A DNA stretch of 60,438 nucleotides from Dehalococcoidia bacterium (GTDB lineage Bacteria; Chloroflexota; Dehalococcoidia; Lucifugimonadales; UBA2985): NCBI GenBank assembly GCA_034421435.1, contig DAOUKJ010000037.1:1-60438 (forward strand), read 5' to 3'. The position numbers and the translations under genes were made by a program. Position 1 is the stretch's first letter; the number at the start of each line of letters is the position of its first letter. This document shows, one piece after another, positions 1-60,438 of this stretch. A model generated the notes under the pieces. The model did no database searches, was not told the DNA's origin, and worked only from the letters and a program-made list of their open reading frames with translations.

Positions 1-2520
1 GCCCACCTCTTCGAGCACCTCATGTTCGAAGGGTCAAAGCACCACAACAGCGGCTACTTCGAGCCTCTGCAGGAAGTGGGCGCAACCCTCAACGGCTCCA
101 CCACGCCCGACAGGACCAACTACTGGGAGAACCTGCCGTCCCACTACCTGGAGCTTGCACTCTGGCTGGAGTCGGACAGGATGGGCTTCCTGGTGGACGC
201 CCTGGAACAGCGCAGGTTCGACATCCAGCTTGACGTGGTGAAGAACGAGCGGCGGCAGAGCTACGAGAACCGGCCCTACGGCGTGTCCGGCATCCACCTG
301 CAGGGCGCGGTATATCCTCTGCCCCATCCATACCACTGGCCCACCATCGGCTTTCACGAGGACCTGGATCAGGCGACACTGGAGGACGCGATCGCATTCT
401 TCCGGATGTTCTACACGCCATCCAACGCGAGCCTGGTCATCGCCGGGGACATCCGCCCGGAGCAGGCCGCCGAGCTTGCCGAGCGCTACTTCGGCGACAT
501 TCCGCCCGGTCCTGCACTGCCACGAGCAACCCGCACCGACTCGCCGTTGCAGGGCCGCGCAGACCTCACGCTCCACGACAAGGTGACGCTTCCCCGCTGG
601 TCGATCGTGTGGCCCACCGTGCCGCGCTTCCACCCGGACGAAGCCCCGCTCTCAGTGCTGGCCTCCCTGCTCAGCGAAGGCAAGAGCTCAAGGTTGCACC
701 GATCGCTGGTGTACGAACGGCGAATAGCGCAGAGCGCGGCGGTCCGCCACGGCCCGGCAGAGATCGCCGGCGACTTTCACATGGACGTGACGGCGGCGGC
801 AGGCCATACCGCCGAGGAGGTCGCTGAGGCTGCGCTCGCCGAGATCAGGCGTCTTCAGGACGCTCCGCCCCTGCCGGAGGAAATGGAGCGCGTCCGAAAC
901 CGCATCGAGTGGCAGCAAGTGCGCCTGACCGCCAACATCGGAGGGTTTGCAGGCAGGGCCAACCGCCTCAACTCCTTCAACGTGTTCGCGGGAGATCCGG
1001 GAGGAATCAACCTGGACATGGAGCGTTTCCTGGCGGTGCAGCCGGAGGACGTGCAGCGGGCCGCGCGAGTGTACATGGGCGAGCGGCAGGTGCAAATGGT
1101 GGTCCTGCCGGAGCCGTCCAGGAGCTACGCCGTCGCAGGCATCGACCGCACGCAGCGCCCGTCACCGGCGGCGCCCGCCGCGTTCAGCCCACCCCTGCCT
1201 GCGCGGCGGCGGCTGTCGAACGGCCTGGAGATTCTGGTCGTCGAGAAGCGGGAGCTCCCGGCAGTGTCATTCGCACTGGTGTTGAACACCGGCGCGGCCG
1301 GAGACCCGGTGTCGCTTCCAGGACTCGCATCCTTAACCACGGCCATGCTCCAGGAGGGCACTGCCGCCCGCACGAGCAATCAGATTGCCGACGAGATGGA
1401 GTTCATGGGCAGCCAGCTGGCCACAATGACCGGAAGGGAATCTACGACCCTGGCAGCAGAGACACTGACGCGGCACTTCCCCAAGGCACTGGAGATTGTG
1501 GCCGACCTGGTGCAGAACGCGGCCTTTCCCGACGACGAGCTGGATCGCGTTCGCAGGGAGCGGCTCACGTCGCTCAGGCGGATGCGGGACGATTCGACAG
1601 CCATGGCCGGACGCCATGCCCCCGGCCTCATTCTGGGCAGGGAGAGCGCCTTCGGCCATCCCCTGAGCGGCACCGAGGAGTCCGTCGAGGCCATCTCACG
1701 CGAGGACATGGCGGACATCTACGGCCGCAACTACGGGCCGGAGGGAGCTACGCTGGTGGTTGTGGGAGACGCGTCGCTTGCAGAGGTCGCGGAGCTGGCT
1801 GAGCAGTGGCTTGGAGACTGGAAGGTCTCCAGCGGCGACGGCACCACCCCCGTCGCGCCGGTTGAAGAAGTCGCGTCAACCCCCACCACTCTGTACCTGC
1901 TGGACAAGCCCGGCGCCGCGCAGTCCGTCATTAGAGCCGGGCTGACAAGCGTAGAGCGCCAACATCCCGACTACCCCGCGCTTGCGCTGCTCAACCACCT
2001 GTTCGGCGGCCAGTTCACCGCAAGGCTGAACATGAACCTGCGCGAGGACAAGGGTTATAGCTACGGCTACCGCTCGTGGTTCGAGTGGCATCGCGGCCTG
2101 TCGGTGTTCATGGCGGGCGGTGGCGTGCAGACCGAGGTCACGCGCGAGGCGGTTGAGGAGACACTTCGTGAGCTTCGCGACTTGGTCGGCGAGAGGCCCG
2201 TCACTGAGGCGGAGTTCGAGGCGTCCAAGGCGGCCATGCTGCGGCAGTTCCCATCGTCGTTCGAGACCTCGTGGCAGGTTCTGGAGCAGCTTGTGCACGC
2301 CGTGTCCTTCAACCTCCCCGACGACTACTACCAGACACTTCCCGCCGCCATTGAGGCGGTGACGCTGGACGACGTGAGACGCGCCGCAGCGGAGAACATC
2401 GACAACAGCAGGCTGACGCTGCTGGTCGTGGGCGACCGCGAGGCTATCGAGCCGGGTCTGCGTGAAGTTGGCATCCCCGTACGCCTGCTGGACCAGGATG
2501 GGCTGGAGGACCAGGAGTGA
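1..2520 (+). CDS. M16 (pitrilysin/insulinase) zinc peptidase, two fused M16 halves, 5'-truncated
   Basis: Frame is open from base 1 and reads AHLFEHLMFEGSKH (inverted HxxEH zinc motif), followed by NGSTTPDRTNY. The second M16 half lacks the motif. Confidence 0.93.
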   Translation, partial: AHLFEHLMFEGSKHHNSGYFEPLQEVGATLNGSTTPDRTNYWENLPSHYLELALWLESDRMGFLVDALEQRRFDIQLDVVKNERRQSYENRPYGVSGIHLQGAVYPLPHPYHWPTIGFHEDLDQATLEDAIAFFRMFYTPSNASLVIAGDIRPEQAAELAERYFGDIPPGPALPRATRTDSPLQGRADLTLHDKVTLPRWSIVWPTVPRFHPDEAPLSVLASLLSEGKSSRLHRSLVYERRIAQSAAVRHGPAEIAGDFHMDVTAAAGHTAEEVAEAALAEIRRLQDAPPLPEEMERVRNRIEWQQVRLTANIGGFAGRANRLNSFNVFAGDPGGINLDMERFLAVQPEDVQRAARVYMGERQVQMVVLPEPSRSYAVAGIDRTQRPSPAAPAAFSPPLPARRRLSNGLEILVVEKRELPAVSFALVLNTGAAGDPVSLPGLASLTTAMLQEGTAARTSNQIADEMEFMGSQLATMTGRESTTLAAETLTRHFPKALEIVADLVQNAAFPDDELDRVRRERLTSLRRMRDDSTAMAGRHAPGLILGRESAFGHPLSGTEESVEAISREDMADIYGRNYGPEGATLVVVGDASLAEVAELAEQWLGDWKVSSGDGTTPVAPVEEVASTPTTLYLLDKPGAAQSVIRAGLTSVERQHPDYPALALLNHLFGGQFTARLNMNLREDKGYSYGYRSWFEWHRGLSVFMAGGGVQTEVTREAVEETLRELRDLVGERPVTEAEFEASKAAMLRQFPSSFETSWQVLEQLVHAVSFNLPDDYYQTLPAAIEAVTLDDVRRAAAENIDNSRLTLLVVGDREAIEPGLREVGIPVRLLDQDGLEDQE

Positions 2521-2626
2521 GTCTCCCTCGCGCTCAGTCCGGGGCCGCCCCGCTCCGGCGAGCCGGATGTTCCAGGCCCGCAGGTTTGCACCGACTCCAG
2601 ACCCTCGTTCGCTTCCGCGGGGATTC

Positions 2627-3622
2627 ATGGAGCTGAGCCTTGGCCCGGCCATAGGGCTGTTCCTGGCAGCCGCCGTGGTGATAGTGGTGGCGGCGGCATT
2701 CCTGACAACTTCCGCGGACGTCATCGCCACCCGGATGGGCCTCGGGCGTTTGTGGGTTGGGGGGCTGATGCTGGCGGGCGCCACGTCTTTGCCGGAGCTG
2801 GTGACGGTCGTTTCCGCCGCCCTCGGCGGCTCCGCCGACCTCGCTGCCGGGAACATCTTTGGCGCCAACATGCTCAACGTCAGCAAGCTGGCCGTCCTGA
2901 TGGCCTTGTTTGGCGGGCGCGAGATATTCCGGCAGCTGGCGCCTCAGCAGTTCTGGGTTGCGGGATCAGCCCTGCTGCTCACGGCTATGGCCACGCTCTT
3001 CGCCGCCTCACAGATCGACTTCAAGCTGATGGCGGTGAGCATCCCTGCCATAGCCATCATAGTGGCTTACGTGGTCATGTTCCGCATTCTGCGCCGGTTC
3101 AGCATGCAGGCCAAAGAGTCCGCGGAGGCAGAAGAGGGGCCTGCGCACTCGCTGAGGTGGGGATGGACGGTGTTCCTCGCTGCAGCAGCCGCGATATTCG
3201 TTTCCGGCCCCGCGCTCGCGATCAGCGGCGAGGCCATCGCGGACGCCACAGGAATAGGCTCCGGCTTCGTCGGCGTGCTGGCCCTGGGAATGGCCACATC
3301 CCTCCCGGAGATAACGGCGACGATGACCGCCTTCCGCATGAAGGCCTACGACCTCGGCGTGGCCAGCATGTACGGCACCAACTCCTTCAACATCGTGGCC
3401 CTGGCGGCCGCAGACCTGGCCTACTCGGACGGCTCGCTCTACAGCTTCACGACCGCAGGCACTGTCAGCGCCGGGGTGTTCGCCATTCTGGTCACGTCGC
3501 TTGGCATGGTGTGGCTCACGATGCGACGCCCGCTCAAGCTGTTCTCGTTCGTCGAGCCGAGCCCGACTCTATTCGTAGGCATCTACCTGGTCGGGCTGGC
3601 AGTGGTGTTCCAGCTGGCGTAG
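2627..3622 (+). CDS. Sodium:calcium antiporter (CaCA/YrbG-like)
   Basis: About 10 hydrophobic helices and two alpha-repeats (AGATSLPEL, GMATSLPEI) with GNIFGAN/GTNSFN. ATG 2627 chosen over the longer ORF-track start. Confidence 0.88.
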   Translation: MELSLGPAIGLFLAAAVVIVVAAAFLTTSADVIATRMGLGRLWVGGLMLAGATSLPELVTVVSAALGGSADLAAGNIFGANMLNVSKLAVLMALFGGREIFRQLAPQQFWVAGSALLLTAMATLFAASQIDFKLMAVSIPAIAIIVAYVVMFRILRRFSMQAKESAEAEEGPAHSLRWGWTVFLAAAAAIFVSGPALAISGEAIADATGIGSGFVGVLALGMATSLPEITATMTAFRMKAYDLGVASMYGTNSFNIVALAAADLAYSDGSLYSFTTAGTVSAGVFAILVTSLGMVWLTMRRPLKLFSFVEPSPTLFVGIYLVGLAVVFQLA

Positions 3623-3843
3623 CGACGGGTCGGGATACGGCTCGTTCATCCTGCAAGCGTCATGCCCACCAGACTGCCGATGCCGAACGTGACCGCGGCA
3701 ACCGCGACTCGCATCTTCGCGGGGACGTGCGGCCGGTCGGAGCTGCCGCGCTTCATCGATGACATGACATTAGCAGGCCGCCAAGCTCCGGCCTAGCACA
3801 TCGCAGGTGGGGTATGCGAGAAGAGTCTGACGCGCCCTGAGGG

Positions 3844-4299
3844 TCAGCTCTCAGGCGAGTTCCGGACCATGAGCTTCACCAGGTCGTGCCGAGTGATTAT
3901 GCCAACCAGCTCCTTGCCGCGCGTGACCGGGAGCCGGTGGATGCCCTTGCTGACCATCAGGTCTGCCACTTTGCCAACGGGGGCATCCTCCTCCAGTGTG
4001 ACGACGGGTTGGCTCATCACGTCTCTGATTCGTCTGGCGCTCACCTCTCTGGCCACCATCTCCACCGTCTCCGGCCTGACGAACGAGCCCATGAGAGTGT
4101 ACAGATGGTCCGCCATGGGCAGGAACTTGCGATGGAGGCCGAAGTCGGAGTGCGTGATAATGCCTGTCAACTGCCCATCCCGGTTGAGAACGGGCAGGCA
4201 GCTGGCGCCGTGCTCGAGCATAAGTGAAGCCGCCTCTGCGACCGTCGAGTCCTCCGTAGTGGTAACCGCGGGGCTGGTCATTATGTCGCGTGCGAGCAT
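3844..4299 (-). CDS. CBS-pair domain protein
   Basis: Two CBS repeats (ARDIMTSPAVT...LPV...GIIT; RDVMSQPVVT...LPV...GIITRHD). GGAGG lies upstream of ATG 4299. Confidence 0.88.
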   Translation of the reverse strand: MLARDIMTSPAVTTTEDSTVAEAASLMLEHGASCLPVLNRDGQLTGIITHSDFGLHRKFLPMADHLYTLMGSFVRPETVEMVAREVSARRIRDVMSQPVVTLEEDAPVGKVADLMVSKGIHRLPVTRGKELVGIITRHDLVKLMVRNSPES

Positions 4300-4512
4300 G
4301 TCCGCCTCCATCCAGGGCCCGGCCTCCTCACGCCTCACTCCGCCAAATTGCCCTGGCATTCGCAGGCCGCACCCGCGTGGGTGCTCCCCTGCCATTGATT
4401 CTACCGCATTCGGCCGCACATGTCCTGCACGCTCCGGCCTGGCTGTGCGTCCACTGAACACTCTCGCGCATGGCGCACATGGGCAGGCCGGCGCAGGCGG
4501 ACGCCCCCCATC

Positions 4513-5190
4513 CTATCTCCGCGGCAACAGCTCCGGCAGGCGCGCTATCACGTCGTGGAAGTCGTTGAACGGGAAGTAGGGTATACCGTTGTCCTCGCAG
4601 TGCGCGCGAAGCCGGGCGCACGCGAAGACGTAGTCGGCCTGAGCAGCCAGGCAAGTGTCCGAGAAGCCGTCTCCCACGCTGATGACTGTGTAGCCCATGC
4701 CAGCGTACTTGAGCGCATGATAGCACTTGCATGCGCCTACCGAGTCGCAGACCTCCGGGCACTCGTCGTAGACCACGCGCACCCGCTCGCCCGCGTCGAA
4801 CGTGCCTCGGCTGCTGAACACCGGCACGTCCGATAGTCCATTAGCCTCAAGCACCGGGCGGATGTAGAAGCCAAGCCCGCTGGACGCCACGTTCAGCGGT
4901 ATGCCCGTCTCGCGGCACAGCTCCACCAGCTCTCGCAGGCCGGGTCTGACCACCGCCTTCTCCCGGACAAAGCGGGCCATCTCCTCTTCCCGGTCGCTGG
5001 GCAGACACCCGAACTCGCTAGCAAGGCACTCGCGGCCAACGATTTGACCGTCCTCACGCATTCGCCCGAAGCGGCGCCAGTCCTCAACAGCGTAGGCGTC
5101 CAGCAGCGCAACGCCCATGTCACGCTCCGTCACCGTGCCGTCGAAGTCGATCAGGATGGCCAGCTTGCCGGCGTATTCCAGCTGCGTCAT
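4513..5190 (-). CDS. HAD-IB phosphatase, MtnX-like
   Basis: Motifs DFDGTVT, ASSG, CKC and GDGFSD. Confidence 0.85.
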   Translation of the reverse strand: MTQLEYAGKLAILIDFDGTVTERDMGVALLDAYAVEDWRRFGRMREDGQIVGRECLASEFGCLPSDREEEMARFVREKAVVRPGLRELVELCRETGIPLNVASSGLGFYIRPVLEANGLSDVPVFSSRGTFDAGERVRVVYDECPEVCDSVGACKCYHALKYAGMGYTVISVGDGFSDTCLAAQADYVFACARLRAHCEDNGIPYFPFNDFHDVIARLPELLPRR

Positions 5191-5226
5191 GGGATTGACG
5201 GAATCAGCATTCGCGGGCGGCGAGGT

Positions 5227-7497
5227 CTAGCCGCCTGCGTCCTTCACCGCGCGGCGGTTGCGGAACAGGCCCGGCTCCACGAATGCGCTCGGCGAAGACG
5301 CGGCCTCGTCAATGACCTGCAACACGGACACGATAGCGGGGCTGTTCAGCAGCTGATCGCGCTTCTCCTGCGTGTCCGCCATAGGCTCGTAGCCCTCCAG
5401 CGACGCGTTCTGCCCGTCCAGTATCTCCGCCACCTTCATCAGAGCCTGCTCGATGTCGGCCTGGCTTATGACGTCGTGGAGTCTCCAGTTGGCCAGCACC
5501 GCGCTGTCGATACGCTCGGTGGCCCGGTCCTTCATCTCCTCCACCCGGTCGAAGTTCAGCACGCCGCTGCACCCTATGCCGCGGTTCACCCACGGCTCAG
5601 CGTAGGCCACCATGCTGTGGATATACCTCATGACCAGGCTCTCCTTCACGTCCGCGTTGGCCAGCTTGGAAGCGTCCAGCACAGGGAAGGACAGGAGCGC
5701 GTCCCTGCCGACGTTCTGCGCGGGCGCGTCCTCCATGGCCTGCTGAACCTCGTCCACGTCCACCATGTGATAGTGCATGGAGTGGAGGTCGCTGGGATAC
5801 GGAGCGGGCACCCACGCCGTATTGCCGCCGGTTCGAGGGTGGTCTATCTTCCTCTGGAGCATCTCCGCCATTGCGCGGTTCCTGACCTGCATGCCCTTAC
5901 CGATCTTGCCGCTCTTGTGGATGCCTGTCTGAATGCCCACGTTGACGTTGTGCCGCTCGTAGCTGGTATTGAACGTAGCGGCGGTAAGGTCGTCCCTCAG
6001 GTCGACTGGCCCGGCCTGCATCTGGACGCGAATCTGCGAGCCGGTGCGGTCCAGGAAGCCGGTGTTGATGAAGAACGTCCGGTCTTGCGAGGCCTTGAGC
6101 GCGTCCGAGAGCTGGAGGGTCATGCCGAGCTCCTCGTTCATGATGCCGATGAGGATTGTGCCCGACGCCAGGCCCAGCCGCTCCTCGATTGCCTCGAACA
6201 GCCTCATCTGCTCCGCGACCTCCTCCGCCGTACAGAGCTTGGGCGTGACCTGGTAGACGAATCCCCTGCTGCTGTTCGGCCCGCGGACAGGCAGGGCGCC
6301 CTCGCCGCCCTCTCTCGCCTCGCCGTTGGAGCCCTTGTCGTGCGACGTGGCTATGAGTGTGGTCAGCAGCAGGCCGACCATTCGCTCCGGCACCTCCTCG
6401 CCGTTGAGCGTGACCGCGTCGGTGTACATGTGCAGCGACACATTTCGCACGGACATCAGGCTGGTGCCCTTCAGCGTCTGGGCATTGCCGTCCGCGTCCG
6501 TATAGGTACGGTCGGAGTTGATGGTCTTGAGGTTGCCGCGGGAGCCGTAGGCCAGCAGGTCGCCCCGTATGACGCCAACGTAGTTGCGAAGCGCCGCCAC
6601 CTCGTCCTCCGCGTCGACGACAGTCACAGCGTCCTCGAAGTCGATGATGTTGGTGAGCGCGGACTCCACCACCAGGTCGCGGAACTGCCCGTTCCCGGAG
6701 TCGACTACGCCACCGTCGTAGAGCTGTATCTGGAGTCTGAGCCCGTTGTCCGAGAGGTAGAAGTCCGAAAGCTCCCCGTTATCGTCCAGGTTGAACCCGA
6801 CGAACTTCGACGGCTCCTGCAGCTTTGCCTGCCGCTCGTCGCGGGTGTGCGCTACCAGCTCGTACCGGCCGCCTTCACCGCGAGACACCGAGTACCGCCC
6901 GATGTCGTCGAACCGGACGCCTCCGTCCCATCCGGCCACGTGCTCGTCCAGGTAGGCGTTGGTCTCCTCAACCACCATCCGCAGCCGTGCGGGGCGCTGC
7001 TCGTCGCGGTCGATCTCCGGGTGCACGTCGCTGAGGAAGTAGGCGTCGTAGAGGCTGCCCCACCGGGCGTTTGCGCCGCCCACGACCATGCTGGCGTTGG
7101 TGACCGGCGTGACCAGCTCAGGGCCGTTCTGGTCCATCTCGGCGTCAAGCTGCGGCGTTGTCATGCGGAAGTCTACGGGGGCACTTGGGCTGAGGTAGCC
7201 GATGTCGATCATAAACCGCTCCAGGTCGGCGGCGTCCTGCGCGGCAGTCTCAGGCGTGGGGCGCCAGCCGCCGTTTCGCTTCTCGCGGTAGTAGTCGTCT
7301 ATCTTGCCCTGGACCTCCTCGCGCTTGGCCAGCAGCTCCCGGTTGCGCGGGCCAAACTGCTCCAAGAGGTCGCCCAGGATGCGAAACACCTCGTCGGCGG
7401 TGCGCCCGGTGCCCTCAACTGCCTCGTCCCTTACAAACTCGTATAGGCGATCGTTTACCTGAAGCGTGCCGCCGGAGTCCAAACTGATCTGTGCCAT
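5227..7497 (-). CDS. glcB: Malate synthase G (divergent)
   Basis: Motifs NARWGSLYDA, VRNV, INTGFLDRTG, GKGM, TAWVP, GIGCS and DRAT. AAGGAG RBS precedes ATG 7497; the ORF-track extension to 8148 overlaps the XRE gene. Confidence 0.88.
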   Translation of the reverse strand: MAQISLDSGGTLQVNDRLYEFVRDEAVEGTGRTADEVFRILGDLLEQFGPRNRELLAKREEVQGKIDDYYREKRNGGWRPTPETAAQDAADLERFMIDIGYLSPSAPVDFRMTTPQLDAEMDQNGPELVTPVTNASMVVGGANARWGSLYDAYFLSDVHPEIDRDEQRPARLRMVVEETNAYLDEHVAGWDGGVRFDDIGRYSVSRGEGGRYELVAHTRDERQAKLQEPSKFVGFNLDDNGELSDFYLSDNGLRLQIQLYDGGVVDSGNGQFRDLVVESALTNIIDFEDAVTVVDAEDEVAALRNYVGVIRGDLLAYGSRGNLKTINSDRTYTDADGNAQTLKGTSLMSVRNVSLHMYTDAVTLNGEEVPERMVGLLLTTLIATSHDKGSNGEAREGGEGALPVRGPNSSRGFVYQVTPKLCTAEEVAEQMRLFEAIEERLGLASGTILIGIMNEELGMTLQLSDALKASQDRTFFINTGFLDRTGSQIRVQMQAGPVDLRDDLTAATFNTSYERHNVNVGIQTGIHKSGKIGKGMQVRNRAMAEMLQRKIDHPRTGGNTAWVPAPYPSDLHSMHYHMVDVDEVQQAMEDAPAQNVGRDALLSFPVLDASKLANADVKESLVMRYIHSMVAYAEPWVNRGIGCSGVLNFDRVEEMKDRATERIDSAVLANWRLHDVISQADIEQALMKVAEILDGQNASLEGYEPMADTQEKRDQLLNSPAIVSVLQVIDEAASSPSAFVEPGLFRNRRAVKDAGG

Positions 7498-7782
7498 GAG
7501 TAGCTCCTTGCCGGTGAATTGTTGAACTATCGATTGCGACGCCTGGCGATGAGGCGCGGCGTCGCCGGAAGGGGCATGTGCGCGCCTGCCATTATCGCCC
7601 ATCACGCGAGCGGCCGCAACGGGTGTTGAGGGGTAGAGGCAGACTAAATCGGCTAGAAAACCCATCGGCAGGGTATAGAGCCAACTGGGCCGAGGAGAGT
7701 ATGATATGCTGACCGAGACACCTAAGTAGGTTGTTGCAGGCAAGGTTGCTCTACGTGCGTAACCTGGGGTGAGGAGAATTGC

Positions 7783-8964
7783 ATGACCGAGGCACTGGTT
7801 ACCCCCAATGTCCTGACTTGGGCGCGCCTCCGTCGCGGTCTCGACTCCGCCGCGTTGGCTGGCAAGCTGAACGTAAAGCCGGAGGCCGTACAGAACTGGG
7901 AATCCGGCGAACGAAGGCCAACGTTTCGGCAAGCACAGCAGCTTGCCAAGAACCTCTACATTCCTTTCGGCTACTTGTACCTGTCTGAACCTCCCGTGGA
8001 GGAACTGCCCATTCGGGATTTTCGAACTCTGTCTGGCCGTCCCCAAATGCCGCCAAGTGCAGACCTCTTGGACTTGCTCAACGATGTGCTCGGAAAGCAG
8101 CAGTGGATGCGCGAATTCCGGGAGGCAGAGGGCTTCGAGTCGCTTCACTTCGCGGGCCGCTTTCGGTCTACAGACCCGGTAAATGAGGTAGCGGCCGACA
8201 TCAGAGAAGTCATCCTCGTAGACGAAACTAGAAGGCAGGCTCCAAACTTCGAGGAGTTCTTGAGGCAGCTAATTCGTAACGCAGAAGCTGCGGGCATTAT
8301 GGTCATGCGGAGCGGTGTAGTAGGCAACAACAATAACAGGCGTCTAGATATAGAAGAGTTTCGTGGCTTTTCTGTAAGCGATAACCTCGCACCCTTGATC
8401 TTTATCAATAGCAAGGACTTCAAGGGAGCTCAGATCTTCACGTTTGCGCACGAGCTAGCGCACGTCTGGTCGGGGGAAGGGGGTATATCCAATCCTGACT
8501 ATGGTCTTCAGTCCGAAATTCAGGACGGCTCGGTCGAACGGTTCTGCGACAGGGTAGCTGCGGAAACCCTTCTGCCTAGCGAAGATGTGCTAGAGCAATG
8601 GGTGCCCGATGGCTCCAGCTTGGAATCGAAAGTCAAGAATCTAAGTGCCCGATACAAGGTAAGCGAAATGGTTGTATTGCGGCAAGCATATGACACCGGT
8701 TTCTTAGCGTCTTCTGCCTACAGGGAGGCCTTCGGCCAGCTCTTGAGCCGGTTCAGGTATTCGGAACCGTCGGGTGAACCTGGTGGGAACTTCCACAACA
8801 CCTTGCTTGCCAGAAACGGCAGTGCTTTCACCGCCGCTGTCGTTTCCAGTGCGTCCCAAGGGAGCCTGCTGAGTAGCAGGGCTGCGGACTTGCTTGGGGT
8901 AACCGTCAAGGCTCTTCCCGGAATAGCCAGGCACATGTTTGGGAGCCCCTTGAACCTTGGCTGA
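7783..8964 (+). CDS. XRE-family HTH fused to ImmA/IrrE (M78) metallopeptidase
   Basis: N-terminal HTH (LAGKLNVKPEAVQNWESGERRP), FAHELAH (HExxH) and ERFCDRVAAE. GAGGAG RBS. Confidence 0.9.
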   Translation: MTEALVTPNVLTWARLRRGLDSAALAGKLNVKPEAVQNWESGERRPTFRQAQQLAKNLYIPFGYLYLSEPPVEELPIRDFRTLSGRPQMPPSADLLDLLNDVLGKQQWMREFREAEGFESLHFAGRFRSTDPVNEVAADIREVILVDETRRQAPNFEEFLRQLIRNAEAAGIMVMRSGVVGNNNNRRLDIEEFRGFSVSDNLAPLIFINSKDFKGAQIFTFAHELAHVWSGEGGISNPDYGLQSEIQDGSVERFCDRVAAETLLPSEDVLEQWVPDGSSLESKVKNLSARYKVSEMVVLRQAYDTGFLASSAYREAFGQLLSRFRYSEPSGEPGGNFHNTLLARNGSAFTAAVVSSASQGSLLSSRAADLLGVTVKALPGIARHMFGSPLNLG

Positions 8965-9448
8965 CTACTGGATCGATAGCAGCGTGTTCATTGAGGGGAA
9001 GAAGGGGCCCTATGGGTTCGACATTGCGCCTAGGTTCTGGAGTCTTCTAGACGACATGATAGCTGACGCACGCATAACGTGCCCAATCAGAGTTTACGAT
9101 GAATTACGCAGTGTTCCGGACGAACTGAAAGATTGGGGCCAAGCGAGGAGAGAGTCGGGTTTATTCGTTGAACCCAGCGCTGTGGTGCAGAAGGCGTTTG
9201 CGACGATTGTCGAATACGTCACTCAGCACTATCCGGACAACCAAGATAGACGCAGGTTCCTCGACCGCGCAGACCCTTGGCTGATTGCTCACGCAATGGC
9301 CCAAGGAGGCACAGTTGTCACTTTGGAGGGGAGGGTTACGGGTATTTCCCAACAGGTTAGAATCCCCAACGTCTGCGATCAGTTCAGTATTCGCTGCATC
9401 ACCACTTATGACATGCTGCGGGAGCTGGGGGCATCGTGGAACAGCTGA
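8957..9448 (+). CDS. DUF4411-like PIN-fold protein
   Basis: YWIDSSVFI, ADPWLIAHA, VVTLE and RIPNVC motifs. The TTG start overlaps the upstream gene by 8 nt. Confidence 0.85.
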   Translation: MADYWIDSSVFIEGKKGPYGFDIAPRFWSLLDDMIADARITCPIRVYDELRSVPDELKDWGQARRESGLFVEPSAVVQKAFATIVEYVTQHYPDNQDRRRFLDRADPWLIAHAMAQGGTVVTLEGRVTGISQQVRIPNVCDQFSIRCITTYDMLRELGASWNS

Positions 9449-9552
9449 GGCGTTGTAGAAACACGCCGTGATTGACAGTATGGCAGTTCGTTGGCAAAGG
9501 GAGATGCTCCCCCCTACGATAGACTGCTCTTTCGCAAGCTCCGACTTCGCAA

Positions 9553-10077
9553 CTAGATCGGTGAGCCGGTCATCCCCTGCATCCCGCGGATGAGCCACAT
9601 TTCGCCCAGGTGGCTGAACCCGTGGGTCAACACGTTCTCCATCAGCACCTGCGTCGCAGAACGCTCGCCCATCGGCCGGACGGTGAAGATGCGCTCCAGG
9701 TCTGCGTCCGTGATCGACGCCAGATAGTCTTCCGAGGACTGCCAGACCGCGCGCATGTACGGCAGGAACTCCTCGATGGACGGGAGACGCAAGGCAGCTG
9801 CGTCCTCCGCGCTCATGCCGGTTCCCTGTGCCACCCGCTCCAGTCCGAACTTCTCGTGCCAGCCATCCTCCAGCCACACCGGCGGCCGCCGTTCCTGCAG
9901 CACGAAGCGCACCAGGTTGTCCTCCGTGCGCACGTAGTGCCACAGCACGAAGGCGAGGTGGATGCCGCCTCCGGGCGGCTGCCAGTGGAGCTGCTCAGGC
10001 GTAAGGTCGGTGGTGGCGGTCTCGAGGGCCTCGTGCAGGCGTTCCAGGTGTGAGCCGATCAGCTCTACGATAGCCAT
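9553..10077 (-). CDS. DinB/YfiT-superfamily protein
   Basis: Four-helix pattern with metal His triad (LWHY, THGFSH). Confidence 0.82.
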   Translation of the reverse strand: MAIVELIGSHLERLHEALETATTDLTPEQLHWQPPGGGIHLAFVLWHYVRTEDNLVRFVLQERRPPVWLEDGWHEKFGLERVAQGTGMSAEDAAALRLPSIEEFLPYMRAVWQSSEDYLASITDADLERIFTVRPMGERSATQVLMENVLTHGFSHLGEMWLIRGMQGMTGSPI

Positions 10078-10165
10078 GTGTGCACCTCTCGATTGGGTTT
10101 ATTTCGGCGGGACTGCCTCAGTATGTGGCTGCGGACACGCAACAGTCAAGGACGGAGCGCGCGCC

Positions 10166-10957
10166 CTATCCGCCCTCCAGCGCCTTGCGTATCTGCTCGC
10201 CCTCGCGACGCCAGAAGCTGAAGAGGATGGCCAGGTCAGTGCCCACGGAGAAGTGCCTCACGCCCATGTCAAGGTACTGCCTCGCCTGGTCCGCCGTGCC
10301 AATCTCAGCCCGCGGCGGCACGCCCATCCTGAGGGCAGTCTGAAACACCCGCAGACGTGCCTCCTCCACCTCCGGGTGGCCGGGGTTGCCTGGCTGGCCG
10401 ATGTTCATCGAGAAGTCGGCGGGACCCCACTGCACCATCTCTACTCCGGGTTCGCTCAGGATCTCCTCCAGGCAGTCCAGCGCGCCCTTCTTCTCGATCA
10501 TGAACGCGAGCACCGTATCGGCGATTAGTTGAACGTACTCAGGCGTCCCGCCATAGCCCATGTAGGTGTTCCGGCGGGTGGCCACGCCGTAGAGGCCGCC
10601 GTGGTCGGGGTGGTCCGGCCTCACGGCCTTGATGCACTCCCGCACGTCTTCGATGCTGCGCAGGTCGGTGAATAGCACGCTTCCGAAGCCCGCGCCAATT
10701 CCGCGCTGCGCAAGGTAGGGCATGAGGCTCTGGTCGATCTTGATCATTGCCCCCATGCCGTAGAGCTCGGCGGCGCGACACAGGTTGTCGAGGTCGTGCA
10801 GGTCGGAGGAGCCGTACTCCGCCACGAACTCCACGTAGTCGTACAGCCCAGTGTTGCCGAGGGCCTCGATCTCCGCGGGCCAGACGCCGACCACGTGGGT
10901 ACTGAGCGTCGGCTCGCCCGCCGCCAGCTTTTCTCTGAGCACGTTCCGCCTTGGCAT
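10166..10957 (-). CDS. HpcH/HpaI (GarL-like) class II aldolase/citrate-lyase family
   Basis: Motifs YVEFVAEY, FMIEKKGA and VQWGPADFSM. GGAGG precedes ATG 10957. Confidence 0.85.
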   Translation of the reverse strand: MPRRNVLREKLAAGEPTLSTHVVGVWPAEIEALGNTGLYDYVEFVAEYGSSDLHDLDNLCRAAELYGMGAMIKIDQSLMPYLAQRGIGAGFGSVLFTDLRSIEDVRECIKAVRPDHPDHGGLYGVATRRNTYMGYGGTPEYVQLIADTVLAFMIEKKGALDCLEEILSEPGVEMVQWGPADFSMNIGQPGNPGHPEVEEARLRVFQTALRMGVPPRAEIGTADQARQYLDMGVRHFSVGTDLAILFSFWRREGEQIRKALEGG

Positions 10958-11251
10958 GTTCACGTCCTCCGTTCTTGGGAAAGCTGCACATATCCTATCG
11001 GCATATCTCAACCGCGTCCATGCTTGTTGAGGCTCTTGTTCCGCGGTGCAGTCGCAGGGCTACGGGGTGCAACGGCGGTAAGAAAGAGCCGGAGGAAGTA
11101 GGAGGAATCTGAAATTGAAGTCATCCCACGCTTGGGCAACCAATGGGAATGATATACGATAGTACCAGAGATCCCAAGGGAGAGGGCATCAACCAAACCA
11201 CCATAGGCGGAGGGCGTGGGGGTGAGTTCTTCGGGGCCTAGGGAGAGATAT

Positions 11252-12040
11252 ATGACGCACGACGAAGAGATTGCTACAGCGCGGCCGTTCGGACGCGAAG
11301 AGGTAGTGTACCAAGCCGTTCTGGATGGGCGCTTGCAGGTAGACGAACGGGGCAGGGTGTGGCGGGCTGAGGGGCGACGTGGCGAGAGGCCTGCGCACGG
11401 GGGGAAATACTGGCGGGTTACGGTTAGTGTGAAGGGCAGGTTGCGCAACACCCTGTCGCACAGGTTAGTGTGGTTCCACACATACGGAAGGATACCTGAC
11501 GGCTTAGTCGTGAATCACAGGGATGGAAATGGTCTGAACAACGACCCGCAGAATCTCGAACTCGTCACTCATGGGGAGAATAGCAAGCATAGGTACCATA
11601 TACTAGGACGGCAGAACCTGACGAAGGAAGTTGTAGATAGAGGGCGTCGGGATTCCACCTTCGCGTTGCGTAAAAGCCAGGCCTATAGAAGAATGAGCCC
11701 TCAGGCGGGTCTCCAACTAGACACCCTTCGACAAGGAGCCTTGGCAGCAGTGGAGGACACCACCAAGGGAGCGGTGTACGGATGGTTAGACAACCACAAG
11801 GACGTTCTCGCGGAGCTTCTGGAGGAGCACAGTCCTAACCAAGTAGCGGCCGCCCTGGAACTGAATCTGAACACGCTCAACGGCTGGCGCCGGCGTCGCG
11901 GGCTGCAGAGGGCGGGAACTCATATGACGCGCTGCGGCGGCGCGGAGGATGGTAATGCGAGAGGACATGGGCAAGGGTCTCTTCAGGGACTAAGCTCAGT
12001 CAGGAGAGAATTACGATTATGGGCGATTTGGCAAGCCTAG
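11252..12040 (+). CDS. Phage-type HNH endonuclease with C-terminal HTH-like segment
   Basis: HRLVW...VNHRDGNGLNNDPQNLELVTHGENSKH (HNH motif) and SPNQVAAALELNLNTLNGW. GGAGAG RBS. Codon usage is more AT-rich than the neighbours. Confidence 0.8.
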   Translation: MTHDEEIATARPFGREEVVYQAVLDGRLQVDERGRVWRAEGRRGERPAHGGKYWRVTVSVKGRLRNTLSHRLVWFHTYGRIPDGLVVNHRDGNGLNNDPQNLELVTHGENSKHRYHILGRQNLTKEVVDRGRRDSTFALRKSQAYRRMSPQAGLQLDTLRQGALAAVEDTTKGAVYGWLDNHKDVLAELLEEHSPNQVAAALELNLNTLNGWRRRRGLQRAGTHMTRCGGAEDGNARGHGQGSLQGLSSVRRELRLWAIWQA

Positions 12041-12105
12041 ACTTGGCCAACGAGAATGTTTGCAGCGTCCGCGTCTGTACAGACTTTATGGAATAGCGCT
12101 GAGCA

Positions 12106-13086
12106 TCATCCGTAAACCTGCGGGTTGGCGCAGTTGGGCAGGCGGCTGCCTTCCAGACCTGCAATCAGGTTGTCGACGGCCATGTTGGCCATACGCAGGC
12201 GCGTAGCCACGCTTGCGCTGGCGATGTGGGGCGCGATGACGACGTTGGGCAGCGTAAGCAGCTCGTCGCGAGGGTCGATGGGTTCGACGGCGGTGACGTC
12301 GAGCGCGGCCATCGCGGGCCTGCCTCGCCGCAGCGCCGCCACGAGCGCGTCCTGGTCCACCACGCCGCCGCGCGCCGTGTTCACCAGCATGGCCGTGTCC
12401 TTCATCATCGCAAGCTCACGCTCGCCGATCATGTGCCGCGTGTCCGCGTTGAGCGGCACGTGCAGCGACACGAAATCCGACTCGCGCAGCAGCTGGTCCA
12501 GCGGCGCGGGTTCTGCATTGATGTCCAGGGGCGCAGGAGCGTTCGACCGCCGGGTGTAGAGTACGCGCATCGAGAAGCCCTGCGCGCGCCGCGCCACCGC
12601 CTGCCCTATGGCACCGAATCCCACGATGCCCAGCGTGGCGCCGTAGAGGTCGCGGCCCAGAAGCACGGTTGGGCCCCACGTCTGCCACTGACCCGCCCGC
12701 ACGTAGGCGTCTGCCTCCACAATGCGCCGCGCGGCTGATGTGAGCAGCGCGAAGGCGAAGTCCGCCGTCGTCTCAGTGAGCACACCGGGCGTGTTGCCGA
12801 CCGGAATGCCGCGCGCCGTGGCCGCAGCCAAGTCGATGTTGTCCGTACCGACCGCCATGTTGCTGACCACGCGCAGGCCAGGCGCGGCCTCCAGCAGCGC
12901 CGCATCAATGCGGTCGGTCAGCAGGCACAGGACGCCGTCCGCCATGGCGGCGCGCTCCCGCAGGCTGTCGTAGTCGGGCGGCATGTCGCTGTCCCACAGG
13001 TCAACCCGGAAGCCGCCGGCCAGCCGGTCCAGCGCCTCCTGCTGCAGCCGCCGCGTGACGAAGACTCGTGGCAGTTCACCGGCCAT
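12106..13086 (-). CDS. D-2-hydroxyacid dehydrogenase (glyoxylate/hydroxypyruvate reductase-like)
   Basis: Motifs GIVGFGAIG, VNTARG, LDVTAVEP and PHIASA. Confidence 0.9.
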   Translation of the reverse strand: MAGELPRVFVTRRLQQEALDRLAGGFRVDLWDSDMPPDYDSLRERAAMADGVLCLLTDRIDAALLEAAPGLRVVSNMAVGTDNIDLAAATARGIPVGNTPGVLTETTADFAFALLTSAARRIVEADAYVRAGQWQTWGPTVLLGRDLYGATLGIVGFGAIGQAVARRAQGFSMRVLYTRRSNAPAPLDINAEPAPLDQLLRESDFVSLHVPLNADTRHMIGERELAMMKDTAMLVNTARGGVVDQDALVAALRRGRPAMAALDVTAVEPIDPRDELLTLPNVVIAPHIASASVATRLRMANMAVDNLIAGLEGSRLPNCANPQVYG

Positions 13087-14212
13087 TGCGCTTCCCTCCC
13101 GTGAGCGCGGCCACCGCGCGGGCGGTTGCCACCTCTATTCGGTGCAGTGTGTCGGCAGCTCCGTTCTGCGACGGCGCAAGCTCGAAGACTCGCTCAATCC
13201 CAATCGCGGACGCGCCGTCAGCGCCCAGTGCATCGCTTCCAACGATGGCGGCCACCTCCGGCCTGCCGTGCTCCCTCGCCATAGCTGCCACGCCGCAGAC
13301 TCCCTTGCCCGAGAGCGTCTGAGCGTCAAGCCGTCCCTCGCCCGTCAGCACCAGGTCCGCGCCCGCCAGCGAGTCCGCTAGGCGCACCGCCTCGCTCACC
13401 ACCTCGAATCCCGGTCTCAGCGATGCGCCGCAGAACACGACGAGCCCTGCACCGAGCCCGCCGGAAGCCCCGGCTCCGGGCATGTCACGCACGCTCAGCC
13501 CCACCTGCTCGCTAACCACATCCGCAAAGCGGCCTAGCGCAGCGTCCAGCGCCTCGATCTGTTCGGGTGTTGCTCCCTTTTGTGGCCCGAACACGGCTGA
13601 GGCGCCATCCGGTCCGCACAGGGGGTTGGTCACGTCGCAGAGCGCGGTCACGCTCGTCGCGGACAGTGCGGCATGCGCGGCCTCGCGATCAATGGAGGCG
13701 AGACACGCAAGGGCAGCGCCTCCCTTCGGCAAGTCACAGCCGCCATCGTCCAGCGCTCGAAAGCCGAGAGCCTGTGCCATGCCCGCGCCGGCGTCATTGG
13801 TGGCGGAATCGCCCAGGCCGACCAGAATTCTCCGGTGGCCGCCGTCCAGAGCAGCCCGGATGAGGTCTCCGGTGCCGCGGGTTGTCGTAACGGTCGGATC
13901 GCGCTCTGAGTCCTCGAGAAGCGCAAGGCCGGAGGCAGCCGCGGTCTCGATGACCGCCGTCTCGCCGTCGCCGAGCACGCCCCAGCGCGCGTGGATTGGA
14001 CGGCCCAGCGGGTCGGCGGCCGGCGACGTGACCCAGCGTCCGCCTGTGGCAGTCACCAGCGCGTCAACCGTGCCGCCGCCGCCGTCCGCAATAGGTATGA
14101 CGGCCACGTCCGAGTCCGGCGCGACGCTCAACACGCCGCGGCGCATGGCCTCCGCCGCATCGGCGGCAGACGCCGTGCCCTTGAACGCCTGTGGAGCCAC
14201 CACAATCCTCAT
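13076..14212 (-). CDS. glxK: Glycerate kinase (GlxK/GarK family)
   Basis: Motifs APQAFKGT, ADGGGGT, GLGDSATNDAG, CDVTNPLCG, FGPQKGA and TGEGRLDAQT. Confidence 0.9.
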   Translation of the reverse strand: MRIVVAPQAFKGTASAADAAEAMRRGVLSVAPDSDVAVIPIADGGGGTVDALVTATGGRWVTSPAADPLGRPIHARWGVLGDGETAVIETAAASGLALLEDSERDPTVTTTRGTGDLIRAALDGGHRRILVGLGDSATNDAGAGMAQALGFRALDDGGCDLPKGGAALACLASIDREAAHAALSATSVTALCDVTNPLCGPDGASAVFGPQKGATPEQIEALDAALGRFADVVSEQVGLSVRDMPGAGASGGLGAGLVVFCGASLRPGFEVVSEAVRLADSLAGADLVLTGEGRLDAQTLSGKGVCGVAAMAREHGRPEVAAIVGSDALGADGASAIGIERVFELAPSQNGAADTLHRIEVATARAVAALTGGKRNGR

Positions 14213-14323
14213 TGCGCCTCGCGATCGTAACTGAACGTGCGCTGACGGCCGTCACAATTGTACCGCATAGGCATGTGCCGGTCGAGCTAAAGCAGATTTC
14301 ACTCGCTGGGCCGCAATCCGATA

Positions 14324-14351
14324 TTGACAACGCACACAGCAGCGTTATAAT
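14324..14351 (+). promoter_or_regulatory. Perfect-consensus sigma70-type promoter
   Basis: TTGACA-N16-TATAAT, ending 10 nt before ATG 14362. Confidence 0.8.
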
Positions 14352-14361
14352 CCGCTCCAGC

Positions 14362-15150
14362 ATGTCGATTCACACCTCAATACGCGGCTTCCACGCCCTG
14401 CTTGCAGCACTGTTCCTTACGGTGGTGCTGGTGGTGGCCTGCTCGCCGGATCCCACGGCCACACCCGTCCCCACCAATACCCCTGTTCCCACGCCAACCC
14501 CAACCGCAACGCCCACTCCCGAACCAACGCCTACCCCGACGCCGGAGCCGACTCCTACGCCCGCGCCCTCAACCGACATGATGCCCGGGCTCATGATGGA
14601 CATGACCGGCGGCGACCTTATGGCCATGATGAGCGCGGAGGAAATCGAGTGCGTGCAGGCCGCGGTCGGCGATGAGGGCCTCGCAGCGATGGAGACTATG
14701 TCCGTCTTCCTGCTCTCGGACTCTATGGCAATGGTCGCGGACTGCTTCTCACCGGCGTTGACGGCTATGCTGTCCATCGCTTTCTTATCCGCCCAAGTCG
14801 GCGGCCTGACCGACGAGAGCACCGCCTGCCTCACGGACTTCTACGCGGAGTACGGCGCCACGCCCCCGGACGGGAGCGACCCGGCCGAGGAAATCGTGTA
14901 CACATTCACCTTTCTGCTGTGCCTGACCGATGAGGAGGCGGAGGCCCTAACCCTCGAAGGAGACGACGCTCCGGCCCCTTCAGAGTTGCGGTGCCTGACC
15001 GCCCAGACGGACCAGGAGACACTCACCCTGCTGCTCACCAGTTTCATGGATCTGTTCTCGGGCAACGCATCGCCGGAGGTGTTGGTGGCGATGCAGGAAG
15101 TGCAGGCCGCCGCGGAGGTCTGCGGCGTCGACCTCCTGACGTTGGGCTGA
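14362..15150 (+). CDS. Lipoprotein with Pro/Thr linker and Cys-paired helical domain, unknown function
   Basis: Hydrophobic signal with lipobox VVAC, a (PT)n linker, and six further Cys. Confidence 0.8.
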   Translation: MSIHTSIRGFHALLAALFLTVVLVVACSPDPTATPVPTNTPVPTPTPTATPTPEPTPTPTPEPTPTPAPSTDMMPGLMMDMTGGDLMAMMSAEEIECVQAAVGDEGLAAMETMSVFLLSDSMAMVADCFSPALTAMLSIAFLSAQVGGLTDESTACLTDFYAEYGATPPDGSDPAEEIVYTFTFLLCLTDEEAEALTLEGDDAPAPSELRCLTAQTDQETLTLLLTSFMDLFSGNASPEVLVAMQEVQAAAEVCGVDLLTLG

Positions 15151-15170
15151 GACGCTCCGCGCGCCTCACG

Positions 15171-15200
15171 TTGACACCTCTCCGGCCGCCCGAATATAGT
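15171..15200 (+). promoter_or_regulatory. sigma70-type promoter
   Basis: TTGACA-N18-TATAGT upstream of the NHL gene. Confidence 0.65.
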
Positions 15201-15246
15201 TCGGCTATCCCCGTAGTTTCTCGCATTCCACGCATGGAGGCGCATC

Positions 15247-16188
15247 ATGGCTCAGGAGTTCGGACAGGGCGAGTTTCGCTACACCTACGTTGAGGACTGG
15301 GCCAAGCTGCCCGCAGGCATGACCTTCGTGGAGTGCCCCGGCGTGGCCGTGGACTCCCAGGACCGGGTCTTTGTGCTGACACGCGGGGAGCACCCGATCA
15401 TCGTCTTCGACAGGGACGGCAACTTCCTGCGCACTTTTGGCGAAGGCCATTTCAGCAACCGCACGCACGGCCTCTACATCGCACACGACGACTCGCTGCT
15501 GGTCGCCGACGACGGGCTACACACCATCCAGAAGTTCAGCCCGGACGGCCAGAAGCTCATGGAAATCGGAGAGAGGAACCACCCGGCGCCAAGGTGGAGC
15601 GGGCAGCCGTTCAACCGGCCGACCTCCGCCGCCATCATGCCCAGCAACGGCGACGTCTACATCTCCGACGGCTACGGCAACTCCCGCATCCACGCCTACA
15701 CCGCCACCGGTGAGTACCGCTTCTCGTGGGGCGAGCCGGGCATAGACGCAGGCCAGTTCATCCGGCCCCACAACATCGCCTTCGACGCTGACGACCGGGT
15801 GTACGTGGTGGACCGGGAAGCGCACCGCATCCAGATATTCTCGCCGAACGGCGAGTTCATCACGATGTGGAGCAACATTCACCGACCCGACTCGATGGTG
15901 CTGTGGCAGGACCACATCTACATTGGAGAGCTCAACGGGATGCCGGGCGTGGACGACGCCCCCGGGCTGGGCCATCGCGTAGGCATCTACACCCTGGACG
16001 GCGAGCTTGTGTGCCGGTTCGGCGACAAGGATGAGGGCGAGGGAGCAGGCCAGTTCATCGCGCCCCACGGCATCGCCGTAGACTCGCGCGGCGACATCTA
16101 CGTCTCCGAGGTCTCGTACACCATCCGCGGGTCGCACATGGACCCGCCGAGGGAGCTGCGCAGCCTGTCCAAGTACAGCCGCGTGTGA
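15247..16188 (+). CDS. NHL beta-propeller, peptidyl-alpha-hydroxyglycine amidating lyase (PAL)-like
   Basis: NHL repeats with THG, PHN and PHG His motifs, plus DGYGNSR and DREAHR. Confidence 0.85.
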   Translation: MAQEFGQGEFRYTYVEDWAKLPAGMTFVECPGVAVDSQDRVFVLTRGEHPIIVFDRDGNFLRTFGEGHFSNRTHGLYIAHDDSLLVADDGLHTIQKFSPDGQKLMEIGERNHPAPRWSGQPFNRPTSAAIMPSNGDVYISDGYGNSRIHAYTATGEYRFSWGEPGIDAGQFIRPHNIAFDADDRVYVVDREAHRIQIFSPNGEFITMWSNIHRPDSMVLWQDHIYIGELNGMPGVDDAPGLGHRVGIYTLDGELVCRFGDKDEGEGAGQFIAPHGIAVDSRGDIYVSEVSYTIRGSHMDPPRELRSLSKYSRV

Positions 16189-16207
16189 GGCGTCGGCTTC
16201 CCCGTCG

Positions 16208-16216
16208 TGGTACAAT
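16208..16216 (+). promoter_or_regulatory. Extended -10 promoter
   Basis: TGGTACAAT 17 nt before ATG 16234. Confidence 0.5.
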
Positions 16217-16233
16217 TGTGACTGGAGAAGCCG

Positions 16234-16617
16234 ATGACCACCGTTGAAGCCAACGCCGCTCGCATATTCCAGGATGCCCGCCGCATGGCAGACTCCGCGC
16301 TGGAGCGCATGGCGGCCGGCGATGTCCGAGACGCTGCGGAGAAGGCGTGGTGTGCTACCGTCCGAGCCACGGAGGCGCTGGTGCTCGCCCGCACGGGGCA
16401 GGAGCCGGAGACGTCTACCGCCGCGGGCCGTCGGCTTTCCGCTCTCACCATGGACGATCCATCGCTGGTGAACCTCCGATTACGCTATTCCGATCGCCAG
16501 AGGGTGCTGCACGGTGAGTGCTTCTACCACGAATACTGCCAGCCTGTGGTAACGGAACGGCTCATCAGCGAGACCGCGGACTACGTGCGAGACGCCGAGC
16601 GTCTGGCGCAGAAGTAG
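16234..16617 (+). CDS. PaREP1/HEPN-family protein
   Basis: 127 aa all-helical protein with DAAEKAW and RVLHGECFY motifs. Confidence 0.75.
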   Translation: MTTVEANAARIFQDARRMADSALERMAAGDVRDAAEKAWCATVRATEALVLARTGQEPETSTAAGRRLSALTMDDPSLVNLRLRYSDRQRVLHGECFYHEYCQPVVTERLISETADYVRDAERLAQK

Positions 16618-16638
16618 AGCCTCCTCCTCTCTCTGTCC

Positions 16639-16705
16639 ACTCCTGCCCTCGCAGGAGTCCATCCTCGCACCACCCCTCTGGATTGCGGCTTGCGCCGCAA
16701 TGACG
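16639..16705. repeat. REP-like doublet (two palindromes) between convergent genes
   Basis: ACTCCTGC-cctc-GCAGGAGT followed by CTGGATTGCGGCTTGCGCCGCAATGACG. The second arm recurs at 48379, 48658 (degenerate) and, inverted, at 57113. Confidence 0.75.
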
Positions 16706-16736
16706 GACGAAGGCCGGTTCGCTGCTCCCTTCGCCG

Positions 16737-17495
16737 CTAGCCGCGGCCTATGTAGGGCATCTTGGTTGCCATGATAGTCATGAACTGCACGTTGGCGTCC
16801 AGCGGCAGGTTGGCCATGAACAGGATCGACTCCGCCACGTGCTCCACGTCGAACGTCGGCTCGACCGCCACCTCGCCATGAGCCTGCGGCACACCGTTCT
16901 CCATCCGCTGTGTCAGGGCCGTCAGGGCGTTGCCGATGTCTATCTGGCTGCAGGCGATGTTGTAGCGCCGCCCGTCCAGTGATATCGACCTGGTCAGGCC
17001 GGTCACGCCGTGCTTGGAGGCGGTGTAGGGCGCGGAGTTTGGCCTTGGCACGTGGGCGGAAATCGAGCCGTTGTTGATGATTCGCCCGCCCATCGGTTCC
17101 TGGGCCTTCATGATCTTGACGGCCTCTTGAGCGCACAGGAAGACCCCGGTCAGGTTGGTGTCCACCACCCTCTTCCACTGCTCAAATGTCAGCTCCTCGA
17201 AGGGCACAGGAGGCGCTCCCGAACCGGCGTTGTTGAACAGCACGTCCAGCCTGCCAAAGGTCTCGTGCGCTTTGGCGAATAGGGCTTGGACGGCCTCCGG
17301 GTCGGTGACGTCCGTGGGCACGGGCAGCGCCCGCGACGCCGAATCGCCCGCCTGCTCGACTGTCTCCTGCAGCGTTTCGGTGCGGCGGCCGGCCAGCACA
17401 ACCGAGTACCCGTCACGAAGCAGGGCCAGCGCGGAGCTACGCCCAATACCTGACCCGGCGCCGGTTACCATCGCTATCCTTCCGTTGGGCTCCAT
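16737..17495 (-). CDS. Short-chain dehydrogenase/reductase
   Basis: Motifs [17 protein letters not shown] and YTASK. GGAGG precedes ATG 17495. Confidence 0.92.
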
Positions 17496-17559
17496 GTCCG
17501 AAACCTCCCTTATGGTTTCCGCTTCCCGAGTGCGCCGCATCCCCTGGCTCCCGCTTCCG

Positions 17560-17612
17560 CGGGAGTGGTGTGGGTGAGCGGGAGTGGTGTGGGTGAGCGG
17601 GAGTGGTGCGGG
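17560..17612 (+). repeat. 19-bp G-rich tandem repeat (2 full copies + partial)
   Basis: CGGGAGTGGTGTGGGTGAG twice, then CGGGAGTGGTGCGGG. Confidence 0.95.
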
Positions 17613-17689
17613 TTACGCTCTTGTCACTGTCGTATCGCTTGTTGTCGCCGCGGCCAGGGCCTCAGAGCATCTGGAGCGGAGCCTCGGCG

Positions 17690-18550
17690 CTACACTCGTA
17701 TGTCCCTGCGCTGAAAGCCCGCGTATGCTGCGCCCAGGCACACCAGCACCACAACCAGCATTACGCCCGCGTGCGCCGGATTCAGGCCGTGCAACAGCGG
17801 CGAGTCGCCGTTGTAGTAGTGCATCAGCGAGAGCCAGCGCGTCGGCTCCATGACCTCCGACAGCAGGCTCAGCGTGTTTAGCACCCACCCGCCTGCCACC
17901 ACGGAGGCGCCGACCGCAACGCTCAACCCGTGACGGCCCGTCACTGCGCCGACGGTGAATGACACGCTTCCGAATGCCAGCCCAAGCAGCGCCAGGCTCA
18001 GGCACATCTCCGCAAGCCTCACCACTCCGATGTCCATGCCCACGACGCGCGATCCAACCACCAGCACTACCCACGTGAACGACGAGAGCTGTGCTACGGA
18101 CACCGTCATGGATGCGTACTTCTCCAGCAGCAGCCTGCCGCGGGAGACCGGCTGCGACAGCAGCAGCTCGATCGTGCCGGAGCGCTCCTCGCCGGCAACC
18201 GCGCCGCTGCCGCGTCCGACCGCGAAAACTGCCATGAGCATCGGCATCATGAACCCGAACAGCTCGGCGTTCAGGTAACCCGCTGGCGTGGAGAAGCCCG
18301 CCAGGTCAGATGCGCCGAACATCGCCATCAGGCTGTCGGGGTACTGGTCGACCAGCTCCTGCAGGCCCTCAATTCCCTCAATCGTAGGGTAGAACCCGAC
18401 CATCACGCCAACCAGGATTCCGGCCCCAAGGCTCCACCACGCCTGCGACCTGCGCTGGTCTCGCAGGGTCTTCAGGAACACGCTGCTGAGCAGCCCGCCT
18501 CTCACCGACGCCCCGGCGGGCCTCCCTTGCAATACCTGCTGTTGACTCAT
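17690..18550 (-). CDS. ABC-2 type exporter permease
   Basis: Six TM segments and the AGEERSGTIELLLSQPVSR motif; ends FQRRDI. Confidence 0.9.
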   Translation of the reverse strand: MSQQQVLQGRPAGASVRGGLLSSVFLKTLRDQRRSQAWWSLGAGILVGVMVGFYPTIEGIEGLQELVDQYPDSLMAMFGASDLAGFSTPAGYLNAELFGFMMPMLMAVFAVGRGSGAVAGEERSGTIELLLSQPVSRGRLLLEKYASMTVSVAQLSSFTWVVLVVGSRVVGMDIGVVRLAEMCLSLALLGLAFGSVSFTVGAVTGRHGLSVAVGASVVAGGWVLNTLSLLSEVMEPTRWLSLMHYYNGDSPLLHGLNPAHAGVMLVVVLVCLGAAYAGFQRRDIRV

Positions 18551-19452
18551 GGCTGCTCCTCCTCTCCACCGCCGTAGTAGGCCAGGAACGCCTCCTCCAG
18601 GCTCGGCTCTCGTGTGGTCACGTTGACGATCTCATAGCGGCCCGCGGCCTTGAACAGCTGCGCCAGTGACCCCTCGATGTCGCACCGCAGGAAGCCGTCC
18701 GAAACGCTCATGTTGCGCACGCCGGACAGACCCTCGAAATCGCCCGCGGCCACCGGTTCGCCGAACTCGATCTCCAGGCTTCGCACGCGCCTGCCCCGCA
18801 GCGTGTCCACGTCCTCCACGGCCACTATCCGCCCGTCCCGTATGATGCCCACGCGGTTGCAGATGTCCTCCACCTCCGGCAGCACGTGGGACGAAAGGAA
18901 CACCGTCCTGCCGTCCTCGTGCGCCTCCATCAGCAGGCTCTTGAACTCCTCCTGCATGAGCGGGTCGAGGCCACTGCTCGGCTCGTCCAGCACCAGCACC
19001 TCCGGCTTGTGCATGAACGCCTGGATGACGACCACCTTCTGGCGATTGCCGCGGGAGAGCGTGTCGATGCGGCGGGAGAGGTCGCACGACAGCCGCTCCG
19101 CCAGCCGGTCCACCTCCCGCCAGTCGACGCCTCCGCGGAGGCTTGCGGCGTAGGTCAGGTGCTCGCGGCCGGTCAGGCTGCCGTACATGCCGGGGTCGCT
19201 CGGCACGTAGCCCACGCGCCGGCGTACTTCGATGGCGTCCGCCTGCGCATCGAAACCCATCACCTTCAGCGAGCCGCTCGTCGGCCGTATGAGGTCGAGC
19301 AGGATTCGAATCGTCGTGCTCTTGCCTGCGCCGTTGGGACCGAGGTAGCCGAATATCTCCCCGGGCATCACTTCCAGATCAACATCTATGACGCCGCGCT
19401 GGGAGCCATAGAACTTGGTGAGCTTCTCAAGCCGGATGGCGGGCTCAGTCAC
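18547..19452 (-). CDS. ABC transporter ATP-binding protein
   Basis: GPNGAGKST, LSRGN signature, LDEP and SSH. GTG start follows AGGAGG. Confidence 0.93.
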   Translation of the reverse strand: MTEPAIRLEKLTKFYGSQRGVIDVDLEVMPGEIFGYLGPNGAGKSTTIRILLDLIRPTSGSLKVMGFDAQADAIEVRRRVGYVPSDPGMYGSLTGREHLTYAASLRGGVDWREVDRLAERLSCDLSRRIDTLSRGNRQKVVVIQAFMHKPEVLVLDEPSSGLDPLMQEEFKSLLMEAHEDGRTVFLSSHVLPEVEDICNRVGIIRDGRIVAVEDVDTLRGRRVRSLEIEFGEPVAAGDFEGLSGVRNMSVSDGFLRCDIEGSLAQLFKAAGRYEIVNVTTREPSLEEAFLAYYGGGEEEQP

Positions 19453-19826
19453 GATTCCTCCTGCGCCTTTCCCGGCCTGAACCGCATGGCCGACCAAACG
19501 TCGTCCAGAGACACCTGCCGCACGCCTCGCAGTCCCTCACGCCTGAGCATGTCCCACAGCACGTCGCGGTTGAGGTCGGTGCCGAGCTGGCCGGCTTTCG
19601 GATAGGCGATGTATGCGATGGCGTCGCGCCGCGCCGCCTCCACGAACGGTGCCGAGTGCGGCGCAACCTCCGATGAGTCCCGCACGAATACGAGCACTGC
19701 GTCGGCCTGTTCGCCGGGGCCGGCAGTTCTAGTGGACTCAGGCAGTTCGAGTGAGAAATCCTCCGGCGCGTTGCCCACCAGCACGGAGGCTCCCGGCTTT
19801 ATCTGCAGCTTCGCGGCGACATCCAT
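19449..19826 (-). CDS. DUF3052-like small protein
   Basis: YPK...TDLNRD...W...VRQVSLDDVWSAMRF pattern. Its stop overlaps the ATPase start (GTGA). Confidence 0.7.
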   Translation of the reverse strand: MDVAAKLQIKPGASVLVGNAPEDFSLELPESTRTAGPGEQADAVLVFVRDSSEVAPHSAPFVEAARRDAIAYIAYPKAGQLGTDLNRDVLWDMLRREGLRGVRQVSLDDVWSAMRFRPGKAQEES

Positions 19827-19847
19827 AACGCTTTCCCCGTAGCGATA

Positions 19848-19896
19848 AGTATACATCATGGGATGATGCACAACAGATGGCTTGTCGTGATATAAT
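19848..19896. promoter_or_regulatory. Divergent promoter region with central palindrome
   Basis: Minus-strand TATACT (19848-53), CATCAT-ggg-ATGATG (19854-68), and plus-strand extended -10 TGATATAAT (19888-96). Confidence 0.55.
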
Positions 19897-19977
19897 GGCG
19901 ACCATCTAGGGGCCGCCGTGCGTATGGACTCGTAGCCCGCACCCGGCCGCCCAAAACGGCGGATCAAGGAGGATGCG

Positions 19978-22404
19978 ATGGCAGAGGTGTTCGAAGGACT
20001 CAAGGTCGTGGACTTCACCGAAGGGATGCTGGGAGCGGTGGCCACCATGGTGCTGTCGGACTTCGGGGCCGACGTGGTCAAGGTGGAACCGCCCGGAGGA
20101 CACCGGTCCAGGAGCATCCCGGCAGCCCAGCAGTGGAACCGCGGCAAGAGGAGCGTGGTGCTGGACCTGGAGAACGCTGAAGACCAGGAGAAGGCGCGAC
20201 GGCTGTCGCTTCAGTCGGACGTGGTCATCGAGAGCTTCACACCCGGCGCAACGTCCCGCATGGGCATCGACTACGAGACGCTCAGCGCCCAGCGCCCCGA
20301 TCTGGTGTACGTGTCGCTGACCGGCTGGGGCCAGAAGGGCCCTTACGCCCACTACAAGCCCTACGAGGGAGCTGTCGCAGCCAAGATCGGCAGGATGATG
20401 GTCTTCTCAGGGCAGGCCAACCGGCCGGGGCCTCACTACTCCGCGGTTCAGACCGCGACCCACGCAGCCAACATGGGCGCCGTGCGCGGCATCATCGCCG
20501 CCCTCCACGTGCGAGACAAGACGGGCCAGGGACAGAAGGTTGAGACCAGCCTGATGCAGACAATGAACCTCTACGAGTTCATTGACCTGGTCTTCTGGCA
20601 GATGATGGTCCGCTTCCCGGACATATTCACCGAGCACCCGTGGCTGCGCGGTTACCCCACGCTGGCCTACATACCGGTACGCACCAAGGACGGCGAGTGG
20701 ATACAGATGGCGAACACCGTGCAGCGCCTCTTTGTGGCTATGATGCACGACATCGGCCTGGGCTACATCTTCGAAGACCCGCGCTTCGAGAAGGCGCCCG
20801 TGCTCCTGCCAGAGGACCGGGAGGAACTGCGAATGATCATGCTGGCCCGCTTCCAGGAGCAGACCCTGGAGGAGTGGATGGACCTGTTCATCAACAAGAC
20901 CAGGGACGTGGCAGCAGAGCCATACCGCACTTCCGAGCAGGGCATGACCCATCCGCAGATGATCCACAACGGCCACGTCAGGGACGTGGAAGACCCGGTT
21001 GTCGGAATGATGAAGCAGCTAGGCCCAATCTCGCTCATGTCGGAAACGCCTGGCAGGATTCAGGGGCCTGCGCCGCTCCCCGGCCAGCACACGGAGGAGG
21101 TGCTGGCGTCGCTGAACGGCTCCAACGGCCATCATGCCAACGGCTACGGCTCCGAGCCTCTGCCGAAGCATCCGCTCGAGGACGTGACGGTGCTGGACCT
21201 GGCCACGGTCATCGCCGGGCCGCTGGGCTGCGCCCTCTTGGGCGAGATGGGCGCAAGGGTGATCCGCATCGAGCCGCCCGGAGGCGACCTGCTGCGCGGC
21301 ATGTCCAAGGGCGTAACCGCAAACAAGACCATGGCCGGCTCGGAGGGCGTGTGCCTTGACCTGAGCACGGAGGAGGGTCGCAGCATAGTGCATCAGCTGG
21401 TGGCCAAGGCGGACATCCTGGTGCACAACATGCGCCCCGGCGCGCCGGAGCGCGTGGGCATAGGTTTCGACCAGCTCATGGAGATCAACCCGCAGCTGGT
21501 CTACGTCTACGCCGGAGGCTACGGCCCCACCGGCCCGCACTCGCACCGTCCGTCCATGCACCCCATACCCGGCGCCGTCTGCGGAGGCGTGGTCACTCAG
21601 ATGGGCAAGGGCGCCATACCGCCCGCCGACCAGGAAATGACGCTGGAGGAGATCAAGGAGACCTCGCGCCGGTTCGGCCGCGCCAACGAGGGCAACCCAG
21701 ATCCCAACTCCTCGATGGCCGTCTCCGTGGCGGCCCTGCTGGGCTTCCACGCCCGCAAGCGCACCGGCAAGGGCCAGTACGTGACATCGTCCATGATCCA
21801 GGCAAACGCCTACGCCAACGCCGACGACTTCTTCTGGTACGAGGGCAAGCCCGGGCGACCCCTGCCCGACGCCGACGGCTACGGCCTCCACGCGCTCTAC
21901 CGCCTCTACGAGGTCCAGAAGGGCTGGGTGTTCCTGGCCGCCCCTTGGGAAGAGGAGTGGCAGGCGCTCTGCGAGACCATCGGCCGACCGGACCTGCTCA
22001 CCGATACGCGCTTCGCCACGGCTGAGGCCCGCCGCGAGAACGACGACGCGCTGGTCGAGGAGCTTGGCGGCGTGCTGGCCACGCGAGAGCCAATGGAGTG
22101 GGAGAATCTGCTCGTAGACGCCGGCGTCACGTGCGTACGGGCAGAGGACTCCGGGCCTTACCAGTTCCACATGGAAGACCCGCACGTCCAGGAGAACGGC
22201 TATCTCACGGAGGTGGAGTCGGTGAGGTTCGGCAAGTTCATGCGATACAGTCCCATTGTGCGGTTCTCGCAGACCACCCCCAGGGCGGGCGCAGGCCCCC
22301 TGCGAGGCCAGCACAACGACTCAGTGCTTGGGGAACTCGGCTACAGCGCCGACCAGATAGCGGACATGGAGGAGCGTCGCGTCATCGCGAGGGAGGAAGT
22401 GTAG
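19978..22404 (+). CDS. Tandem-fused class III (CaiB/BaiF) CoA-transferase 1
   Basis: Two CaiB repeats (GADVVKVEPP...NRGKRS; GARVIRIEPP). Candidate catalytic Asp575 in NPDPNS. Confidence 0.92.
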   Translation: MAEVFEGLKVVDFTEGMLGAVATMVLSDFGADVVKVEPPGGHRSRSIPAAQQWNRGKRSVVLDLENAEDQEKARRLSLQSDVVIESFTPGATSRMGIDYETLSAQRPDLVYVSLTGWGQKGPYAHYKPYEGAVAAKIGRMMVFSGQANRPGPHYSAVQTATHAANMGAVRGIIAALHVRDKTGQGQKVETSLMQTMNLYEFIDLVFWQMMVRFPDIFTEHPWLRGYPTLAYIPVRTKDGEWIQMANTVQRLFVAMMHDIGLGYIFEDPRFEKAPVLLPEDREELRMIMLARFQEQTLEEWMDLFINKTRDVAAEPYRTSEQGMTHPQMIHNGHVRDVEDPVVGMMKQLGPISLMSETPGRIQGPAPLPGQHTEEVLASLNGSNGHHANGYGSEPLPKHPLEDVTVLDLATVIAGPLGCALLGEMGARVIRIEPPGGDLLRGMSKGVTANKTMAGSEGVCLDLSTEEGRSIVHQLVAKADILVHNMRPGAPERVGIGFDQLMEINPQLVYVYAGGYGPTGPHSHRPSMHPIPGAVCGGVVTQMGKGAIPPADQEMTLEEIKETSRRFGRANEGNPDPNSSMAVSVAALLGFHARKRTGKGQYVTSSMIQANAYANADDFFWYEGKPGRPLPDADGYGLHALYRLYEVQKGWVFLAAPWEEEWQALCETIGRPDLLTDTRFATAEARRENDDALVEELGGVLATREPMEWENLLVDAGVTCVRAEDSGPYQFHMEDPHVQENGYLTEVESVRFGKFMRYSPIVRFSQTTPRAGAGPLRGQHNDSVLGELGYSADQIADMEERRVIAREEV

Positions 22405-22495
22405 TACGGCTGGATACGAGGCGGGCTAGGGCGAAATTATTACAATTTTGAGACTGGCCTGCCCTTGGCCCAAAGCTGCGGGACGTGACCGCCAC

Positions 22496-22525
22496 TTGAC
22501 ATTGAACTCGTGTCTGTGGTAGACT
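22496..22525 (+). promoter_or_regulatory. sigma70-type promoter
   Basis: TTGACA-N18-TAGACT with a TG extension. Confidence 0.7.
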
Positions 22526-22582
22526 CCCGCAATCGGTAGCTGACCCGACCAAATCGCGGCAATTCGCTACAACGGAGGGGAA

Positions 22583-24541
22583 ATGTTACGAAAAGCGGTG
22601 CACCTTAGGACTTTGGTCGCAATGCTGCTCGGCGTCGTGCTTGTGGCGGCCGTGGCGTGTGGAGAGGATCCCACGGCCACTCCCCAGCCCACAAACACGC
22701 CCGTACCGCCGACAGCGACTCCTGAGCCAACTGAGGCCATGATGGAGCCTACAGAGGCTATGATGGAGCCCACAGAAGCGCCTGTGGCAGAGACCAGCCA
22801 GGCCAACCTTGGTCTGAGCGCACAGGCCGTCAAGGACCACCCCATGTTCAGGCCGGAGTGGGGCGAGCCGCAGTACGGCGGCACCATCAGGATGCGCACC
22901 AACGTGCCGGTTAGGACCGGCTCCCCGTACAGGGGCAGCGGCAACAGCCACTACACAGGCAACCAGATGACCTTCCGTGACACGCTGGTCATGGTAGACC
23001 CGTGGATCGGCTGGTCCGGCGGCATCCAGGGCAACGTTGCGGAGAGCTGGGAAGTTTCGGACGACCAGCTCACGTACACGTTCTACCTCCGCGATGGGAT
23101 CATGTTCCACGAGAAGACGGAAGCGCACCAGGTGGACATGCCCGGATTCGGACAGGAACTGGTGTGCGAGGACGTTGCCTCCCACATGAACTTCATCGGC
23201 TCCGACCGCTACTGGGACGAGGGAGGCTCACTCTCCTCGCTGGTTCCCGGCGGCACCACTTGGACCTGCCCGGACGGCCCTGAGGGCTACACCGCCCAGG
23301 CCGTGCTGGACAGCGGCATCCCCTTCCCCGGCATCCTGAACCTGCTCAGCATGCCGGGCGTGTACGGCATCTCCAACAAGGACTGGCTCGACTGGTCCCT
23401 GGAGACGCTGGACGTCCAGGAGATCCGCACGTACCCTGAGTACACGATCCACCTGGGTACCGGGCCCTTCATGCCCGGCGACCTCACTCCCGAGGTTGTA
23501 GCACAGGGCACCAGGAACCCGAACTACTGGAAGGACGGCCTGCCGTTCCTGGACGTCTTCGAGTACCACACCATCGCAGACCCGGCCACGGCTTTCGCCA
23601 GCTTCTCCACGGGCAAGATCGACCTCATGGGCCACGGCAGCGGCTCACCCTACCCCGCCCAGGTGGAGCAGGCCAACCGCGACTTCCCTGAGCTGGCATT
23701 CGCGCCCAATCACTACTTCGGTGGCAGGGCCGTGGGCTTCAACACCGAGAAGCCGCCGTTTGACGACGTGCGGGTGCGCCGCGCCGTGAACCTGGTCATC
23801 GACCGGGCTGCCTGGAAGGAATTCCAGAACATCCCCGGCACCGACCTCCACGCCGGCTACATTCCGGCTGGATTCTTCAACGCCGAGGGGCGGGCATTCG
23901 ACCCGATGGGCCACTCGGTTGAGGAGATTCTCACCTGGGACGGATGGCGACAGCCCAAGGACGATGACATCGCCCTGGCGGTGAGCCTCATGGACGAGAT
24001 CTACGGCCCCGGTGAGAGGCCTGGCCCGTTCCAGTGCCTGTCCAGGGCGGACGACACGTCCACCAACGCCTGTCTGTTCATGGGTGGCACCATTCAGGAG
24101 CACCTGGGCCTGGAACTCAGCCTGGATACCTATGACCCCGCCACCCTGTCGTCGCAGCTCAACGCCTGCCAGCACACCTTCGCCGTGACCGTCATGCCGG
24201 GCTGGGAAGGCACGCCAGACCCGTACCTGCGATACAGGACGTACCACTCCGAGCTGAGGGGTGCAAGGTCCTGCATGGGCGGAGTGGATCCGGACGTGCA
24301 GTCCAGGCTGAACTCTCTAGTCAACGACTTCCTGGTGGAGTTGGACTTCACCAAGAGGACTGAGATCAGCAAGGAGATCGAGTACATCATGTACAACGAG
24401 TTCATCCCGGCGGCCCCAAAGGAGTGGCAGGTGCTGTTCACCGGCTACCAGCCGTGGGTGAAGGGGTTTGACATCCTGCCGGACCAGTCCGTGCACACGT
24501 CTCACCTCAAGATACACCAGCGCACCTGGGTAGCCAGGTAG
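22583..24541 (+). CDS. ABC substrate-binding lipoprotein, family 5 (Opp/Dpp/Nik)
   Basis: Lipobox AAC, Pro/Thr linker with three 21-nt EPTEAMM-type repeats (22724-22786), and AESWEVSDD...YTFYLR, GTGPF, RNPNYW and DVRVRRA motifs. Confidence 0.9.
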   Translation: MLRKAVHLRTLVAMLLGVVLVAAVACGEDPTATPQPTNTPVPPTATPEPTEAMMEPTEAMMEPTEAPVAETSQANLGLSAQAVKDHPMFRPEWGEPQYGGTIRMRTNVPVRTGSPYRGSGNSHYTGNQMTFRDTLVMVDPWIGWSGGIQGNVAESWEVSDDQLTYTFYLRDGIMFHEKTEAHQVDMPGFGQELVCEDVASHMNFIGSDRYWDEGGSLSSLVPGGTTWTCPDGPEGYTAQAVLDSGIPFPGILNLLSMPGVYGISNKDWLDWSLETLDVQEIRTYPEYTIHLGTGPFMPGDLTPEVVAQGTRNPNYWKDGLPFLDVFEYHTIADPATAFASFSTGKIDLMGHGSGSPYPAQVEQANRDFPELAFAPNHYFGGRAVGFNTEKPPFDDVRVRRAVNLVIDRAAWKEFQNIPGTDLHAGYIPAGFFNAEGRAFDPMGHSVEEILTWDGWRQPKDDDIALAVSLMDEIYGPGERPGPFQCLSRADDTSTNACLFMGGTIQEHLGLELSLDTYDPATLSSQLNACQHTFAVTVMPGWEGTPDPYLRYRTYHSELRGARSCMGGVDPDVQSRLNSLVNDFLVELDFTKRTEISKEIEYIMYNEFIPAAPKEWQVLFTGYQPWVKGFDILPDQSVHTSHLKIHQRTWVAR

Positions 24542-24561
24542 AACCCAAGCGCAGAATGGGA

Positions 24562-24600
24562 GCACCGACGGGATGGGGACACTCTCCATCCCGTCGGTGC
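24562..24600 (+). terminator. 15-bp stem-loop after the SBP gene (terminator or mRNA stabiliser)
   Basis: GCACCGACGGGATGG-N9-CCATCCCGTCGGTGC; no U-tract. Confidence 0.65.
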
Positions 24601-24756
24601 AATCCCAGATCCGGCTACGTGACCTAGACAAATCAACGGACCCCGACTCCGCTGACTCGGACGTTCGACTGCCGGAGCAGCAGCAATTGTTTTCCCGGGC
24701 CTGCTAGCGGGCCAACCCTCTGGAGGGACTGCTTCCAACCGCAGGGAGGGCTATAA

Positions 24757-25722
24757 GTGACACAGTACATCATCAGGCGTATCCTGCAGGGATTCCTGGC
24801 GGTCTTCGTGGTGAGCGTCATCATCTTCCTGCTCATCCGAGTTGCGCCCGGCGACGTGGCCCTCATGGTCATCTCCCAGGGCGAGGAGGACTTCAACCGG
24901 GAGGACGTTGATCCCATCGTTCTCGAGCGGGTGACGCGACTCCTGGGGCTGGACCGCCCCCTGTACATGCAGTACCTGGTCTGGGCTTGGGACATGTTGA
25001 CCCTGGACTGGGAGGCGTCCTTCTACACCTCCAAGCCCATCATGGAGGAGTTTCTTGAGAGAGCGCCCGTCACGCTCCAGTTGGGCATATACAGCGTGTT
25101 GCTGTCCGTCATCATCGGCTTGCCCATAGGCATCATGATGGCGCTCAAACAAGACGGGTGGATGGACTACGTAGGGCGTATCGTCTCGCTTGCCGGTCTC
25201 TCCATGCCTAACTTCTGGCTGGCCACGCTGTTGATCGCAGGGGGAGTGTACTTCTTCGACTGGTCGCCAAGACTGCAGTTTGAGCATCCCTGGGAGAACC
25301 TGGCGGGCAACATCAGCATCCTGTTCTGGCCGGCCATCATCGGCGGATTCGCTTCTGCGGCCACCAAGGCCCGGATGATGCGCTCCACAATGCTGGAGGT
25401 GCTCAGGCAGGACTACGTGAGGACGGCCCACGCCAAGGGCCTGCGATACTCCGTGGTGGTGTACCGGCACGCTATGAAGAACGCGTTGCTTCCTGTAGTC
25501 ACCATTATTGGAATCTCCGCAGCAGTGATCATTGGGGGCTCCGTAATAACGGAGACCATCTTCCAGCTGCCGGGCATCGGCATCTACGTGGTCCGCGGCA
25601 TGAACCAGCGCGACTTCCCAGTCGTGCAGAGCATGGTGTGCATAATCGCCGCGTGGATAATCTTCGTCAACCTGGCAGTAGACGTTACATACGCCTGGCT
25701 GGACCCTCGGATCCGGTACTAG
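24757..25722 (+). CDS. Opp/Dpp-type ABC permease (OppB-like)
   Basis: Motifs APGDVA, LGLDRP, MPNFW and MLEVLRQDYVRTAHAKGL (EAA loop). Confidence 0.92.
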   Translation: MTQYIIRRILQGFLAVFVVSVIIFLLIRVAPGDVALMVISQGEEDFNREDVDPIVLERVTRLLGLDRPLYMQYLVWAWDMLTLDWEASFYTSKPIMEEFLERAPVTLQLGIYSVLLSVIIGLPIGIMMALKQDGWMDYVGRIVSLAGLSMPNFWLATLLIAGGVYFFDWSPRLQFEHPWENLAGNISILFWPAIIGGFASAATKARMMRSTMLEVLRQDYVRTAHAKGLRYSVVVYRHAMKNALLPVVTIIGISAAVIIGGSVITETIFQLPGIGIYVVRGMNQRDFPVVQSMVCIIAAWIIFVNLAVDVTYAWLDPRIRY

Positions 25723-25744
25723 CCTCGGCCAAGGAGACGGTGAA

Positions 25745-26638
25745 GTGATAGAAGCAGCCAGAGCACGGCAAACGGGCGTAGCACCCAGGCTTCGCGAGAT
25801 CTTCAAGTCCACCAAGACGTTCTTCAGGCGCAAGCCATTGGGGGCCATCGGAGGCTCCATCATCTTTGGGATGGTGATGATCGCCATCTTTGCTCCCCTC
25901 GTGACGTTCTACGAGCCCACCCGCACCAGCTTCGGCAACGACCTCCAGGCGCCCTCCCTGACGCACTGGATGGGGACCGACACCTGGGGCCGCGACGTGT
26001 GGACGCGGATCGCTTACGGCGCCCGCATCTCCCTCTACGTGGGCCTGCTGTCCGTTGCCACCGGCTCTCTCGGCGGAGCGTTGGTAGGCCTGGTGAGCGC
26101 CTACTACGGCGGTAAGGTGGACGCCGTCATTCAGCGCATCATGGACTCCCTGATGGCCATACCCACGCTCATCCTGGCGCTGGCAATCATGTCCGCGCTC
26201 GGGCAGAGCCTCAACAACGTGGTTCTGGCAATCGCTATCCCACAGATACCGCGATCCAACCGCGTGGTTCGCTCGCAGGCGCTCGCAGTGAAGGAGAGCG
26301 AGTTTGTACTCGCGGCAAGAGCCATCGGCTCATCCGACATGCGAATCATTCTTCAGCACGTAATGCCGCAGTGCGTGGCGCCGTGGCTCATCATCGCCAC
26401 GGCCGGCTTGGGTACCGCCATCATTGCAGAGGCCGGCCTGAGCTTCCTGGGACTCGGCGTGCCGGAGCCCTCCCCCTCCTGGGGCAGCATGCTGACCGGT
26501 CGCGTCCGCAACTACTATGCCGTGGCGCCCTGGCTGGCCATCTGGCCCGGCCTGGCAATCTCCGTGGCTGTGTATGGATTCAACCTATTCGGCGATGCCC
26601 TCCGTGACGTGCTGGATCCCAGACTCAGAGGCACGTAG
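25745..26638 (+). CDS. Opp/Dpp-type ABC permease (OppC-like)
   Basis: Motifs HWMGTDTWGRD, EFVLAARAIG, EAGLSFLGLG and NLFGDALRDVLDPR. Confidence 0.92.
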   Translation: MIEAARARQTGVAPRLREIFKSTKTFFRRKPLGAIGGSIIFGMVMIAIFAPLVTFYEPTRTSFGNDLQAPSLTHWMGTDTWGRDVWTRIAYGARISLYVGLLSVATGSLGGALVGLVSAYYGGKVDAVIQRIMDSLMAIPTLILALAIMSALGQSLNNVVLAIAIPQIPRSNRVVRSQALAVKESEFVLAARAIGSSDMRIILQHVMPQCVAPWLIIATAGLGTAIIAEAGLSFLGLGVPEPSPSWGSMLTGRVRNYYAVAPWLAIWPGLAISVAVYGFNLFGDALRDVLDPRLRGT

Positions 26639-26704
26639 CGCCTCACTGCCCTGACGCGCGCCCGGAACAAGGGCCCTCGCCCGTTGGTAGTAAAGGAGGC
26701 TGCC

Positions 26705-29182
26705 ATGGCAGGACCTTGCAGTGGGTATACCGTTCTGGACTTCAGCTTCGGGATGCCGGGCGCTCTGGCCACCGCCGTACTTGCCGACTTCGGCGCCGAG
26801 GTGGTCAAGGTCGAGCCTCCCTCAGGCGATCCCTACCGTGGACAGGGCAACTGGCTTGCCTGGAACCGCGGCAAGAAGAGCATCACGCTTGACCTGGACA
26901 CCGAGGAGGGCCGCGAGCAGGCGCAAGCACTGGCCCGCAAAGCCGACGTCGTGGTGGAGAGCTTCCGCCCAGGCGTCAGCAGCGCCAAGGGCATCGACTA
27001 CGATACCCTCTCGGCCGCTAACCCCATGCTGGTCTACTGCTCCATCACGGGGTTCGGCCAGAAGGGGCCGCTGAGCGGCTACAAGGACTACGAGGGCGTC
27101 ATCGCCGCCAAGAGCGGCCGAATGGCCACGTGGGGAGGACAGCTTGACAGACCCGGCCCGGTGTACGCAGCCGTCCGCACCGCAACGTGGGCTTCAAGCC
27201 AGGGAGCCGTGCGCGGCATTCTGGGCGCACTCCGCCTGCGAGACCGGCTGAGCCGCGGCCAGTGGGTGCAGACCAGCGTGGTGCAGGGCATGATCCCCTA
27301 CTACGGCGGCCGGCCTCTGTCCATTCACTTCGCCCGGAAGGACTCGGAGCGATTCCCGTCCGCCGGCCAGGGACCTCAGACGCTTCCAACGCTCGAGTAC
27401 ATTCCCGTGCGCACCAAGGACGGGCGATGGCTCCAGCACGCCAACAACCGCCAGGGGCCAAGGCTCCTGCCCGCCCACCTCAGGGCCATCGGTCTGGGAT
27501 GGGTACTGGAGGACGAGCGATACAAGAACGTCTTTGCCCTGCCGGAGGACCGCAGGGAGGAGTTGCGCGAGCTAATCCTTGAGAAGATGCAGGAGAAGAC
27601 CGTCGACGAGTGGATGGAAATCTATGTGGAGGACGGCGACATCGCAGCGGAGCCGTACGTGTACACGGTCGAGGGCATGAAGCACCCGCAGTTCCTCCAC
27701 AACAAGCACGTGGTTGACATAGACGACCCGCGAGTGGGGCCTATGAAGGTGGTGGGACTCGTGGCCGACCTGTCGGAGACGCCCGGCGAGGTTGGCGGCC
27801 CCGCGCCGTATCTCGGCGAGCACACCGCCGACGTCCTCGAAGGTATCGAGGAGCGCGTTCCCGTAGCTCCGGCGGGCGCCAGCAATGGACACGGCAATGG
27901 TCACACACCCGCCTACCTGCTCGACGGCGTCACCGTGCTGGACTTCTCCACCGTCATCGCGGGGCCGTACGGCGCGTCCATGATCGCAGACTTGGGCGCA
28001 CGCGTCATCAAGGTGGACGCCACGCCCGGCCGCGCTCCCGCGACCAGACCCGGCGGCGTTCAGAACCTCATGACCATGCGCACGTACGCCGGCAAGGAGT
28101 GCATCCAGGTTGACCTCCAGACTCCGGAGGGCCAGGAGCTTATCCACAAGCTGGTGGCCCAGTCCGACGTCCTGCTGCACAACTTCCGGCCCGGCGTGCC
28201 CAACCGGCTGGGCATCGACTACGAGACCTGCCGGCAGATCAACCCACGCATGGTGCACGTCTACGTGGGCGCATACGGCGCAACCGGCCCGCACAGCCGG
28301 CGGCCGGGCGCGCACCCGGTTCCAGGCGCGCTCTTCGGCGGAGCGCTCAGGCAGGCAGGCAAGGCCATGCCTCCCCCCACCTACCAGCCCATGAGCATGG
28401 AGGAGATCAAGGACACGTCCCGCCGCATGATGCGCGCCAACGAGGGCAACCCGGACCCCAACTCCTCGCAGGCCGTCGGGACCGCCATCATGCTCGGCCT
28501 GCTGGCAAGGGAGCGCACGGGTCAGGGCCAGGCCATACAGGCGACGATGATGTGCGCCAACGCATGGGCCAACCACGACGAGGCCTACGACTACAACGGG
28601 CGGCCACCCTACGCCGTGCCGGACGCGGACTGCTACGGCCTGCACGCCCTCTACAGGATCTACGAGGCGAGCGACGGCCATGTCTTCCTGGCATGCCCGT
28701 TTGAGGAGGAGTGGCAAGCGCTCTGCCACGCCATCGGACGGTCGGACCTCATCGGAGACCCGCGGTTCGCGCCGGCGGCCCGCAAGTCGCATGACGAGGA
28801 GCTCATCGAGCAGTTGGCCGCGGTGTTCGCCACACGCACGGCCGCGGAGTGGGAGGATCTGCTGACCGCCGAGGACGTGGCCTGCGTACGCGTATCCAAC
28901 AGCGACGACTCGGAGGAGTTCTATCTGGACCATCCGCAGTCGCTGGAGAACGGCTTTGCCGTCCACACCGAGTCGGACAGCCCCAGGTTCGGCGGATACA
29001 TGCGACCGGGCGGCATCGTTCACATGTCGGAGACCCCCGGCCGCTACAGGGCGGCCCCGTACCCCGGCCAGCATACGCAGGTGGTCATGCGGGAGATGGG
29101 CTACGGGGAAGCGGAGATAGAGGCGTACAAGGAGCGGAGCATCGTGCACTGGGAGGAGCCCAACCCCTGGTTCACGAGCTGA
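26705..29182 (+). CDS. Tandem-fused class III CoA-transferase 2
   Basis: Two CaiB repeats, Asp584 in NPDPNS, and AAGGAGG before ATG 26705. Confidence 0.92.
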   Translation: MAGPCSGYTVLDFSFGMPGALATAVLADFGAEVVKVEPPSGDPYRGQGNWLAWNRGKKSITLDLDTEEGREQAQALARKADVVVESFRPGVSSAKGIDYDTLSAANPMLVYCSITGFGQKGPLSGYKDYEGVIAAKSGRMATWGGQLDRPGPVYAAVRTATWASSQGAVRGILGALRLRDRLSRGQWVQTSVVQGMIPYYGGRPLSIHFARKDSERFPSAGQGPQTLPTLEYIPVRTKDGRWLQHANNRQGPRLLPAHLRAIGLGWVLEDERYKNVFALPEDRREELRELILEKMQEKTVDEWMEIYVEDGDIAAEPYVYTVEGMKHPQFLHNKHVVDIDDPRVGPMKVVGLVADLSETPGEVGGPAPYLGEHTADVLEGIEERVPVAPAGASNGHGNGHTPAYLLDGVTVLDFSTVIAGPYGASMIADLGARVIKVDATPGRAPATRPGGVQNLMTMRTYAGKECIQVDLQTPEGQELIHKLVAQSDVLLHNFRPGVPNRLGIDYETCRQINPRMVHVYVGAYGATGPHSRRPGAHPVPGALFGGALRQAGKAMPPPTYQPMSMEEIKDTSRRMMRANEGNPDPNSSQAVGTAIMLGLLARERTGQGQAIQATMMCANAWANHDEAYDYNGRPPYAVPDADCYGLHALYRIYEASDGHVFLACPFEEEWQALCHAIGRSDLIGDPRFAPAARKSHDEELIEQLAAVFATRTAAEWEDLLTAEDVACVRVSNSDDSEEFYLDHPQSLENGFAVHTESDSPRFGGYMRPGGIVHMSETPGRYRAAPYPGQHTQVVMREMGYGEAEIEAYKERSIVHWEEPNPWFTS

Positions 29183-29233
29183 CGCTCCCGAATGAACGTT
29201 TGTAGCGCAATCAGATCAAAGAGGAGGTGAGGT

Positions 29234-29644
29234 ATGCCCAAGACCATTCCGGTACCCGATGCGGTGGACAAGCCCTTCTGGGACGCCGTGAACGAGAAGA
29301 GGCTTTTGCTACAGCACTGCGCGGAATGCGACAAACTCCAGTACCCCATAAAGGCGACGTGCGGGCATTGCGATACCAAGGACCCCCTGGGCTGGAAGGA
29401 GGTTGAGGGGAAGGGACACATCCTGGAGACCCTGGTGGTCCACGACACCCGCGTGGTGCGCCTCAAGGGCGACGTGCCCTTCAACGTCGCCATAGTCTCG
29501 CTGGATGAGGACCCGTCGATCAACTTCCTGGCCAACCTGCCAGGCACGCCGGTCAACGAGGGCCCGCAGGGCGCGGCCGTGGAGGTGGTCTACGAAGAGC
29601 TGGAGCCGGGAGTGTTCATCCACGACTGGAAGGTTGTGGAGTAG
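29234..29644 (+). CDS. DUF35 zinc-ribbon/OB-fold protein
   Basis: PFWDAV, CAEC...CGHC zinc ribbon, then an OB fold. Confidence 0.88.
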   Translation: MPKTIPVPDAVDKPFWDAVNEKRLLLQHCAECDKLQYPIKATCGHCDTKDPLGWKEVEGKGHILETLVVHDTRVVRLKGDVPFNVAIVSLDEDPSINFLANLPGTPVNEGPQGAAVEVVYEELEPGVFIHDWKVVE

Positions 29645-29708
29645 TTGGGAGAGATCCCGACACCGGAGCGGCTCCAAATTCACTGTCAACCCGATATAGG
29701 AGGAAGCA

Positions 29709-31028
29709 ATGACTAGCAGCGCTGGAGGATTCCCCAGATACGCAGAGGGAATGGGCCTCTGGGAGCACCGCGGCAAGGTGGCAGTAGTTGGCTACGGGTA
29801 CTCCGCCATCGACCGCCGCTGGGACGGCGTGAGCATGGACAGAACCCTGGGCGCCTTTCAGCTCGCCGCCATGCAGAACGCCATCGAGGACGCCGGTCTG
29901 ACTGCCGCGGACATCGACGGCTTCATGTGCAGCGAGGCCATGGCCGGCGACACGTGGGCACAGGAAGACCGCGGCGACCCAAGGCCATACTTCGACCCGC
30001 CCTACGACTCGGAGGACGGCCTCAGCCTCACCTCCGCCGACTGGCTCATCGCCGGCATGGCGCGCGAGGGCACGCCACTCTCCAATCTCCAGTGGATCGA
30101 CCGCAACGAGCTCGCAATTGGTCAGGAGACCGGCAAGGCTGCGCAGGCCGTGGGAGACGGCATGGCCAACGTCCTGCTCATGACCTACAACATGGGCAAC
30201 GTCCCCGGCAGGTACAAGCTGGAAGAAGGCGCCTACTCCGAGGGCGGACGCAAGTGGTCGGCGCCCTGGGGTTGGATGACCTCCGCCATGATGCAGCACG
30301 CCTTCGTGTTCATGCAGTACTGCACCAAGTACGGCGGCAGCCACGACGACCTGGCACCGTTCGTGCTCAACCAGCGCAGGAACGGCCTGCTCACGCCGTG
30401 GGGCTACTACGCGCAGCACGAGCCCTACCAGATCACGCTGGAGGACTACCTGACCCAGCGCTACATCTGCTGGCCCAACGGACTGCTCGACTCCGACCGG
30501 CCGGTCAATCACGCGTTCGCCATGATCTTCACCACCGCCGAGCGCGCCAAGGACATGAAGCAGAAGCCCATCTACGTCCTGAGCCACGTTCAGGCCAGCC
30601 ATCCAACCAAGACCACCATGGCCACCCTGGAAGACCACGAGGCGTGGACGTACAGCCTGGCTCGCAGGCTGTACGAGGGCGCAGGAGCGCGGCCGGAGGA
30701 CCTTGACATCTTTAACCCCTACGACGGGTTCGCCACCTTCACGCAGAGCTACCTGGAAGGCTTCCAGTGGCACGGCGTCAAGCGCGGCGAGGCGTTCGAC
30801 TTCTACGCCGGCGACATACGGGTTGAGGGGCCTCACCCCTTCAACTCCAGCGGCGGCAACCTAGGTTGCGGACGCACCCGCACGGCCATGTACACGGACA
30901 GCATCGAGCAGCTCCGCGGCACCGCGGGCGATCGCCAGGTGACCGTCCGCGCCGAGACCGCGGCCATGGGCCAGGTCACGCCCGGAGGCAACGGCCACAT
31001 CTTCCTGAGCGTGCACCCGCAGATCTAG
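29709..31028 (+). CDS. Thiolase-fold protein (SCP-x/Ltp2-like), lacking the nucleophilic Cys
   Basis: Motifs VAVVGYG, AIEDAGL, YDGF, NSSGGNLG and EQLRG. Confidence 0.85.
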   Translation: MTSSAGGFPRYAEGMGLWEHRGKVAVVGYGYSAIDRRWDGVSMDRTLGAFQLAAMQNAIEDAGLTAADIDGFMCSEAMAGDTWAQEDRGDPRPYFDPPYDSEDGLSLTSADWLIAGMAREGTPLSNLQWIDRNELAIGQETGKAAQAVGDGMANVLLMTYNMGNVPGRYKLEEGAYSEGGRKWSAPWGWMTSAMMQHAFVFMQYCTKYGGSHDDLAPFVLNQRRNGLLTPWGYYAQHEPYQITLEDYLTQRYICWPNGLLDSDRPVNHAFAMIFTTAERAKDMKQKPIYVLSHVQASHPTKTTMATLEDHEAWTYSLARRLYEGAGARPEDLDIFNPYDGFATFTQSYLEGFQWHGVKRGEAFDFYAGDIRVEGPHPFNSSGGNLGCGRTRTAMYTDSIEQLRGTAGDRQVTVRAETAAMGQVTPGGNGHIFLSVHPQI

Positions 31029-31036
31029 CTCGCTCT

Positions 31037-31074
31037 AGCCCGGTCGGCGGCCGAAGCTGACCGCCGACCGGGTT
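31037..31074 (+). terminator. 12-14 bp stem-loop between the thiolase-like and HAD genes
   Basis: CCCGGTCGGCGG-N10-CCGCCGACCGGG. Confidence 0.6.
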
Positions 31075-31115
31075 GCGGCCTCACTCTCACCACAACTGCC
31101 ACAGGAGGACACTGC

Positions 31116-31568
31116 TTGGAGCAAAGGATACCTGCTACATCCAGCGAGGACGGCTCTGAAGGTGCAGCCGAAGGGCGCCCCATCGGCCTCATCAGCTTTG
31201 ACATCGACGGCACCCTGACCACGGGCCACGGCCCCGGCCCAATCACCAGGGACATGGTGGAGCGCGCCAAGGAGTGGGGCTACATCATCGGCAGCTGTTC
31301 CGACAGACCCGTGGGCGACCAGAAGAACATGTGGGAGACGTGGGGTATCGAGGTCTCGTTCACCGTGCTGAAGCACATGCTGGAAACCGTGAAGTCGCGC
31401 TTCGAAGCCGATTCATACGTCCACATCGGCGATACCGACGTGGACTATCACTTCGCGCGGGTGTCGGGCTTCGACTTCCTGCAGGTGCAGACTATGGACC
31501 CTGAGCCTTGGATGCTTAGCCCGGAGGACGGCCAGTGCCACTGGGGGCCTGAAGGCAGGACCCGGTAG
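31116..31568 (+). CDS. Minimal capless HAD-family hydrolase (intact motifs)
   Basis: Motifs FDIDGT, SCS, VLK and HIGDTDVD. AGGAGG precedes the TTG start. Confidence 0.8.
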   Translation: MEQRIPATSSEDGSEGAAEGRPIGLISFDIDGTLTTGHGPGPITRDMVERAKEWGYIIGSCSDRPVGDQKNMWETWGIEVSFTVLKHMLETVKSRFEADSYVHIGDTDVDYHFARVSGFDFLQVQTMDPEPWMLSPEDGQCHWGPEGRTR

Positions 31569-31581
31569 CACGCGGGCGCCG

Positions 31582-32028
31582 TTGGACCAGATTGCATCGG
31601 AGGAACCCACCCCGTTGAAGAGGCTCATCGCCTTTGACATAGACAACGTGCTTGAGATGTCCGCGGAGCCGGGCCCCGTTACACTGGCCATGGTGAGGCG
31701 GGCCCAGGACTTGGGCTACATCATAGGAAGCTGCTCGGACATCCCGGTGGCCCAGCAGCAGGCCATGTGGGAGAAGCACGGCGTTCCTGTGGACTTTACG
31801 GTGCTCAAGCACAGGTTGGATGAGATCAATGCCCAGTTCCAGGCTGATGAGTGCTACCTCGTCAGCCCCAGGGACACCGGCGATTACTCTCGGATTTATG
31901 GCTTTACGTTTCTGCCGGTTCACACCACCAGGGACCAGCCCTGGATGCTTGACGAGGCCGGGAGGCCCCTTCCATTCCCTGGTACTTCACCGCAGCTCTG
32001 GCAAACAGCCACAGGAGGAACACAGTGA
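31582..32028 (+). CDS. Minimal HAD-family paralog with degenerate motif IV
   Basis: FDIDNV, YIIGSCSD and FTVLKH are shared with the upstream gene. The GDxxxD position reads VSPRDTGD. Stop overlaps the next start. Confidence 0.72.
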   Translation: MDQIASEEPTPLKRLIAFDIDNVLEMSAEPGPVTLAMVRRAQDLGYIIGSCSDIPVAQQQAMWEKHGVPVDFTVLKHRLDEINAQFQADECYLVSPRDTGDYSRIYGFTFLPVHTTRDQPWMLDEAGRPLPFPGTSPQLWQTATGGTQ

Positions 32029-34490
32029 CTCAACCGCTTGACAACATCGTTGTGCTCGACTTTACGACGGGACGAGCAGGATCCGTCGCCACCATGGTTC
32101 TTTCAGACTTCGGCGCAGAGGTCATCAAGGTGGAGCCGCCGGAGGGCGACCCATACCGTCAGTTTCCACAGAGCCTGCTCTGGAACCGCGGCAAGAAGAG
32201 CGTTGTGCTCGACCTGAACACGCCTGAGGGCAAGGAGCGGGCGCGCGGGCTGCTGATGCAGGCTGACGTGGTCGTCGAGAGCTTCCGCCCGGGCGAGGCG
32301 GACGCGCTGGGCATCGGATACGATGAGGTCGCCGCTGAGCGGCCCGACCTCGTCTACTGCTCCATCACCGCCTTCGGCCCCAAGGGGCCGTACGCCCATT
32401 ACAAGCCCTACGACGGCGTTGTGGCCGCCAAGGTGGGGCGATTCTCGGTGTTCACCGGCCAGTCGAAGCGCCCAGGCCCACACTACGCGGCCGTGCAGGT
32501 CGCCAACCACGGCACAGCCATGGCAGCCGTCAGGGGCATCGTTTCCGCGCTATTGGTGCGTGAGAAGACGGGCGTGGGCCAGCACGTGGAGACCAGCCTG
32601 ATACAGGGCATCAGCCCGTTCGACGTGAACAACTGGCTTGTGTGGCAGATGATGATCAAGTTCCCGGACCGGTTCCAGGACGACCCGCAGTCCGATCCCA
32701 ACCGCCAGCCGGGCGTGGGCTACCAACCCGTCCGCACCAAGGACGGCCAGTGGATCCAGATGGCCAACATCATCGTCCGCCTCTTCCGCGAGTCGCTGGT
32801 GGTCATGGGCCTTGGTCACGTCCTCGAAGACCCGCGCTTCGCACGCGCCCCCACGCTCATGCCGGAGGAGCGCGAGGAGCTTCGCGCCATGGTCCTGAAC
32901 AAGGCCCTGGAGAAGACCGCCGATGAGTGGATGGACGTATTCGTAAATCAGACTGCGAACGTGGCCGCCGAGACGTTCCTGACCACGCAGCAGGGCATGG
33001 ACCACCCGCAGATCGTCCACAACCGCCACGTGGTTGAAGTGGACGACCCCACTGTCGGCCCCATGAGGCAGGTGGGAGTGCTGGTGCGACTGGACGAGAC
33101 GCCCGGCAGCGTGAAGGCGCCTGCCCCCACGCTCGGACAGCACACCGAGGAGGCCCTCGGCCTGCTGGAGGCGGCCCCCGCAGTGAGGGGCGCAACCAAC
33201 GGCGCGGCCGTGGAGCTTCCGGCGCATCCGCTCACGGGATACACCGTGCTTGACCTCTCGACAGTCATCGCAGGCCCGCTCTCCACGTCGCTCAACTACG
33301 AGCTGGGCGCAAGGGTGATCCGCATCGAGACCCTGGAGGGCGACACCATGCGCCGCAACTTTGATGGGCTGGGCGCAAACCGCACGCAGGCCGGCGCGGA
33401 GAACATCTCCATCAACCTGCAGACGCCGGAGGGCAAGGAGATCTTCGACCGGCTGGTGGCCAAGGTGGACATTCTTGTGCACAACATGAGGCCGGGCGCG
33501 CCGGAGCGCCTGGGCATCGGCTACGAGCAGGTCAAGCAGATCAACCCAGGCATCGTCTACGTGTACGCGGGCGGATACGGCGACACCGGTCCGCACTCGC
33601 ACCGGCCCGCCATGCACCCCATCGGCGGCGCGGTCACCGGCGGCGTCTTGCACCAGCTTGGCAAGTTCGAAATGCCTCCTGCAGACCAGACCATGACCAT
33701 CGAAGAGATCCAGGAGTTTGCCCGCCGCCTGGGTCGCTCCAACGAGACGAATCCCGACCCCAACTCCTCGATGGTGATCTCCACCGGCGCGCTGCTGGGT
33801 CTGTGCGCCCGCGAGCGGCACGGCGTGGGCGGCCAGTACGTCCTCTCGACGATGATCGGGGCGAACGCCTACGCCAACCTGGACGACTTCTTCTCCTATG
33901 ACGGCAAGCCGGAGCGCCTGATCCCGGACGCCGACGGCCACGGCCCCCACGCGCTCTACCGCCTCTACCAGGCGCGGCGAGGCTGGGTCTTCCTGGCATG
34001 CCTGTTCGAGGAGGAGTGGCAGACGCTGTGTCGAACGCTCGGCCTCGACGATATGCTCACTGACCCGCGCTTCTCGACTGAGGCAGCACGCCTGGAGAAC
34101 GACGACGCGCTGATCGAGCGGCTGCAGGAGGTCTTCTCGACCCGCAATCCCGCGGAGTGGGAGGAGCTGCTCATCGCCGAGGACGTGGCCTGCGTGGAGG
34201 TGGAGGAGAGTGGGATGTTCAACTTCTACTCGCAGGACCCGCACGTGGCGGAGAACGACTTCATCCAGCCCGCGGAGAGCCTGCGCATAGGAAGCTACTG
34301 GCGCTACGGGCCGGTGGTCAACCTTTCCCGCACGCCGAGCAGGGTCGGCTCCGGGCCGCTGAGGGGCCAGCACACCCGCAGCCTCCTCAGTGAGGTCGGC
34401 TACTCCGAGGCGGAGATAGACGAGCTGTACGAGAAGCAGGTGGTTGGCTCAGAGGAGCCCACCAAGTGGGACGAGGAGGCCGGGCACTAG
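32025..34490 (+). CDS. Tandem-fused class III CoA-transferase 3
   Basis: Two CaiB repeats, Asp578 in NPDPNS, and AGGAGG before GTG. Confidence 0.92.
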   Translation: MTQPLDNIVVLDFTTGRAGSVATMVLSDFGAEVIKVEPPEGDPYRQFPQSLLWNRGKKSVVLDLNTPEGKERARGLLMQADVVVESFRPGEADALGIGYDEVAAERPDLVYCSITAFGPKGPYAHYKPYDGVVAAKVGRFSVFTGQSKRPGPHYAAVQVANHGTAMAAVRGIVSALLVREKTGVGQHVETSLIQGISPFDVNNWLVWQMMIKFPDRFQDDPQSDPNRQPGVGYQPVRTKDGQWIQMANIIVRLFRESLVVMGLGHVLEDPRFARAPTLMPEEREELRAMVLNKALEKTADEWMDVFVNQTANVAAETFLTTQQGMDHPQIVHNRHVVEVDDPTVGPMRQVGVLVRLDETPGSVKAPAPTLGQHTEEALGLLEAAPAVRGATNGAAVELPAHPLTGYTVLDLSTVIAGPLSTSLNYELGARVIRIETLEGDTMRRNFDGLGANRTQAGAENISINLQTPEGKEIFDRLVAKVDILVHNMRPGAPERLGIGYEQVKQINPGIVYVYAGGYGDTGPHSHRPAMHPIGGAVTGGVLHQLGKFEMPPADQTMTIEEIQEFARRLGRSNETNPDPNSSMVISTGALLGLCARERHGVGGQYVLSTMIGANAYANLDDFFSYDGKPERLIPDADGHGPHALYRLYQARRGWVFLACLFEEEWQTLCRTLGLDDMLTDPRFSTEAARLENDDALIERLQEVFSTRNPAEWEELLIAEDVACVEVEESGMFNFYSQDPHVAENDFIQPAESLRIGSYWRYGPVVNLSRTPSRVGSGPLRGQHTRSLLSEVGYSEAEIDELYEKQVVGSEEPTKWDEEAGH

Positions 34491-34513
34491 AGCTTCCGCT
34501 CAATGCCGTTTGT

Positions 34514-34666
34514 CGCGCCCGCTCATATCCTTCGACCAGGCTCAGGATGAGCGGGCGCGGTGTTTGGCGTATCCACACCGCCCAAATGGTTCGACAGGCT
34601 CACCACGAGCGGTGCGATGTGGCCCGTCCCTTCCCCATCGATGAGGGAAGGTTGGGATGGGGGTGA
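34514..34666. repeat. Mosaic REP-like cassette (three palindromic modules)
   Basis: CCGCTCAT-..CCTTCGACCAGGCTCAGG-ATGAGCGG; CACCGC..TGGTTCGACAGGCTCACC..GCGGTG; CCCTTCCCCATCGATGAGGGAAGGTTGGGATGGGGGTGA. Confidence 0.8.
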
Positions 34667-34669
34667 ACG

Positions 34670-35641
34670 CTAACGCACCAGTCCCCGTCGAAGACCTAGC
34701 TTCTCGCGAAACTCCTCCGGTATGGAGTCCCATCTGTCAACGAGCAGGTCTACTAGTTGGCGCCCGTCTATAAGACCAATGCGTGGGAAGCCAGGCTCAA
34801 CGGCGATCTCCCTTGCCTTGGCTGGATAGCTGGCCGTCGTAATGAGTGCCCCCTGCCCATCCCTCGGTATGGATCCTCGGAACTCCCGCACGGTCTTCGC
34901 GCTCACTCTCGTTCCCTGCTTGTACCGCTTAGCCTGAACGAACAGCTTGACCTTGGCCAAGCCCGCCAGGTCGAGCTCTCCCATTACGTCCACGCCACCG
35001 TCGCCTGTCTTCCCAGTAACCTCGGTCTCTTCAAAGCCCAGGGCCGCTAGCAGGCTCTCTACCAGTTCCTCAAACTCGCCGGGAGCAAGCTCGAGAATCT
35101 GGTCCAGCACTACCCTGTACGGGTCTGCGGCTGTGGGCCTTGCCTTTGAGATCGACGCACCCGCTCCAACCCTGGAAAGGAACTCCTCGACGTGCGAGAC
35201 TGAGAACACAGTTTTCATCGCGCGGACAGTCTGTTGGAACGGTATGGAGAGTTCCGAGCGTCTGATGCGTGGCTCGGCCCAATCAACGTTCCAGCGATGA
35301 GGATATGGACAGCCGTCGGCGGCGTTCGGAGCGTAGTAGTAGGTGCCATCAGCCGGCACACGGCCGTAGTGCAGCCACTCAGTGTTGGCGGGAGGCGTAA
35401 TCACATAATCTCCTGGCTTGATGTCAAGGATAAATGCGGCTATTTGGCCTTGGTGGTTCCGGATGCGGCCGGTGTTCCTCAACGCTGGGTAAGCCTTCCA
35501 GAGCATATCCTGAACTTCCTCTCTGGATTGAACACCACTAAGGTCTGGAACAGCAAGCCACTCTATTCCGGCGTAGCCCCCATCCAGAAAGCGCTGCGCG
35601 TACTTCCCACCGTCAGCTCGTATGCACCACACTCTCACCAT
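34670..35641 (-). CDS. Mrr-like type IV restriction endonuclease
   Basis: C-terminal FEELV...GDGGVDV...VQAKRY (Mrr-type PD-(D/E)xK). N-terminal WCIRA...GIEW domain. More AT-rich. Confidence 0.85.
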   Translation of the reverse strand: MVRVWCIRADGGKYAQRFLDGGYAGIEWLAVPDLSGVQSREEVQDMLWKAYPALRNTGRIRNHQGQIAAFILDIKPGDYVITPPANTEWLHYGRVPADGTYYYAPNAADGCPYPHRWNVDWAEPRIRRSELSIPFQQTVRAMKTVFSVSHVEEFLSRVGAGASISKARPTAADPYRVVLDQILELAPGEFEELVESLLAALGFEETEVTGKTGDGGVDVMGELDLAGLAKVKLFVQAKRYKQGTRVSAKTVREFRGSIPRDGQGALITTASYPAKAREIAVEPGFPRIGLIDGRQLVDLLVDRWDSIPEEFREKLGLRRGLVR

Positions 35642-35718
35642 CCGTGCCTCCTCAATCCTTCTCTATGGATAATTCATTCCAATGGGTGAATTTCCCACTT
35701 TGTCGACGACTCTTGCCC

Positions 35719-36159
35719 TCAATCCCCACCCCCAACCTCCTCCGCCAGCAGCTCGCGGCTGAACGCGCCGATCTCATCCCGGATGCGGCGGAAGACGGGC
35801 AGCAGCTCGTCGTCTCCCGCGCCGGGCCTGTCCGGGTCCTCGAAGTCGCGGTGGAGCAGCCTGGCCGCGCCCGGGAAGACCGGGCAGCTCTCCCGCGCCG
35901 AGTCGCACACCGTGACCACCAGGTCGAACGGCTCACCCACGTAAGTGTCCACGTGGTCGGACGTGTGGCCCGAAATGTCGATTCCCACCTCGGCCATGAC
36001 CTGGATCGCGAGTGGGTGAACTCCCTTCGGCTGAGTGCCTGCGCTCCACACGCGCACGCCTTCGCCTCCCAGGTGGCTGAGCCAGCCGTGGGCCATCTGC
36101 GACCGTGCCCGGTTCCCGGTGCAGATCACTAGTATGCGAAACGGCGCGCTCGTAGCCAT
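35719..36159 (-). CDS. arsC: Arsenate reductase, LMW-PTP (thioredoxin-type) family
   Basis: CTGNRAR P-loop (CX5R), SAGT, and VCD...CP distal Cys pair. Confidence 0.8.
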   Translation of the reverse strand: MATSAPFRILVICTGNRARSQMAHGWLSHLGGEGVRVWSAGTQPKGVHPLAIQVMAEVGIDISGHTSDHVDTYVGEPFDLVVTVCDSARESCPVFPGAARLLHRDFEDPDRPGAGDDELLPVFRRIRDEIGAFSRELLAEEVGGGD

Positions 36160-36279
36160 TCAAGTTCTCCTTTGCACCAGCGGCTTGGTGCGCCGCCGCA
36201 AGAGGAGAGTAGCACCAGGCCGATTCCGGGGCAAGGCAGGCCGATACCAGTGGAGGGCGAGTGGACGGACAGCCGCAGG

Positions 36280-36308
36280 TTGACGGAAGAAGACGTCAAA
36301 CTTATGCT
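36280..36308 (+). promoter_or_regulatory. Promoter with overlapping palindromic operator
   Basis: TTGACG-N17-TATGCT. The same -35 is the left arm of TTGACG-N8-CGTCAA. Confidence 0.6.
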
Positions 36309-36338
36309 GTGCGCACTCTACACGGAAAGGACCCAACC

Positions 36339-36761
36339 ATGAGTCTTGCCACATATCTCCACTTCGGCGGCAACTGCCGCGAGGCGTTCGAGTTTTACCG
36401 CTCCGTGTTTGGCGGAGAGTTCGGGGTCTTTCAGACCATGGGCGACGGCCCCGGCGATATGCCGATTCCTGAGTCCGAGAAAGACCTGGTGATGCACGTG
36501 CAGCTGCCCATAGGCAGCAGTGTCCTGATGGGCAGTGACGTGCCCTCGATGTTCGGGCCGCCTCCGGTGGTCGGCAACAACTTCTCCATCTCCTATGCCC
36601 CGGAGAGCCGGGAGCAGTTGGACGCCCTGCTCGCCAAGCTGTCGGACGGCGGAAGCGTACAAATGGAAGCGCAGGACATGTTCTGGGGCGCTTACTTCGC
36701 TTCCTGCAAGGACAGGTTCGGCATTGGGTGGATGCTGAATTTCGAGACCTCGGGGCATTAG
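36339..36761 (+). CDS. VOC-family protein (PhnB/YjdN-like)
   Basis: Motifs YLHFGGNCREAFEFYRSVFGG, VMHVQL and MFWGAYF...DRFGIGW. Confidence 0.88.
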   Translation: MSLATYLHFGGNCREAFEFYRSVFGGEFGVFQTMGDGPGDMPIPESEKDLVMHVQLPIGSSVLMGSDVPSMFGPPPVVGNNFSISYAPESREQLDALLAKLSDGGSVQMEAQDMFWGAYFASCKDRFGIGWMLNFETSGH

Positions 36762-36797
36762 GCCCGGTGGGCAGCACGGGAACGACTTGCGAAGGTG

Positions 36798-36840
36798 CGG
36801 CCCGCTCAAATGGTTCGACAGGCTCACCATGAGCGGGCCG
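36798..36840. repeat. REP-like palindrome, identical to 48519-48561
   Basis: CGGCCCGCTCAAATGGTTCGACAGGCTCACCATGAGCGGGCCG, 43/43 identical to the second copy. Confidence 0.9.
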
Positions 36841-36905
36841 AGTCCCCACCCGCGCGATCCGTCACACCACAACCTCGCGCCGCGTCGCGCATGGGAATCG
36901 CGCGC

Positions 36906-38174
36906 CTAGAGCTTCCTGAGGCGCGGGAACAGGAACAGCGCGCCCACGCCCAGCGCCAGCAAACCGGCTCCGTGGATGGTCAGCGCCGCTCCAACGGTCA
37001 GCCAGGAGGCCAGCGCTCCAATCTGAAGGCTGCCCAGCGGCCCCATGCCCACGGCCAGCACCCACGACCCCATCGCTCGCCCTCGCAGCGCGTCCGGCAC
37101 CACCGTCTGTATCAGGCTCTGCGAGAGTATGTCCGATAGCGCGCCCATGCCGTTGATGGCCATCACCACCACCAGCGCAATGACGAACGTGTCCGCGGCC
37201 GCCAGGAGCAGCATCGTTACGCCGAAGACGTACACGGCTCCTAGGTACAGGGCACCCTGCCGCCTGACCTGGCCCATCGACGAAAGCGCCAGTATGGCCG
37301 CGATTCCGCCCACGGCGCGCAGAGCCATCATGAGGCCCAACCCCTCCTCGCCCACGTTCAGCACGTCCCTGGCGATGACCGGAAGCAGCGCCTGGTGGGA
37401 GAACCCCAGAATCTCCACCGCGGCGGACAGGATGAGCATCCAGCGGAAGTCCGGATTGCGCACGAACTCCACGCCCAGCTCTCGCAGGTTCCGCACAAGG
37501 GGTGTTCGCGCCTCCGCGGCGTGCCGGCTGCCGGCTCGTATGAGCTGTATGCTGAGCGCCGACCCGACGTAGCTGAACGCCAGGACACCATACGCAGCGT
37601 CGGCGCCGACCTGACCCATCAGGAATCCCGCTAGGAGCGAGCCTCCTATGCCACCCAGCCTCATGCTCAGCGACACGTACGACAGCCCGTTGACCAGGTT
37701 GTTTGGCCCCACGATGTCGTAGACGAAGCTCTGCCTGGCCGGCTGGTGCATGGCCCGCAGGCATCCTCCCGCAAACGTGATGGTCAGCAGAAGCCACAGC
37801 GTCATCACGTCCAGCATGATGAGGAGGGCCGCGCCTCCGCTCATGACGGCCATGCTCAGGCTGACGGTGCGCAGGAGACCCTTCCGGTCCACGCGGTCGG
37901 CCACTGCCCCTGCAACTGCGCCCAGGAGCAGGAATGGCGCCATCCTCAACGCGAGAGAGGCGCCGACCATGAATGGGGAGTCGGTCAGCTCCAGCACAAG
38001 CCAGCCCAGAATCACCTGCTCGCCGATGAAGCCCGTGGAGTTGAACAGGCCGGAAATCCAGAGCAGCCGGAAGTCGTGGAAGCGCAGCGCCGGCGCCGCC
38101 AGCAGATTCCGCAGCAACGAGCCGGGCCCGGAGGCTAGGCCTTCCTCCTGCAAGTCGCCCCTCCATTTCGGCAT
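36906..38174 (-). CDS. MFS transporter (EntS/DHA3-like)
   Basis: 12-TM pattern with GAVADRVDRK and PDALRGRAMG. Confidence 0.9.
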   Translation of the reverse strand: MPKWRGDLQEEGLASGPGSLLRNLLAAPALRFHDFRLLWISGLFNSTGFIGEQVILGWLVLELTDSPFMVGASLALRMAPFLLLGAVAGAVADRVDRKGLLRTVSLSMAVMSGGAALLIMLDVMTLWLLLTITFAGGCLRAMHQPARQSFVYDIVGPNNLVNGLSYVSLSMRLGGIGGSLLAGFLMGQVGADAAYGVLAFSYVGSALSIQLIRAGSRHAAEARTPLVRNLRELGVEFVRNPDFRWMLILSAAVEILGFSHQALLPVIARDVLNVGEEGLGLMMALRAVGGIAAILALSSMGQVRRQGALYLGAVYVFGVTMLLLAAADTFVIALVVVMAINGMGALSDILSQSLIQTVVPDALRGRAMGSWVLAVGMGPLGSLQIGALASWLTVGAALTIHGAGLLALGVGALFLFPRLRKL

Positions 38175-38284
38175 GCGCCCGGGTGTCTACGATTCGACCA
38201 AAGTCGCAGGTGAAGGGCGCGCCGCTTGGCAAGCATTGTAGACCAAGCTGAGCACGGGTCAAGGAGTCAGCGAAGGAGATTGAA

Positions 38285-39658
38285 TCAGTCGACGCGGCGC
38301 AGGCTGGGAAGCAGCGCGCCAACCAGGACGGCCCCGAAGGCGCACAACCCGCCATAGAGCGCCAGAGCGAGCGGACCGCCTATAGCGGCAATCGCGAGTC
38401 CGCCGGCGCCACTGCCCAGCGTGCTGAAGCCCCGGTCAAGTGTCATCAGGCTGAACACACGGCCCCTCAGTTCGTTGGGCGTGACCTCCATCAGCACCGC
38501 CGTCCTGACGGTCATCATGGCCGTCTGGCCCAGACCGACGATGATGATCATAACGGCCGGCAGGATGGGCACGGCAAGCCCAAGGATGGCGACCAGCGGC
38601 AGCATGGACGACAGACCAAGGCCGCTGAGCGCGAGGCCGTATGTGGCGAGCCCTCCAATTATAATCAAGCCTCTGTGTCGCAGCTTTGAGCCGAACGTAG
38701 CCAGGGAGAGAGCGCCCACCAGCGAGCCAATTCCCGATATGCCCAGCAGCACCCCAACCCCCTCAGGGCCGAGGTCCATGACCTCCAACGCCAGCCACGG
38801 CACGAACACCTGCAGATACGGCATCCCGAACAGCGACTGCACGGCGAACAGGACGAGCAGCCCCAGGATTACGGGGTTGCCACCTGCAAACCTGAAACCG
38901 TTGACCAGCCCCTCCAGCCAGTTGTCGCGCGTGCGCTCCACGCGCCCCTCCATCGGCACCTTCATCAGGTAAGTGGAGACCACCGCAACCACGTACGCCC
39001 CGGCGGTGACCAGGTAAACGCCCCCGAAGTTCCGGGCGTCGTCATCATCGAACCCGAATGCCTGAGCCCAAAAGGCGATGAAGAAACCGGCTACGGAAGC
39101 GCTCAGGATTCGCACGATCTGCATGCTGCCGGTGTTCAGCGCAATGCCGTTGAGGAGCAGCTTGGGCGGCACCAGGCTGGGCAGGAGCGCCTGCCGCGCC
39201 GGGCCGTCGAAGGCCATGAGCAGGCTGCGCAGAATTGCCGTGGCGTAAATGTGCCACAGCTCAACGTTGCCCGTGATGATGATGGCGGCAAAGGTGACGT
39301 TGACGGCCATGCTCATGCTCTTGGAGAAGAGCATCACGACTCGCCGGTCGACCCTGTCGGATACCAGGCCGCCGAATGGCCCCAGGAACATCATCGGGAC
39401 GCCGCGTACCAGCGCAATAAGCCCAAGCTGCACAGGCGAGCCGGTAATTGCCACAACCAGCACCGGCCTTGCCACCAGGTCCATCCACATGGCCAGGGAG
39501 TTGCTTATCTGGCCGATGAACAGCAGCAGGTAGTTGGGATAGGCCAGGGCGTGAAACGTGGGTGGTAGCCAGCGAGGCGGCTCCTTCCAGGCGACCTCCG
39601 GGGCCGCCTCGGCCGCAGCCGCCAGCCTCTCGAACCGTCTCTGGACGTTGGGGTCCAT
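38285..39658 (-). CDS. MFS transporter (EntS/DHA3-like)
   Basis: Motifs GLVSDRVDRR, GPARQALLPSLV and PNELRGRV. Confidence 0.9.
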   Translation of the reverse strand: MDPNVQRRFERLAAAAEAAPEVAWKEPPRWLPPTFHALAYPNYLLLFIGQISNSLAMWMDLVARPVLVVAITGSPVQLGLIALVRGVPMMFLGPFGGLVSDRVDRRVVMLFSKSMSMAVNVTFAAIIITGNVELWHIYATAILRSLLMAFDGPARQALLPSLVPPKLLLNGIALNTGSMQIVRILSASVAGFFIAFWAQAFGFDDDDARNFGGVYLVTAGAYVVAVVSTYLMKVPMEGRVERTRDNWLEGLVNGFRFAGGNPVILGLLVLFAVQSLFGMPYLQVFVPWLALEVMDLGPEGVGVLLGISGIGSLVGALSLATFGSKLRHRGLIIIGGLATYGLALSGLGLSSMLPLVAILGLAVPILPAVMIIIVGLGQTAMMTVRTAVLMEVTPNELRGRVFSLMTLDRGFSTLGSGAGGLAIAAIGGPLALALYGGLCAFGAVLVGALLPSLRRVD

Positions 39659-39693
39659 CCGCTACCCCCTCCTGTCCAATGGCCTTGGGTGGG

Positions 39694-41148
39694 CTAGTCG
39701 ATCCGTCTCAGTGGAGGATAGGCGGTGAACATGACCACTGCCGTGAATACCAGCCCCGCTCCGTAGATTATCTGGGCAATCTGCACGCCCATGGCCTCGG
39801 CCAGGGCGGCTGCGCCGAAGCCCCCGCCCATCGACACCGCCCTGTCAAGCGCCAGCACACCGAGCACACGGCCGCGCATGGTCTCGTCCGCCTTCTCGAC
39901 GAGAACCGCGTTGATTAACGGGAAGAAGCCTGCCTGTCCGAGACCCAGGAAGAGCACCACCACCAACGCCAGAGGGACTGACTGCGCATATGTGGAGGCG
40001 GAGAATCCGATGAGGAGCCAGCCGAATGCGAACAGCAGCACAATCATGATCAGCCCGCGGAAGCGCGCCGGGTTGGTCCAAGCCAAAATGAGCGCGCCTA
40101 TAGTGCTGCCGACGGCCGCCACGGACAGCATAGCGCCCAGTAGCTTCGCTCCCTTCACAGGTTTGGGTTTGTCACTGTCGGCGTCCGCTTCTGCCTCGGC
40201 GGGGACAACTTCAGTGCCGGTGTTGTCTCCAGCACCCGCGCCGCCCTCCGTGCCATCGACGGCGCCGGGAGGGTCTGCCAGCCAGGTCACCAAGCGGTTC
40301 ACGCCCGTGCCGTCCCGGTCCACGGATAGGACATCGTACGCGATGAGAGGCGCAAAGACCTGCATGAACACCATGCCGAACATGAACCACCCAAGGGAGA
40401 TGATCAGGATGCCCCGGATATCCGTGACTCTCCAGGCATACTTGAAGCCATCCAGGAAGTCGCCGCCCATCCTCCTCATGCCCTGATAGCCGGATCGCCG
40501 GTGGTCGGCGGGCCTCAGCATCCAGGTGAAGAGTATGGCCAGCAGGTATATGGCCGTCATGATGGCGTAGGTCACGCCGAATCCGGTGGCGGCCACCAGG
40601 ATACCCGCCATTGCCGCACCGCAGATTCGCATTGCGGTCATGCTTCCCGTGCTCAGCGCCATGGCGTTTGTGACCAGGTTGTGAGGCACGATGGTGGGAA
40701 TCATGGCACGGCGCGCCGGCTGGTCGAAAGCCATCGTCATGCCTCGCAGCGCGTTGTAGGCGAAGATGTGCCACATCTCCGCAATGCCCAGGAGTATGAT
40801 CGCTGTGAACCCCACGCTCAGGATGAAGACGCCAATCTTGGTGGCCAGGAGAACGGTGCGCCGGTTGAAGTTGTCCGCGATGACGCCGGCCACCGTCCCG
40901 AAGACAACCGCAGGCAGTGTGCGCGTCAGCAGGATGAGGCCAAGCTCAAGTGGCCCACCGCCCAGGTGCAGGATGAACAGGGGCTTGGCTATCTGGTCAA
41001 TCCACAGGGCGAAGGCGTGGGTTATCTGACCCAGCCAGAGGAAGGTGAAGTCGCGATATTTCAGGGATGCGAATGTGGCGGCGAAGACGCCTCCGCGAAC
41101 GGCCGCTGCATCGGTGCTCTGGAGGCCGCCTCCTCCACCCAGCTCCAT
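39694..41148 (-). CDS. MFS transporter (EntS/DHA3-like) with a loop insertion
   Basis: Motifs GVIADNFNRR, QPARRAMIP and DETMRGRV. ATG 41148 chosen as start. Confidence 0.9.
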   Translation of the reverse strand: MELGGGGGLQSTDAAAVRGGVFAATFASLKYRDFTFLWLGQITHAFALWIDQIAKPLFILHLGGGPLELGLILLTRTLPAVVFGTVAGVIADNFNRRTVLLATKIGVFILSVGFTAIILLGIAEMWHIFAYNALRGMTMAFDQPARRAMIPTIVPHNLVTNAMALSTGSMTAMRICGAAMAGILVAATGFGVTYAIMTAIYLLAILFTWMLRPADHRRSGYQGMRRMGGDFLDGFKYAWRVTDIRGILIISLGWFMFGMVFMQVFAPLIAYDVLSVDRDGTGVNRLVTWLADPPGAVDGTEGGAGAGDNTGTEVVPAEAEADADSDKPKPVKGAKLLGAMLSVAAVGSTIGALILAWTNPARFRGLIMIVLLFAFGWLLIGFSASTYAQSVPLALVVVLFLGLGQAGFFPLINAVLVEKADETMRGRVLGVLALDRAVSMGGGFGAAALAEAMGVQIAQIIYGAGLVFTAVVMFTAYPPLRRID

Positions 41149-41215
41149 GTCGCCGCCTCTGAATCTTCTCTGCAATCTCGGCCGCCTGTTCCGTTCTATT
41201 CCTTGAACGCTCGGC

Positions 41216-42700
41216 CTAGTCCAGCTTCCTGATGCTGGGCATGAACACCAAGGCATAAGCGCAGCAAGCTATCAGCAGAATGGCCATGCCGCCCACCGCC
41301 CATTGCACGCCGATCATGTCTGTCATTATGCCCGCGAAGACCACTCCGAAGCTCGTAAGGCCGAACTCCATCATCATCAGGCTCATCACTCGGCCGCGGT
41401 ACTCGTCCTGCACGTAGTACTGGAGGAGCGTGTTGCCCAGCGTCATCCTGGCCGTCTGGCCTATGCCCACGAAGAAGATGAACCCAAACGCAAGGGCCAC
41501 TGCATAGCTCGGCACCCAGCTGGCTGAGAAAAACATCCCCACAAGCGCGACGCCAAGCACCAGGCTGCCGGCAAGCAGCATGAAGCCGCGCTTCTTGTTG
41601 GGAAGAGAAGCCAGCACAATCGAGCCAAGCATGGCTCCGATGCCGGACACCATCAGCAGGAAGCCGTAGCCCCGCTCATCCATGCCCAGGACGTCATCCG
41701 TGAGCGCCGGCAGCAGCATCATGTATGGCATGGACAGCAGTGTCACAAAGAATATGACTACCAGCACCATGAGAATCGTCCTGTCGCCCCTGACGTATCT
41801 CAACCCGTCAACCACGTCCCGAATTGCCCCGCGGCCACGTAGCGACACGACACCGGTCCTGGGCATCATGGCGATGAATATCACGGCCACGATGTACATG
41901 GCCGTCATGACGAAGTAGACGGCGTCATATCCCATGAAGTAAATGATGAACCCCACCGGTACCGGTGCCAGCAGCCGCATGGCGTTCATGCCGAACGTAT
42001 TGAGCGCCACGGCGTTCATCAGCTCTTCCTGACCAACTATGTCCGCAATCATCGCCTGGCGGGACGGCATCATCAGACCCATGACGGTGCCCTGCAAGAG
42101 AGCGGCCACAACCAGGAGGAGCCAGGAGCCGGACCGCTCCTCGGTCATCAGGCCGGTCATAAGCATGATTGCGACCATAAGGGAGACGGCTGCCGAGGCC
42201 GCTTGCCCCAGCAGCAGGACATACTTCTTCTCCACCCGGTCTGCTATAACGCCGCCGAAGAGCGAGAAGAACAGCATGGGCGCGGCGTTGCCCAGGGCCA
42301 TGATGCTGAGGGCAAAGCCGGATCCGGTGAGCTCGTAGACCAGCAGGGCACGCGCCACCATCTGCATGTTCATGGCGGCCATCTGGCCGATCACCGCGCC
42401 GTAGAATAGGCGGAACGCGGGATACTTGAAGGAGGTGAATGTCCTTAGGTTGCGTAGCGACATCTGGCCGCCGCCCCTGTAGCCGCCCATACCACCCTGG
42501 GCATACGTTGTAGGGCGCGCGCCTCCGTCGTGACCGTTGCCCGATTCGGCGGTCGCGGGAGCCTCAGGAGGCTCCTGCGTCCTCACTGACGCAGCACCAA
42601 TCGCCTCGCGAGCGCGGCTCGTATCCAGCGACTCTTGTGCGCGGCCGCTGTCGTTGCCGTCGGTCGGCGCGGCTCTGTCGTCTCGGGTTGGCGGCTGCAT
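41216..42700 (-). CDS. MFS transporter (EntS/DHA3-like) with long N-terminal tail
   Basis: Motifs GVIADRVEKK, PSRQAMIADIV and DEYRGRV. Confidence 0.9.
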   Translation of the reverse strand: MQPPTRDDRAAPTDGNDSGRAQESLDTSRAREAIGAASVRTQEPPEAPATAESGNGHDGGARPTTYAQGGMGGYRGGGQMSLRNLRTFTSFKYPAFRLFYGAVIGQMAAMNMQMVARALLVYELTGSGFALSIMALGNAAPMLFFSLFGGVIADRVEKKYVLLLGQAASAAVSLMVAIMLMTGLMTEERSGSWLLLVVAALLQGTVMGLMMPSRQAMIADIVGQEELMNAVALNTFGMNAMRLLAPVPVGFIIYFMGYDAVYFVMTAMYIVAVIFIAMMPRTGVVSLRGRGAIRDVVDGLRYVRGDRTILMVLVVIFFVTLLSMPYMMLLPALTDDVLGMDERGYGFLLMVSGIGAMLGSIVLASLPNKKRGFMLLAGSLVLGVALVGMFFSASWVPSYAVALAFGFIFFVGIGQTARMTLGNTLLQYYVQDEYRGRVMSLMMMEFGLTSFGVVFAGIMTDMIGVQWAVGGMAILLIACCAYALVFMPSIRKLD

Positions 42701-42794
42701 CAAGCGTTCCTCACAACTTCAAATGATGGTACACACCAAACCCTCCGGAGCCCTGCGGGGGAGTAAACTGCTCCGGAGTGTGTGGCTGCGCAGC

Positions 42795-43292
42795 TTAGCT
42801 CCTAAGTGCTCCCTCGGGTATGGGGGCGTACTCGTGGGCCGTCCTGCGCACAGCCCTGAGCAAGGGCTCCATGGCCCTGCATACCTCTTCGAGCTCTTCA
42901 ATCGTCAAGGGCGACAGCCGCTCCTCCCAGCGGGAGCGCCGGGCGGCCAGAAGGCGCCTCGAGAGCTCGTGGCCCTGCTCCGTGAGGGCGCACAGCACCG
43001 AACGCCGGTCTTCCGGGTCCGGCCAGCGGTTCACCAAGTTCTTCTCGACCAGATGGTCCACCAGGCCCGTGGCCCTGGACATGGACACATCCAGCGTCGA
43101 CGCCAGCTCGTTCATGCGCAGGGATCCCTCCTGCAGCAACCTGAACACCACCCTCACCTGGGGCATGCTCAGGTCCAGCGTGAACCACTCCGGGGACACG
43201 GAGTATGGGCCGGAATGCGCCACCTCGTCAAGGGCGTCAATCACCCTAACCATCAACTCCTGCCTGGACTCGGACTCTCCATCCAATGACAT
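42795..43292 (-). CDS. MarR-family transcriptional regulator
   Basis: LSMPQVRVVFRL...ELASTLDVSMSRATGLVDHLVEKNLVNR...DRRSV...LTEQG. Confidence 0.9.
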   Translation of the reverse strand: MSLDGESESRQELMVRVIDALDEVAHSGPYSVSPEWFTLDLSMPQVRVVFRLLQEGSLRMNELASTLDVSMSRATGLVDHLVEKNLVNRWPDPEDRRSVLCALTEQGHELSRRLLAARRSRWEERLSPLTIEELEEVCRAMEPLLRAVRRTAHEYAPIPEGALRS

Positions 43293-43336
43293 TTCACCCC
43301 ACCACAAGATTTCTGAGGTTTGGGATATTTCACCCA

Positions 43337-43383
43337 GCGTGAACATTTTAAATCCGTAGTTCAGGTTGTCAATACGTTCACGC
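43337..43383 (-). promoter_or_regulatory. marR-MFS promoter framed by an inverted repeat
   Basis: Minus-strand TTGACA (43372-67)-N16-TAAAAT (43350-45), bracketed by GCGTGAAC/GTTCACGC. Confidence 0.7.
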
Positions 43384-43665
43384 CGGATTTTCGCGAAATG
43401 TAAGGATTGGGGCGGTATAACGACGATACCTAACCTTAGATGCACTCCCGAACGGTACGATGCATAGAGAACTGACCCGAATATTAACGGGGAGTTACAT
43501 GTTTGGCCGACGTGCATCACCACTCGCCCTCATCCGGTGTCGGATGGCGCGATTCCTGGAACACGGGCGGCCATGTGACGGGCCTTCGCACTTGGGGTAT
43601 CATGATGCTCCGGCGGCGGCTCTCCAGTTCGGCGAATCGATACACCCCCCCGGAAGGAGGCCTCA

Positions 43666-44163
43666 TTGACACCACAAGACGAGGTACTCAGCGAGATCGA
43701 GCAGTGGGCGCAGGGCGACCCGCTCAGGGAGTGGTACGCTCGCGAGGTCTGGGGCAAGCCCACGGAAGACGACGACTCGCTCTTCGAGGTCATGAGCCTG
43801 CAGGTCTTCCAAGCCGGGCTAAGCTGGCACCTCATCCTCACCAAGCGCGACGCCTTCCGCAACGCGTTCCACGGCTGGCGCATCGACGAGGTGGCCGCTA
43901 TGGAGCCGCCGGACGTCGAACGCCTGCTGCTTGATGCTGCCATAGTCCGCAACCGCAAGAAGATCGAGGCCTGCATCTCGAACGCAAGAGTCGTGCAGGA
44001 GCTCCAGCAGGAACACGGCGGGTTCTGCAACTGGTTCTACCGCGTTCTGCCCGGCAATGACCTCGCGGCCCTCCAGCGGGAGCTGCGCGGCCGGTTCAAG
44101 TTCATTGGACCGGAGATCGCGCGCATGTGGCTGATGGCCTCCGGCCGCATCCCGGACAGCTGA
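43666..44163 (+). CDS. tag: DNA-3-methyladenine glycosylase I homolog (divergent)
   Basis: Motifs LFE...QAGLSW, IVRNRKKIEA and FKFIGP. AGGAGG precedes the TTG start. Confidence 0.8.
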   Translation: MTPQDEVLSEIEQWAQGDPLREWYAREVWGKPTEDDDSLFEVMSLQVFQAGLSWHLILTKRDAFRNAFHGWRIDEVAAMEPPDVERLLLDAAIVRNRKKIEACISNARVVQELQQEHGGFCNWFYRVLPGNDLAALQRELRGRFKFIGPEIARMWLMASGRIPDS

Positions 44164-44223
44164 TTGGCTGGGAGTGCGCAGCCTGCCCGGTGTGGCTGCA
44201 AGCGCCGAACCCGAACGCTTAGT

Positions 44224-44303
44224 CCCCATCCCAACCTTCCCCCACGGAGGGGGGAAGGGGCTTTTCTCTCCCCCTTGATGGAAGAGAGTCAGAGAGGGGG
44301 TGA
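44224..44303. repeat. Inverted pair of CCCC/GGGG-type REP-like elements
   Basis: CCCCATCCCAACCTTCCCCCACGGAGGGGGGAAGGGG followed by an inverted relative ending GAGAGGGGGTGA. Confidence 0.75.
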
Positions 44304-44345
44304 GCCCATCTCAGGTTGCGCAAGGCTCCCTGAGAAATCAGCATG

Positions 44346-44372
44346 TTGACACGCCCACATTTGTGGTAAACT
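44346..44372 (+). promoter_or_regulatory. Promoter with spacer palindrome
   Basis: TTGACA-N15-TAAACT with a TG extension; CCACA-tt-TGTGG lies in the spacer. Confidence 0.55.
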
Positions 44373-44428
44373 ATTGCACGAACTGAGGCACAAACCCTCT
44401 ATTCCCACGACATTTCGCAGGAGGTAGC

Positions 44429-46756
44429 ATGCTGGACTATAAGCCCAACATTGTTCTGTCAAACCAGGAGTTCAAGGTTGTGGGCTCTCGGCCCATTCGG
44501 CACGACGGCTACGACAAGGTGACCGGCCGAGCCCGGTACGCCGCGGACATCAGTCTGCCCGGAATGCTGCACGGCAAGGTGCTGCGAAGCCCGCACGCCC
44601 ACGCCAGGATCAAGAAGATCGACTGCAGCAGGGCGCTTGAGCTGCCCGGCGTCATGGCAGTCATGACGTCAGACGACCTGCCCGACCTCTCGGCCAGGGC
44701 TGCCGACCAGGAGGAGGGCTCCATCGCCAACCTGGGCTTCCGCACCAGGAACGTCATGGCGCGTGAGAAGGCGCTCTATCGAGGGCACGCAGTCGCGGCA
44801 GTGGCCGCCACCAGCGCCCACATCGCTGAGGAGGCGCTCTCCCTCATCGACGTCGAATACGAGGTACTCGAGCCAGTCCTTACCTCGCTCGACGCCATGA
44901 AGGACGATGCCCCAATCCTTCACGAGATGCTGGCCACCAGGGCCACCGCCGGCGGACCCGGCGGACTGGGCGACCAGGCTCCCGAGAAGGGCACCAACGT
45001 GGCCGCTCACTTCGAGTTCCGCGTCGGAGACATCGAGAAGGGTTTCGAGGAGGCCGACCTGGTGGTGGAGCGCGACTTCCACACCAAGCGCGTGCACCAG
45101 GGCTACATCGAGCCTCACTCCGCAACCGCCATGTGGGGCACGGACGGCTACGTCACCCTCTGGACCAGCACGCAGCAGCTGTTCGGCGTCCGCGAGGACT
45201 TGGCGCGGCTGCTCGGCCTGTCAACCTCCAAGGTGAAGGTCATACCGATGGAGATCGGCGGCGGATTCGGCGGCAAGGGTACGAGCTACCTGCCTGCCCT
45301 GGCGTCCACGCTCTCACGCAAGACGGGCCGCCCCGTCAAGTTGGCCATGAGCCGCATTGAGGTGTTCCTGGGCAGCGGCCCCACCTCCAGCTCCGACATC
45401 ACGGTCAAGATCGGCGTCAACAATGAAGGCCGAATCACGGCCGCCGAGGCTCACCTGATCTACGAGGCAGGCGCGTTCCCCGGCTCCTCCGTGGGCGGTG
45501 GCGCACGCTGCATGTTCTCGCCGTACGACATCCCCAACGGCTACATCGAGGCCTTCGACGTCCTGACGAACACTCAGAAGGTCGCCGCCTACCGGGCGCC
45601 CGGCGCTCCCATGGGCGCCTTCGCCGTCGAGCAGGTGCTGGACGAGCTGGCCGAGCAGCTGGGCATGGACCCCATGGACCTGCGCCTGGTCAACGCCGCC
45701 AAGGAAGGCACCCGTCAGGTGACCGGCCCCGTATTCGGCAAGATTGGCTGCGTGGAGACCTTTGAGGCTGCCAAGCAGCACCCGCACTACACTGCGCCGC
45801 TCTCCGGCCCCAACCAGGGCCGCGGCGTGGCAGCCGGCTTCTGGGGCAACGGCTCCGGCCCGGCGAGCGCCTTGGCTACCGTCAACGCGGACGGCACCGT
45901 GAACCTGATCGCGGGCGCGCCCGACATCGGCGGCACCCGGGTGGTCATGGCGATGCACCTGGCCGAGACGCTGGGCATCTCCGCCGAGGACGTGCGCCCC
46001 TCCATCGGCGACACCGAGTCCATCGGCTTCAGCACCGGCGCAGGCGGCAGCAGCGTGGCGCAGAAGATCGGCACCGCCTGCCACCTTGCTGCGCTCGACA
46101 TCAAGCAGCAGATGGTGGAGCGGGCGGCCAAGATCTGGGACGTGCCCGTGGAGGAGGTCGAGTACGACGACGGCGTCATCCAGAGCGCAACCGACTCAGA
46201 GCTGCGCCTCACCTTCAAGGACCTGGCGTCCCGCCTGAACGCCACCGGCGGCCCAATCTCCGGCAGGGCAAACCTGAATCCGGGCGGCGCAGGCGCATGC
46301 TTCGCAATCAACATCGCAGACGTTGTGGTTGACCCGGAGACGGGCAAGGTGGACGTGATTCGCTTCACCGCCATCCAGGACGTGGGCAAGGCCATCCACC
46401 CCAGCTATGTGGAGGGCCAGGTGCAGGGCGGCGCAGTCCAGGGCATCGGCTGGGCCCTGAACGAGGAGTACTACTACAACGACGAAGGCAACATGGTGAA
46501 CTCCAGCTTCCTGGACTACAGGATGCCGATCAGCCTTGACCTCCCCATGATCGACACCGTGCTGGTGGAGGTTGCCAACCCCGGCCATCCCTACGGCGTC
46601 CGCGGCGTGGGCGAGGTTTCGCTTGTGCCACCCATGGCAGCCATCGCCAACGCCATTCACAACGCCGTGGGCGTTCGCCTGAATAGCCTGCCCATGTCGC
46701 CCGGCAGGGTCATGGAGGCGCTGTGGGCGAATGGCAGTGCCAACGGAGGGGGATAG
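44429..46756 (+). CDS. Xanthine dehydrogenase/aldehyde oxidase-family molybdopterin-binding subunit
   Basis: Motifs HQGYIEPH, IGGGFGGKG, AYRAPG, VEGQVQGG and GVRGVGE. Confidence 0.92.
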   Translation: MLDYKPNIVLSNQEFKVVGSRPIRHDGYDKVTGRARYAADISLPGMLHGKVLRSPHAHARIKKIDCSRALELPGVMAVMTSDDLPDLSARAADQEEGSIANLGFRTRNVMAREKALYRGHAVAAVAATSAHIAEEALSLIDVEYEVLEPVLTSLDAMKDDAPILHEMLATRATAGGPGGLGDQAPEKGTNVAAHFEFRVGDIEKGFEEADLVVERDFHTKRVHQGYIEPHSATAMWGTDGYVTLWTSTQQLFGVREDLARLLGLSTSKVKVIPMEIGGGFGGKGTSYLPALASTLSRKTGRPVKLAMSRIEVFLGSGPTSSSDITVKIGVNNEGRITAAEAHLIYEAGAFPGSSVGGGARCMFSPYDIPNGYIEAFDVLTNTQKVAAYRAPGAPMGAFAVEQVLDELAEQLGMDPMDLRLVNAAKEGTRQVTGPVFGKIGCVETFEAAKQHPHYTAPLSGPNQGRGVAAGFWGNGSGPASALATVNADGTVNLIAGAPDIGGTRVVMAMHLAETLGISAEDVRPSIGDTESIGFSTGAGGSSVAQKIGTACHLAALDIKQQMVERAAKIWDVPVEEVEYDDGVIQSATDSELRLTFKDLASRLNATGGPISGRANLNPGGAGACFAINIADVVVDPETGKVDVIRFTAIQDVGKAIHPSYVEGQVQGGAVQGIGWALNEEYYYNDEGNMVNSSFLDYRMPISLDLPMIDTVLVEVANPGHPYGVRGVGEVSLVPPMAAIANAIHNAVGVRLNSLPMSPGRVMEALWANGSANGGG

Positions 46757-46758
46757 TC

Positions 46759-47019
46759 ATGCCTGAGGTGTGGATGTCGCCAAGAATGCAGAGGCTCGTC
46801 GGCAAGGAGCAGGTGTGGGTGGACGGTGCAACCATACGCCAGGTGGTGAACAACCTGGACAAGGAGTACCCGGGCATCAAGGACGAGCTGTGCGAGGAGG
46901 ATGAGATCAACCCTGGCATTGCCGTGGTTGTGGACGGCGAGACGTCCAACCTGGGCATGCTGGAGCGGGTCAAGGAGAACAGCGAGATCCACTTCATACC
47001 GGCGATGTCTGGCGGCTGA
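46759..47019 (+). CDS. MoaD/ThiS ubiquitin-like sulfur carrier
   Basis: 86 aa beta-grasp protein ending IPAMSGG. Confidence 0.88.
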   Translation: MPEVWMSPRMQRLVGKEQVWVDGATIRQVVNNLDKEYPGIKDELCEEDEINPGIAVVVDGETSNLGMLERVKENSEIHFIPAMSGG

Positions 47020-47046
47020 AGCCTCCGGCGTCAACAGGTTAGGTAC

Positions 47047-47083
47047 GAGAGGGGGTTGCCCAGTGGCAACCCCCTCTCTCTTT
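47047..47083 (+). terminator. Intrinsic terminator
   Basis: GAGAGGGGGTTGCC-cagt-GGCAACCCCCTCTC followed by TCTTT. Confidence 0.8.
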
Positions 47084-47106
47084 GCGCGTAGCCGGCGCTA
47101 CTTCCA

Positions 47107-47157
47107 ACTGTCTTTTCGAGCGAAGCGCAGCCAAGTCGAAGGGCTCCAAATGACAGT
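47107..47157. repeat. Probable REP-like element (single copy in window)
   Basis: ACTGTC...GACAGT terminal inverted repeat around TTCGAGCGAAGCGCAGCCAAGTCGAA. Confidence 0.45.
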
Positions 47158-47207
47158 GGCGGGAGGGTGGCGCGACTGCGGGAGACCAAGAAGGGTAGGC
47201 GCGAGCC

Positions 47208-48125
47208 TCAGCAGGCCGGCAGGCCCAATTGGTCCAAGTCGCTATTCTCTACACCTCTTAGCGCATCCGGCACGCATCCGCTCAGATTGTTGAAACCCAT
47301 AGCCAACTCTTCCAGGTTGGTGAGGTTGCCCAGCTCAGCCGGTATCTCTCCGCTCAGCTGGTTGCCACTGAGATACAGTCGTTCCAGGTTGGAGAGTTGG
47401 CCCAGCTCAGCGGGTATGTCTCCGCTCAGCTGGTTGCCACTGAGATACAGTCGTTCCAGGTTGGAGAGTTGGCCTAGCTCAGCGGGTATCTCCCCACTCA
47501 ACCGGTTCCCATAGAGGTACAACTCTGTCAGCTTAGAGAGCCGGCCCAACTCCGAGGGTATAGTGCCGGTCAATTCGCCGCCCCCTTCATCGTTGCCGCT
47601 TAGATCCAAGAGCTCCAGGTTGGAGAGGTCGCCCAATTCCGGTGGAATCTCTCCGCTCAACAAGCTATTGCCGAGTCCCAACCACATCAGGTTGGCCAGG
47701 CTTCCCAACTCCGCGGGTATCTCTCCCTTCAAACCGAAACCGTAGAGCTCCAACCTTATGACGCGTCCGTCCTCGTCAGTGGTAACTCCGTACCATTCCC
47801 CGATTGCATCATCACTCAACCAGTTGTCTTCTTGAAAGTCCCACGGCCTCCAGTTGGCTCCATCCATCGCGTTATAGATGCTGACCAGTGCCTCCCTATC
47901 CGTTTCGGCGGAACCCTGGGCGGGCACGGACATGGATTCCGGTGTCATCGCAGCCGTCGATTCGGGCGCGTCGGTTGTCGGCTCGGGAGGGGCCGTGGCC
48001 CTTTCTGGCGTAGATGTAGAAGCGGCTCGTTCAGCAGTGGGCGACGCGGAAGGCTCTTCAGAGCTGCAAGCGAGGAGGACCAGCAGAAGCATAGAGACGG
48101 TGGTCCACCTGGTCATCAGGCGCAC
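47208..48125 (-). CDS. Leucine-rich-repeat lipoprotein with plant-type 24-aa LRRs
   Basis: Lipobox LLAC, Pro/Thr/Ala linker, N-cap ETDREALVSIYNAMDGANW...WYGVT, and repeats LxxLxLsgNqLSGeIPaELG. Start is GTG 48125 or ATG 48116. Confidence 0.88.
   Translation of the reverse strand: MRLMTRWTTVSMLLLVLLACSSEEPSASPTAERAASTSTPERATAPPEPTTDAPESTAAMTPESMSVPAQGSAETDREALVSIYNAMDGANWRPWDFQEDNWLSDDAIGEWYGVTTDEDGRVIRLELYGFGLKGEIPAELGSLANLMWLGLGNSLLSGEIPPELGDLSNLELLDLSGNDEGGGELTGTIPSELGRLSKLTELYLYGNRLSGEIPAELGQLSNLERLYLSGNQLSGDIPAELGQLSNLERLYLSGNQLSGEIPAELGNLTNLEELAMGFNNLSGCVPDALRGVENSDLDQLGLPAC
47331..47474. repeat. 72-bp tandem duplication within the LRR gene
   Basis: Units 47331-47402 and 47403-47474 differ at 2 of 72 positions. 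Confidence 0.92.
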
Positions 48126-48164
48126 TTTACCCACCTCCAGTCATGAGTATGAAGGCTATCGGGT

Positions 48165-48193
48165 ATCCTATAGAGGACGTATGCTTGTGTCAA
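48165..48193 (-). promoter_or_regulatory. sigma70-type promoter of the LRR gene
   Basis: TTGACA-N17-TAGGAT on the minus strand. Confidence 0.7.
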
Positions 48194-48238
48194 CAATTGC
48201 GTCCTTAGGGTATTTCCTTGATGTGCTGGTGGACAACA

Positions 48239-48690
48239 CCGCTCATCTCCGTATCAAGTACGCTGCAGGCTATGAGCGGGCTTGGGGTCAACGCGTTCCT
48301 ACACGTAGTCCGCTCACCCTGAGCCGTGTCGAAGGGCATGAGCGGACTGGGGAAGGGCACGTGAGACATTGGTAGTCGCTGGATTGCGGCTTCCGCCGCA
48401 AGGACGGTTGCGGTGGTAGGCGACCACTGCAGGCATTCTCAGTATGTGCTGGTGCTATGGCATCATACCGCTCATCCTGAGCTTGTCGAAGGAAGTGAGC
48501 GGAGGGATTACGCCCAGCCGGCCCGCTCAAATGGTTCGACAGGCTCACCATGAGCGGGCCGGGGGTCTCCCGCGTTCGCACACTTAGTCCGCTCACCCTG
48601 AGCCGTGTCGAAGGGCGTGAGCGGACTGGGGAAGGGCACGTGAGACATTGGTAGTCGCTGAATCGCGGCTTCCTTCGCAGTGACGGTTGC
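48239..48690. repeat. Array of REP-like palindromes including a 106-bp direct repeat
   Basis: Five CCGCTCA...TGAGCGG hairpins plus two CGTC-type arms. 48306-48411 and 48585-48690 are direct repeats. Confidence 0.88.
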
Positions 48691-48817
48691 TGTTAGCCAC
48701 GCGAGGCGCGCCGACACACGGGACGTTTACACAGAGTGCCGTTAGTGCTACTCTCCCATGTACTCCCACGCCCGCCTCAGGCAAGTCGGGCGACAAGGAC
48801 CTGAAAGCCTCTCCAAC

Positions 48818-50080
48818 ATGCGAAGGGTCTTCTACGGATGGTATATCGTAGCCGCAAGCGTAGGACTCAACTTCTACCTGTCCATAGTGTTCTTTCAGGG
48901 CTTCCAGGTGTTCTTCCTGCCTATCCTCAACGAGTTCGGATGGAGCCGCGCCGTGACCTCCGGCGCATTCTCGCTGCGGCAGCTGGAGTCCGGTCTGCTG
49001 GCCCCGTTCATCGGCTTCCTGGTGGACCGATGGGGGCCAAGGAAGATCATCCTGACGGGTGTGGTGCTCGGCGCAGCGGGGATGATCATGATGGGCTTCA
49101 TCAACTCGCTCTGGACGTTCTACGCCGCCTTCCTCCTCGCCTCCCTGGGCACCAGCGGCTCATCGCATGGCGTGTCCTGGTCCGCGGCCGTGGCCAACTG
49201 GTTCGACAGGCTGAGGGGCCGGGCGCTCGGCATCGCGATGATGGGCCCGGTAGTGGGAGGCCCATTCGTGGTCGTCGTGGCCATCCTGAACGGCTGGCTG
49301 GGCTGGCGATCGGCACTCATCCTGCTGGGCGTCGGCATGCTGGTTGTCGGCATACCGCTGGGCATGGTCGCACGACAGCGGCCGGAGCCATACGGTCTGC
49401 TGCCGGACGGCGACACCGTGCGGAGGATGCCTGGCCCGCTGGACGCATCCTACCCGGGAGCTTTCCAGGGTGCCTCCGACGGCTTGACAGTGAGCCAGGC
49501 CGTGGCCACCCGCGAGTTCTGGCTGCTCATGGTGCTATTCGCCTCAATGTTCATGGGTATAAGCGGTCTGATGGTTCACCTGATACCCATGCTGGAGGAC
49601 ATGGGCTACTCCTCAGCGCTGGCTGCGGCGATCCTGGGCATCATGTTCCTGCTGAGCGGCATTGGCCGCATGGGCGCCGGTTTCCTCGCGGACATGCTCG
49701 ACTTTGTGAAGGTGATGGGCGGACTAGTAGTGTTCCAGGTCACCGGGCTGCTGCTGCTTGGTGTGGTCGGCCCCGGCCAGCTGTGGATGGTCGGCATATT
49801 CTTGCTGCTCTTCGGCATTGGATTCGGGGGTACGATACCACTGAGGCCGTTCCTGATGATGCAGCTGTTTGGGTCGCGCTCGTTCGGGGCGCTGCAGGGC
49901 CTTGTGCAGGGCGGCGCCATCGGCGCAGGCATGGTCGGGCCGGTGTTCTACGGCTGGGTGTTCGACACACGCGGTTCCTACGATCTGGCCATCTACGCGT
50001 CAATCGGCACGATCCTGGTCTCGCTGCCTCTCCTGTTCTTCATACGCGTGCCTCGAAGCGTCGCGCGGAGCGTGCACTGA
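48818..50080 (+). CDS. MFS transporter (OFA/MCT-like)
   Basis: Motifs FYGWYIV, GFLVDRWGPRK, NWFDRLRGRALG and FGSRSFGALQG. Confidence 0.9.
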   Translation: MRRVFYGWYIVAASVGLNFYLSIVFFQGFQVFFLPILNEFGWSRAVTSGAFSLRQLESGLLAPFIGFLVDRWGPRKIILTGVVLGAAGMIMMGFINSLWTFYAAFLLASLGTSGSSHGVSWSAAVANWFDRLRGRALGIAMMGPVVGGPFVVVVAILNGWLGWRSALILLGVGMLVVGIPLGMVARQRPEPYGLLPDGDTVRRMPGPLDASYPGAFQGASDGLTVSQAVATREFWLLMVLFASMFMGISGLMVHLIPMLEDMGYSSALAAAILGIMFLLSGIGRMGAGFLADMLDFVKVMGGLVVFQVTGLLLLGVVGPGQLWMVGIFLLLFGIGFGGTIPLRPFLMMQLFGSRSFGALQGLVQGGAIGAGMVGPVFYGWVFDTRGSYDLAIYASIGTILVSLPLLFFIRVPRSVARSVH

Positions 50081-50155
50081 CGACCGCGATGCTCGAAAAC
50101 GGTCTACGAAACCGGAAAGCAGCCGGCGACAAGCCGGAGGCAAGGGAGGTGTGAC

Positions 50156-51283
50156 ATGGCGCCGGAAGTGGCAGCCGACAGCGTCCTCGTTGACGCGCAA
50201 CGACTGGAGCGGTTTGTGTTCACGGTCTTCACGACCCTGGGCCTGAGCGAGTCCAACGCCCGGGACGCCGCGGACGTGCTGGTCAAGTCCGACATCTACG
50301 GCATCGACTCCCACGGCGTGCCCCGACTGGCAGGCTACGTGAACAGGCTGCGAACTGGGGCAGCCCAGGGCAACCCGGAGGTGGTGGTCGTCCATGAGCT
50401 ACCGTCCACGGCCCTGGTGGACGGCGCCAACGGCGTCGGTATGGTGGTGGGCAAGCGGGCCATGGAGATCGCCATACGCAAGGCGGAAGCCACAGGCGCG
50501 GGCTTCGTGTCGGTGCGCAACAGCTCACACTACGGCATCGCCGGATACTACGCCCGCATGGCGCTTGAGCACGACATGATCGGCTTCAGCATGACCAACG
50601 TGGGCAGCGGCGGCAGCACCCCGGCCACGGGAGGCCGCACCGGGTTCTTCGGCACCAACCCCATCGCCGTGGCCGCGCCCACCGGTACGCCTCCCGCGTT
50701 CGTCATGGACTTCGCCACCACCGTCGTCGCCTCCGGCAAGCTGCAGATCGCGCAGCGGCGCGGCCAGCCCGTGCCGCTCGGCTGGGTCGTCGACAGGGAT
50801 GGCAACCTCTCCACGAACCCCGCGGACAGGCACGGCGGAGGCTACATTCCGCCCCTCGGCGGCATGCGCGAGACCAGCGGCCACAAGGGCTACGGCCTGC
50901 TGCTCCTGGTCGATATACTGTCCGGCGTGCTGTCCGGCGCGGCCGTTGGAGCCACTGCCAGCAAGCTCACTGCGGAGGGCGCACGGAGTGAGCAAGCCCG
51001 CCCGGACGGCGCAGGCTCCAACACCGGCCACTTCTTCGGCGCGCTGCGCGTGGACGGCTTCCGCCCCCTGGACGAGTTCAAGGCGCAGATGGACGAGATG
51101 ATGAGCGTCATTCGCAGCTCCGAGAAGCTGCCGGGCTGGGAGCGCATCTTCGTGCACGGCGAGCCGGAATGGGAAGCGGAGCGCGATCGGCTTGAGAATG
51201 GCATACCTCTTGACCGGCCCACCTATGATTCCCTCGTGAACGTGGCGAAGGACCTGGACATACCCCTGGACGTGGAGAAGTAG
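50156..51283 (+). CDS. Ldh_2 family oxidoreductase (AllD/ComC/type 2 malate-lactate dehydrogenase-like)
   Basis: Motifs GIDSHGV, RNSSHYG, GTNPIA, DFATT and HKGYGL. Confidence 0.9.
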   Translation: MAPEVAADSVLVDAQRLERFVFTVFTTLGLSESNARDAADVLVKSDIYGIDSHGVPRLAGYVNRLRTGAAQGNPEVVVVHELPSTALVDGANGVGMVVGKRAMEIAIRKAEATGAGFVSVRNSSHYGIAGYYARMALEHDMIGFSMTNVGSGGSTPATGGRTGFFGTNPIAVAAPTGTPPAFVMDFATTVVASGKLQIAQRRGQPVPLGWVVDRDGNLSTNPADRHGGGYIPPLGGMRETSGHKGYGLLLLVDILSGVLSGAAVGATASKLTAEGARSEQARPDGAGSNTGHFFGALRVDGFRPLDEFKAQMDEMMSVIRSSEKLPGWERIFVHGEPEWEAERDRLENGIPLDRPTYDSLVNVAKDLDIPLDVEK

Positions 51284-51327
51284 CGACACCGAGGCGCAAT
51301 GACGCCTTAGAAGACAAGGAGAAGACC

Positions 51328-52230
51328 ATGAAGCTGGTGCTATTCGGCGACGAGTTCAACCTGGGAATACTCTCCGGCGACTCGGTGATAGACGCCTCAT
51401 CGGTTGGGGACGCGATCAGCCACAACTCACCGCAGGAGCTGATGAGCAGCGTCATCGCGGACTTCGACAGGCATCGCGGCGCGATGGAACAGCTCGCGGC
51501 ATCCGGGCAGCGCATCCCTGCCAGCGACGTGAGGCTGCGCGCGCCTCTGCCCTGCCCGCCAAGGCTGATCTGCATGGCCGTCAACTACCTGGAGCACGAC
51601 GACCAGGTTGAGCCTGCTCCCATCAACGCCTTCAACAAGTCCTCCGGCAGCGTCATAGGCAACGGCGACACCATCGTGCTGCCGAGCGCGCAAGCCACGG
51701 TGTTCGAGCACGAGGCTGAGCTTGGCATCGTCATCGGCAAGCGCGCGAGCGCCATCAGGGCGGAGGACGCCTACGACTACGTGTTCGGCTACGTCAACTT
51801 CATCGACGTGTCATGCAGGGGAATCGGGCCCGCGGGCCGCGACAGCTTCTTCATCGGCAAGTCGTGGGACACGTTCGGCCCCATGGGCCCGGCGATTGTA
51901 ACCGCCGACGAGGTCGCAGACCCGCTAAACCTGCCCGTGCGCCTCAGCGTTCAGGGAACGCTCCGCCAGGACTACAGCACCCGCAGCATGGGCCACAAGA
52001 TACCGGAGCTGCTGGAGTGGATCACGTGGATAACCGCGCTTGAGCCGGGCGACGTAGTGGCTTGCGGCACCCACCACCTCGGCCTAGGGCCGCTGCAGGA
52101 CGGCGACGTGGTGGAGATGGAGATCGCCGAGTTCGGCAAGCTGACGCTAAACGTCACCGACGCCCTGAAGCGCGAGTGGCCGCGTGAGACGCGGGCGCAG
52201 CGCGAGGCGCGGGAGGCCGCCGGAGCGTAG
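51328..52230 (+). CDS. Fumarylacetoacetate hydrolase family protein
   Basis: Motifs CMAVNY, HEAELGIVIGK, DVSCR, GKSWDTFGPMGP and PGDVVACGT. Confidence 0.9.
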   Translation: MKLVLFGDEFNLGILSGDSVIDASSVGDAISHNSPQELMSSVIADFDRHRGAMEQLAASGQRIPASDVRLRAPLPCPPRLICMAVNYLEHDDQVEPAPINAFNKSSGSVIGNGDTIVLPSAQATVFEHEAELGIVIGKRASAIRAEDAYDYVFGYVNFIDVSCRGIGPAGRDSFFIGKSWDTFGPMGPAIVTADEVADPLNLPVRLSVQGTLRQDYSTRSMGHKIPELLEWITWITALEPGDVVACGTHHLGLGPLQDGDVVEMEIAEFGKLTLNVTDALKREWPRETRAQREAREAAGA

Positions 52231-52358
52231 CGCAGGGGCGTCGACTGCCGCCGCACTTGCCCGCCCACGTCTCATGCTGCATAATCGAATCGCGAGAGGT
52301 GCCGAGCGCCTCTCGCGCAAACCGATGCACACAACAACCGAACGGGAGGTGACTCGCC

Positions 52359-52631
52359 TTGGCACACTTGCTGATCAGACATAAGGTGGAGAGCTACGCC
52401 AAGTGGAGGCCGGTGTTCGCCGAGCAGAACGCCGACCGCGAGGCCGCCGGCCAGGTGGGGGACGCCCAGGTCTTCCGCAGCGGCGACGACCCGTGGGAGG
52501 TGCTGATCCTCATGGAGTGGGACGAGCTTGAGAGGGCGCGGCAGTTCGCCGCCGCAGACGCGACCCGCGAGGCCATGCAGGCTGCCGGCGTCTCGGACGA
52601 GCCGACCTTCACCTTCCTGCAGGGCGTCTAG
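52359..52631 (+). CDS. Small dimeric alpha+beta-barrel ('cyclase'/ABM-like) protein
   Basis: IRHKVESYAKW...VFR...EVLILMEWD...AMQAAGV. GGAGG precedes the TTG start. Confidence 0.7.
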   Translation: MAHLLIRHKVESYAKWRPVFAEQNADREAAGQVGDAQVFRSGDDPWEVLILMEWDELERARQFAAADATREAMQAAGVSDEPTFTFLQGV

Positions 52632-52663
52632 CGCCCAACTGCGTTCTCCTGAAAGATACCAGT

Positions 52664-53374
52664 ATGGCCGACCCCAAGGCCCAGCAGGACTGCCACTACG
52701 CACGCCTGGGTGAGGTGGACTACACCGAGGCGTGGAACATGCAATCGGCCATTGCCCGCCGCAGGGCTGACGGCGAGATACCGGACTACCTGCTGCTCCT
52801 GGAGCACCCGCACACGTACACGCTCGGCCGTCGCGCGGTCATCGATGAGGTGCTGGCGAGCAACGCCGCGCTGGAGCGGCTGGGCGCGCGCGTCGTGCAC
52901 GCAGACAGGGGCGGGCTGGTCACCTACCACGGCCCCGGCCAGATTGTGGGCTACCCCATAGTGGACGTCCGCCATATCGGCGGCCCGCGGGGCTACGTAT
53001 GCGCGCTGGAGGAGGTGGTCATCCTCACGCTCAATGACTTTGGCCTTGCCGCCGAAAGGATACCGGACCTGATTGGTGTGTGGGTCGGAGACGTGAAGGT
53101 CGCCTCCATAGGGGTGCGGATAAGCCGGGGCATATCCACCCACGGCTTCGCGCTGAACGTGAGCACCGACCTGTCCTACTTCCGCCACATCGTGCCCTGC
53201 GGGATGCCGGGCGCGGTGGTCGGCAGCATGGAGAGCCTGCTGGGGGCGCCGGTCGACAAAGACTTGGTGGCGGAGCGGCTGGTGCACCACTTCGGGAGCC
53301 GGCTGCGCAGGACGATGGTGGAGGTGGCACCGGAGACTCTCGGCACGCGGGCTGTAGCTGGAACGCAGGCCTAG
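52664..53374 (+). CDS. lipB: Lipoyl(octanoyl) transferase
   Basis: Motifs LLEHPHTYTLG, DRGGLVTYHGPGQ, KVASIG and HGFALN...IVPCG. Confidence 0.93.
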   Translation: MADPKAQQDCHYARLGEVDYTEAWNMQSAIARRRADGEIPDYLLLLEHPHTYTLGRRAVIDEVLASNAALERLGARVVHADRGGLVTYHGPGQIVGYPIVDVRHIGGPRGYVCALEEVVILTLNDFGLAAERIPDLIGVWVGDVKVASIGVRISRGISTHGFALNVSTDLSYFRHIVPCGMPGAVVGSMESLLGAPVDKDLVAERLVHHFGSRLRRTMVEVAPETLGTRAVAGTQA

Positions 53375-55551
53375 GAGCGGCCGCTCTCGCCCGCTGAGAC
53401 CAGAAGCTCCTGCCGGTGGCCCCAGCGCTTCAGGAACCGGCGGAAGTTGACCATGCTCAGCTCCTCTCGCTCATCCTCCGACAGGCTTGTCCACACCCGG
53501 TGCTCGTGGCGCTGCAACGGCAGCGAGGAGAGCGCCATCAGGCGGTAGCCCTTCTCCAGGAAGCAGAAGCTGTACTCCAGGTCCAGGTTGCGGTAGAAGC
53601 GGAAGCTCTCCCGCATCAGGTCCACCTCCGGGAGCAGCGCCCTCTTGAACGCGAAGCAGTACGCCTGGATCGCGTCCGCCCGGCCCTCGTCGATCTCCTC
53701 GAAGTGGCGCAGGTCGTCGGTACGCAGCCCCCACGGGCCTGCCGCTCCCACGCCATCCTCGGCCAGCGCGCCGGCGATGGGCGACAGGAAGTCCTCCGTG
53801 GCCTCCACGGACGTGTCCATGAGCACGACGTAGGTGCCCAGGCACTGCTTGAGCAGGATGTTCTTGGCCGCCGCCTCGCCCAGGACGTGGTCGGCGTGGA
53901 TCACCCTCACCCGCGGGTCCTCGCCCGCCTTCTCCTCCAGCCACGCGGAGGTGCCGTCCGTGGAGCCGTTGTCGACGACTACGACCTCCAAGGGGTGCCT
54001 CTCGCCCAGCGCCAGCAGGCTGTCGATGCACCGCTGCACGTCGCCAAGGTAGTTGCACGCCACGATGCCCACGGAGAACTCCAGCCTGTCAGGCTCGTCC
54101 AGCAGCGACGATACGTCACGCGATGACGAAACCTCCGGCCACCGCTCCGTGCGCCGCTCCAGCTCCGACTTGGGGCGGGCGCGTGTCCCCGCGGTCGCGT
54201 CTTCCAGGATGTAGCCGTCTTCACCCACGCTGCGCCGCACGGCGTCCGCCTCCGGGTAGTTCTGCCGCGCCCTCAGCTCCGACCTGCGCGCCTGCGCCGC
54301 CGATACGTGCTCCGGCACGCTCCACGACTCCACCGATCCGGCGAGTCCCAGCCCCAGTACGCCGTCGAACTCCAGCAGCAGCGTCAGCTTGGCGTGGTCC
54401 GGCAGGCCGGAGCGCGTCATTGCCCACGTCAGGGCCAGCGCGCCGGGCATGTCCAGGTCATCGTTCACGCGGCCTAGGAACGCCTGCCTCCACTGCTCCA
54501 CGTCGGCGTCCACGCCGTCAGCCGCGCCGAGCGCGGACGACCACTCCCACACGCGGTTCCGCAGGCGCTGCAGGCCGCGCTGCGCCGCGCGGAGCGCTGA
54601 GAACGTGAAGTTGAGACGGGAGCGGTAGCGGACGGTGAGGCAAAGGTACCGAAACGCCATCGGGTCAAAGCAGCGGCTCTCCAGGTCCTCCAGCGTGTAG
54701 TCGTTCGCCGTAGACTTGGACATCTTCACGCCGTCCGCCAGCAGGTGCTGGCCGTGCACCCACGTACGAACGAACGGCCCTCCGAACGCGCCCTCGCTCT
54801 GTGCGCGCTCGCCCTCGTGGTGCGGGAACACGTTGTCCACGCCGCCGGTGTGGATGTCCAGCCGCTCGCCCAGGTACCTCGTGGACATGGCGGAGCACTC
54901 AATGTGCCAGCCGGGGAAGCCGTCGCCCCACGGGCTGGGCCAGAACAGCACTCTGCCCGGCTCGGCCGCCTTCCACAGCGTGAAGTCGCGCGGGTCATGC
55001 TTCAGAGGGTCGGTCTCCGCCCTCACGCCTTCAAGCAGGTCGCCGCCGATGTTGCCGGACAGACTACCGTAGTCCGGAAAGCGGGACACGGAGAAGTAGA
55101 CGTTGCCCTCTACCTCGTAGGCGTAGCCCCGCTCCATGAGCCGCTCCGTGATACGGGCCATCTCGTCGACGTGGTCCGTGGCGCGCGGGAAGTGTGTGGC
55201 GGGCAGGATGCCCAGCTTGGCCTCGTCCCTGTGGAATGCCTCCTCGTAGAAGTCCGCAATCTCCCGGGGCGTCTTGCCCTCCGCCAGTGCGGATGCGATG
55301 ACCTTGTCTTCGCCGCGCTCCAGCATCTCCTGGCGCATATGGCCTACATCGGTTATATTCTTTACGTGGACTACGCTCAGGCCCTGCGCCTCCAGGCCAC
55401 GGCGGATCCAGTCGGCCATGAGGTACGTCCGCAGGTTGCCAATGTGCGCGTGGCGGTAGACCGTGGGGCCGCAGCTGTACATTCGCACCAGCCCCGGCTC
55501 AAGGGGCTGGAAAGGCTCCACACTGCGGGAGAGGGTGTTGAAGAGTCGCAT
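53371..55551 (-). CDS. cysS: Cysteinyl-tRNA synthetase fused to a C-terminal GT2-fold domain
   Basis: CGPTVY..AHIGN, WHIECSAM, FPHHE, KMSKS, NDDLD and an anticodon-binding domain, followed in frame by VVVVDNGSTDG...LMDTS (53371-54080). Confidence 0.92.
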   Translation of the reverse strand: MRLFNTLSRSVEPFQPLEPGLVRMYSCGPTVYRHAHIGNLRTYLMADWIRRGLEAQGLSVVHVKNITDVGHMRQEMLERGEDKVIASALAEGKTPREIADFYEEAFHRDEAKLGILPATHFPRATDHVDEMARITERLMERGYAYEVEGNVYFSVSRFPDYGSLSGNIGGDLLEGVRAETDPLKHDPRDFTLWKAAEPGRVLFWPSPWGDGFPGWHIECSAMSTRYLGERLDIHTGGVDNVFPHHEGERAQSEGAFGGPFVRTWVHGQHLLADGVKMSKSTANDYTLEDLESRCFDPMAFRYLCLTVRYRSRLNFTFSALRAAQRGLQRLRNRVWEWSSALGAADGVDADVEQWRQAFLGRVNDDLDMPGALALTWAMTRSGLPDHAKLTLLLEFDGVLGLGLAGSVESWSVPEHVSAAQARRSELRARQNYPEADAVRRSVGEDGYILEDATAGTRARPKSELERRTERWPEVSSSRDVSSLLDEPDRLEFSVGIVACNYLGDVQRCIDSLLALGERHPLEVVVVDNGSTDGTSAWLEEKAGEDPRVRVIHADHVLGEAAAKNILLKQCLGTYVVLMDTSVEATEDFLSPIAGALAEDGVGAAGPWGLRTDDLRHFEEIDEGRADAIQAYCFAFKRALLPEVDLMRESFRFYRNLDLEYSFCFLEKGYRLMALSSLPLQRHEHRVWTSLSEDEREELSMVNFRRFLKRWGHRQELLVSAGESGRS

Positions 55552-55586
55552 AGCCTCGCCTGAAACGTCAGCTCGGACAGTGTCTA

Positions 55587-55615
55587 ATTCTAGTCCTTCC
55601 GCGTCGATGCTTCAA
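55587..55615 (-). promoter_or_regulatory. sigma70-type promoter of the cysS-GT gene
   Basis: TTGAAG-N17-TAGAAT on the minus strand. Confidence 0.6.
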
Positions 55616-55652
55616 TCCCGCCGCGCCCGGAGACCCTTGCGTTACTTGGGCA

Positions 55653-55696
55653 GCGCTCACCCCCATCTCAATCTTCCCCCTCGAGGGGGAAGATGG
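55653..55696. repeat. CCCC/GGGG-type REP-like element
   Basis: The first 28 nt (GCGCTCACCCCCATCTCAATCTTCCCCC) are identical to 57159-57186. Confidence 0.85.
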
Positions 55697-55728
55697 TTTG
55701 GTGACCGCCGCGCCTGCGAGGTGAGCGC

Positions 55729-56586
55729 GTGACGGCGCCCGGCACACATGGGACCACCCGCTGCGGCCCCCTGACGCTCGAATGGGGAAGCCGCACGTAC
55801 GTCATGGGCATTGTGAACGTGACGCCGGACTCCTTCTCAGGCGACGGCCTCGCCCATGACGCAGACGCGGCCCTGGAGCAGGCCCTGCGCTTCCAGGCGG
55901 AAGGAGCGGACATCATCGACGTGGGCGGCGAGTCCACGCGGCCCGGTCACACGCCCGTGAACGCCGACGAGGAGATTCGACGCGTCGTTCCTGTCATTCG
56001 GCTGCTGGCCTCGCGCCTGCACGTTCCCATCAGCGTGGACACTTACAAGCACGACGTGGCGCACGCGGCCCTGGCTGCAGGCGCATCCATGATCAACGAC
56101 GTGTGGGGTCTCAAGCGCGATCCCGCCCTGGCGGAGCTGGCCTCCCGCGAAGGCGTGCCAATCGTGCTAATGCACAACCAGGCCGGTACAGCCTACACAG
56201 ACCTGCTCCCGGACGTGATTGTGAGCCTCCGCACAAGCATGGACACCGCGCTCGGCGCGGGCGTCCCGCCCGAGAGCATCATACTCGATCCAGGCCTGGG
56301 GTTCGGCAAGACCGCCGAATACAACCTGGAGCTGCTGCGAAGGCTCTCGGAGCTTACGACGCTCGGGCGGCCACTTCTGGTGGGTTCCTCCCGCAAGTCC
56401 ACCATAGGGCTGGTGCTGGACCTACCCGTCGAGGAGCGGCTGGAGGGGACGGCTGCCACAGTCGCTATCGCCATCGCGAACGGTGCGGACGTCGTTCGCG
56501 TCCACGACGTGAAGGTCATGACGCGCGTGGCCAGGATGAGCGACGCGGTGGTCAGGGGTTGGACTGCCCCGGCGGGCGGCGCGTGA
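55729..56586 (+). CDS. folP: Dihydropteroate synthase
   Basis: Motifs MGIVNVTPDSFSGDG, GGESTRPG, DPGLGFGK, SRKS and VRVHDV. Confidence 0.95.
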   Translation: MTAPGTHGTTRCGPLTLEWGSRTYVMGIVNVTPDSFSGDGLAHDADAALEQALRFQAEGADIIDVGGESTRPGHTPVNADEEIRRVVPVIRLLASRLHVPISVDTYKHDVAHAALAAGASMINDVWGLKRDPALAELASREGVPIVLMHNQAGTAYTDLLPDVIVSLRTSMDTALGAGVPPESIILDPGLGFGKTAEYNLELLRRLSELTTLGRPLLVGSSRKSTIGLVLDLPVEERLEGTAATVAIAIANGADVVRVHDVKVMTRVARMSDAVVRGWTAPAGGA

Positions 56587-57089
56587 CGACGGTCAAAGCC
56601 TACCTCGGGCTGGGGTCGAACCTCGGCGACCGGGAGCATAACCTGGAGCGCGCCGTATCACTTCTGGAGCGCGTGGCCGCGCCGGTGGTCGTGTCGTCCG
56701 TATACGAGACGCGGCCCTGGGGCTACGTCGACCAGCCGGACTTCCTCAACCTGGCGTGCCGCGTGGAGACCGCGCTGTCTCCGGAGGAGCTGCTTGGGGC
56801 GGCGCAGGCAGTGGAGGTACTCATCGGGCGGGAGCCTACGTTTCGCTACGGCCCAAGGATAATCGACGTGGACATCCTACTATACGGCGACCTCATCATC
56901 AATGTCGATGGCCTGCGCGTGCCGCATCCAAGTCTGTTCGAAAGGGCGTTCGCGCTAGCTCCGCTGGCCGAAATCGCCCCCGAGTTGGTTCACCCGGAGC
57001 TGGGCACGTCGATTCGGATGCTGTTGGCCCGGCTGCCGCGCGCGGAGCGGGATGGCGTGTCACTGTTTGGACCGCTGCTTCGCCGCTAG
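56583..57089 (+). CDS. folK: 6-hydroxymethyl-7,8-dihydropterin pyrophosphokinase
   Basis: Motifs LGLGSNLGDR, QPDFLN, GPRIIDVDIL and PHP..ERAF. Start overlaps the folP stop (GTGA). Confidence 0.95.
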   Translation: MTTVKAYLGLGSNLGDREHNLERAVSLLERVAAPVVVSSVYETRPWGYVDQPDFLNLACRVETALSPEELLGAAQAVEVLIGREPTFRYGPRIIDVDILLYGDLIINVDGLRVPHPSLFERAFALAPLAEIAPELVHPELGTSIRMLLARLPRAERDGVSLFGPLLRR

Positions 57090-57112
57090 GGCGACGTGCC
57101 ATCTACCACAAC

Positions 57113-57202
57113 CGTCATTGCGGCAGAAGCCGCAATCCAGGGGCGGGAGGCGGAGGAGGCGCTCACCCCCATCTCAATCTTCCCCCATCAAGGGGGAAGA
57201 GG
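57113..57202. repeat. REP cassette (CGTC-tagged palindrome + CCCC/GGGG element)
   Basis: CGTCATTGCGGC-agaa-GCCGCAATCCAG followed by the 57159-57202 element, between convergent genes. Confidence 0.85.
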
Positions 57203-57242
57203 CTTTGGTGGCCGCCCAGCAGGTTGCTCAACGCCCTCGCCG

Positions 57243-57425
57243 CTAGGTACGCAGGTTGGGGGGAAGCAGATTGGGAATGGAGTCCTCTATGGGGTAGGTC
57301 TCCGGGCAGCCCTCGCATTGAAGTTCGCCACGCACCACCTCAACCTCATTCTCCTCCTCCACCTTGAGCTTGAATGTGCTCTTGCACGTGGGGCAGGCCA
57401 GGATGTCCAGAAGCTCTTTCTTCAT
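57243..57425 (-). CDS. Trm112-like protein
   Basis: 60 aa, LLDILACPTCK...LQCEGC...YPIEDSIPNLLP. Confidence 0.88.
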   Translation of the reverse strand: MKKELLDILACPTCKSTFKLKVEEENEVEVVRGELQCEGCPETYPIEDSIPNLLPPNLRT

Positions 57426-57478
57426 GTGTTGGCGCTCCCTTGGAGTATGGTCCAACTGCAATCTATATTGCCCGCACG

Positions 57479-57979
57479 CTACCTGCCTGTCAATCCCTCC
57501 TGGTAAATGAAGGCCAGCAGGTCGGACAGGAAGATCACGGTTATGCCAAGCAACAGGATAAGGTTGACGCCGGACGTCAGGCTTTTTGCGCGGGCGAGAA
57601 AGCCTCGGGCTGCCGGCGATGGACCACCACCGGCTCGTGCGGCCGGCCGATTCCACCTGCGGCGTGCAATGACGAACATGACCAGAGCCAGCCCGATCTT
57701 CACCGCGGCGGCGATGGTGTAGGCGGGCGGCGTCGTGGGCTCGCTGAGGCGATCGAACAGCATCACTGCTCCCGTGATCACCAGCACGGCAATCGCGGTG
57801 TCCACCACGCTGCGGAAGCGGAGCATGGCCTCCGCACTGAGCGCGGGCCCCGAAGACTCCGCGTCGGTCGCGCGAGGACGAAGCACCAGCACGTAGAAGA
57901 GCGTGCCGCCAACCCAAGACACGGCCGCGATGGCGTGAGACCAGCGAATGAGCAGCAGGACGCCCTCACCCAGGGTCAT
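57479..57979 (-). CDS. CopD/DUF2269-like four-helix membrane protein
   Basis: RWSHAIAAVSWVGG, VITG and VKIGL motifs; four TM helices. Confidence 0.7.
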   Translation of the reverse strand: MTLGEGVLLLIRWSHAIAAVSWVGGTLFYVLVLRPRATDAESSGPALSAEAMLRFRSVVDTAIAVLVITGAVMLFDRLSEPTTPPAYTIAAAVKIGLALVMFVIARRRWNRPAARAGGGPSPAARGFLARAKSLTSGVNLILLLGITVIFLSDLLAFIYQEGLTGR

Positions 57980-58223
57980 GCGAGAGACTCCCGCGTGCGC
58001 GCCTGTTTGCGCCCGCGAACGGCGTTTCCCGCGGCACCCGGCCACTGAAGACCAACGCGTCCCATCTTTCCTCCGAACCTACCGCAAAGTCCGACCTGTC
58101 TCAACTGCACAGCAAGAGTTTACCACCTCTCGCGCAGCCATTAACCGGGCATTGTATCCGCAATGCAACGCTCCTTGCGCCGTTCACGTAGGAATCCACG
58201 CGCAGGACGGCGAGAAGCCGCTA

Positions 58224-58251
58224 TGGACACCGCGTCGATTTCAGGTATAAT
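58224..58251 (+). promoter_or_regulatory. sigma70-type promoter
   Basis: TGGACA-N16-TATAAT upstream of the ABC exporter pair. Confidence 0.6.
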
Positions 58252-58334
58252 TGCGTTTTGGGACTATGTTCATTGCGCTGCTCGCCCACGGGTCGCCGAC
58301 AATGGACTCTTAGAGGAACACAGAGCACAGCGCT

Positions 58335-60188
58335 ATGTCCATACTGCTTCGGCTTCTTCGATTTGCCCTGAAGTATAAGTTCAGGCTGGCATTAGCCTAC
58401 GTGTCCACCATAGGCGTGACCGCGTTTGCGCTCACCATTCCGTACGTCTTGGGCAGGGGTGTGGACAAGGTCTTGGAGTCCCTTGTGCTCAGCGAGCTTT
58501 ACCCGTATGCCATCTTGATCTTTGTGCTCAGCGTCGGCCGCGGCATCGCCGCCTATGGCCAGCAATACCTCGGCGAGTCGCTCGGACAGCGCGTCGCGTA
58601 CGACATGCGTAACGCCTACTACGAGAAGCTCCAGCGCCTCAGCTTTGCCTTCCACGACAGCCAGCGTTCGGGCGACCTGATGTCCCGGGCCACCGCCGAC
58701 GTGGAAGGAATCCGCATGTTCATCCAGGGCGGCGTCGTTCGCGGTGGCTTCATGGTGCTGCTCATCCTGGGTGTAAGCGTCATCCTGGTGGTCAACAGCT
58801 GGCAGCTAGCTCTCATGAGCCTGGTCTTCGTGCCGTTCATCATTCTGCGCACCTCCACCATCATGCTGACCATGCGCCGCAACTGGCTGGCGGAGCGAAC
58901 GGAGATGGGACACCTGAACACGGTACTTCAAGAGAACCTGGCCGGGCAACGCGTGGTCAAGGCATTTGCAGCAGAGGAGCTGGAGGAGGAGAAGTTCGGG
59001 TACCGCGCGGGCGAGGTGGCCAAGTATGGGTTCAATGCTGAACGCCTTCAGGCTATCACCACCTCCCTCAACAACTTCTTCTTCCTGGGCGGCACCGGCG
59101 TCATTCTCTGGTTCGGCGGACGCCAGGTGGTCGAGGGCAGCATGACCGCCGGTGTTCTGGTATCCTTCCTGCTCTACATGGGGCTGCTGGCCATTCCGGT
59201 ACGCATGACCGCATGGATAGTCAACAGCTTCTCCCGCGCCATTTCCTCCGGAGAGCGCATATACTACGTGCTCGACGCCGAGTCTCCGGTGAGCGAGAAG
59301 CCGGGCGCTCTGGAGCTGCCGAGGGTCAAGGGCGACGTAAAGTTCGAGAGTGTGTCGTTCGGGTACGAGGAGACCACGCCGGTGCTCAGGGACGTGAGCA
59401 TCGAGGTACCCAGCACCAAGATCCTGGCCATTCTGGGAGCCCCCGGCAGCGGCAAGTCCACAATAGTACACCTCATCCCGCGATTCTACGACGTAACCCG
59501 CGGACGTATCACAATCGACGGTGTGGACGTCCGCGACACCACCCTGGCGTCACTGCGCCACAACGTAGGAATCGTTCAGCAGGACGTGTTCATCTTCACG
59601 TCCACCATACGCGCCAACATAGCGTATGGCGCCGTAAACGCCTCGGAGGAGGACGTGGTCCAGGCCGCCAAGCTGGCCCAACTCCACGACTTCATCGAGT
59701 CCATGCCGGAGGGATACGACACCTATGTCGGCGAACGAGGCGTCACACTCTCCGGCGGACAGCGACAGCGCCTGGCAATCGCCCGCACGCTGCTGCTGGA
59801 TCCTCCGATTCTCATACTTGACGACTCCACGTCCAGCGTGGACACGCAAACCGAACATCTCATACGCCAAGCCCTGATCACCGTGATGCAGGGCAGAACC
59901 ACCTTCGTCATTGCTCACCGACTGAGCAGCGTAAGAAACGCCGACAGCATCCTGGTCATGAAGGACGGGCAGGTGGTGCAGCAGGGCGCCCACGAGGAAC
60001 TGGTCAATATCCCAGGGCCGTACCAGGAGATCTACGAACTGCAGCTTCGTCCGCAGGAGCAGGAGGTCAACGGGCACCAGGAGGAGGCGGTGAAAGCCAT
60101 CACGGGAGAGGCTTCAGAAAGCAGCTCCGCCGCGGCCGGAGAATCCGTCCGAAGGCCGGGCTCGACGCAAAGGGAGGCGCTGCCATGA
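58335..60188 (+). CDS. Heterodimeric type IV ABC exporter subunit (TM287-like, degenerate Walker B)
   Basis: TMD followed by GAPGSGKST, LSGGQ, ILILDD (Asp in place of the catalytic Glu) and AHRL. Confidence 0.92.
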   Translation: MSILLRLLRFALKYKFRLALAYVSTIGVTAFALTIPYVLGRGVDKVLESLVLSELYPYAILIFVLSVGRGIAAYGQQYLGESLGQRVAYDMRNAYYEKLQRLSFAFHDSQRSGDLMSRATADVEGIRMFIQGGVVRGGFMVLLILGVSVILVVNSWQLALMSLVFVPFIILRTSTIMLTMRRNWLAERTEMGHLNTVLQENLAGQRVVKAFAAEELEEEKFGYRAGEVAKYGFNAERLQAITTSLNNFFFLGGTGVILWFGGRQVVEGSMTAGVLVSFLLYMGLLAIPVRMTAWIVNSFSRAISSGERIYYVLDAESPVSEKPGALELPRVKGDVKFESVSFGYEETTPVLRDVSIEVPSTKILAILGAPGSGKSTIVHLIPRFYDVTRGRITIDGVDVRDTTLASLRHNVGIVQQDVFIFTSTIRANIAYGAVNASEEDVVQAAKLAQLHDFIESMPEGYDTYVGERGVTLSGGQRQRLAIARTLLLDPPILILDDSTSSVDTQTEHLIRQALITVMQGRTTFVIAHRLSSVRNADSILVMKDGQVVQQGAHEELVNIPGPYQEIYELQLRPQEQEVNGHQEEAVKAITGEASESSSAAAGESVRRPGSTQREALP

Positions 60189-60438
60189 CGGGGGGCTGGA
60201 ACCGCAACCTCCCGGGCGTCGACGAGGTGCGCCGCATACGCGGGCGGCTAAGCCTGGTGCTTGAGGACACGGAGTTCGGCAAGGTCTACGACCAGGGCGT
60301 TGTGCTGCGCCTGCTCGGCTATGTGCGCCCTCACTGGAAGCTGACCGCGTTCAGCATGGTGATGATGCTTGTGTACATAGGCACCCAGGTATCCGTGCCC
60401 CTGCTCGTGGCCCTGGCCGTCCAGGAGTTCATCAGGCC
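60185..60438 (+). CDS. Partner ABC exporter subunit, 3'-truncated
   Basis: ATGA overlap with the upstream stop. Reads MTGGWNR...GKVYDQGVVLRLLGYVRPHWK into the first TM helix. Confidence 0.8.
   Translation, partial: MTGGWNRNLPGVDEVRRIRGRLSLVLEDTEFGKVYDQGVVLRLLGYVRPHWKLTAFSMVMMLVYIGTQVSVPLLVALAVQEFIR

Follow-up and report, generated by a model that had tools for sequence, protein, structure and literature searches.

In the bbs operon (BbsEF and BbsAB), genes for class III CoA-transferases accompany those for a DUF35 protein and a member of the thiolase superfamily; the transferase there is made of two separate subunits, BbsB is a true thiolase, and genes for an ACAD, a hydratase and a dehydrogenase are also present. 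The ddd clusters carry the BCCT transporter DddT and the dehydrogenases DddB and DddC. Type III CoA-transferases of the two-domain kind consist of tandem domains in which the conserved Asp is found only in the C-terminal domain (PMC6006322), and the known examples DddD and PtmU4/PtnU4 have tandem PF02515 repeats, a poorly conserved linker and a catalytic Asp confined to the C-terminal repeat. A second group of relatives is provided by the steroid side-chain aldolases, in which Ltp2 and Sal are partnered by the DUF35 proteins ChsH2 and Shy, with a C4 zinc ribbon, and in which the HDCF motif of thiolases reads YDHF or YDCY (PMC12329534). Finally, an expansion of the CaiB/BaiF family has been published for SAR202 and sponge-associated Chloroflexota, together with the idea that its members shuffle CoA into degradation pathways without ATP (PMC5395668, PMC6306507). 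Those two studies concern the same protein family and, by match names, the same lineage as the locus described here, and they treat the family in bulk, not by operon.

Here, we analysed a window of 60,438 nucleotides from a Dehalococcoidia bacterium of sponge or marine type (GCA_034421435.1, DAOUKJ010000037.1:1-60438), i.e., the whole stretch of DNA under study, in which a ten-gene cassette comprises importer genes, three fused CoA-transferases (A, B and C), a DUF35 protein, a thiolase-superfamily protein termed ThlL, and two small HAD-like open reading frames (Table 1). The fused enzyme with one active site is an already known type, and the novelty lies in the combination of genes in the cassette; no description of an operon with an importer, DUF35/ThlL, mini-HADs and a distinction between B-type and A/C-type transferases was found in the papers retrieved. 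We see an even chance that the cassette serves to import a carboxylic acid, to shuttle CoA and to break a C-C bond in the acid, which would probably be beta-hydroxylated or otherwise oxygenated.

Gene content and boundaries of the cassette

All ten genes lie on the plus strand with short intergenic gaps (19978-34490), the 3' end of HAD2 shares 4 bases with the beginning of C, and the flanks are occupied by a divergent ABC-2 exporter on one side and a convergent Mrr nuclease on the other. This co-orientation, the short gaps, the overlap and the unrelated genes on both sides argue for a self-contained cassette. The gene content and coordinates given in an initial annotation of this DNA were correct. 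The open reading frame of B opens at a TTG (26684), and its probable start is the ATG used in Table 1.

Table 1. Features of the ten-gene cassette, with positions counted from the first letter of the window.
Feature	Position	Strand	Evidence
CoA-transferase A, 808 aa, A/C type	19978..22404	+	PF02515 x2, E 6.5e-159; T161; D575
SBP_bac_5 solute-binding lipoprotein (SBP), 652 aa, Opp/Dpp/Nik type	22583..24541	+	PF00496, E 1.8e-36
Hairpin, perfect, 38 nt	24562..24599	+	20 nt 3' of the SBP stop codon, without a T-run
Permease 1, DppB/NikB-like	24757..25722	+	PF00528, PF19300; NCBIfam Opp2B/NikB-like below cut-off
Permease 2, DppC/NikC-like	25745..26638	+	PF00528, PF12911
CoA-transferase B, 825 aa, B type	26705..29182	+	PF02515 x2, E 7.5e-161; T161 (TATW); D584
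DUF35 protein, zinc ribbon and OB fold	29234..29644	+	PF12172, PF01796
ThlL, SCP-x/Ltp2-type thiolase superfamily, 439 aa	29709..31028	+	PF22691
HAD1, mini-HAD, core ~113 aa	31116..31568	+	weak Pfam HAD and DUF7124 matches; motifs read
HAD2, degenerate HAD1 paralogue	31582..32028	+	motif I DIDNV; motif IV lost (SPRDTGD)
CoA-transferase C, 821 aa, A/C type	32025..34490	+	PF02515 x2, E 4.8e-164; N161; D578

By their domain content, the solute-binding protein and the two permeases make up the predicted membrane part of an ABC importer. The binding protein starts with a signal peptide bearing a lipobox (VAAVAC), followed by a linker rich in Pro, Thr and Glu. An OppD/F-type ATPase gene was found neither among the scanned genes of the window nor after permease 2, and the ABC ATPases of this importer would be encoded elsewhere; ATPases of this type are present in a related locus (L048). 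In the PDB, the binding protein matched binders of peptides, nickel and opines; the weakness and diversity of these matches led to the rejection of a ligand assignment through PDB relatives. The protein has no close characterised relative.

An Rfam scan of positions 19000-35800 returned no matches, and a promoter and terminator scan of the locus gave counts that were not above those of shuffled sequences. Promoter-like sites upstream of A and of the binding protein gene are plausible by position only. The hairpin downstream of the binding protein gene has a dG of -48.6 kcal/mol (z -8.4) and shows compensatory changes in its arms in three related loci (L011, L013 and L016); it is probably an mRNA-stabilising or processing element.

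Fused CoA-transferases with a single predicted catalytic Asp

Each of the three transferases gave two full-length matches to PF02515, and pairwise identities are 49% (A-B), 57% (A-C) and 51% (B-C). This bears out the initial annotation, which had described three co-oriented paralogues built from two class III CoA-transferase repeats, and which was exact in placing Thr, Thr and Asn at residue 161 of the N repeats and the Asp of the NPDPNSS motif at 575, 584 and 578. It had also named an Asp at the N-repeat site as an observation that would overturn its reading. In HMM alignments to the solved YfdW and Frc, the catalytic Asp site is occupied in A by T161 of the N repeat, with D575 of the C repeat opposite it, while D575, D584 and D578 of the three proteins align with D169 of YfdW and the Asp of Brucella Frc. 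No Asp stands at the N-repeat site, and no acidic residue was found within seven positions on either side of it in A, B or C, and the earlier reading is not overturned on this count. In an AF2 model of A (pLDDT 93.7, pTM 0.95), T161 and D575 each mark the N-terminal end of a long helix (159-182 and 574-596, respectively), the two helices being equivalent. The halves can each be superposed on chains of Frc, YfdW, SUGCT and BbsF (TM 0.75-0.85 on target). The alignments and the model of A present A, B and C as predicted class III CoA-transferases in the form of intramolecular pseudo-dimers, with one predicted catalytic Asp each, in the C repeat.

This arrangement is widespread. The equivalent of D575 is an Asp in all 121 homologues compared, and the N site is Ser in 67 of them, Cys in 27, Thr in 11, Asn in seven, Tyr in four, His in two, Gly in two and Asp in one (P0112), the only protein with an Asp in both repeats. 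A rule that the N site is never Asp was dropped on account of this exception. Judged from the aligned homologues, loss of the N-repeat Asp is a trait of the family and is not specific to the locus, and the half-active fused enzymes can no longer be put forward as candidates for something new. The family is large (more than 3,175 homologues at E <= 1e-10), and A, B and C share 30-37% identity with the sampled proteobacterial and actinobacterial fused enzymes. In a neighbour-joining tree of the halves, calculated from distances and carrying no support values, fused enzymes of Chloroflexota, Rhodococcus, Sphingomonas and Sinorhizobium were included; the N halves group together and the C halves group together, apart from most single-domain enzymes, and this separate clustering of the halves fits one old fusion. 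A Sinorhizobium plasmid (L004) carries a gene for a fused protein of 736 aa, which was not identifiable as dddD. With regard to BbsE of the bbs operon, PDB titles (D178-CoA adduct) hint that it may be without the Asp.

Within the cassette the transferases fall into two conserved types, the B type and the A/C type. These two types are what the data show; the earlier suggestion that the three enzymes act on successive substrates is still conjectural. Three paralogues of two types within one operon also set A, B and C apart from DddD, compared here by description only, and from PtmU4, as does their context, which consists of an importer and DUF35/ThlL/HAD genes instead of ddd genes or the ptm cluster. 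That A, B and/or C might be CoA-transferase/lyases with DMSP, or a related carboxylate of the onium or osmolyte kind, as substrate and with the release of, e.g., DMS, is suggested by the shared architecture of two repeats with the Asp in the C repeat, by relatives from marine and sponge sources, and by DddD being the top Swiss-Prot match of SAR202 CaiB/BaiF paralogues (PMC5395668). However, we regard this as highly improbable given that in a published tree the remaining two-domain enzymes have DddD as their outgroup (PMC6006322), that the halves of A, B and C resemble Frc, YfdW and SUGCT-type transferases most closely, and that the importer is of the Opp type and not a BCCT transporter. Neither DddT nor DddB/DddC-type dehydrogenases were found in the cassette, which besides the CoA-transferases holds only the SBP_bac_5 importer, DUF35, ThlL and the HAD proteins.

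The DUF35-ThlL pair and its mini-HAD partners

The DUF35 gene adjoins the ThlL gene in 77 of 80 related loci, and the two form an obligate gene pair across phyla. DUF35 proteins commonly accompany enzymes of the thiolase superfamily, as partners or scaffolds. The cassette DUF35 protein has the canonical CxxC-x10-CxxC motif, a C4 zinc pattern that matches the published description (PMC12329534), and it is free-standing, whereas the DUF35 partners of the steroid aldolases are fused to a MaoC hydratase.

The best PDB match of ThlL is the Ltp2 aldolase 6ok1 (1e-28, family profile), followed by 4u4e, 9myr, 7yvy and BbsB. Across 45 homologues the motif Y338-D-G-F, R389 and R391 are invariant, and Y338 aligns with Tyr294 of Ltp2. 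ThlL resembles Ltp2 and Sal in keeping the catalytic-base Tyr of the YDxF motif beside a DUF35 partner (PMC12329534), and likewise in an apparent absence of the thiolase nucleophile. It differs from them in the third motif residue, which is the invariant G340 at the position of Sal Cys304 and Ltp2 His296; in the second aldolase catalytic residue, the invariant R389 standing at the position of Ltp2 Tyr344; and in a large, family-specific N-terminal insertion of ~55 aa (RWDGxSMD, FDPPYDSEDGL). Furthermore, the cassette has a mini-HAD as a conserved third partner and no steroid-degradation context. The thiolase catalytic residues (nucleophilic Cys, HDCF, GHP) were not found in ThlL, in an alignment that is weak over the N-terminal domain: the catalytic His of 7yvy is matched by an Arg, and the Cys-loop position holds Gln/Glu or Gly in that N-terminal domain, which is so poorly aligned that it may yet hide a nucleophilic Cys. 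The initial annotation's label of a thiolase-fold protein stands as regards the superfamily (PF22691), but not if thiolase-type catalytic residues are implied. On these sequence comparisons ThlL is probably an aldol-lyase, since the YDGF motif and Ltp2 as its closest relative make retro-aldol cleavage likelier than thiolysis.

Thiolysis would be expected if the cassette belonged to a bbs-like beta-oxidation, in which a dicarboxylate of the alkyl- or aryl-succinate type is activated by the CoA-transferases, DUF35-ThlL acts as a genuine thiolase in the manner of BbsAB, and the dehydrogenase and hydratase are encoded elsewhere. The analogy with bbs, already drawn in the initial annotation, holds in that class III CoA-transferases occur together with a DUF35/thiolase-superfamily pair, and BbsF, BbsE and BbsB are found among the PDB or Foldseek matches, BbsF being one of the best fold matches to the cassette transferase (TM 0.76-0.78 on target). 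It fails in that neither the locus nor its conserved copies contain ACAD, ECH or HADH genes (acyl-CoA dehydrogenase, hydratase and hydroxyacyl-CoA dehydrogenase), that the BbsB match to ThlL is far weaker than that of Ltp2 (1e-16 vs 1e-28), and that ThlL has YDGF in place of HDCF, an Arg at the catalytic His position and no aligned Cys nucleophile. We consider a bbs-like pathway quite unlikely, and prefer the aldol-lyase reading of ThlL.

What had been described as a HAD module is HAD-like, but proved to be two mini-HADs of ~115 aa, the second degenerate. HAD1 has all four phosphatase motifs (FDIDGT, GSCSDR, VLKH and GDTDVD), which are conserved across 38 homologues, and HAD2 fails motif I in part as well as motif IV; the second copy is equally degenerate in six related loci (L011, L014, L015, L018, L020 and L021). 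In several phyla (~32-35 of 80 loci), a HAD1 homologue lies directly 3' of ThlL. The mini-HAD family is small, with 281 representatives among 1.84 billion, and no informative Rosetta-stone fusions were found among 150 representatives. HAD1, with its inactive paralogue HAD2, may serve the ThlL complex as a subunit, or may act as an accessory phosphatase. A role for a phosphatase in the scheme proposed below is not obvious.

Conservation of the cassette and its proposed role

Homologues come from Dehalococcoidia, Chloroflexota and SAR202 MAGs (by match names), of marine and sponge origins. The full ten-gene order is found in at least eight Dehalococcoidia genomes (L005/L010-L016, L020-L021). Orthologues of A (85-95% identity) hold the same position in L011, L013-L016, L020 and L021, and orthologues of C (78-99% identity) the same position, downstream of the ThlL/HAD genes, in L005, L010-L017, L020 and L021. 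The B-type gene is directly upstream of DUF35 in L005, L010-L016, L020, L021 and L048, and is set apart from it by one CoA-transferase in L006/L008/L009 and by other genes in L019. On its own, the ten-gene synteny is weak evidence, because it comes largely from one closely related clade in which a downstream MFS array is also syntenic. Its use as proof of function was downgraded for this reason.

The conserved MFS flank would also suit the view that the genes share no common pathway, the transferases being chance neighbours from a hugely expanded paralogue family (PMC5395668, PMC6306507) and the synteny reflecting recent common ancestry only; the size of that family, given above, points the same way, as does P0010 (67%), the nearest relative that A has outside the clade, which lies in a different context of MaoC, ACAD and ECH genes. 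We hold this to be very unlikely. A diverged paralogous cassette (L006, L008 and L009) keeps the order SBP-permease-permease-CoAT-CoAT-DUF35-ThlL at 50-76% identity (SBP 53%, permeases 73-76%, B-type 68%, A-type 61%, DUF35 52%, ThlL 50%), and the arrangement CoAT-DUF35-ThlL-HAD(-CoAT) is kept in more distant genomes (L017-L019, L048). In other lineages non-orthologous single-domain CoA-transferases have been recruited to the same core, either directly beside DUF35-ThlL (L027, L038, L043 and L059) or as four in a row nearby (L041, L045, L067, L072 and L075). The 4-base overlap of HAD2 and C also speaks against chance. The genes are co-conserved and are not scattered paralogues, a finding that the initial annotation had named as one that would overturn its reading.

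The core of DUF35, thiolase-like protein and mini-HAD extends to Proteobacteria, Nitrospinota and Entotheonella, and a class III CoA-transferase is absent within 10 kb in 50 of 79 ThlL loci. Pairs that lack a CoA-transferase are accompanied by an ADP-forming acyl-CoA synthetase in 16 loci and by a ThDP enzyme in 19, so the substrate of DUF35-ThlL is likely to be a CoA thioester. In one locus (L018) an aldehyde-oxidase-family MoCo subunit follows directly after the HAD genes, which fits an aldehyde product. An anabolic role, in which DUF35-ThlL would form C-C bonds or transfer acyl groups like PhlABC or ACAT/HMGS/DUF35, and the transferases would supply or modify acyl-CoAs as PtmU4 does, has precedents in the thioacid-forming biosynthetic two-domain enzyme PtmU4 (PMC6006322) and in biosynthetic thiolase complexes scaffolded by DUF35 (PMC12960953, PMC12329534), and PhlC is a weak PDB match to ThlL. 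We give it little probability: the operon contains a dedicated importer, an HMGS/PhlA-like partner, a sulfur carrier and an adenylating enzyme are all missing from the locus, and in other lineages DUF35-ThlL has neighbours of a catabolic kind, namely sulfatases, amidohydrolases, FAA hydrolase, PrpD and HpcH aldolase.

In the catabolic scheme that we favour, the B-type transferase would, with no need for ATP, join the imported acid to CoA taken from a short acyl-CoA. DUF35 and ThlL, as a complex, would then split the acyl-CoA in a retro-aldol-type reaction into a carbonyl compound and a short acyl-CoA, and the A/C-type transferases would hand the CoA to another substrate molecule in turn, to a product or to a second carboxyl group; by passing CoA on in this manner they would keep it cycling. 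Against this function stand the CoA-transferase-free majority of ThlL loci, the differing context of P0010 and the lack in ThlL of the second catalytic residue of either known aldolase type. A more far-reaching version, which we think unlikely, is that DUF35, ThlL, HAD1 and HAD2 constitute a new C-C lyase complex, in which an aldolase-type thiolase relative with a new catalytic set of Tyr338 and Arg389/Arg391 is coupled to a minimal phosphatase with its inactive partner, fed by fused transferases whose "dead" N site, with a conserved [Ser/Cys/Thr]-His pair, has gained a second role in binding, regulation or lyase chemistry. Marine and sponge-associated Chloroflexota and some Proteobacteria would in that case use unrecognised oxygenated or phosphorylated organic acids by ATP-free CoA cycling.

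In sponge microbiomes and in the deep ocean, few heterotrophs are as abundant as SAR202 and its relatives among the Dehalococcoidia, and their expanded CaiB/BaiF proteins have been proposed, without operon-level evidence, to funnel recalcitrant organic matter into metabolism in an ATP-free manner. The cassette provides a concrete, testable unit for this idea, comprising a binding protein, two transferase types and a conserved DUF35/thiolase-like/mini-HAD core. With ThlL, the thiolase-fold aldolases, a group of interest for biocatalysis, could gain a third catalytic variant, and the ligand and the reaction, if identified, would give a function to hundreds of unannotated genes.

Gene content and conservation of the cassette

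According to the window gene calls, ten co-oriented genes, A through C, lie between two oppositely oriented flanking loci, with intergenic gaps of 13-215 bp and a 4-base overlap of HAD2 and C. A, B and C are paralogous fused proteins of two class III CoA-transferase repeats each, ThlL is a thiolase-superfamily protein encoded beside a DUF35 protein, and HAD1 and HAD2 are small HAD-like proteins. The locus also encodes the binding and membrane parts of an importer: the solute-binding protein (SBP) has a signal peptide and a lipobox at its N terminus, then a linker rich in Pro, Thr and Glu, and the window genes scanned include no ABC ATPase gene. A perfect 38-nt hairpin, lacking a T-run, lies 20 nt 3' of the SBP stop (dG -48.6 kcal/mol, z -8.4); its arms co-vary among related loci, and it is probably an mRNA-stabilising element that boosts expression of the SBP over that of the permeases.

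Features of the cassette and of other genes in the window
Feature	Coordinates	Strand	Remark
Malate-synthase-like protein	5227-8148	-	973 aa, long N-terminal extension
DinB/mycothiol-S-transferase-like protein	9553-10077	-	
HpcH/CitE-like lyase	10166-11011	-	near malate-synthase-like gene
ABC-2 exporter operon	17690-19497	-	divergent from cassette, upstream boundary
A, CoA-transferase	19978-22404	+	808 aa
SBP_bac_5 solute-binding protein	22583-24541	+	
Hairpin	24562-24599	+	
Permease 1	24757-25722	+	
Permease 2	25745-26638	+	
B, CoA-transferase	26705-29182	+	825 aa counted from first ATG; ORF opens at TTG 26684
DUF35 protein	29234-29644	+	
ThlL, thiolase superfamily	29709-31028	+	
HAD1, small HAD-like ORF	31116-31568	+	
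HAD2, small HAD-like ORF	31582-32028	+	
C, CoA-transferase	32025-34490	+	821 aa
Mrr-type nuclease gene	34670-35641	-	convergent with cassette, downstream boundary
MarR regulator and four MFS_3-type transporters	36906-43523	-	transporters in tandem
Molybdopterin large subunit	44429-46756	+	10 kb downstream of cassette
Leucine-rich-repeat protein	47208-48134	-	eukaryote-like kind
Class I CysRS-like catalytic domain/GT2 glycosyltransferase fusion	53371-55551	-	726 aa

Among related genomic loci (L-numbers), the complete ten-gene order recurs in L011, L013-L016, L020 and L021 and a truncated version in L005, L010 and L012, all in Dehalococcoidia MAGs whose proteins are 66-99% identical to those of the window. 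This synteny alone is weak evidence, because the four-gene MFS array downstream of the cassette is conserved in those genomes as well (L005, L010, L013-L016, L020, L021). Four other observations carry more weight: a paralogous cassette, distant genomes that keep the central genes, the wide DUF35-ThlL pairing, and class III transferases close to that pair. The paralogous cassette is an old second copy found close by in L006, L008 and L009; its genes run SBP, permeases, B-type, A-type, DUF35 and ThlL, as in the window (identities: SBP 53%, permeases 73-76%, B-type 68%, A-type 61%, DUF35 52%, ThlL 50%). Transposase genes (DDE_Tnp_1, HTH_Tnp_1) between the two cassettes (L008 15087-20949, and likewise L006 and L009) suggest IS-mediated duplication or rearrangement. 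Further afield, L017 keeps a DUF35-ThlL-HAD-C type arrangement, L018 and L019 keep a fused transferase, DUF35, ThlL and two HADs, and in L048 (1-11300) genes for a permease, the OppD/F ATPases, two sulfatases and a TauE/SafE-type exporter run directly into those for a fused transferase of the B type, DUF35 and ThlL.

Two transferase types are conserved: a B type directly upstream of DUF35, with the exception of L019 and of the paralogous cassette, where an A-type enzyme intervenes, and an A/C type that precedes the importer genes and also follows the HADs. One homologue, P0010 (67% identical to A), occurs in another context, with MaoC, ACAD and ECH genes. The initial annotation would have given way had the genes been scattered paralogues; instead, the paralogous cassette retains the order, and L017-L019 and L048 retain its centre. 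That the paralogues cluster by chance is improbable, given the paralogous cassette and given that transferases of non-orthologous origin have joined the same core.

Because a number of the related loci belong to sponge-associated MAGs (RHO1_bin_9, Langseth, Entotheonella), the window organism may be a sponge symbiont. The window also encodes a leucine-rich-repeat protein.

Fused CoA-transferases with a single catalytic Asp

PF02515 matches each of A, B and C twice over its full length; the three proteins share 49-57% identity and are one-Asp, pseudo-dimeric class III CoA-transferases. The initial annotation correctly read the N-repeat position equivalent to the catalytic Asp169 of Frc/YfdW (the N site) as residue 161, replaced by T, T and N in A, B and C, and its assignment of the C-repeat Asp of the NPDPNSS motif (575, 584 and 578) holds residue for residue. 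In HMM alignments to solved structures, T161 of A stands opposite the catalytic Asp of YfdW and Brucella formyl-CoA transferase, as does D575 when the C half is the query; an insertion of ~20 residues, specific to the C repeat, precedes D575. In a confident AlphaFold2 model of A (121 homologues; pLDDT 93.7, pTM 0.95), two long helices in equivalent places (159-182 and 574-596) carry residues 161 and 575 at their N-terminal ends. BbsEF, YfdW, Frc and SUGCT superpose as single chains on one half each time (Foldseek, TM 0.75-0.85 on target), and the two halves presumably interlock.

This half-active state is a trait of the whole family. All 121 homologues with 55-99% identity to A keep D575, while the N site holds S (67), C (27), T (11), N (7), Y (4), H (2), G (2) or D (1), followed by His in 110 of the 121. 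The single Asp belongs to P0112 (58% identical to A; VADHAAG), which has either reverted or works with two sites. The pattern recurs in fused enzymes encoded on plasmids of Rhodococcus, Sphingomonas and Sinorhizobium (30-37% identical), and in a distance tree the separated N halves form one group and the C halves another, which fits one old fusion. Exactly this enzyme class, with the characterised members DddD and PtmU4, was described before by Dong et al. (PMC6006322). A DddD-like lyase system at this locus is very unlikely, since the ddd gene context is absent and DddD is the outgroup of that tree, outside the main two-domain clade (PMC6006322). Expansion of CaiB/BaiF in SAR202, including paralogues with DddD as best Swiss-Prot hit, was reported by Landry et al. 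(PMC5395668) and Bayer et al. (PMC6306507); our first search returned >3,175 homologues at E <= 1e-10, those named coming from Dehalococcoidia, Chloroflexota or SAR202 MAGs.

The DUF35-ThlL core and its neighbours

DUF35 and ThlL form an obligate pair with aldolase-type features. Pfam finds only an SCP-x-type thiolase C-terminal domain in ThlL, and a profile of 45 family sequences matches Ltp2, a retro-aldolase of steroid side chains, best among solved structures (6ok1, 1e-28). Next come a Sphaerobacter 'thiolase' that is uncharacterised, a 'nonspecific lipid-transfer protein' (9myr) and an entry for an acetyl-CoA acetyltransferase (7yvy); BbsB matches far more weakly (1e-16). SCP-2 thiolases carry an HDCF motif. 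ThlL has an invariant Y338-D339-G340-F341, with Y338 aligned with Tyr294 of Ltp2. The diagnostic motifs of related enzymes are YDCY in Sal, YDHF in Ltp2 and YDCF in trypanosomal SLP, in which Tyr is the catalytic base and the thiolase nucleophile is absent (PMC12329534, 2025). The expected Cys-loop stretch of ThlL reads I-G-(Q/E)-x-x-G, and the nucleophilic Cys is likely absent, a judgement limited by a divergent N-terminal domain with a ~55-residue insertion (RWDGxSMD, FDPPYDSEDGL). An invariant R389 occupies the position of Ltp2 Tyr344 and of the catalytic His of 7yvy. In our reading ThlL is not a thiolase but a third thiolase-fold aldolase variant, which differs from the Ltp2 and Sal subtypes in missing the second catalytic residue of either. 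A bbs-like thiolytic module is unlikely, the ThlL motifs being unfavourable and the dehydrogenase and hydratase genes missing. The DUF35 partner has a canonical CxxC-x10-CxxC zinc ribbon.

A ThlL-alignment scan of one genome per species gave 302 relatives, and the 80 best loci span Dehalococcoidia, Alpha- and Betaproteobacteria, Nitrospinota and Entotheonella. DUF35 adjoins ThlL in 77 of these 80, and in about 32-35 the next gene after ThlL encodes a mini-HAD. Capless and ~113 aa long, HAD1 and its homologues carry all four phosphatase motifs (FDIDGT, GSCSDR, VLKH, GDTxxD) and make up a small, almost always stand-alone HAD family, with 281 representatives in 1.84 billion. Motif IV and some of motif I are gone from HAD2 and from the second copy of relatives, which suggests an active/inactive pair.

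A class III transferase lies within 10 kb of ThlL in 29 of 79 loci, directly adjacent in 15; its absence nearby in the other 50 counts against universality. These neighbours include single-domain enzymes non-orthologous to the fused halves, arranged CoAT-DUF35-ThlL-CoAT in L027, L038 and L043 and CoAT-CoAT-DUF35-ThlL in L059 (CoAT, CoA-transferase). Four consecutive single-domain enzymes adjoin the DUF35-ThlL-HAD core in L041, L045, L067, L072 and L075 (~13.4-21.3 kb), and in some of them the catalytic position holds Glu or lacks an acidic residue; on that account they may correspond to the fused enzymes as separate, heterodimeric subunits. An ADP-forming acyl-CoA synthetase occurs nearby in 16 loci, and in 19, among them L083, L025, L022, L047, L057, L062 and other Alphaproteobacteria loci, a ThDP enzyme directly precedes DUF35-ThlL (PRK06154-like; nearest solved relatives glyoxylate carboligase and 2-hydroxyacyl-CoA lyase/oxalyl-CoA decarboxylase). 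With such partners, the core appears to require a CoA thioester, supplied differently by lineage. A biosynthetic or condensing role is improbable in view of catabolic neighbours in other lineages and the importer encoded within the operon.

A possible pathway and its significance

We propose a scheme of uptake, CoA loading, retro-aldol cleavage and CoA recycling, which as a whole has about an even chance of being right, any single step much less. A short acyl-CoA would donate CoA to the imported acid, DUF35-ThlL would cleave the thioester in retro-aldol fashion, yielding a carbonyl compound together with a short acyl-CoA, and the remaining transferase(s) would recycle CoA to fresh substrate or a second carboxyl group, with activation not needing ATP. 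An aldehyde product would fit the molybdopterin aldehyde-oxidase/xanthine-dehydrogenase-family large subunit directly after the two HAD genes in L018 (7567-9918); the window has a like-type subunit. The L048 sulfatases and TauE hint that some lineages might feed sulfated compounds into the same core.

Elsewhere in the window, the malate-synthase-like and HpcH/CitE-like proteins are further candidates for CoA-ester C-C lyases or synthases, and the CysRS-like/GT2 fusion and DinB-like protein together may indicate a low-molecular-weight thiol pathway.

The initial proposal of a new system does not extend to the fused half-active enzymes, a type already known; it stands for the cassette, above all the DUF35/ThlL(YDGF)/mini-HAD core with recurrent CoA-activating partners, of which no description was found in the literature searched. 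The cassette is a well-defined, testable handle on the much-discussed, uncharacterised expansion of CaiB/BaiF enzymes.

Follow-up and report, generated by a model that had tools for sequence, protein, structure and literature searches.

The window analysed here, a stretch of 60,438 nucleotides from a Dehalococcoidia bacterium, carries on its reverse strand an open reading frame with an ATG start (53371..55551) that encodes, in a single frame of 726 aa, a cysteinyl-tRNA synthetase (CysRS) with its anticodon-binding domain (ABD), a linker and a GT-A (GT2-like) glycosyltransferase (GT) domain, as delineated from the ORF list, Pfam and NCBIfam scans and the 120 best homologues. The last 4 bases of this fusion gene overlap the 3' end of lipB, which the ORF list places in convergent orientation on the forward strand (52664-53374); all features of the fusion given below lie on the reverse strand.

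The CysRS catalytic region (Rossmann/CP/SC-fold, aa 1-335, 54547..55551) gave a tRNA-synt_1e match in Pfam (PF01406, aa 14-324, E 4e-93) and was aligned with the PDB chains 8qhp, 6ujd, 3sp1, 3tqo and 1li5. It contains the class I signatures HIGN (aa 36, 55435-55446) and KMSKS (aa 276, 54712-54726), both invariant across 74 species, and the zinc ligands C27, C219, H244 and E248, which correspond to C28, C209, H234 and E238 of E. coli CysRS (1li5) and are invariant among relatives. The helical-bundle (DALR-like) region (aa 336-404, 54340..54546) was delimited by the E. coli CysRS alignment and the AF2 helices H349-399, and the CysS_C ABD (aa 405-461, 54169..54339) by the same alignment and residue conservation. 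The ABD residues R423, R427, Y432, D436, R439 and D451 have the same numbers as in E. coli CysRS, where position 432 is W, and vary little or not at all among relatives; R427, D436, W432 and R423 contact G34 in the E. coli enzyme (1U0B; PMC12684709). The reading frame, the signatures, the zinc ligands, the DALR-like region and the ABD residues listed in an earlier note on this DNA were thus all recovered by Pfam/NCBIfam and the 1li5 alignment. The protein resembles canonical E. coli CysS (1LI5, 1U0B) in its full catalytic domain, HIGH/KMSKS signatures, C/C/H/E zinc site, helical bundle and C-terminal alpha/beta ABD with the same G34-contact residues, and differs from it by an insertion of 11 residues after KNITDV (aa ~70-82, GHMRQEMLERGED), typical of the PRK14536-like subtype, and by ~265 additional C-terminal residues that make up the structured linker and the GT-A domain. 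Over aa 1-458 the protein scored 391.2 bits against the NCBIfam model TIGR00435 (cysS), above the equivalog cutoff of 340. Bacteria commonly have CysRS paralogues (PMC5388404); judged from its sequence, this gene product is probably a working CysRS with a housekeeping role.

The linker (aa 462-489, 54085..54168), delimited by conservation and AF2 pLDDT, is 28 aa long where about 29 had been noted earlier, and consists of a short helix and a conserved 'vSSSxEVxSLLDEPD' segment. AF2 modelled aa 405-726 with an overall pLDDT of 93.9 and a pTM of 0.85, and with ~90 for the linker, indicating that it is structured and not a floppy tether. In this prediction, ABD, linker and GT domain come out as a single rigid module, and the same residues remain above 90 in the full-length model. 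The GT domain itself (aa 490-716, 53404..54084) gave a Glycos_transf_2 match (PF00535, aa 493-613, E 1.6e-22, 80.7 bits against a gathering score of 23.3) and is predicted by AF2 to adopt a GT-A fold (pLDDT >95); its extent is further based on Foldseek and profile alignments. The top Foldseek matches of the model were ppGalNAc-T2, T1 and T3 and bacterial GT2 enzymes (E ~1e-13), and comparison with GT27 and GT2 structures gave a probability of 1.00 with ~260 aligned columns and an rmsd of ~3 Å. The protein stops ~10 residues past the GT-A domain in a tail (aa 717-726 with the stop codon, 53371..53403) that is variable and often His/Asp-rich in the homologue alignment and has a pLDDT <50, and the ricin-type lectin domain that marks GT27 is absent.

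Motif search and homologue alignment confirmed that the nucleotide-binding DNGSTD is kept (starting at aa 527, 53956-53973), and that the DxD position reads D579-T-S581, followed by V-E583 (53803-53817); the profile alignment places this motif on 'DAD' of 6p61. Position 581 is Ser in 63/74 fusions, Gly in 9/74 and His in 2/74. The D-x-[SH]-x-E pattern resembles the ppGalNAc-T motif 'D-S-H-C-E', and in most members the His of the GT27 DxH is replaced by Ser, though H682 aligns to the C-terminal His region. The earlier note had read the usual ED motif of the catalytic base as R654-N655. This proved to be an alignment shift of two residues: in the profile alignment, 'WGGED' of the chondroitin polymerase K4CP falls on Y653-R-N-L-D657 (53581-53595), which puts ED on L656-D657; D657 occurs without exception in the fusions (74/74) and in the genes that encode the ABD and GT domains alone (18/18). 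D657 is accordingly the predicted catalytic-base Asp (ED/TED/GGED). Further downstream, in H682-E-H684-R-V-W (53491-53508), H682 aligns with the His of K4CP 'AYHQ'. D579, E583, R637, D657 and H682 are kept in 71-74 of the 74 fusions and in 17-18 of the 18 stand-alone genes, and H684 in 74/74 as against 15/18.

The GT domain therefore shares with GT2/GT27 enzymes (ppGalNAc-T2, 2FFU/4D0T; K4CP, 2Z86; the Leptospira GT, 6P61; CgT, 5HEA) the GT-A fold, a DxGS-type nucleotide-binding motif, an Asp aligned to the ED/GGED base and a His aligned to K4CP 'YHQ'. It differs from them in having Ser as the second metal ligand of DxD/DxH in most members of this subfamily, in its family-specific invariants (E583, R637, Y653, R654, H684, R695, S699 and N702), in lacking a lectin or membrane domain and in having a tRNA anticodon-binding domain in front of it in every case. 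Compared with the window protein, mean identity is 46-52% over the GT domain, 40% over the helical bundle and 30% over the ABD, and purifying selection appears to be stronger on the GT domain than on the other two. The N-terminal half of the GT domain is acidic and only the acceptor-side C-terminal half is basic (pI 8.0-9.6), with a net charge of ~-10 overall, a distribution more in keeping with an enzyme that touches a short stretch of RNA than with a general RNA-binding appendage. No membrane segment was found in the GT domain, and its surroundings are not those of envelope genes.

The fusion was found in >598 species genomes in the genome-collection scan, in Dehalococcoidia/SAR202, Ktedonobacteria, Chloroflexia, Anaerolineae-labelled MAGs and Dormibacterota. 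The 120 best homologues (61-95% identity), drawn from NCBI, ENA, JGI and Logan, are all fusions or fusion fragments with both Pfam domains; 116 of them are 700-757 aa long, one has 994 aa and one (P0025) is a piece of 551 aa. The fusion is also present in 78/80 of the best species-genome loci, essentially full length in 75 and ending at a contig edge in 3, and in 52/85 of the loci L081-L165, 80 of which are metagenome-scan loci. The relatives thus have one gene and not two separate ones, and homologues of the same architecture in these four collections and in the species genomes rule out chance or an assembly artefact. No conserved neighbourhood was found for either the fusion or the stand-alone form, and no sugar-nucleotide or tRNA-modification partner genes were detected apart from a single case, an NTP_transferase gene upstream in Ktedonospora.

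Every N-terminally complete homologue of the GT subfamily has either a full CysRS or the CysS_C domain alone attached, which gives a positive answer to the earlier question of a constant association between the GT domain and CysRS or its ABD. Eighteen stand-alone ABD-GT genes were verified on the DNA, where at least 1.3 kb was read upstream and contained no CysRS catalytic domain; most have a stop codon immediately 5' of the ABD. One occurs in the cultured Ktedonospora formicarum (WP_220194942.1). The stand-alone ABD comprises ~55 aa, with PF23493 matches on the stand-alone proteins, and R423, R427, the aromatic residue at 432, D436, G446 and D451 are present in 18/18 stand-alone genes and in 29/29 cluster representatives. 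The stand-alone form thus appears, from its sequence, to have lost the aminoacylation core while keeping all residues that would read G34 of the GCA anticodon, and the ABD looks to have been retained after fission in at least two independent groups. Since it is the ABD that is kept and the catalytic core that is dropped, the link of the GT domain seems to be with tRNA(Cys) recognition and not with cysteine activation. The DNGSxDGT motif is badly preserved in the stand-alone genes, and the nucleotide-binding D527 is Ala in 10/18 of them, so donor binding there may be changed or lost.

We tentatively favour the view that the ABD-GT module functions as a glycosyltransferase directed at tRNA(Cys) and working near the anticodon loop. 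A role directed at tRNA(Cys) or Cys-tRNA had been one branch of the earlier proposal, and the ABD association together with the invariant G34 contacts in all stand-alone genes supports the tRNA(Cys) part; that the anticodon loop would be the site of glycosylation is suggested by the obligatory association with the ABD and the rigid ABD-GT model. The ABD would dock the module onto the anticodon of tRNA(Cys), and the GT domain would take a donor of the nucleotide-sugar type and glycosylate an acceptor held beside the anticodon, most likely a nucleotide of the anticodon stem-loop, at a ribose hydroxyl or a substituent on the base. D527 and D579-x-S581 would bind the donor, D579, E583, H682 and H684 could form an unusual metal site, and D657 would serve as catalytic base. 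The fusion would then combine charging and modification of tRNA(Cys) in one polypeptide, whereas the stand-alone form would modify in trans, beside a separate CysRS. Counting against this explanation are the Ser in place of the second Asp of DxD in 63/74 fusions, the Ala in place of D527 in 10/18 stand-alone genes, the lack of conserved partner genes and the fact that the structures closest to the model are protein O-glycosyltransferases and not RNA enzymes.

Several of these features suit a pseudo-glycosyltransferase, a GT-A fold that transfers no sugar and serves the ABD as a structural or regulatory appendage, which we regard as unlikely, though it is the alternative to which we give most weight. 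Such a domain might for example adjust the binding or charging of tRNA(Cys) in response to a nucleotide or nucleotide-sugar, while free ABD-GT would bind or sequester tRNA(Cys). The decay of DxD to DxS, the loss of D527 in 10/18 stand-alone genes with their poorly kept DNGSxDGT, and the absence of partner genes are all consistent with it, and if ABD and GT are packed as one unit as modelled, the GT domain could merely stabilise or extend the ABD. It is harder to reconcile with the retention of D657, E583 and H682, and less strictly H684, in every lineage including stand-alone proteins at ~35% identity, with a GT domain better conserved than the ABD that it supposedly supports, or with a net charge of ~-10, unlike known tRNA-binding appendages.

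Alternatively, Cys-tRNA(Cys) could be captured via its anticodon and the modification take place at the aminoacyl end, either by glycosylation of the Cys thiol or by transfer of Cys to a sugar-bearing acceptor, so that a Cys-sugar compound, for example a low-molecular-weight thiol, would be made in a tRNA-dependent manner. The specificity of the association for tRNA(Cys) fits this, as does the existence of GT2 S-glycosyltransferases (SunS, ThuS), and a dispensable donor-site D527 in the stand-alone forms would be expected if no NDP-sugar donor were needed. The anticodon and the CCA end of a tRNA are ~70 Å apart, so a GT domain fixed beside the anticodon reader in the rigid module that is modelled would be badly sited for the aminoacyl group; in addition, the stand-alone forms lack a Cys-activating domain and no linked thiol-pathway genes were found, and we consider action at the aminoacyl end improbable. 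The related suggestion of the earlier note, that activated Cys is channelled onto a sugar to make a new thiol as by MshC, is weakened by the same loss of the Cys-activating domain with retention of the anticodon reader, by the lack of a conserved thiol-pathway neighbourhood and by a score of 211.5 bits against the NCBIfam MshC model TIGR03447, far below its cutoff of 485.1. MshC (Cys:GlcN-Ins ligase; PDB 3C8Z, 8HFM) is similar in that a CysRS-derived catalytic domain, alignable over aa 1-375, is tied to sugar chemistry; it has no ABD, whereas here the ABD is present, conserved and never missing, and it is the catalytic domain that can be lost. MshA, which supplies the sugar chemistry in the MshC pathway, is moreover a GT-B/GT4 and not a GT-A enzyme. 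The DinB-family gene pointed out in the window does exist (9553-10077, reverse strand; DinB_2 E 1.6e-17, MST 28.8 bits), and this DinB/MST-like gene hints at some thiol cofactor in the organism, but it lies 43 kb from the fusion and is unlinked to it.

It is also rather improbable that the module is a glycosyltransferase with a protein or metabolite acceptor that is regulated by tRNA(Cys), with the tRNA or its charging state as an allosteric signal of cysteine supply. The polypeptide glycosyltransferases ppGalNAc-T and CgT/GalT1 among the top structural matches, the conserved catalytic constellation and the presence of the ABD in all forms would agree with such regulation, for which we know of no precedent; it requires more assumptions than direct action on the bound RNA, and no candidate acceptor or linked genes were found. 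An incidental fusion of an ordinary envelope or polysaccharide GT2 to cysS, or an assembly or stop-loss artefact, is very improbable and effectively already refuted, since, even if GT2 enzymes are often promiscuously fused and pipelines annotate the gene simply as 'cysteine--tRNA ligase', the architecture is conserved in at least 2 phyla and >598 species, the GT domain keeps the anticodon domain after fission, N-terminally complete members of the subfamily never lack a CysRS-derived domain, and membrane segment and envelope-gene context are both absent.

A precedent for the favoured anticodon-loop glycosylation comes from mammals, whose B3GNTL1 is classed as a GT2 enzyme. Dedicated mammalian glycosyltransferases, QTGAL (B3GNTL1) and QTMAN (GTDC1), are established to glycosylate tRNA at the anticodon (PMC11755703). 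The sugar added by these enzymes goes on an anticodon-loop nucleotide, as we only propose here, but they are eukaryotic, modify Q34 in tRNA(Tyr) and tRNA(Asp), while tRNA(Cys) has no Q34, and have no synthetase-derived anticodon reader, unlike ABD-GT. Re-use of a piece of an aminoacyl-tRNA synthetase (aaRS) as an anticodon-loop modification enzyme is exemplified by GluQRS (YadB), which is a paralogue of GluRS and attaches glutamate to Q34 of tRNA(Asp). GluQRS is the mirror image of stand-alone ABD-GT; it keeps the synthetase catalytic domain without the anticodon domain, whereas ABD-GT keeps the synthetase anticodon domain next to an unrelated catalytic fold. To our knowledge, no glycosylated nucleoside of bacterial tRNA(Cys) has been described, and it is possible, if doubtful, that ABD-GT represents an unrecognised class of bacterial tRNA modification, which would place a sugar on tRNA(Cys) as an uncatalogued nucleoside and be built into CysRS in Chloroflexota/Dormibacterota.

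The usual gains of aaRSs are editing or general RNA-binding appendages, and a sugar-transferase fold joined to the anticodon reader of one synthetase and conserved across whole phyla is unusual; our literature search found no published description of the CysRS-GT architecture. The stand-alone form suggests that an aaRS anticodon domain is portable and can be used to target another enzyme. If active on RNA, the module would provide the first bacterial enzymatic tRNA glycosylation, a new modified nucleoside and a testable link between sugar-nucleotide metabolism and cysteine codon decoding in abundant environmental SAR202, soil Ktedonobacteria and Dormibacterota; if inactive, the GT domain would still represent a type of accessory domain new to aaRSs. 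Current annotations of these proteins read no more than 'cysteine--tRNA ligase' or 'glycosyltransferase'.

The fusion gene of the window (53371-55551, minus strand) is an uninterrupted reading frame of 726 aa with an ATG start, in which Pfam recognizes a class-I CysRS catalytic domain (aa 14-324, E 4e-93) and a Glycos_transf_2 domain (aa 493-613, E 1.6e-22). Between these lie a CysS_C anticodon-binding domain (ABD, aa 405-461) and a structured linker (aa 462-489) leading into the GT-A domain (GT domain, aa 490-716; residue numbers are those of the window protein). The synthetase half was found to be as the earlier note had described it; aa 1-458 scored 391 bits against the NCBIfam cysS equivalog TIGR00435 (cutoff 340), HIGN and KMSKS are located at aa 36 and aa 276, and the zinc ligands C27, C219, H244, and E248 align with C28, C209, H234, and E238 of E. 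coli CysRS (1LI5/1U0B alignment). The protein shows every sequence-level feature that defines a CysRS. It does not belong to MshC, the cysteine ligase of mycothiol synthesis, as it carries the ABD and reached only 211 bits against the MshC model (cutoff 485). Compared to the CysRS of E. coli, Coxiella, and 8QHP, the invariant KNITDV of the fusion is also followed by 11 extra residues, GHMRQEMLERGED (aa ~70-82; window 55306-55344, minus strand). This insertion is invariant among the fusions and modeled by AlphaFold2 with low confidence, the CysRS structures 6UJD and 3SP1 carry a shorter version of it, and the peptide KNITDVGH is specific enough to retrieve the family.

The two-domain architecture, with both Pfam domains, is shared by all 120 best database homologs (NCBI, ENA, JGI, and Logan; 61-95% identity); lengths are 700-757 aa in 116 cases and 994 aa in one, and P0025 is a fragment of 551 aa. 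Scanning one genome per species yielded at least 598 relatives, and 78 of the best 80 loci contained the fusion, either essentially full length (75) or ended early by the end of the contig (3). These 80 loci originate from Dehalococcoidia/SAR202, Ktedonobacterales, Chloroflexia/Roseiflexaceae, Anaerolineae-labeled MAGs, and Candidatus Dormibacterota, and the fusion is therefore no artefact. Full-length fusions of ~50% identity were also seen in L048, a locus labeled Candidatus Bathyarchaeia archaeon, and in L042 and L055, labeled "bacterium", probably through mis-binning of contigs from Chloroflexota or Dormibacterota and not because the fusion truly occurs in archaea. On one 9717-bp ENA contig, a relative belonging to the 90% cluster of fusion P0026 is apparently split into two ORFs (P0416, 338 aa, and P0418, 405 aa), reflecting either an assembly frameshift error or a very recent fission.

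An exhaustive HMMER search of 1.84 billion cluster representatives, using the GT domain alone as query, gave 82 matches below 1e-30, beyond which only the N-terminal halves of generic GT2 enzymes were found. Besides fusions, many of the specific matches were proteins of 300-340 aa, the first ~55 residues of which match CysS_C, the Pfam family described as "cysteinyl-tRNA ligase anticodon binding domain". When the C-terminal 119 aa of one such stand-alone protein, P0138, served as query, only short fragments were returned, which were uninformative about architecture. Approximately 15 clusters seemed to hold a GT domain without an ABD but were rejected as counter-evidence, since most start inside the ABD or linker, or with a non-ATG codon on short contigs, and they are probably truncated calls. 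Likewise, P0129 was discarded as a stand-alone candidate, as a 751-aa fusion falls into its 90% cluster. Since some short database proteins are truncated fusions, stand-alone genes were verified at the DNA level in 85 loci, five obtained by exact-protein look-up and 80 from a metagenome scan with a six-sequence alignment as query. A CysRS catalytic domain was present directly upstream and in frame in 52 loci, while 15 loci were too short for a call. The remaining 18 are genuinely stand-alone: their upstream sequence extends for 1.3 kb or more, a CysRS catalytic domain is absent from all of it and, in most cases, the ABD is closely preceded by an in-frame stop. One of them, WP_220194942.1, belongs to the cultured Ktedonospora formicarum; most free forms are metagenomic, and taxonomy is known for the Chloroflexota examples.

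In the 1U0B complex, G34 of the GCA anticodon is held by R427, D436, W432, and R423 (PMC12684709). These contacts, with an aromatic residue at 432, are retained in all 18 stand-alone genes, as are G446 and D451 and, in the GT domain, E583, R637, D657, H682, R695, S699, and N702. D579 and S581 are each found in 17 of the 18, and the nucleotide-binding D527 in seven, with Ala in its place in ten. The CysRS origin of their ABD requires a fused ancestor for the free forms, and in a neighbor-joining tree two or more groups of them lie among the fusions, which tentatively suggests that they arose by repeated fission. The free forms have thus discarded the cysteine-activating core and retained the anticodon reader. 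The earlier note had asked whether the GT domain always travels with a CysRS or its anticodon domain; in every N-terminally complete homolog it was either fused or CysS_C-bearing, so that this GT subfamily is never seen apart from the CysRS anticodon reader.

Averaged over 74 full-length fusions of different species, identity to the window protein was 67% in the CysRS catalytic domain, 40% in the helical bundle, 30% in the ABD, and 46-52% in the GT domain, indicating that the latter is not decaying but under strong purifying selection. An AlphaFold2 model of aa 405-726, built from an alignment of fused and free homologs, had a pLDDT of 93.9 and a pTM of 0.85, with ~90 in the linker, and the ABD, linker, and GT domain are hence predicted to form a single rigid body; a full-length model from a shallow alignment reached a pLDDT of 78. 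Foldseek firmly assigned a GT-A fold, the top matches being polypeptide GalNAc-transferases (GT27), followed by the bacterial GT2 structures 6P61, 5HEA, 2Z86, and 6YV7. Profile-to-PDB alignments placed the D-A-D of 6P61 on D579-T-S581, in agreement with the earlier reading of the DxD motif as D579-T-S. In contrast, the proposed replacement of the ED catalytic base by R654-N655 resulted from an alignment shifted by two residues, since W-G-G-E-D of the chondroitin polymerase K4CP (2Z86) maps onto Y653-R-N-L-D657, and its Asp corresponds to D657, present in 74 of 74 fusions and 18 of 18 free homologs; A-Y-H-Q of K4CP aligns on H682. Invariant or near-invariant residues specific to the family are E583, R637, Y653, R654, H684, R695, S699, and N702. 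The GT domain has an acidic, donor-binding N-terminal half (pI ~4.7) and a basic C-terminal half on the acceptor side, with a pI of 8.0 in fusions and of 9.6 in free forms. Homologs often end in a short His/Asp-rich tail (HDHDDDHDDHD, HHHHAHH, etc.) after a conserved DLL, as in P0013, P0020, P0061, P0138, and P0188, which might be a metal-binding feature or low-complexity drift; the tail of the window protein is plain.

The GT domain thus agrees with GT2 in domain model, fold and, by alignment, the catalytic Asp, but lacks the DxD, and it is not a GT27 member, as most sequences lack DxH and there is no lectin domain. The window protein can be described as an aminoacyl-tRNA synthetase with an appended enzyme domain and a GT2 variant. 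Hundreds of these proteins are present in public databases, annotated solely as "cysteine--tRNA ligase" or "glycosyltransferase". We found no mention of a CysRS-glycosyltransferase fusion in the full-text literature, including surveys of Cys-encoding systems and of synthetase evolution, although most subscription journals lay outside this search and absence is not proof.

The obligatory partner of the GT domain is tRNA(Cys) recognition and not cysteine activation, which favors a tRNA(Cys)-directed activity. It argues against the suggestion that activated cysteine is channeled onto a sugar to give a thiol, and this MshC-like hypothesis was ranked low, given the missed MshC cutoff and the ABD that is always kept. 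We propose that the ABD would seat the module on the anticodon of tRNA(Cys) with the rigidly joined GT domain alongside, and that the latter would glycosylate something in or beside the anticodon loop. D657 would act as base, while D527 and D579-x-S581 would form the donor site, to which D579, E583, H682, and H684 might contribute an unusual metal site. As the ABD-GT module is predicted to be rigid and its ABD to sit on the anticodon, this is the most economical mechanism, and we put it forward tentatively, as somewhat less than an even bet. In mammals, the dedicated glycosyltransferases QTGAL/B3GNTL1 and QTMAN glycosylate the tRNA anticodon loop (PMC11755703). The nearest functional analogy to the proposed activity is a mirror image, GluQRS, since here the anticodon domain of a synthetase delivers a foreign catalytic fold. 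In GluQRS, a synthetase catalytic domain is re-used for modification of the anticodon loop. With a modest but real probability, ABD-GT represents a new class of tRNA-modification enzyme.

DxS in place of DxD and the loss of D527 in free forms would both suit a GT domain serving as a non-catalytic sensor or structural domain, which, set beside the conserved D657, we consider rather unlikely. Modification of Cys-tRNA, which the earlier note had named together with that of tRNA(Cys), fares less well than the latter; a rigid module seated at the anticodon would be badly oriented for action on the cysteinyl end, and we give this reading a small chance. Since its structural neighbors are protein glycosyltransferases, the domain might instead be a tRNA-regulated enzyme with a non-RNA acceptor, to which we likewise give a small chance. 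An incidental fusion is hardly credible, as the architecture recurs throughout the 120 homologs and in 78 of the 80 best loci.

Clustering the ORFs of 80 species loci and the window revealed no shared operon partner of the fusion, and its commonest neighbors, among them Peptidase_S51 (19 loci), GFO/IDH/MocA (16), and MeaB (15), reflect lineage synteny and not an operon; synthetase genes are usually without conserved operon partners. Neighbors conserved around the stand-alone genes (rhomboid, cupin, DUF3352, etc.) likewise showed lineage synteny only. In Ktedonospora formicarum, the stand-alone gene (8001-8990 of locus L081) immediately follows, on the same strand, an NTP_transferase gene for a ManC-like sugar-1-phosphate nucleotidylyltransferase (6671-7753, plus strand), which could supply the sugar-nucleotide donor; this neighbor was absent from the other stand-alone loci examined. 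No tRNA gene was found in the window, and a single tRNA-Thr in 60 loci. The DinB-family gene pointed out earlier is indeed present (9553-10077, minus strand; DinB_2 E 1.6e-17) and passes the Pfam "Mycothiol-S-transferase" cutoff (28.8 vs. 27 bits), but it lies 43 kb from the fusion and is unlinked in every related locus.

The fusion lies among housekeeping genes, with a convergent lipB overlapping it by 4 bp and folP-folK on the opposite side, encoding a dihydropteroate synthase (55729-56586, plus strand; 300 bits, passing TIGR01496) and FolK (56580-57089, plus strand). Of all NCBIfam models, this dihydropteroate synthase scores highest with Sul4, a sulfonamide-resistance variant (317 bits, short of the cutoff of 600), which fits the idea that sul4 was mobilized from a Chloroflexota folP. 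Elsewhere in the window, GC content is as low as 0.57 near 8-10 kb (8001-10000) compared to ~0.65 otherwise, and stretches of 1.1-1.4 kb without an ORF passing the GC3 filter occur at 8149-9552, 11012-12105, 13087-14190, and 34491-35643. Finally, a 308-aa leucine-rich-repeat protein (47208-48134, minus strand), whose sole NCBIfam matches, all far below cutoffs, are the repeat regions of the type III effectors XopAC, XopAE, and XopL and of internalin A, was unexpected in a free-living Chloroflexota-like genome.
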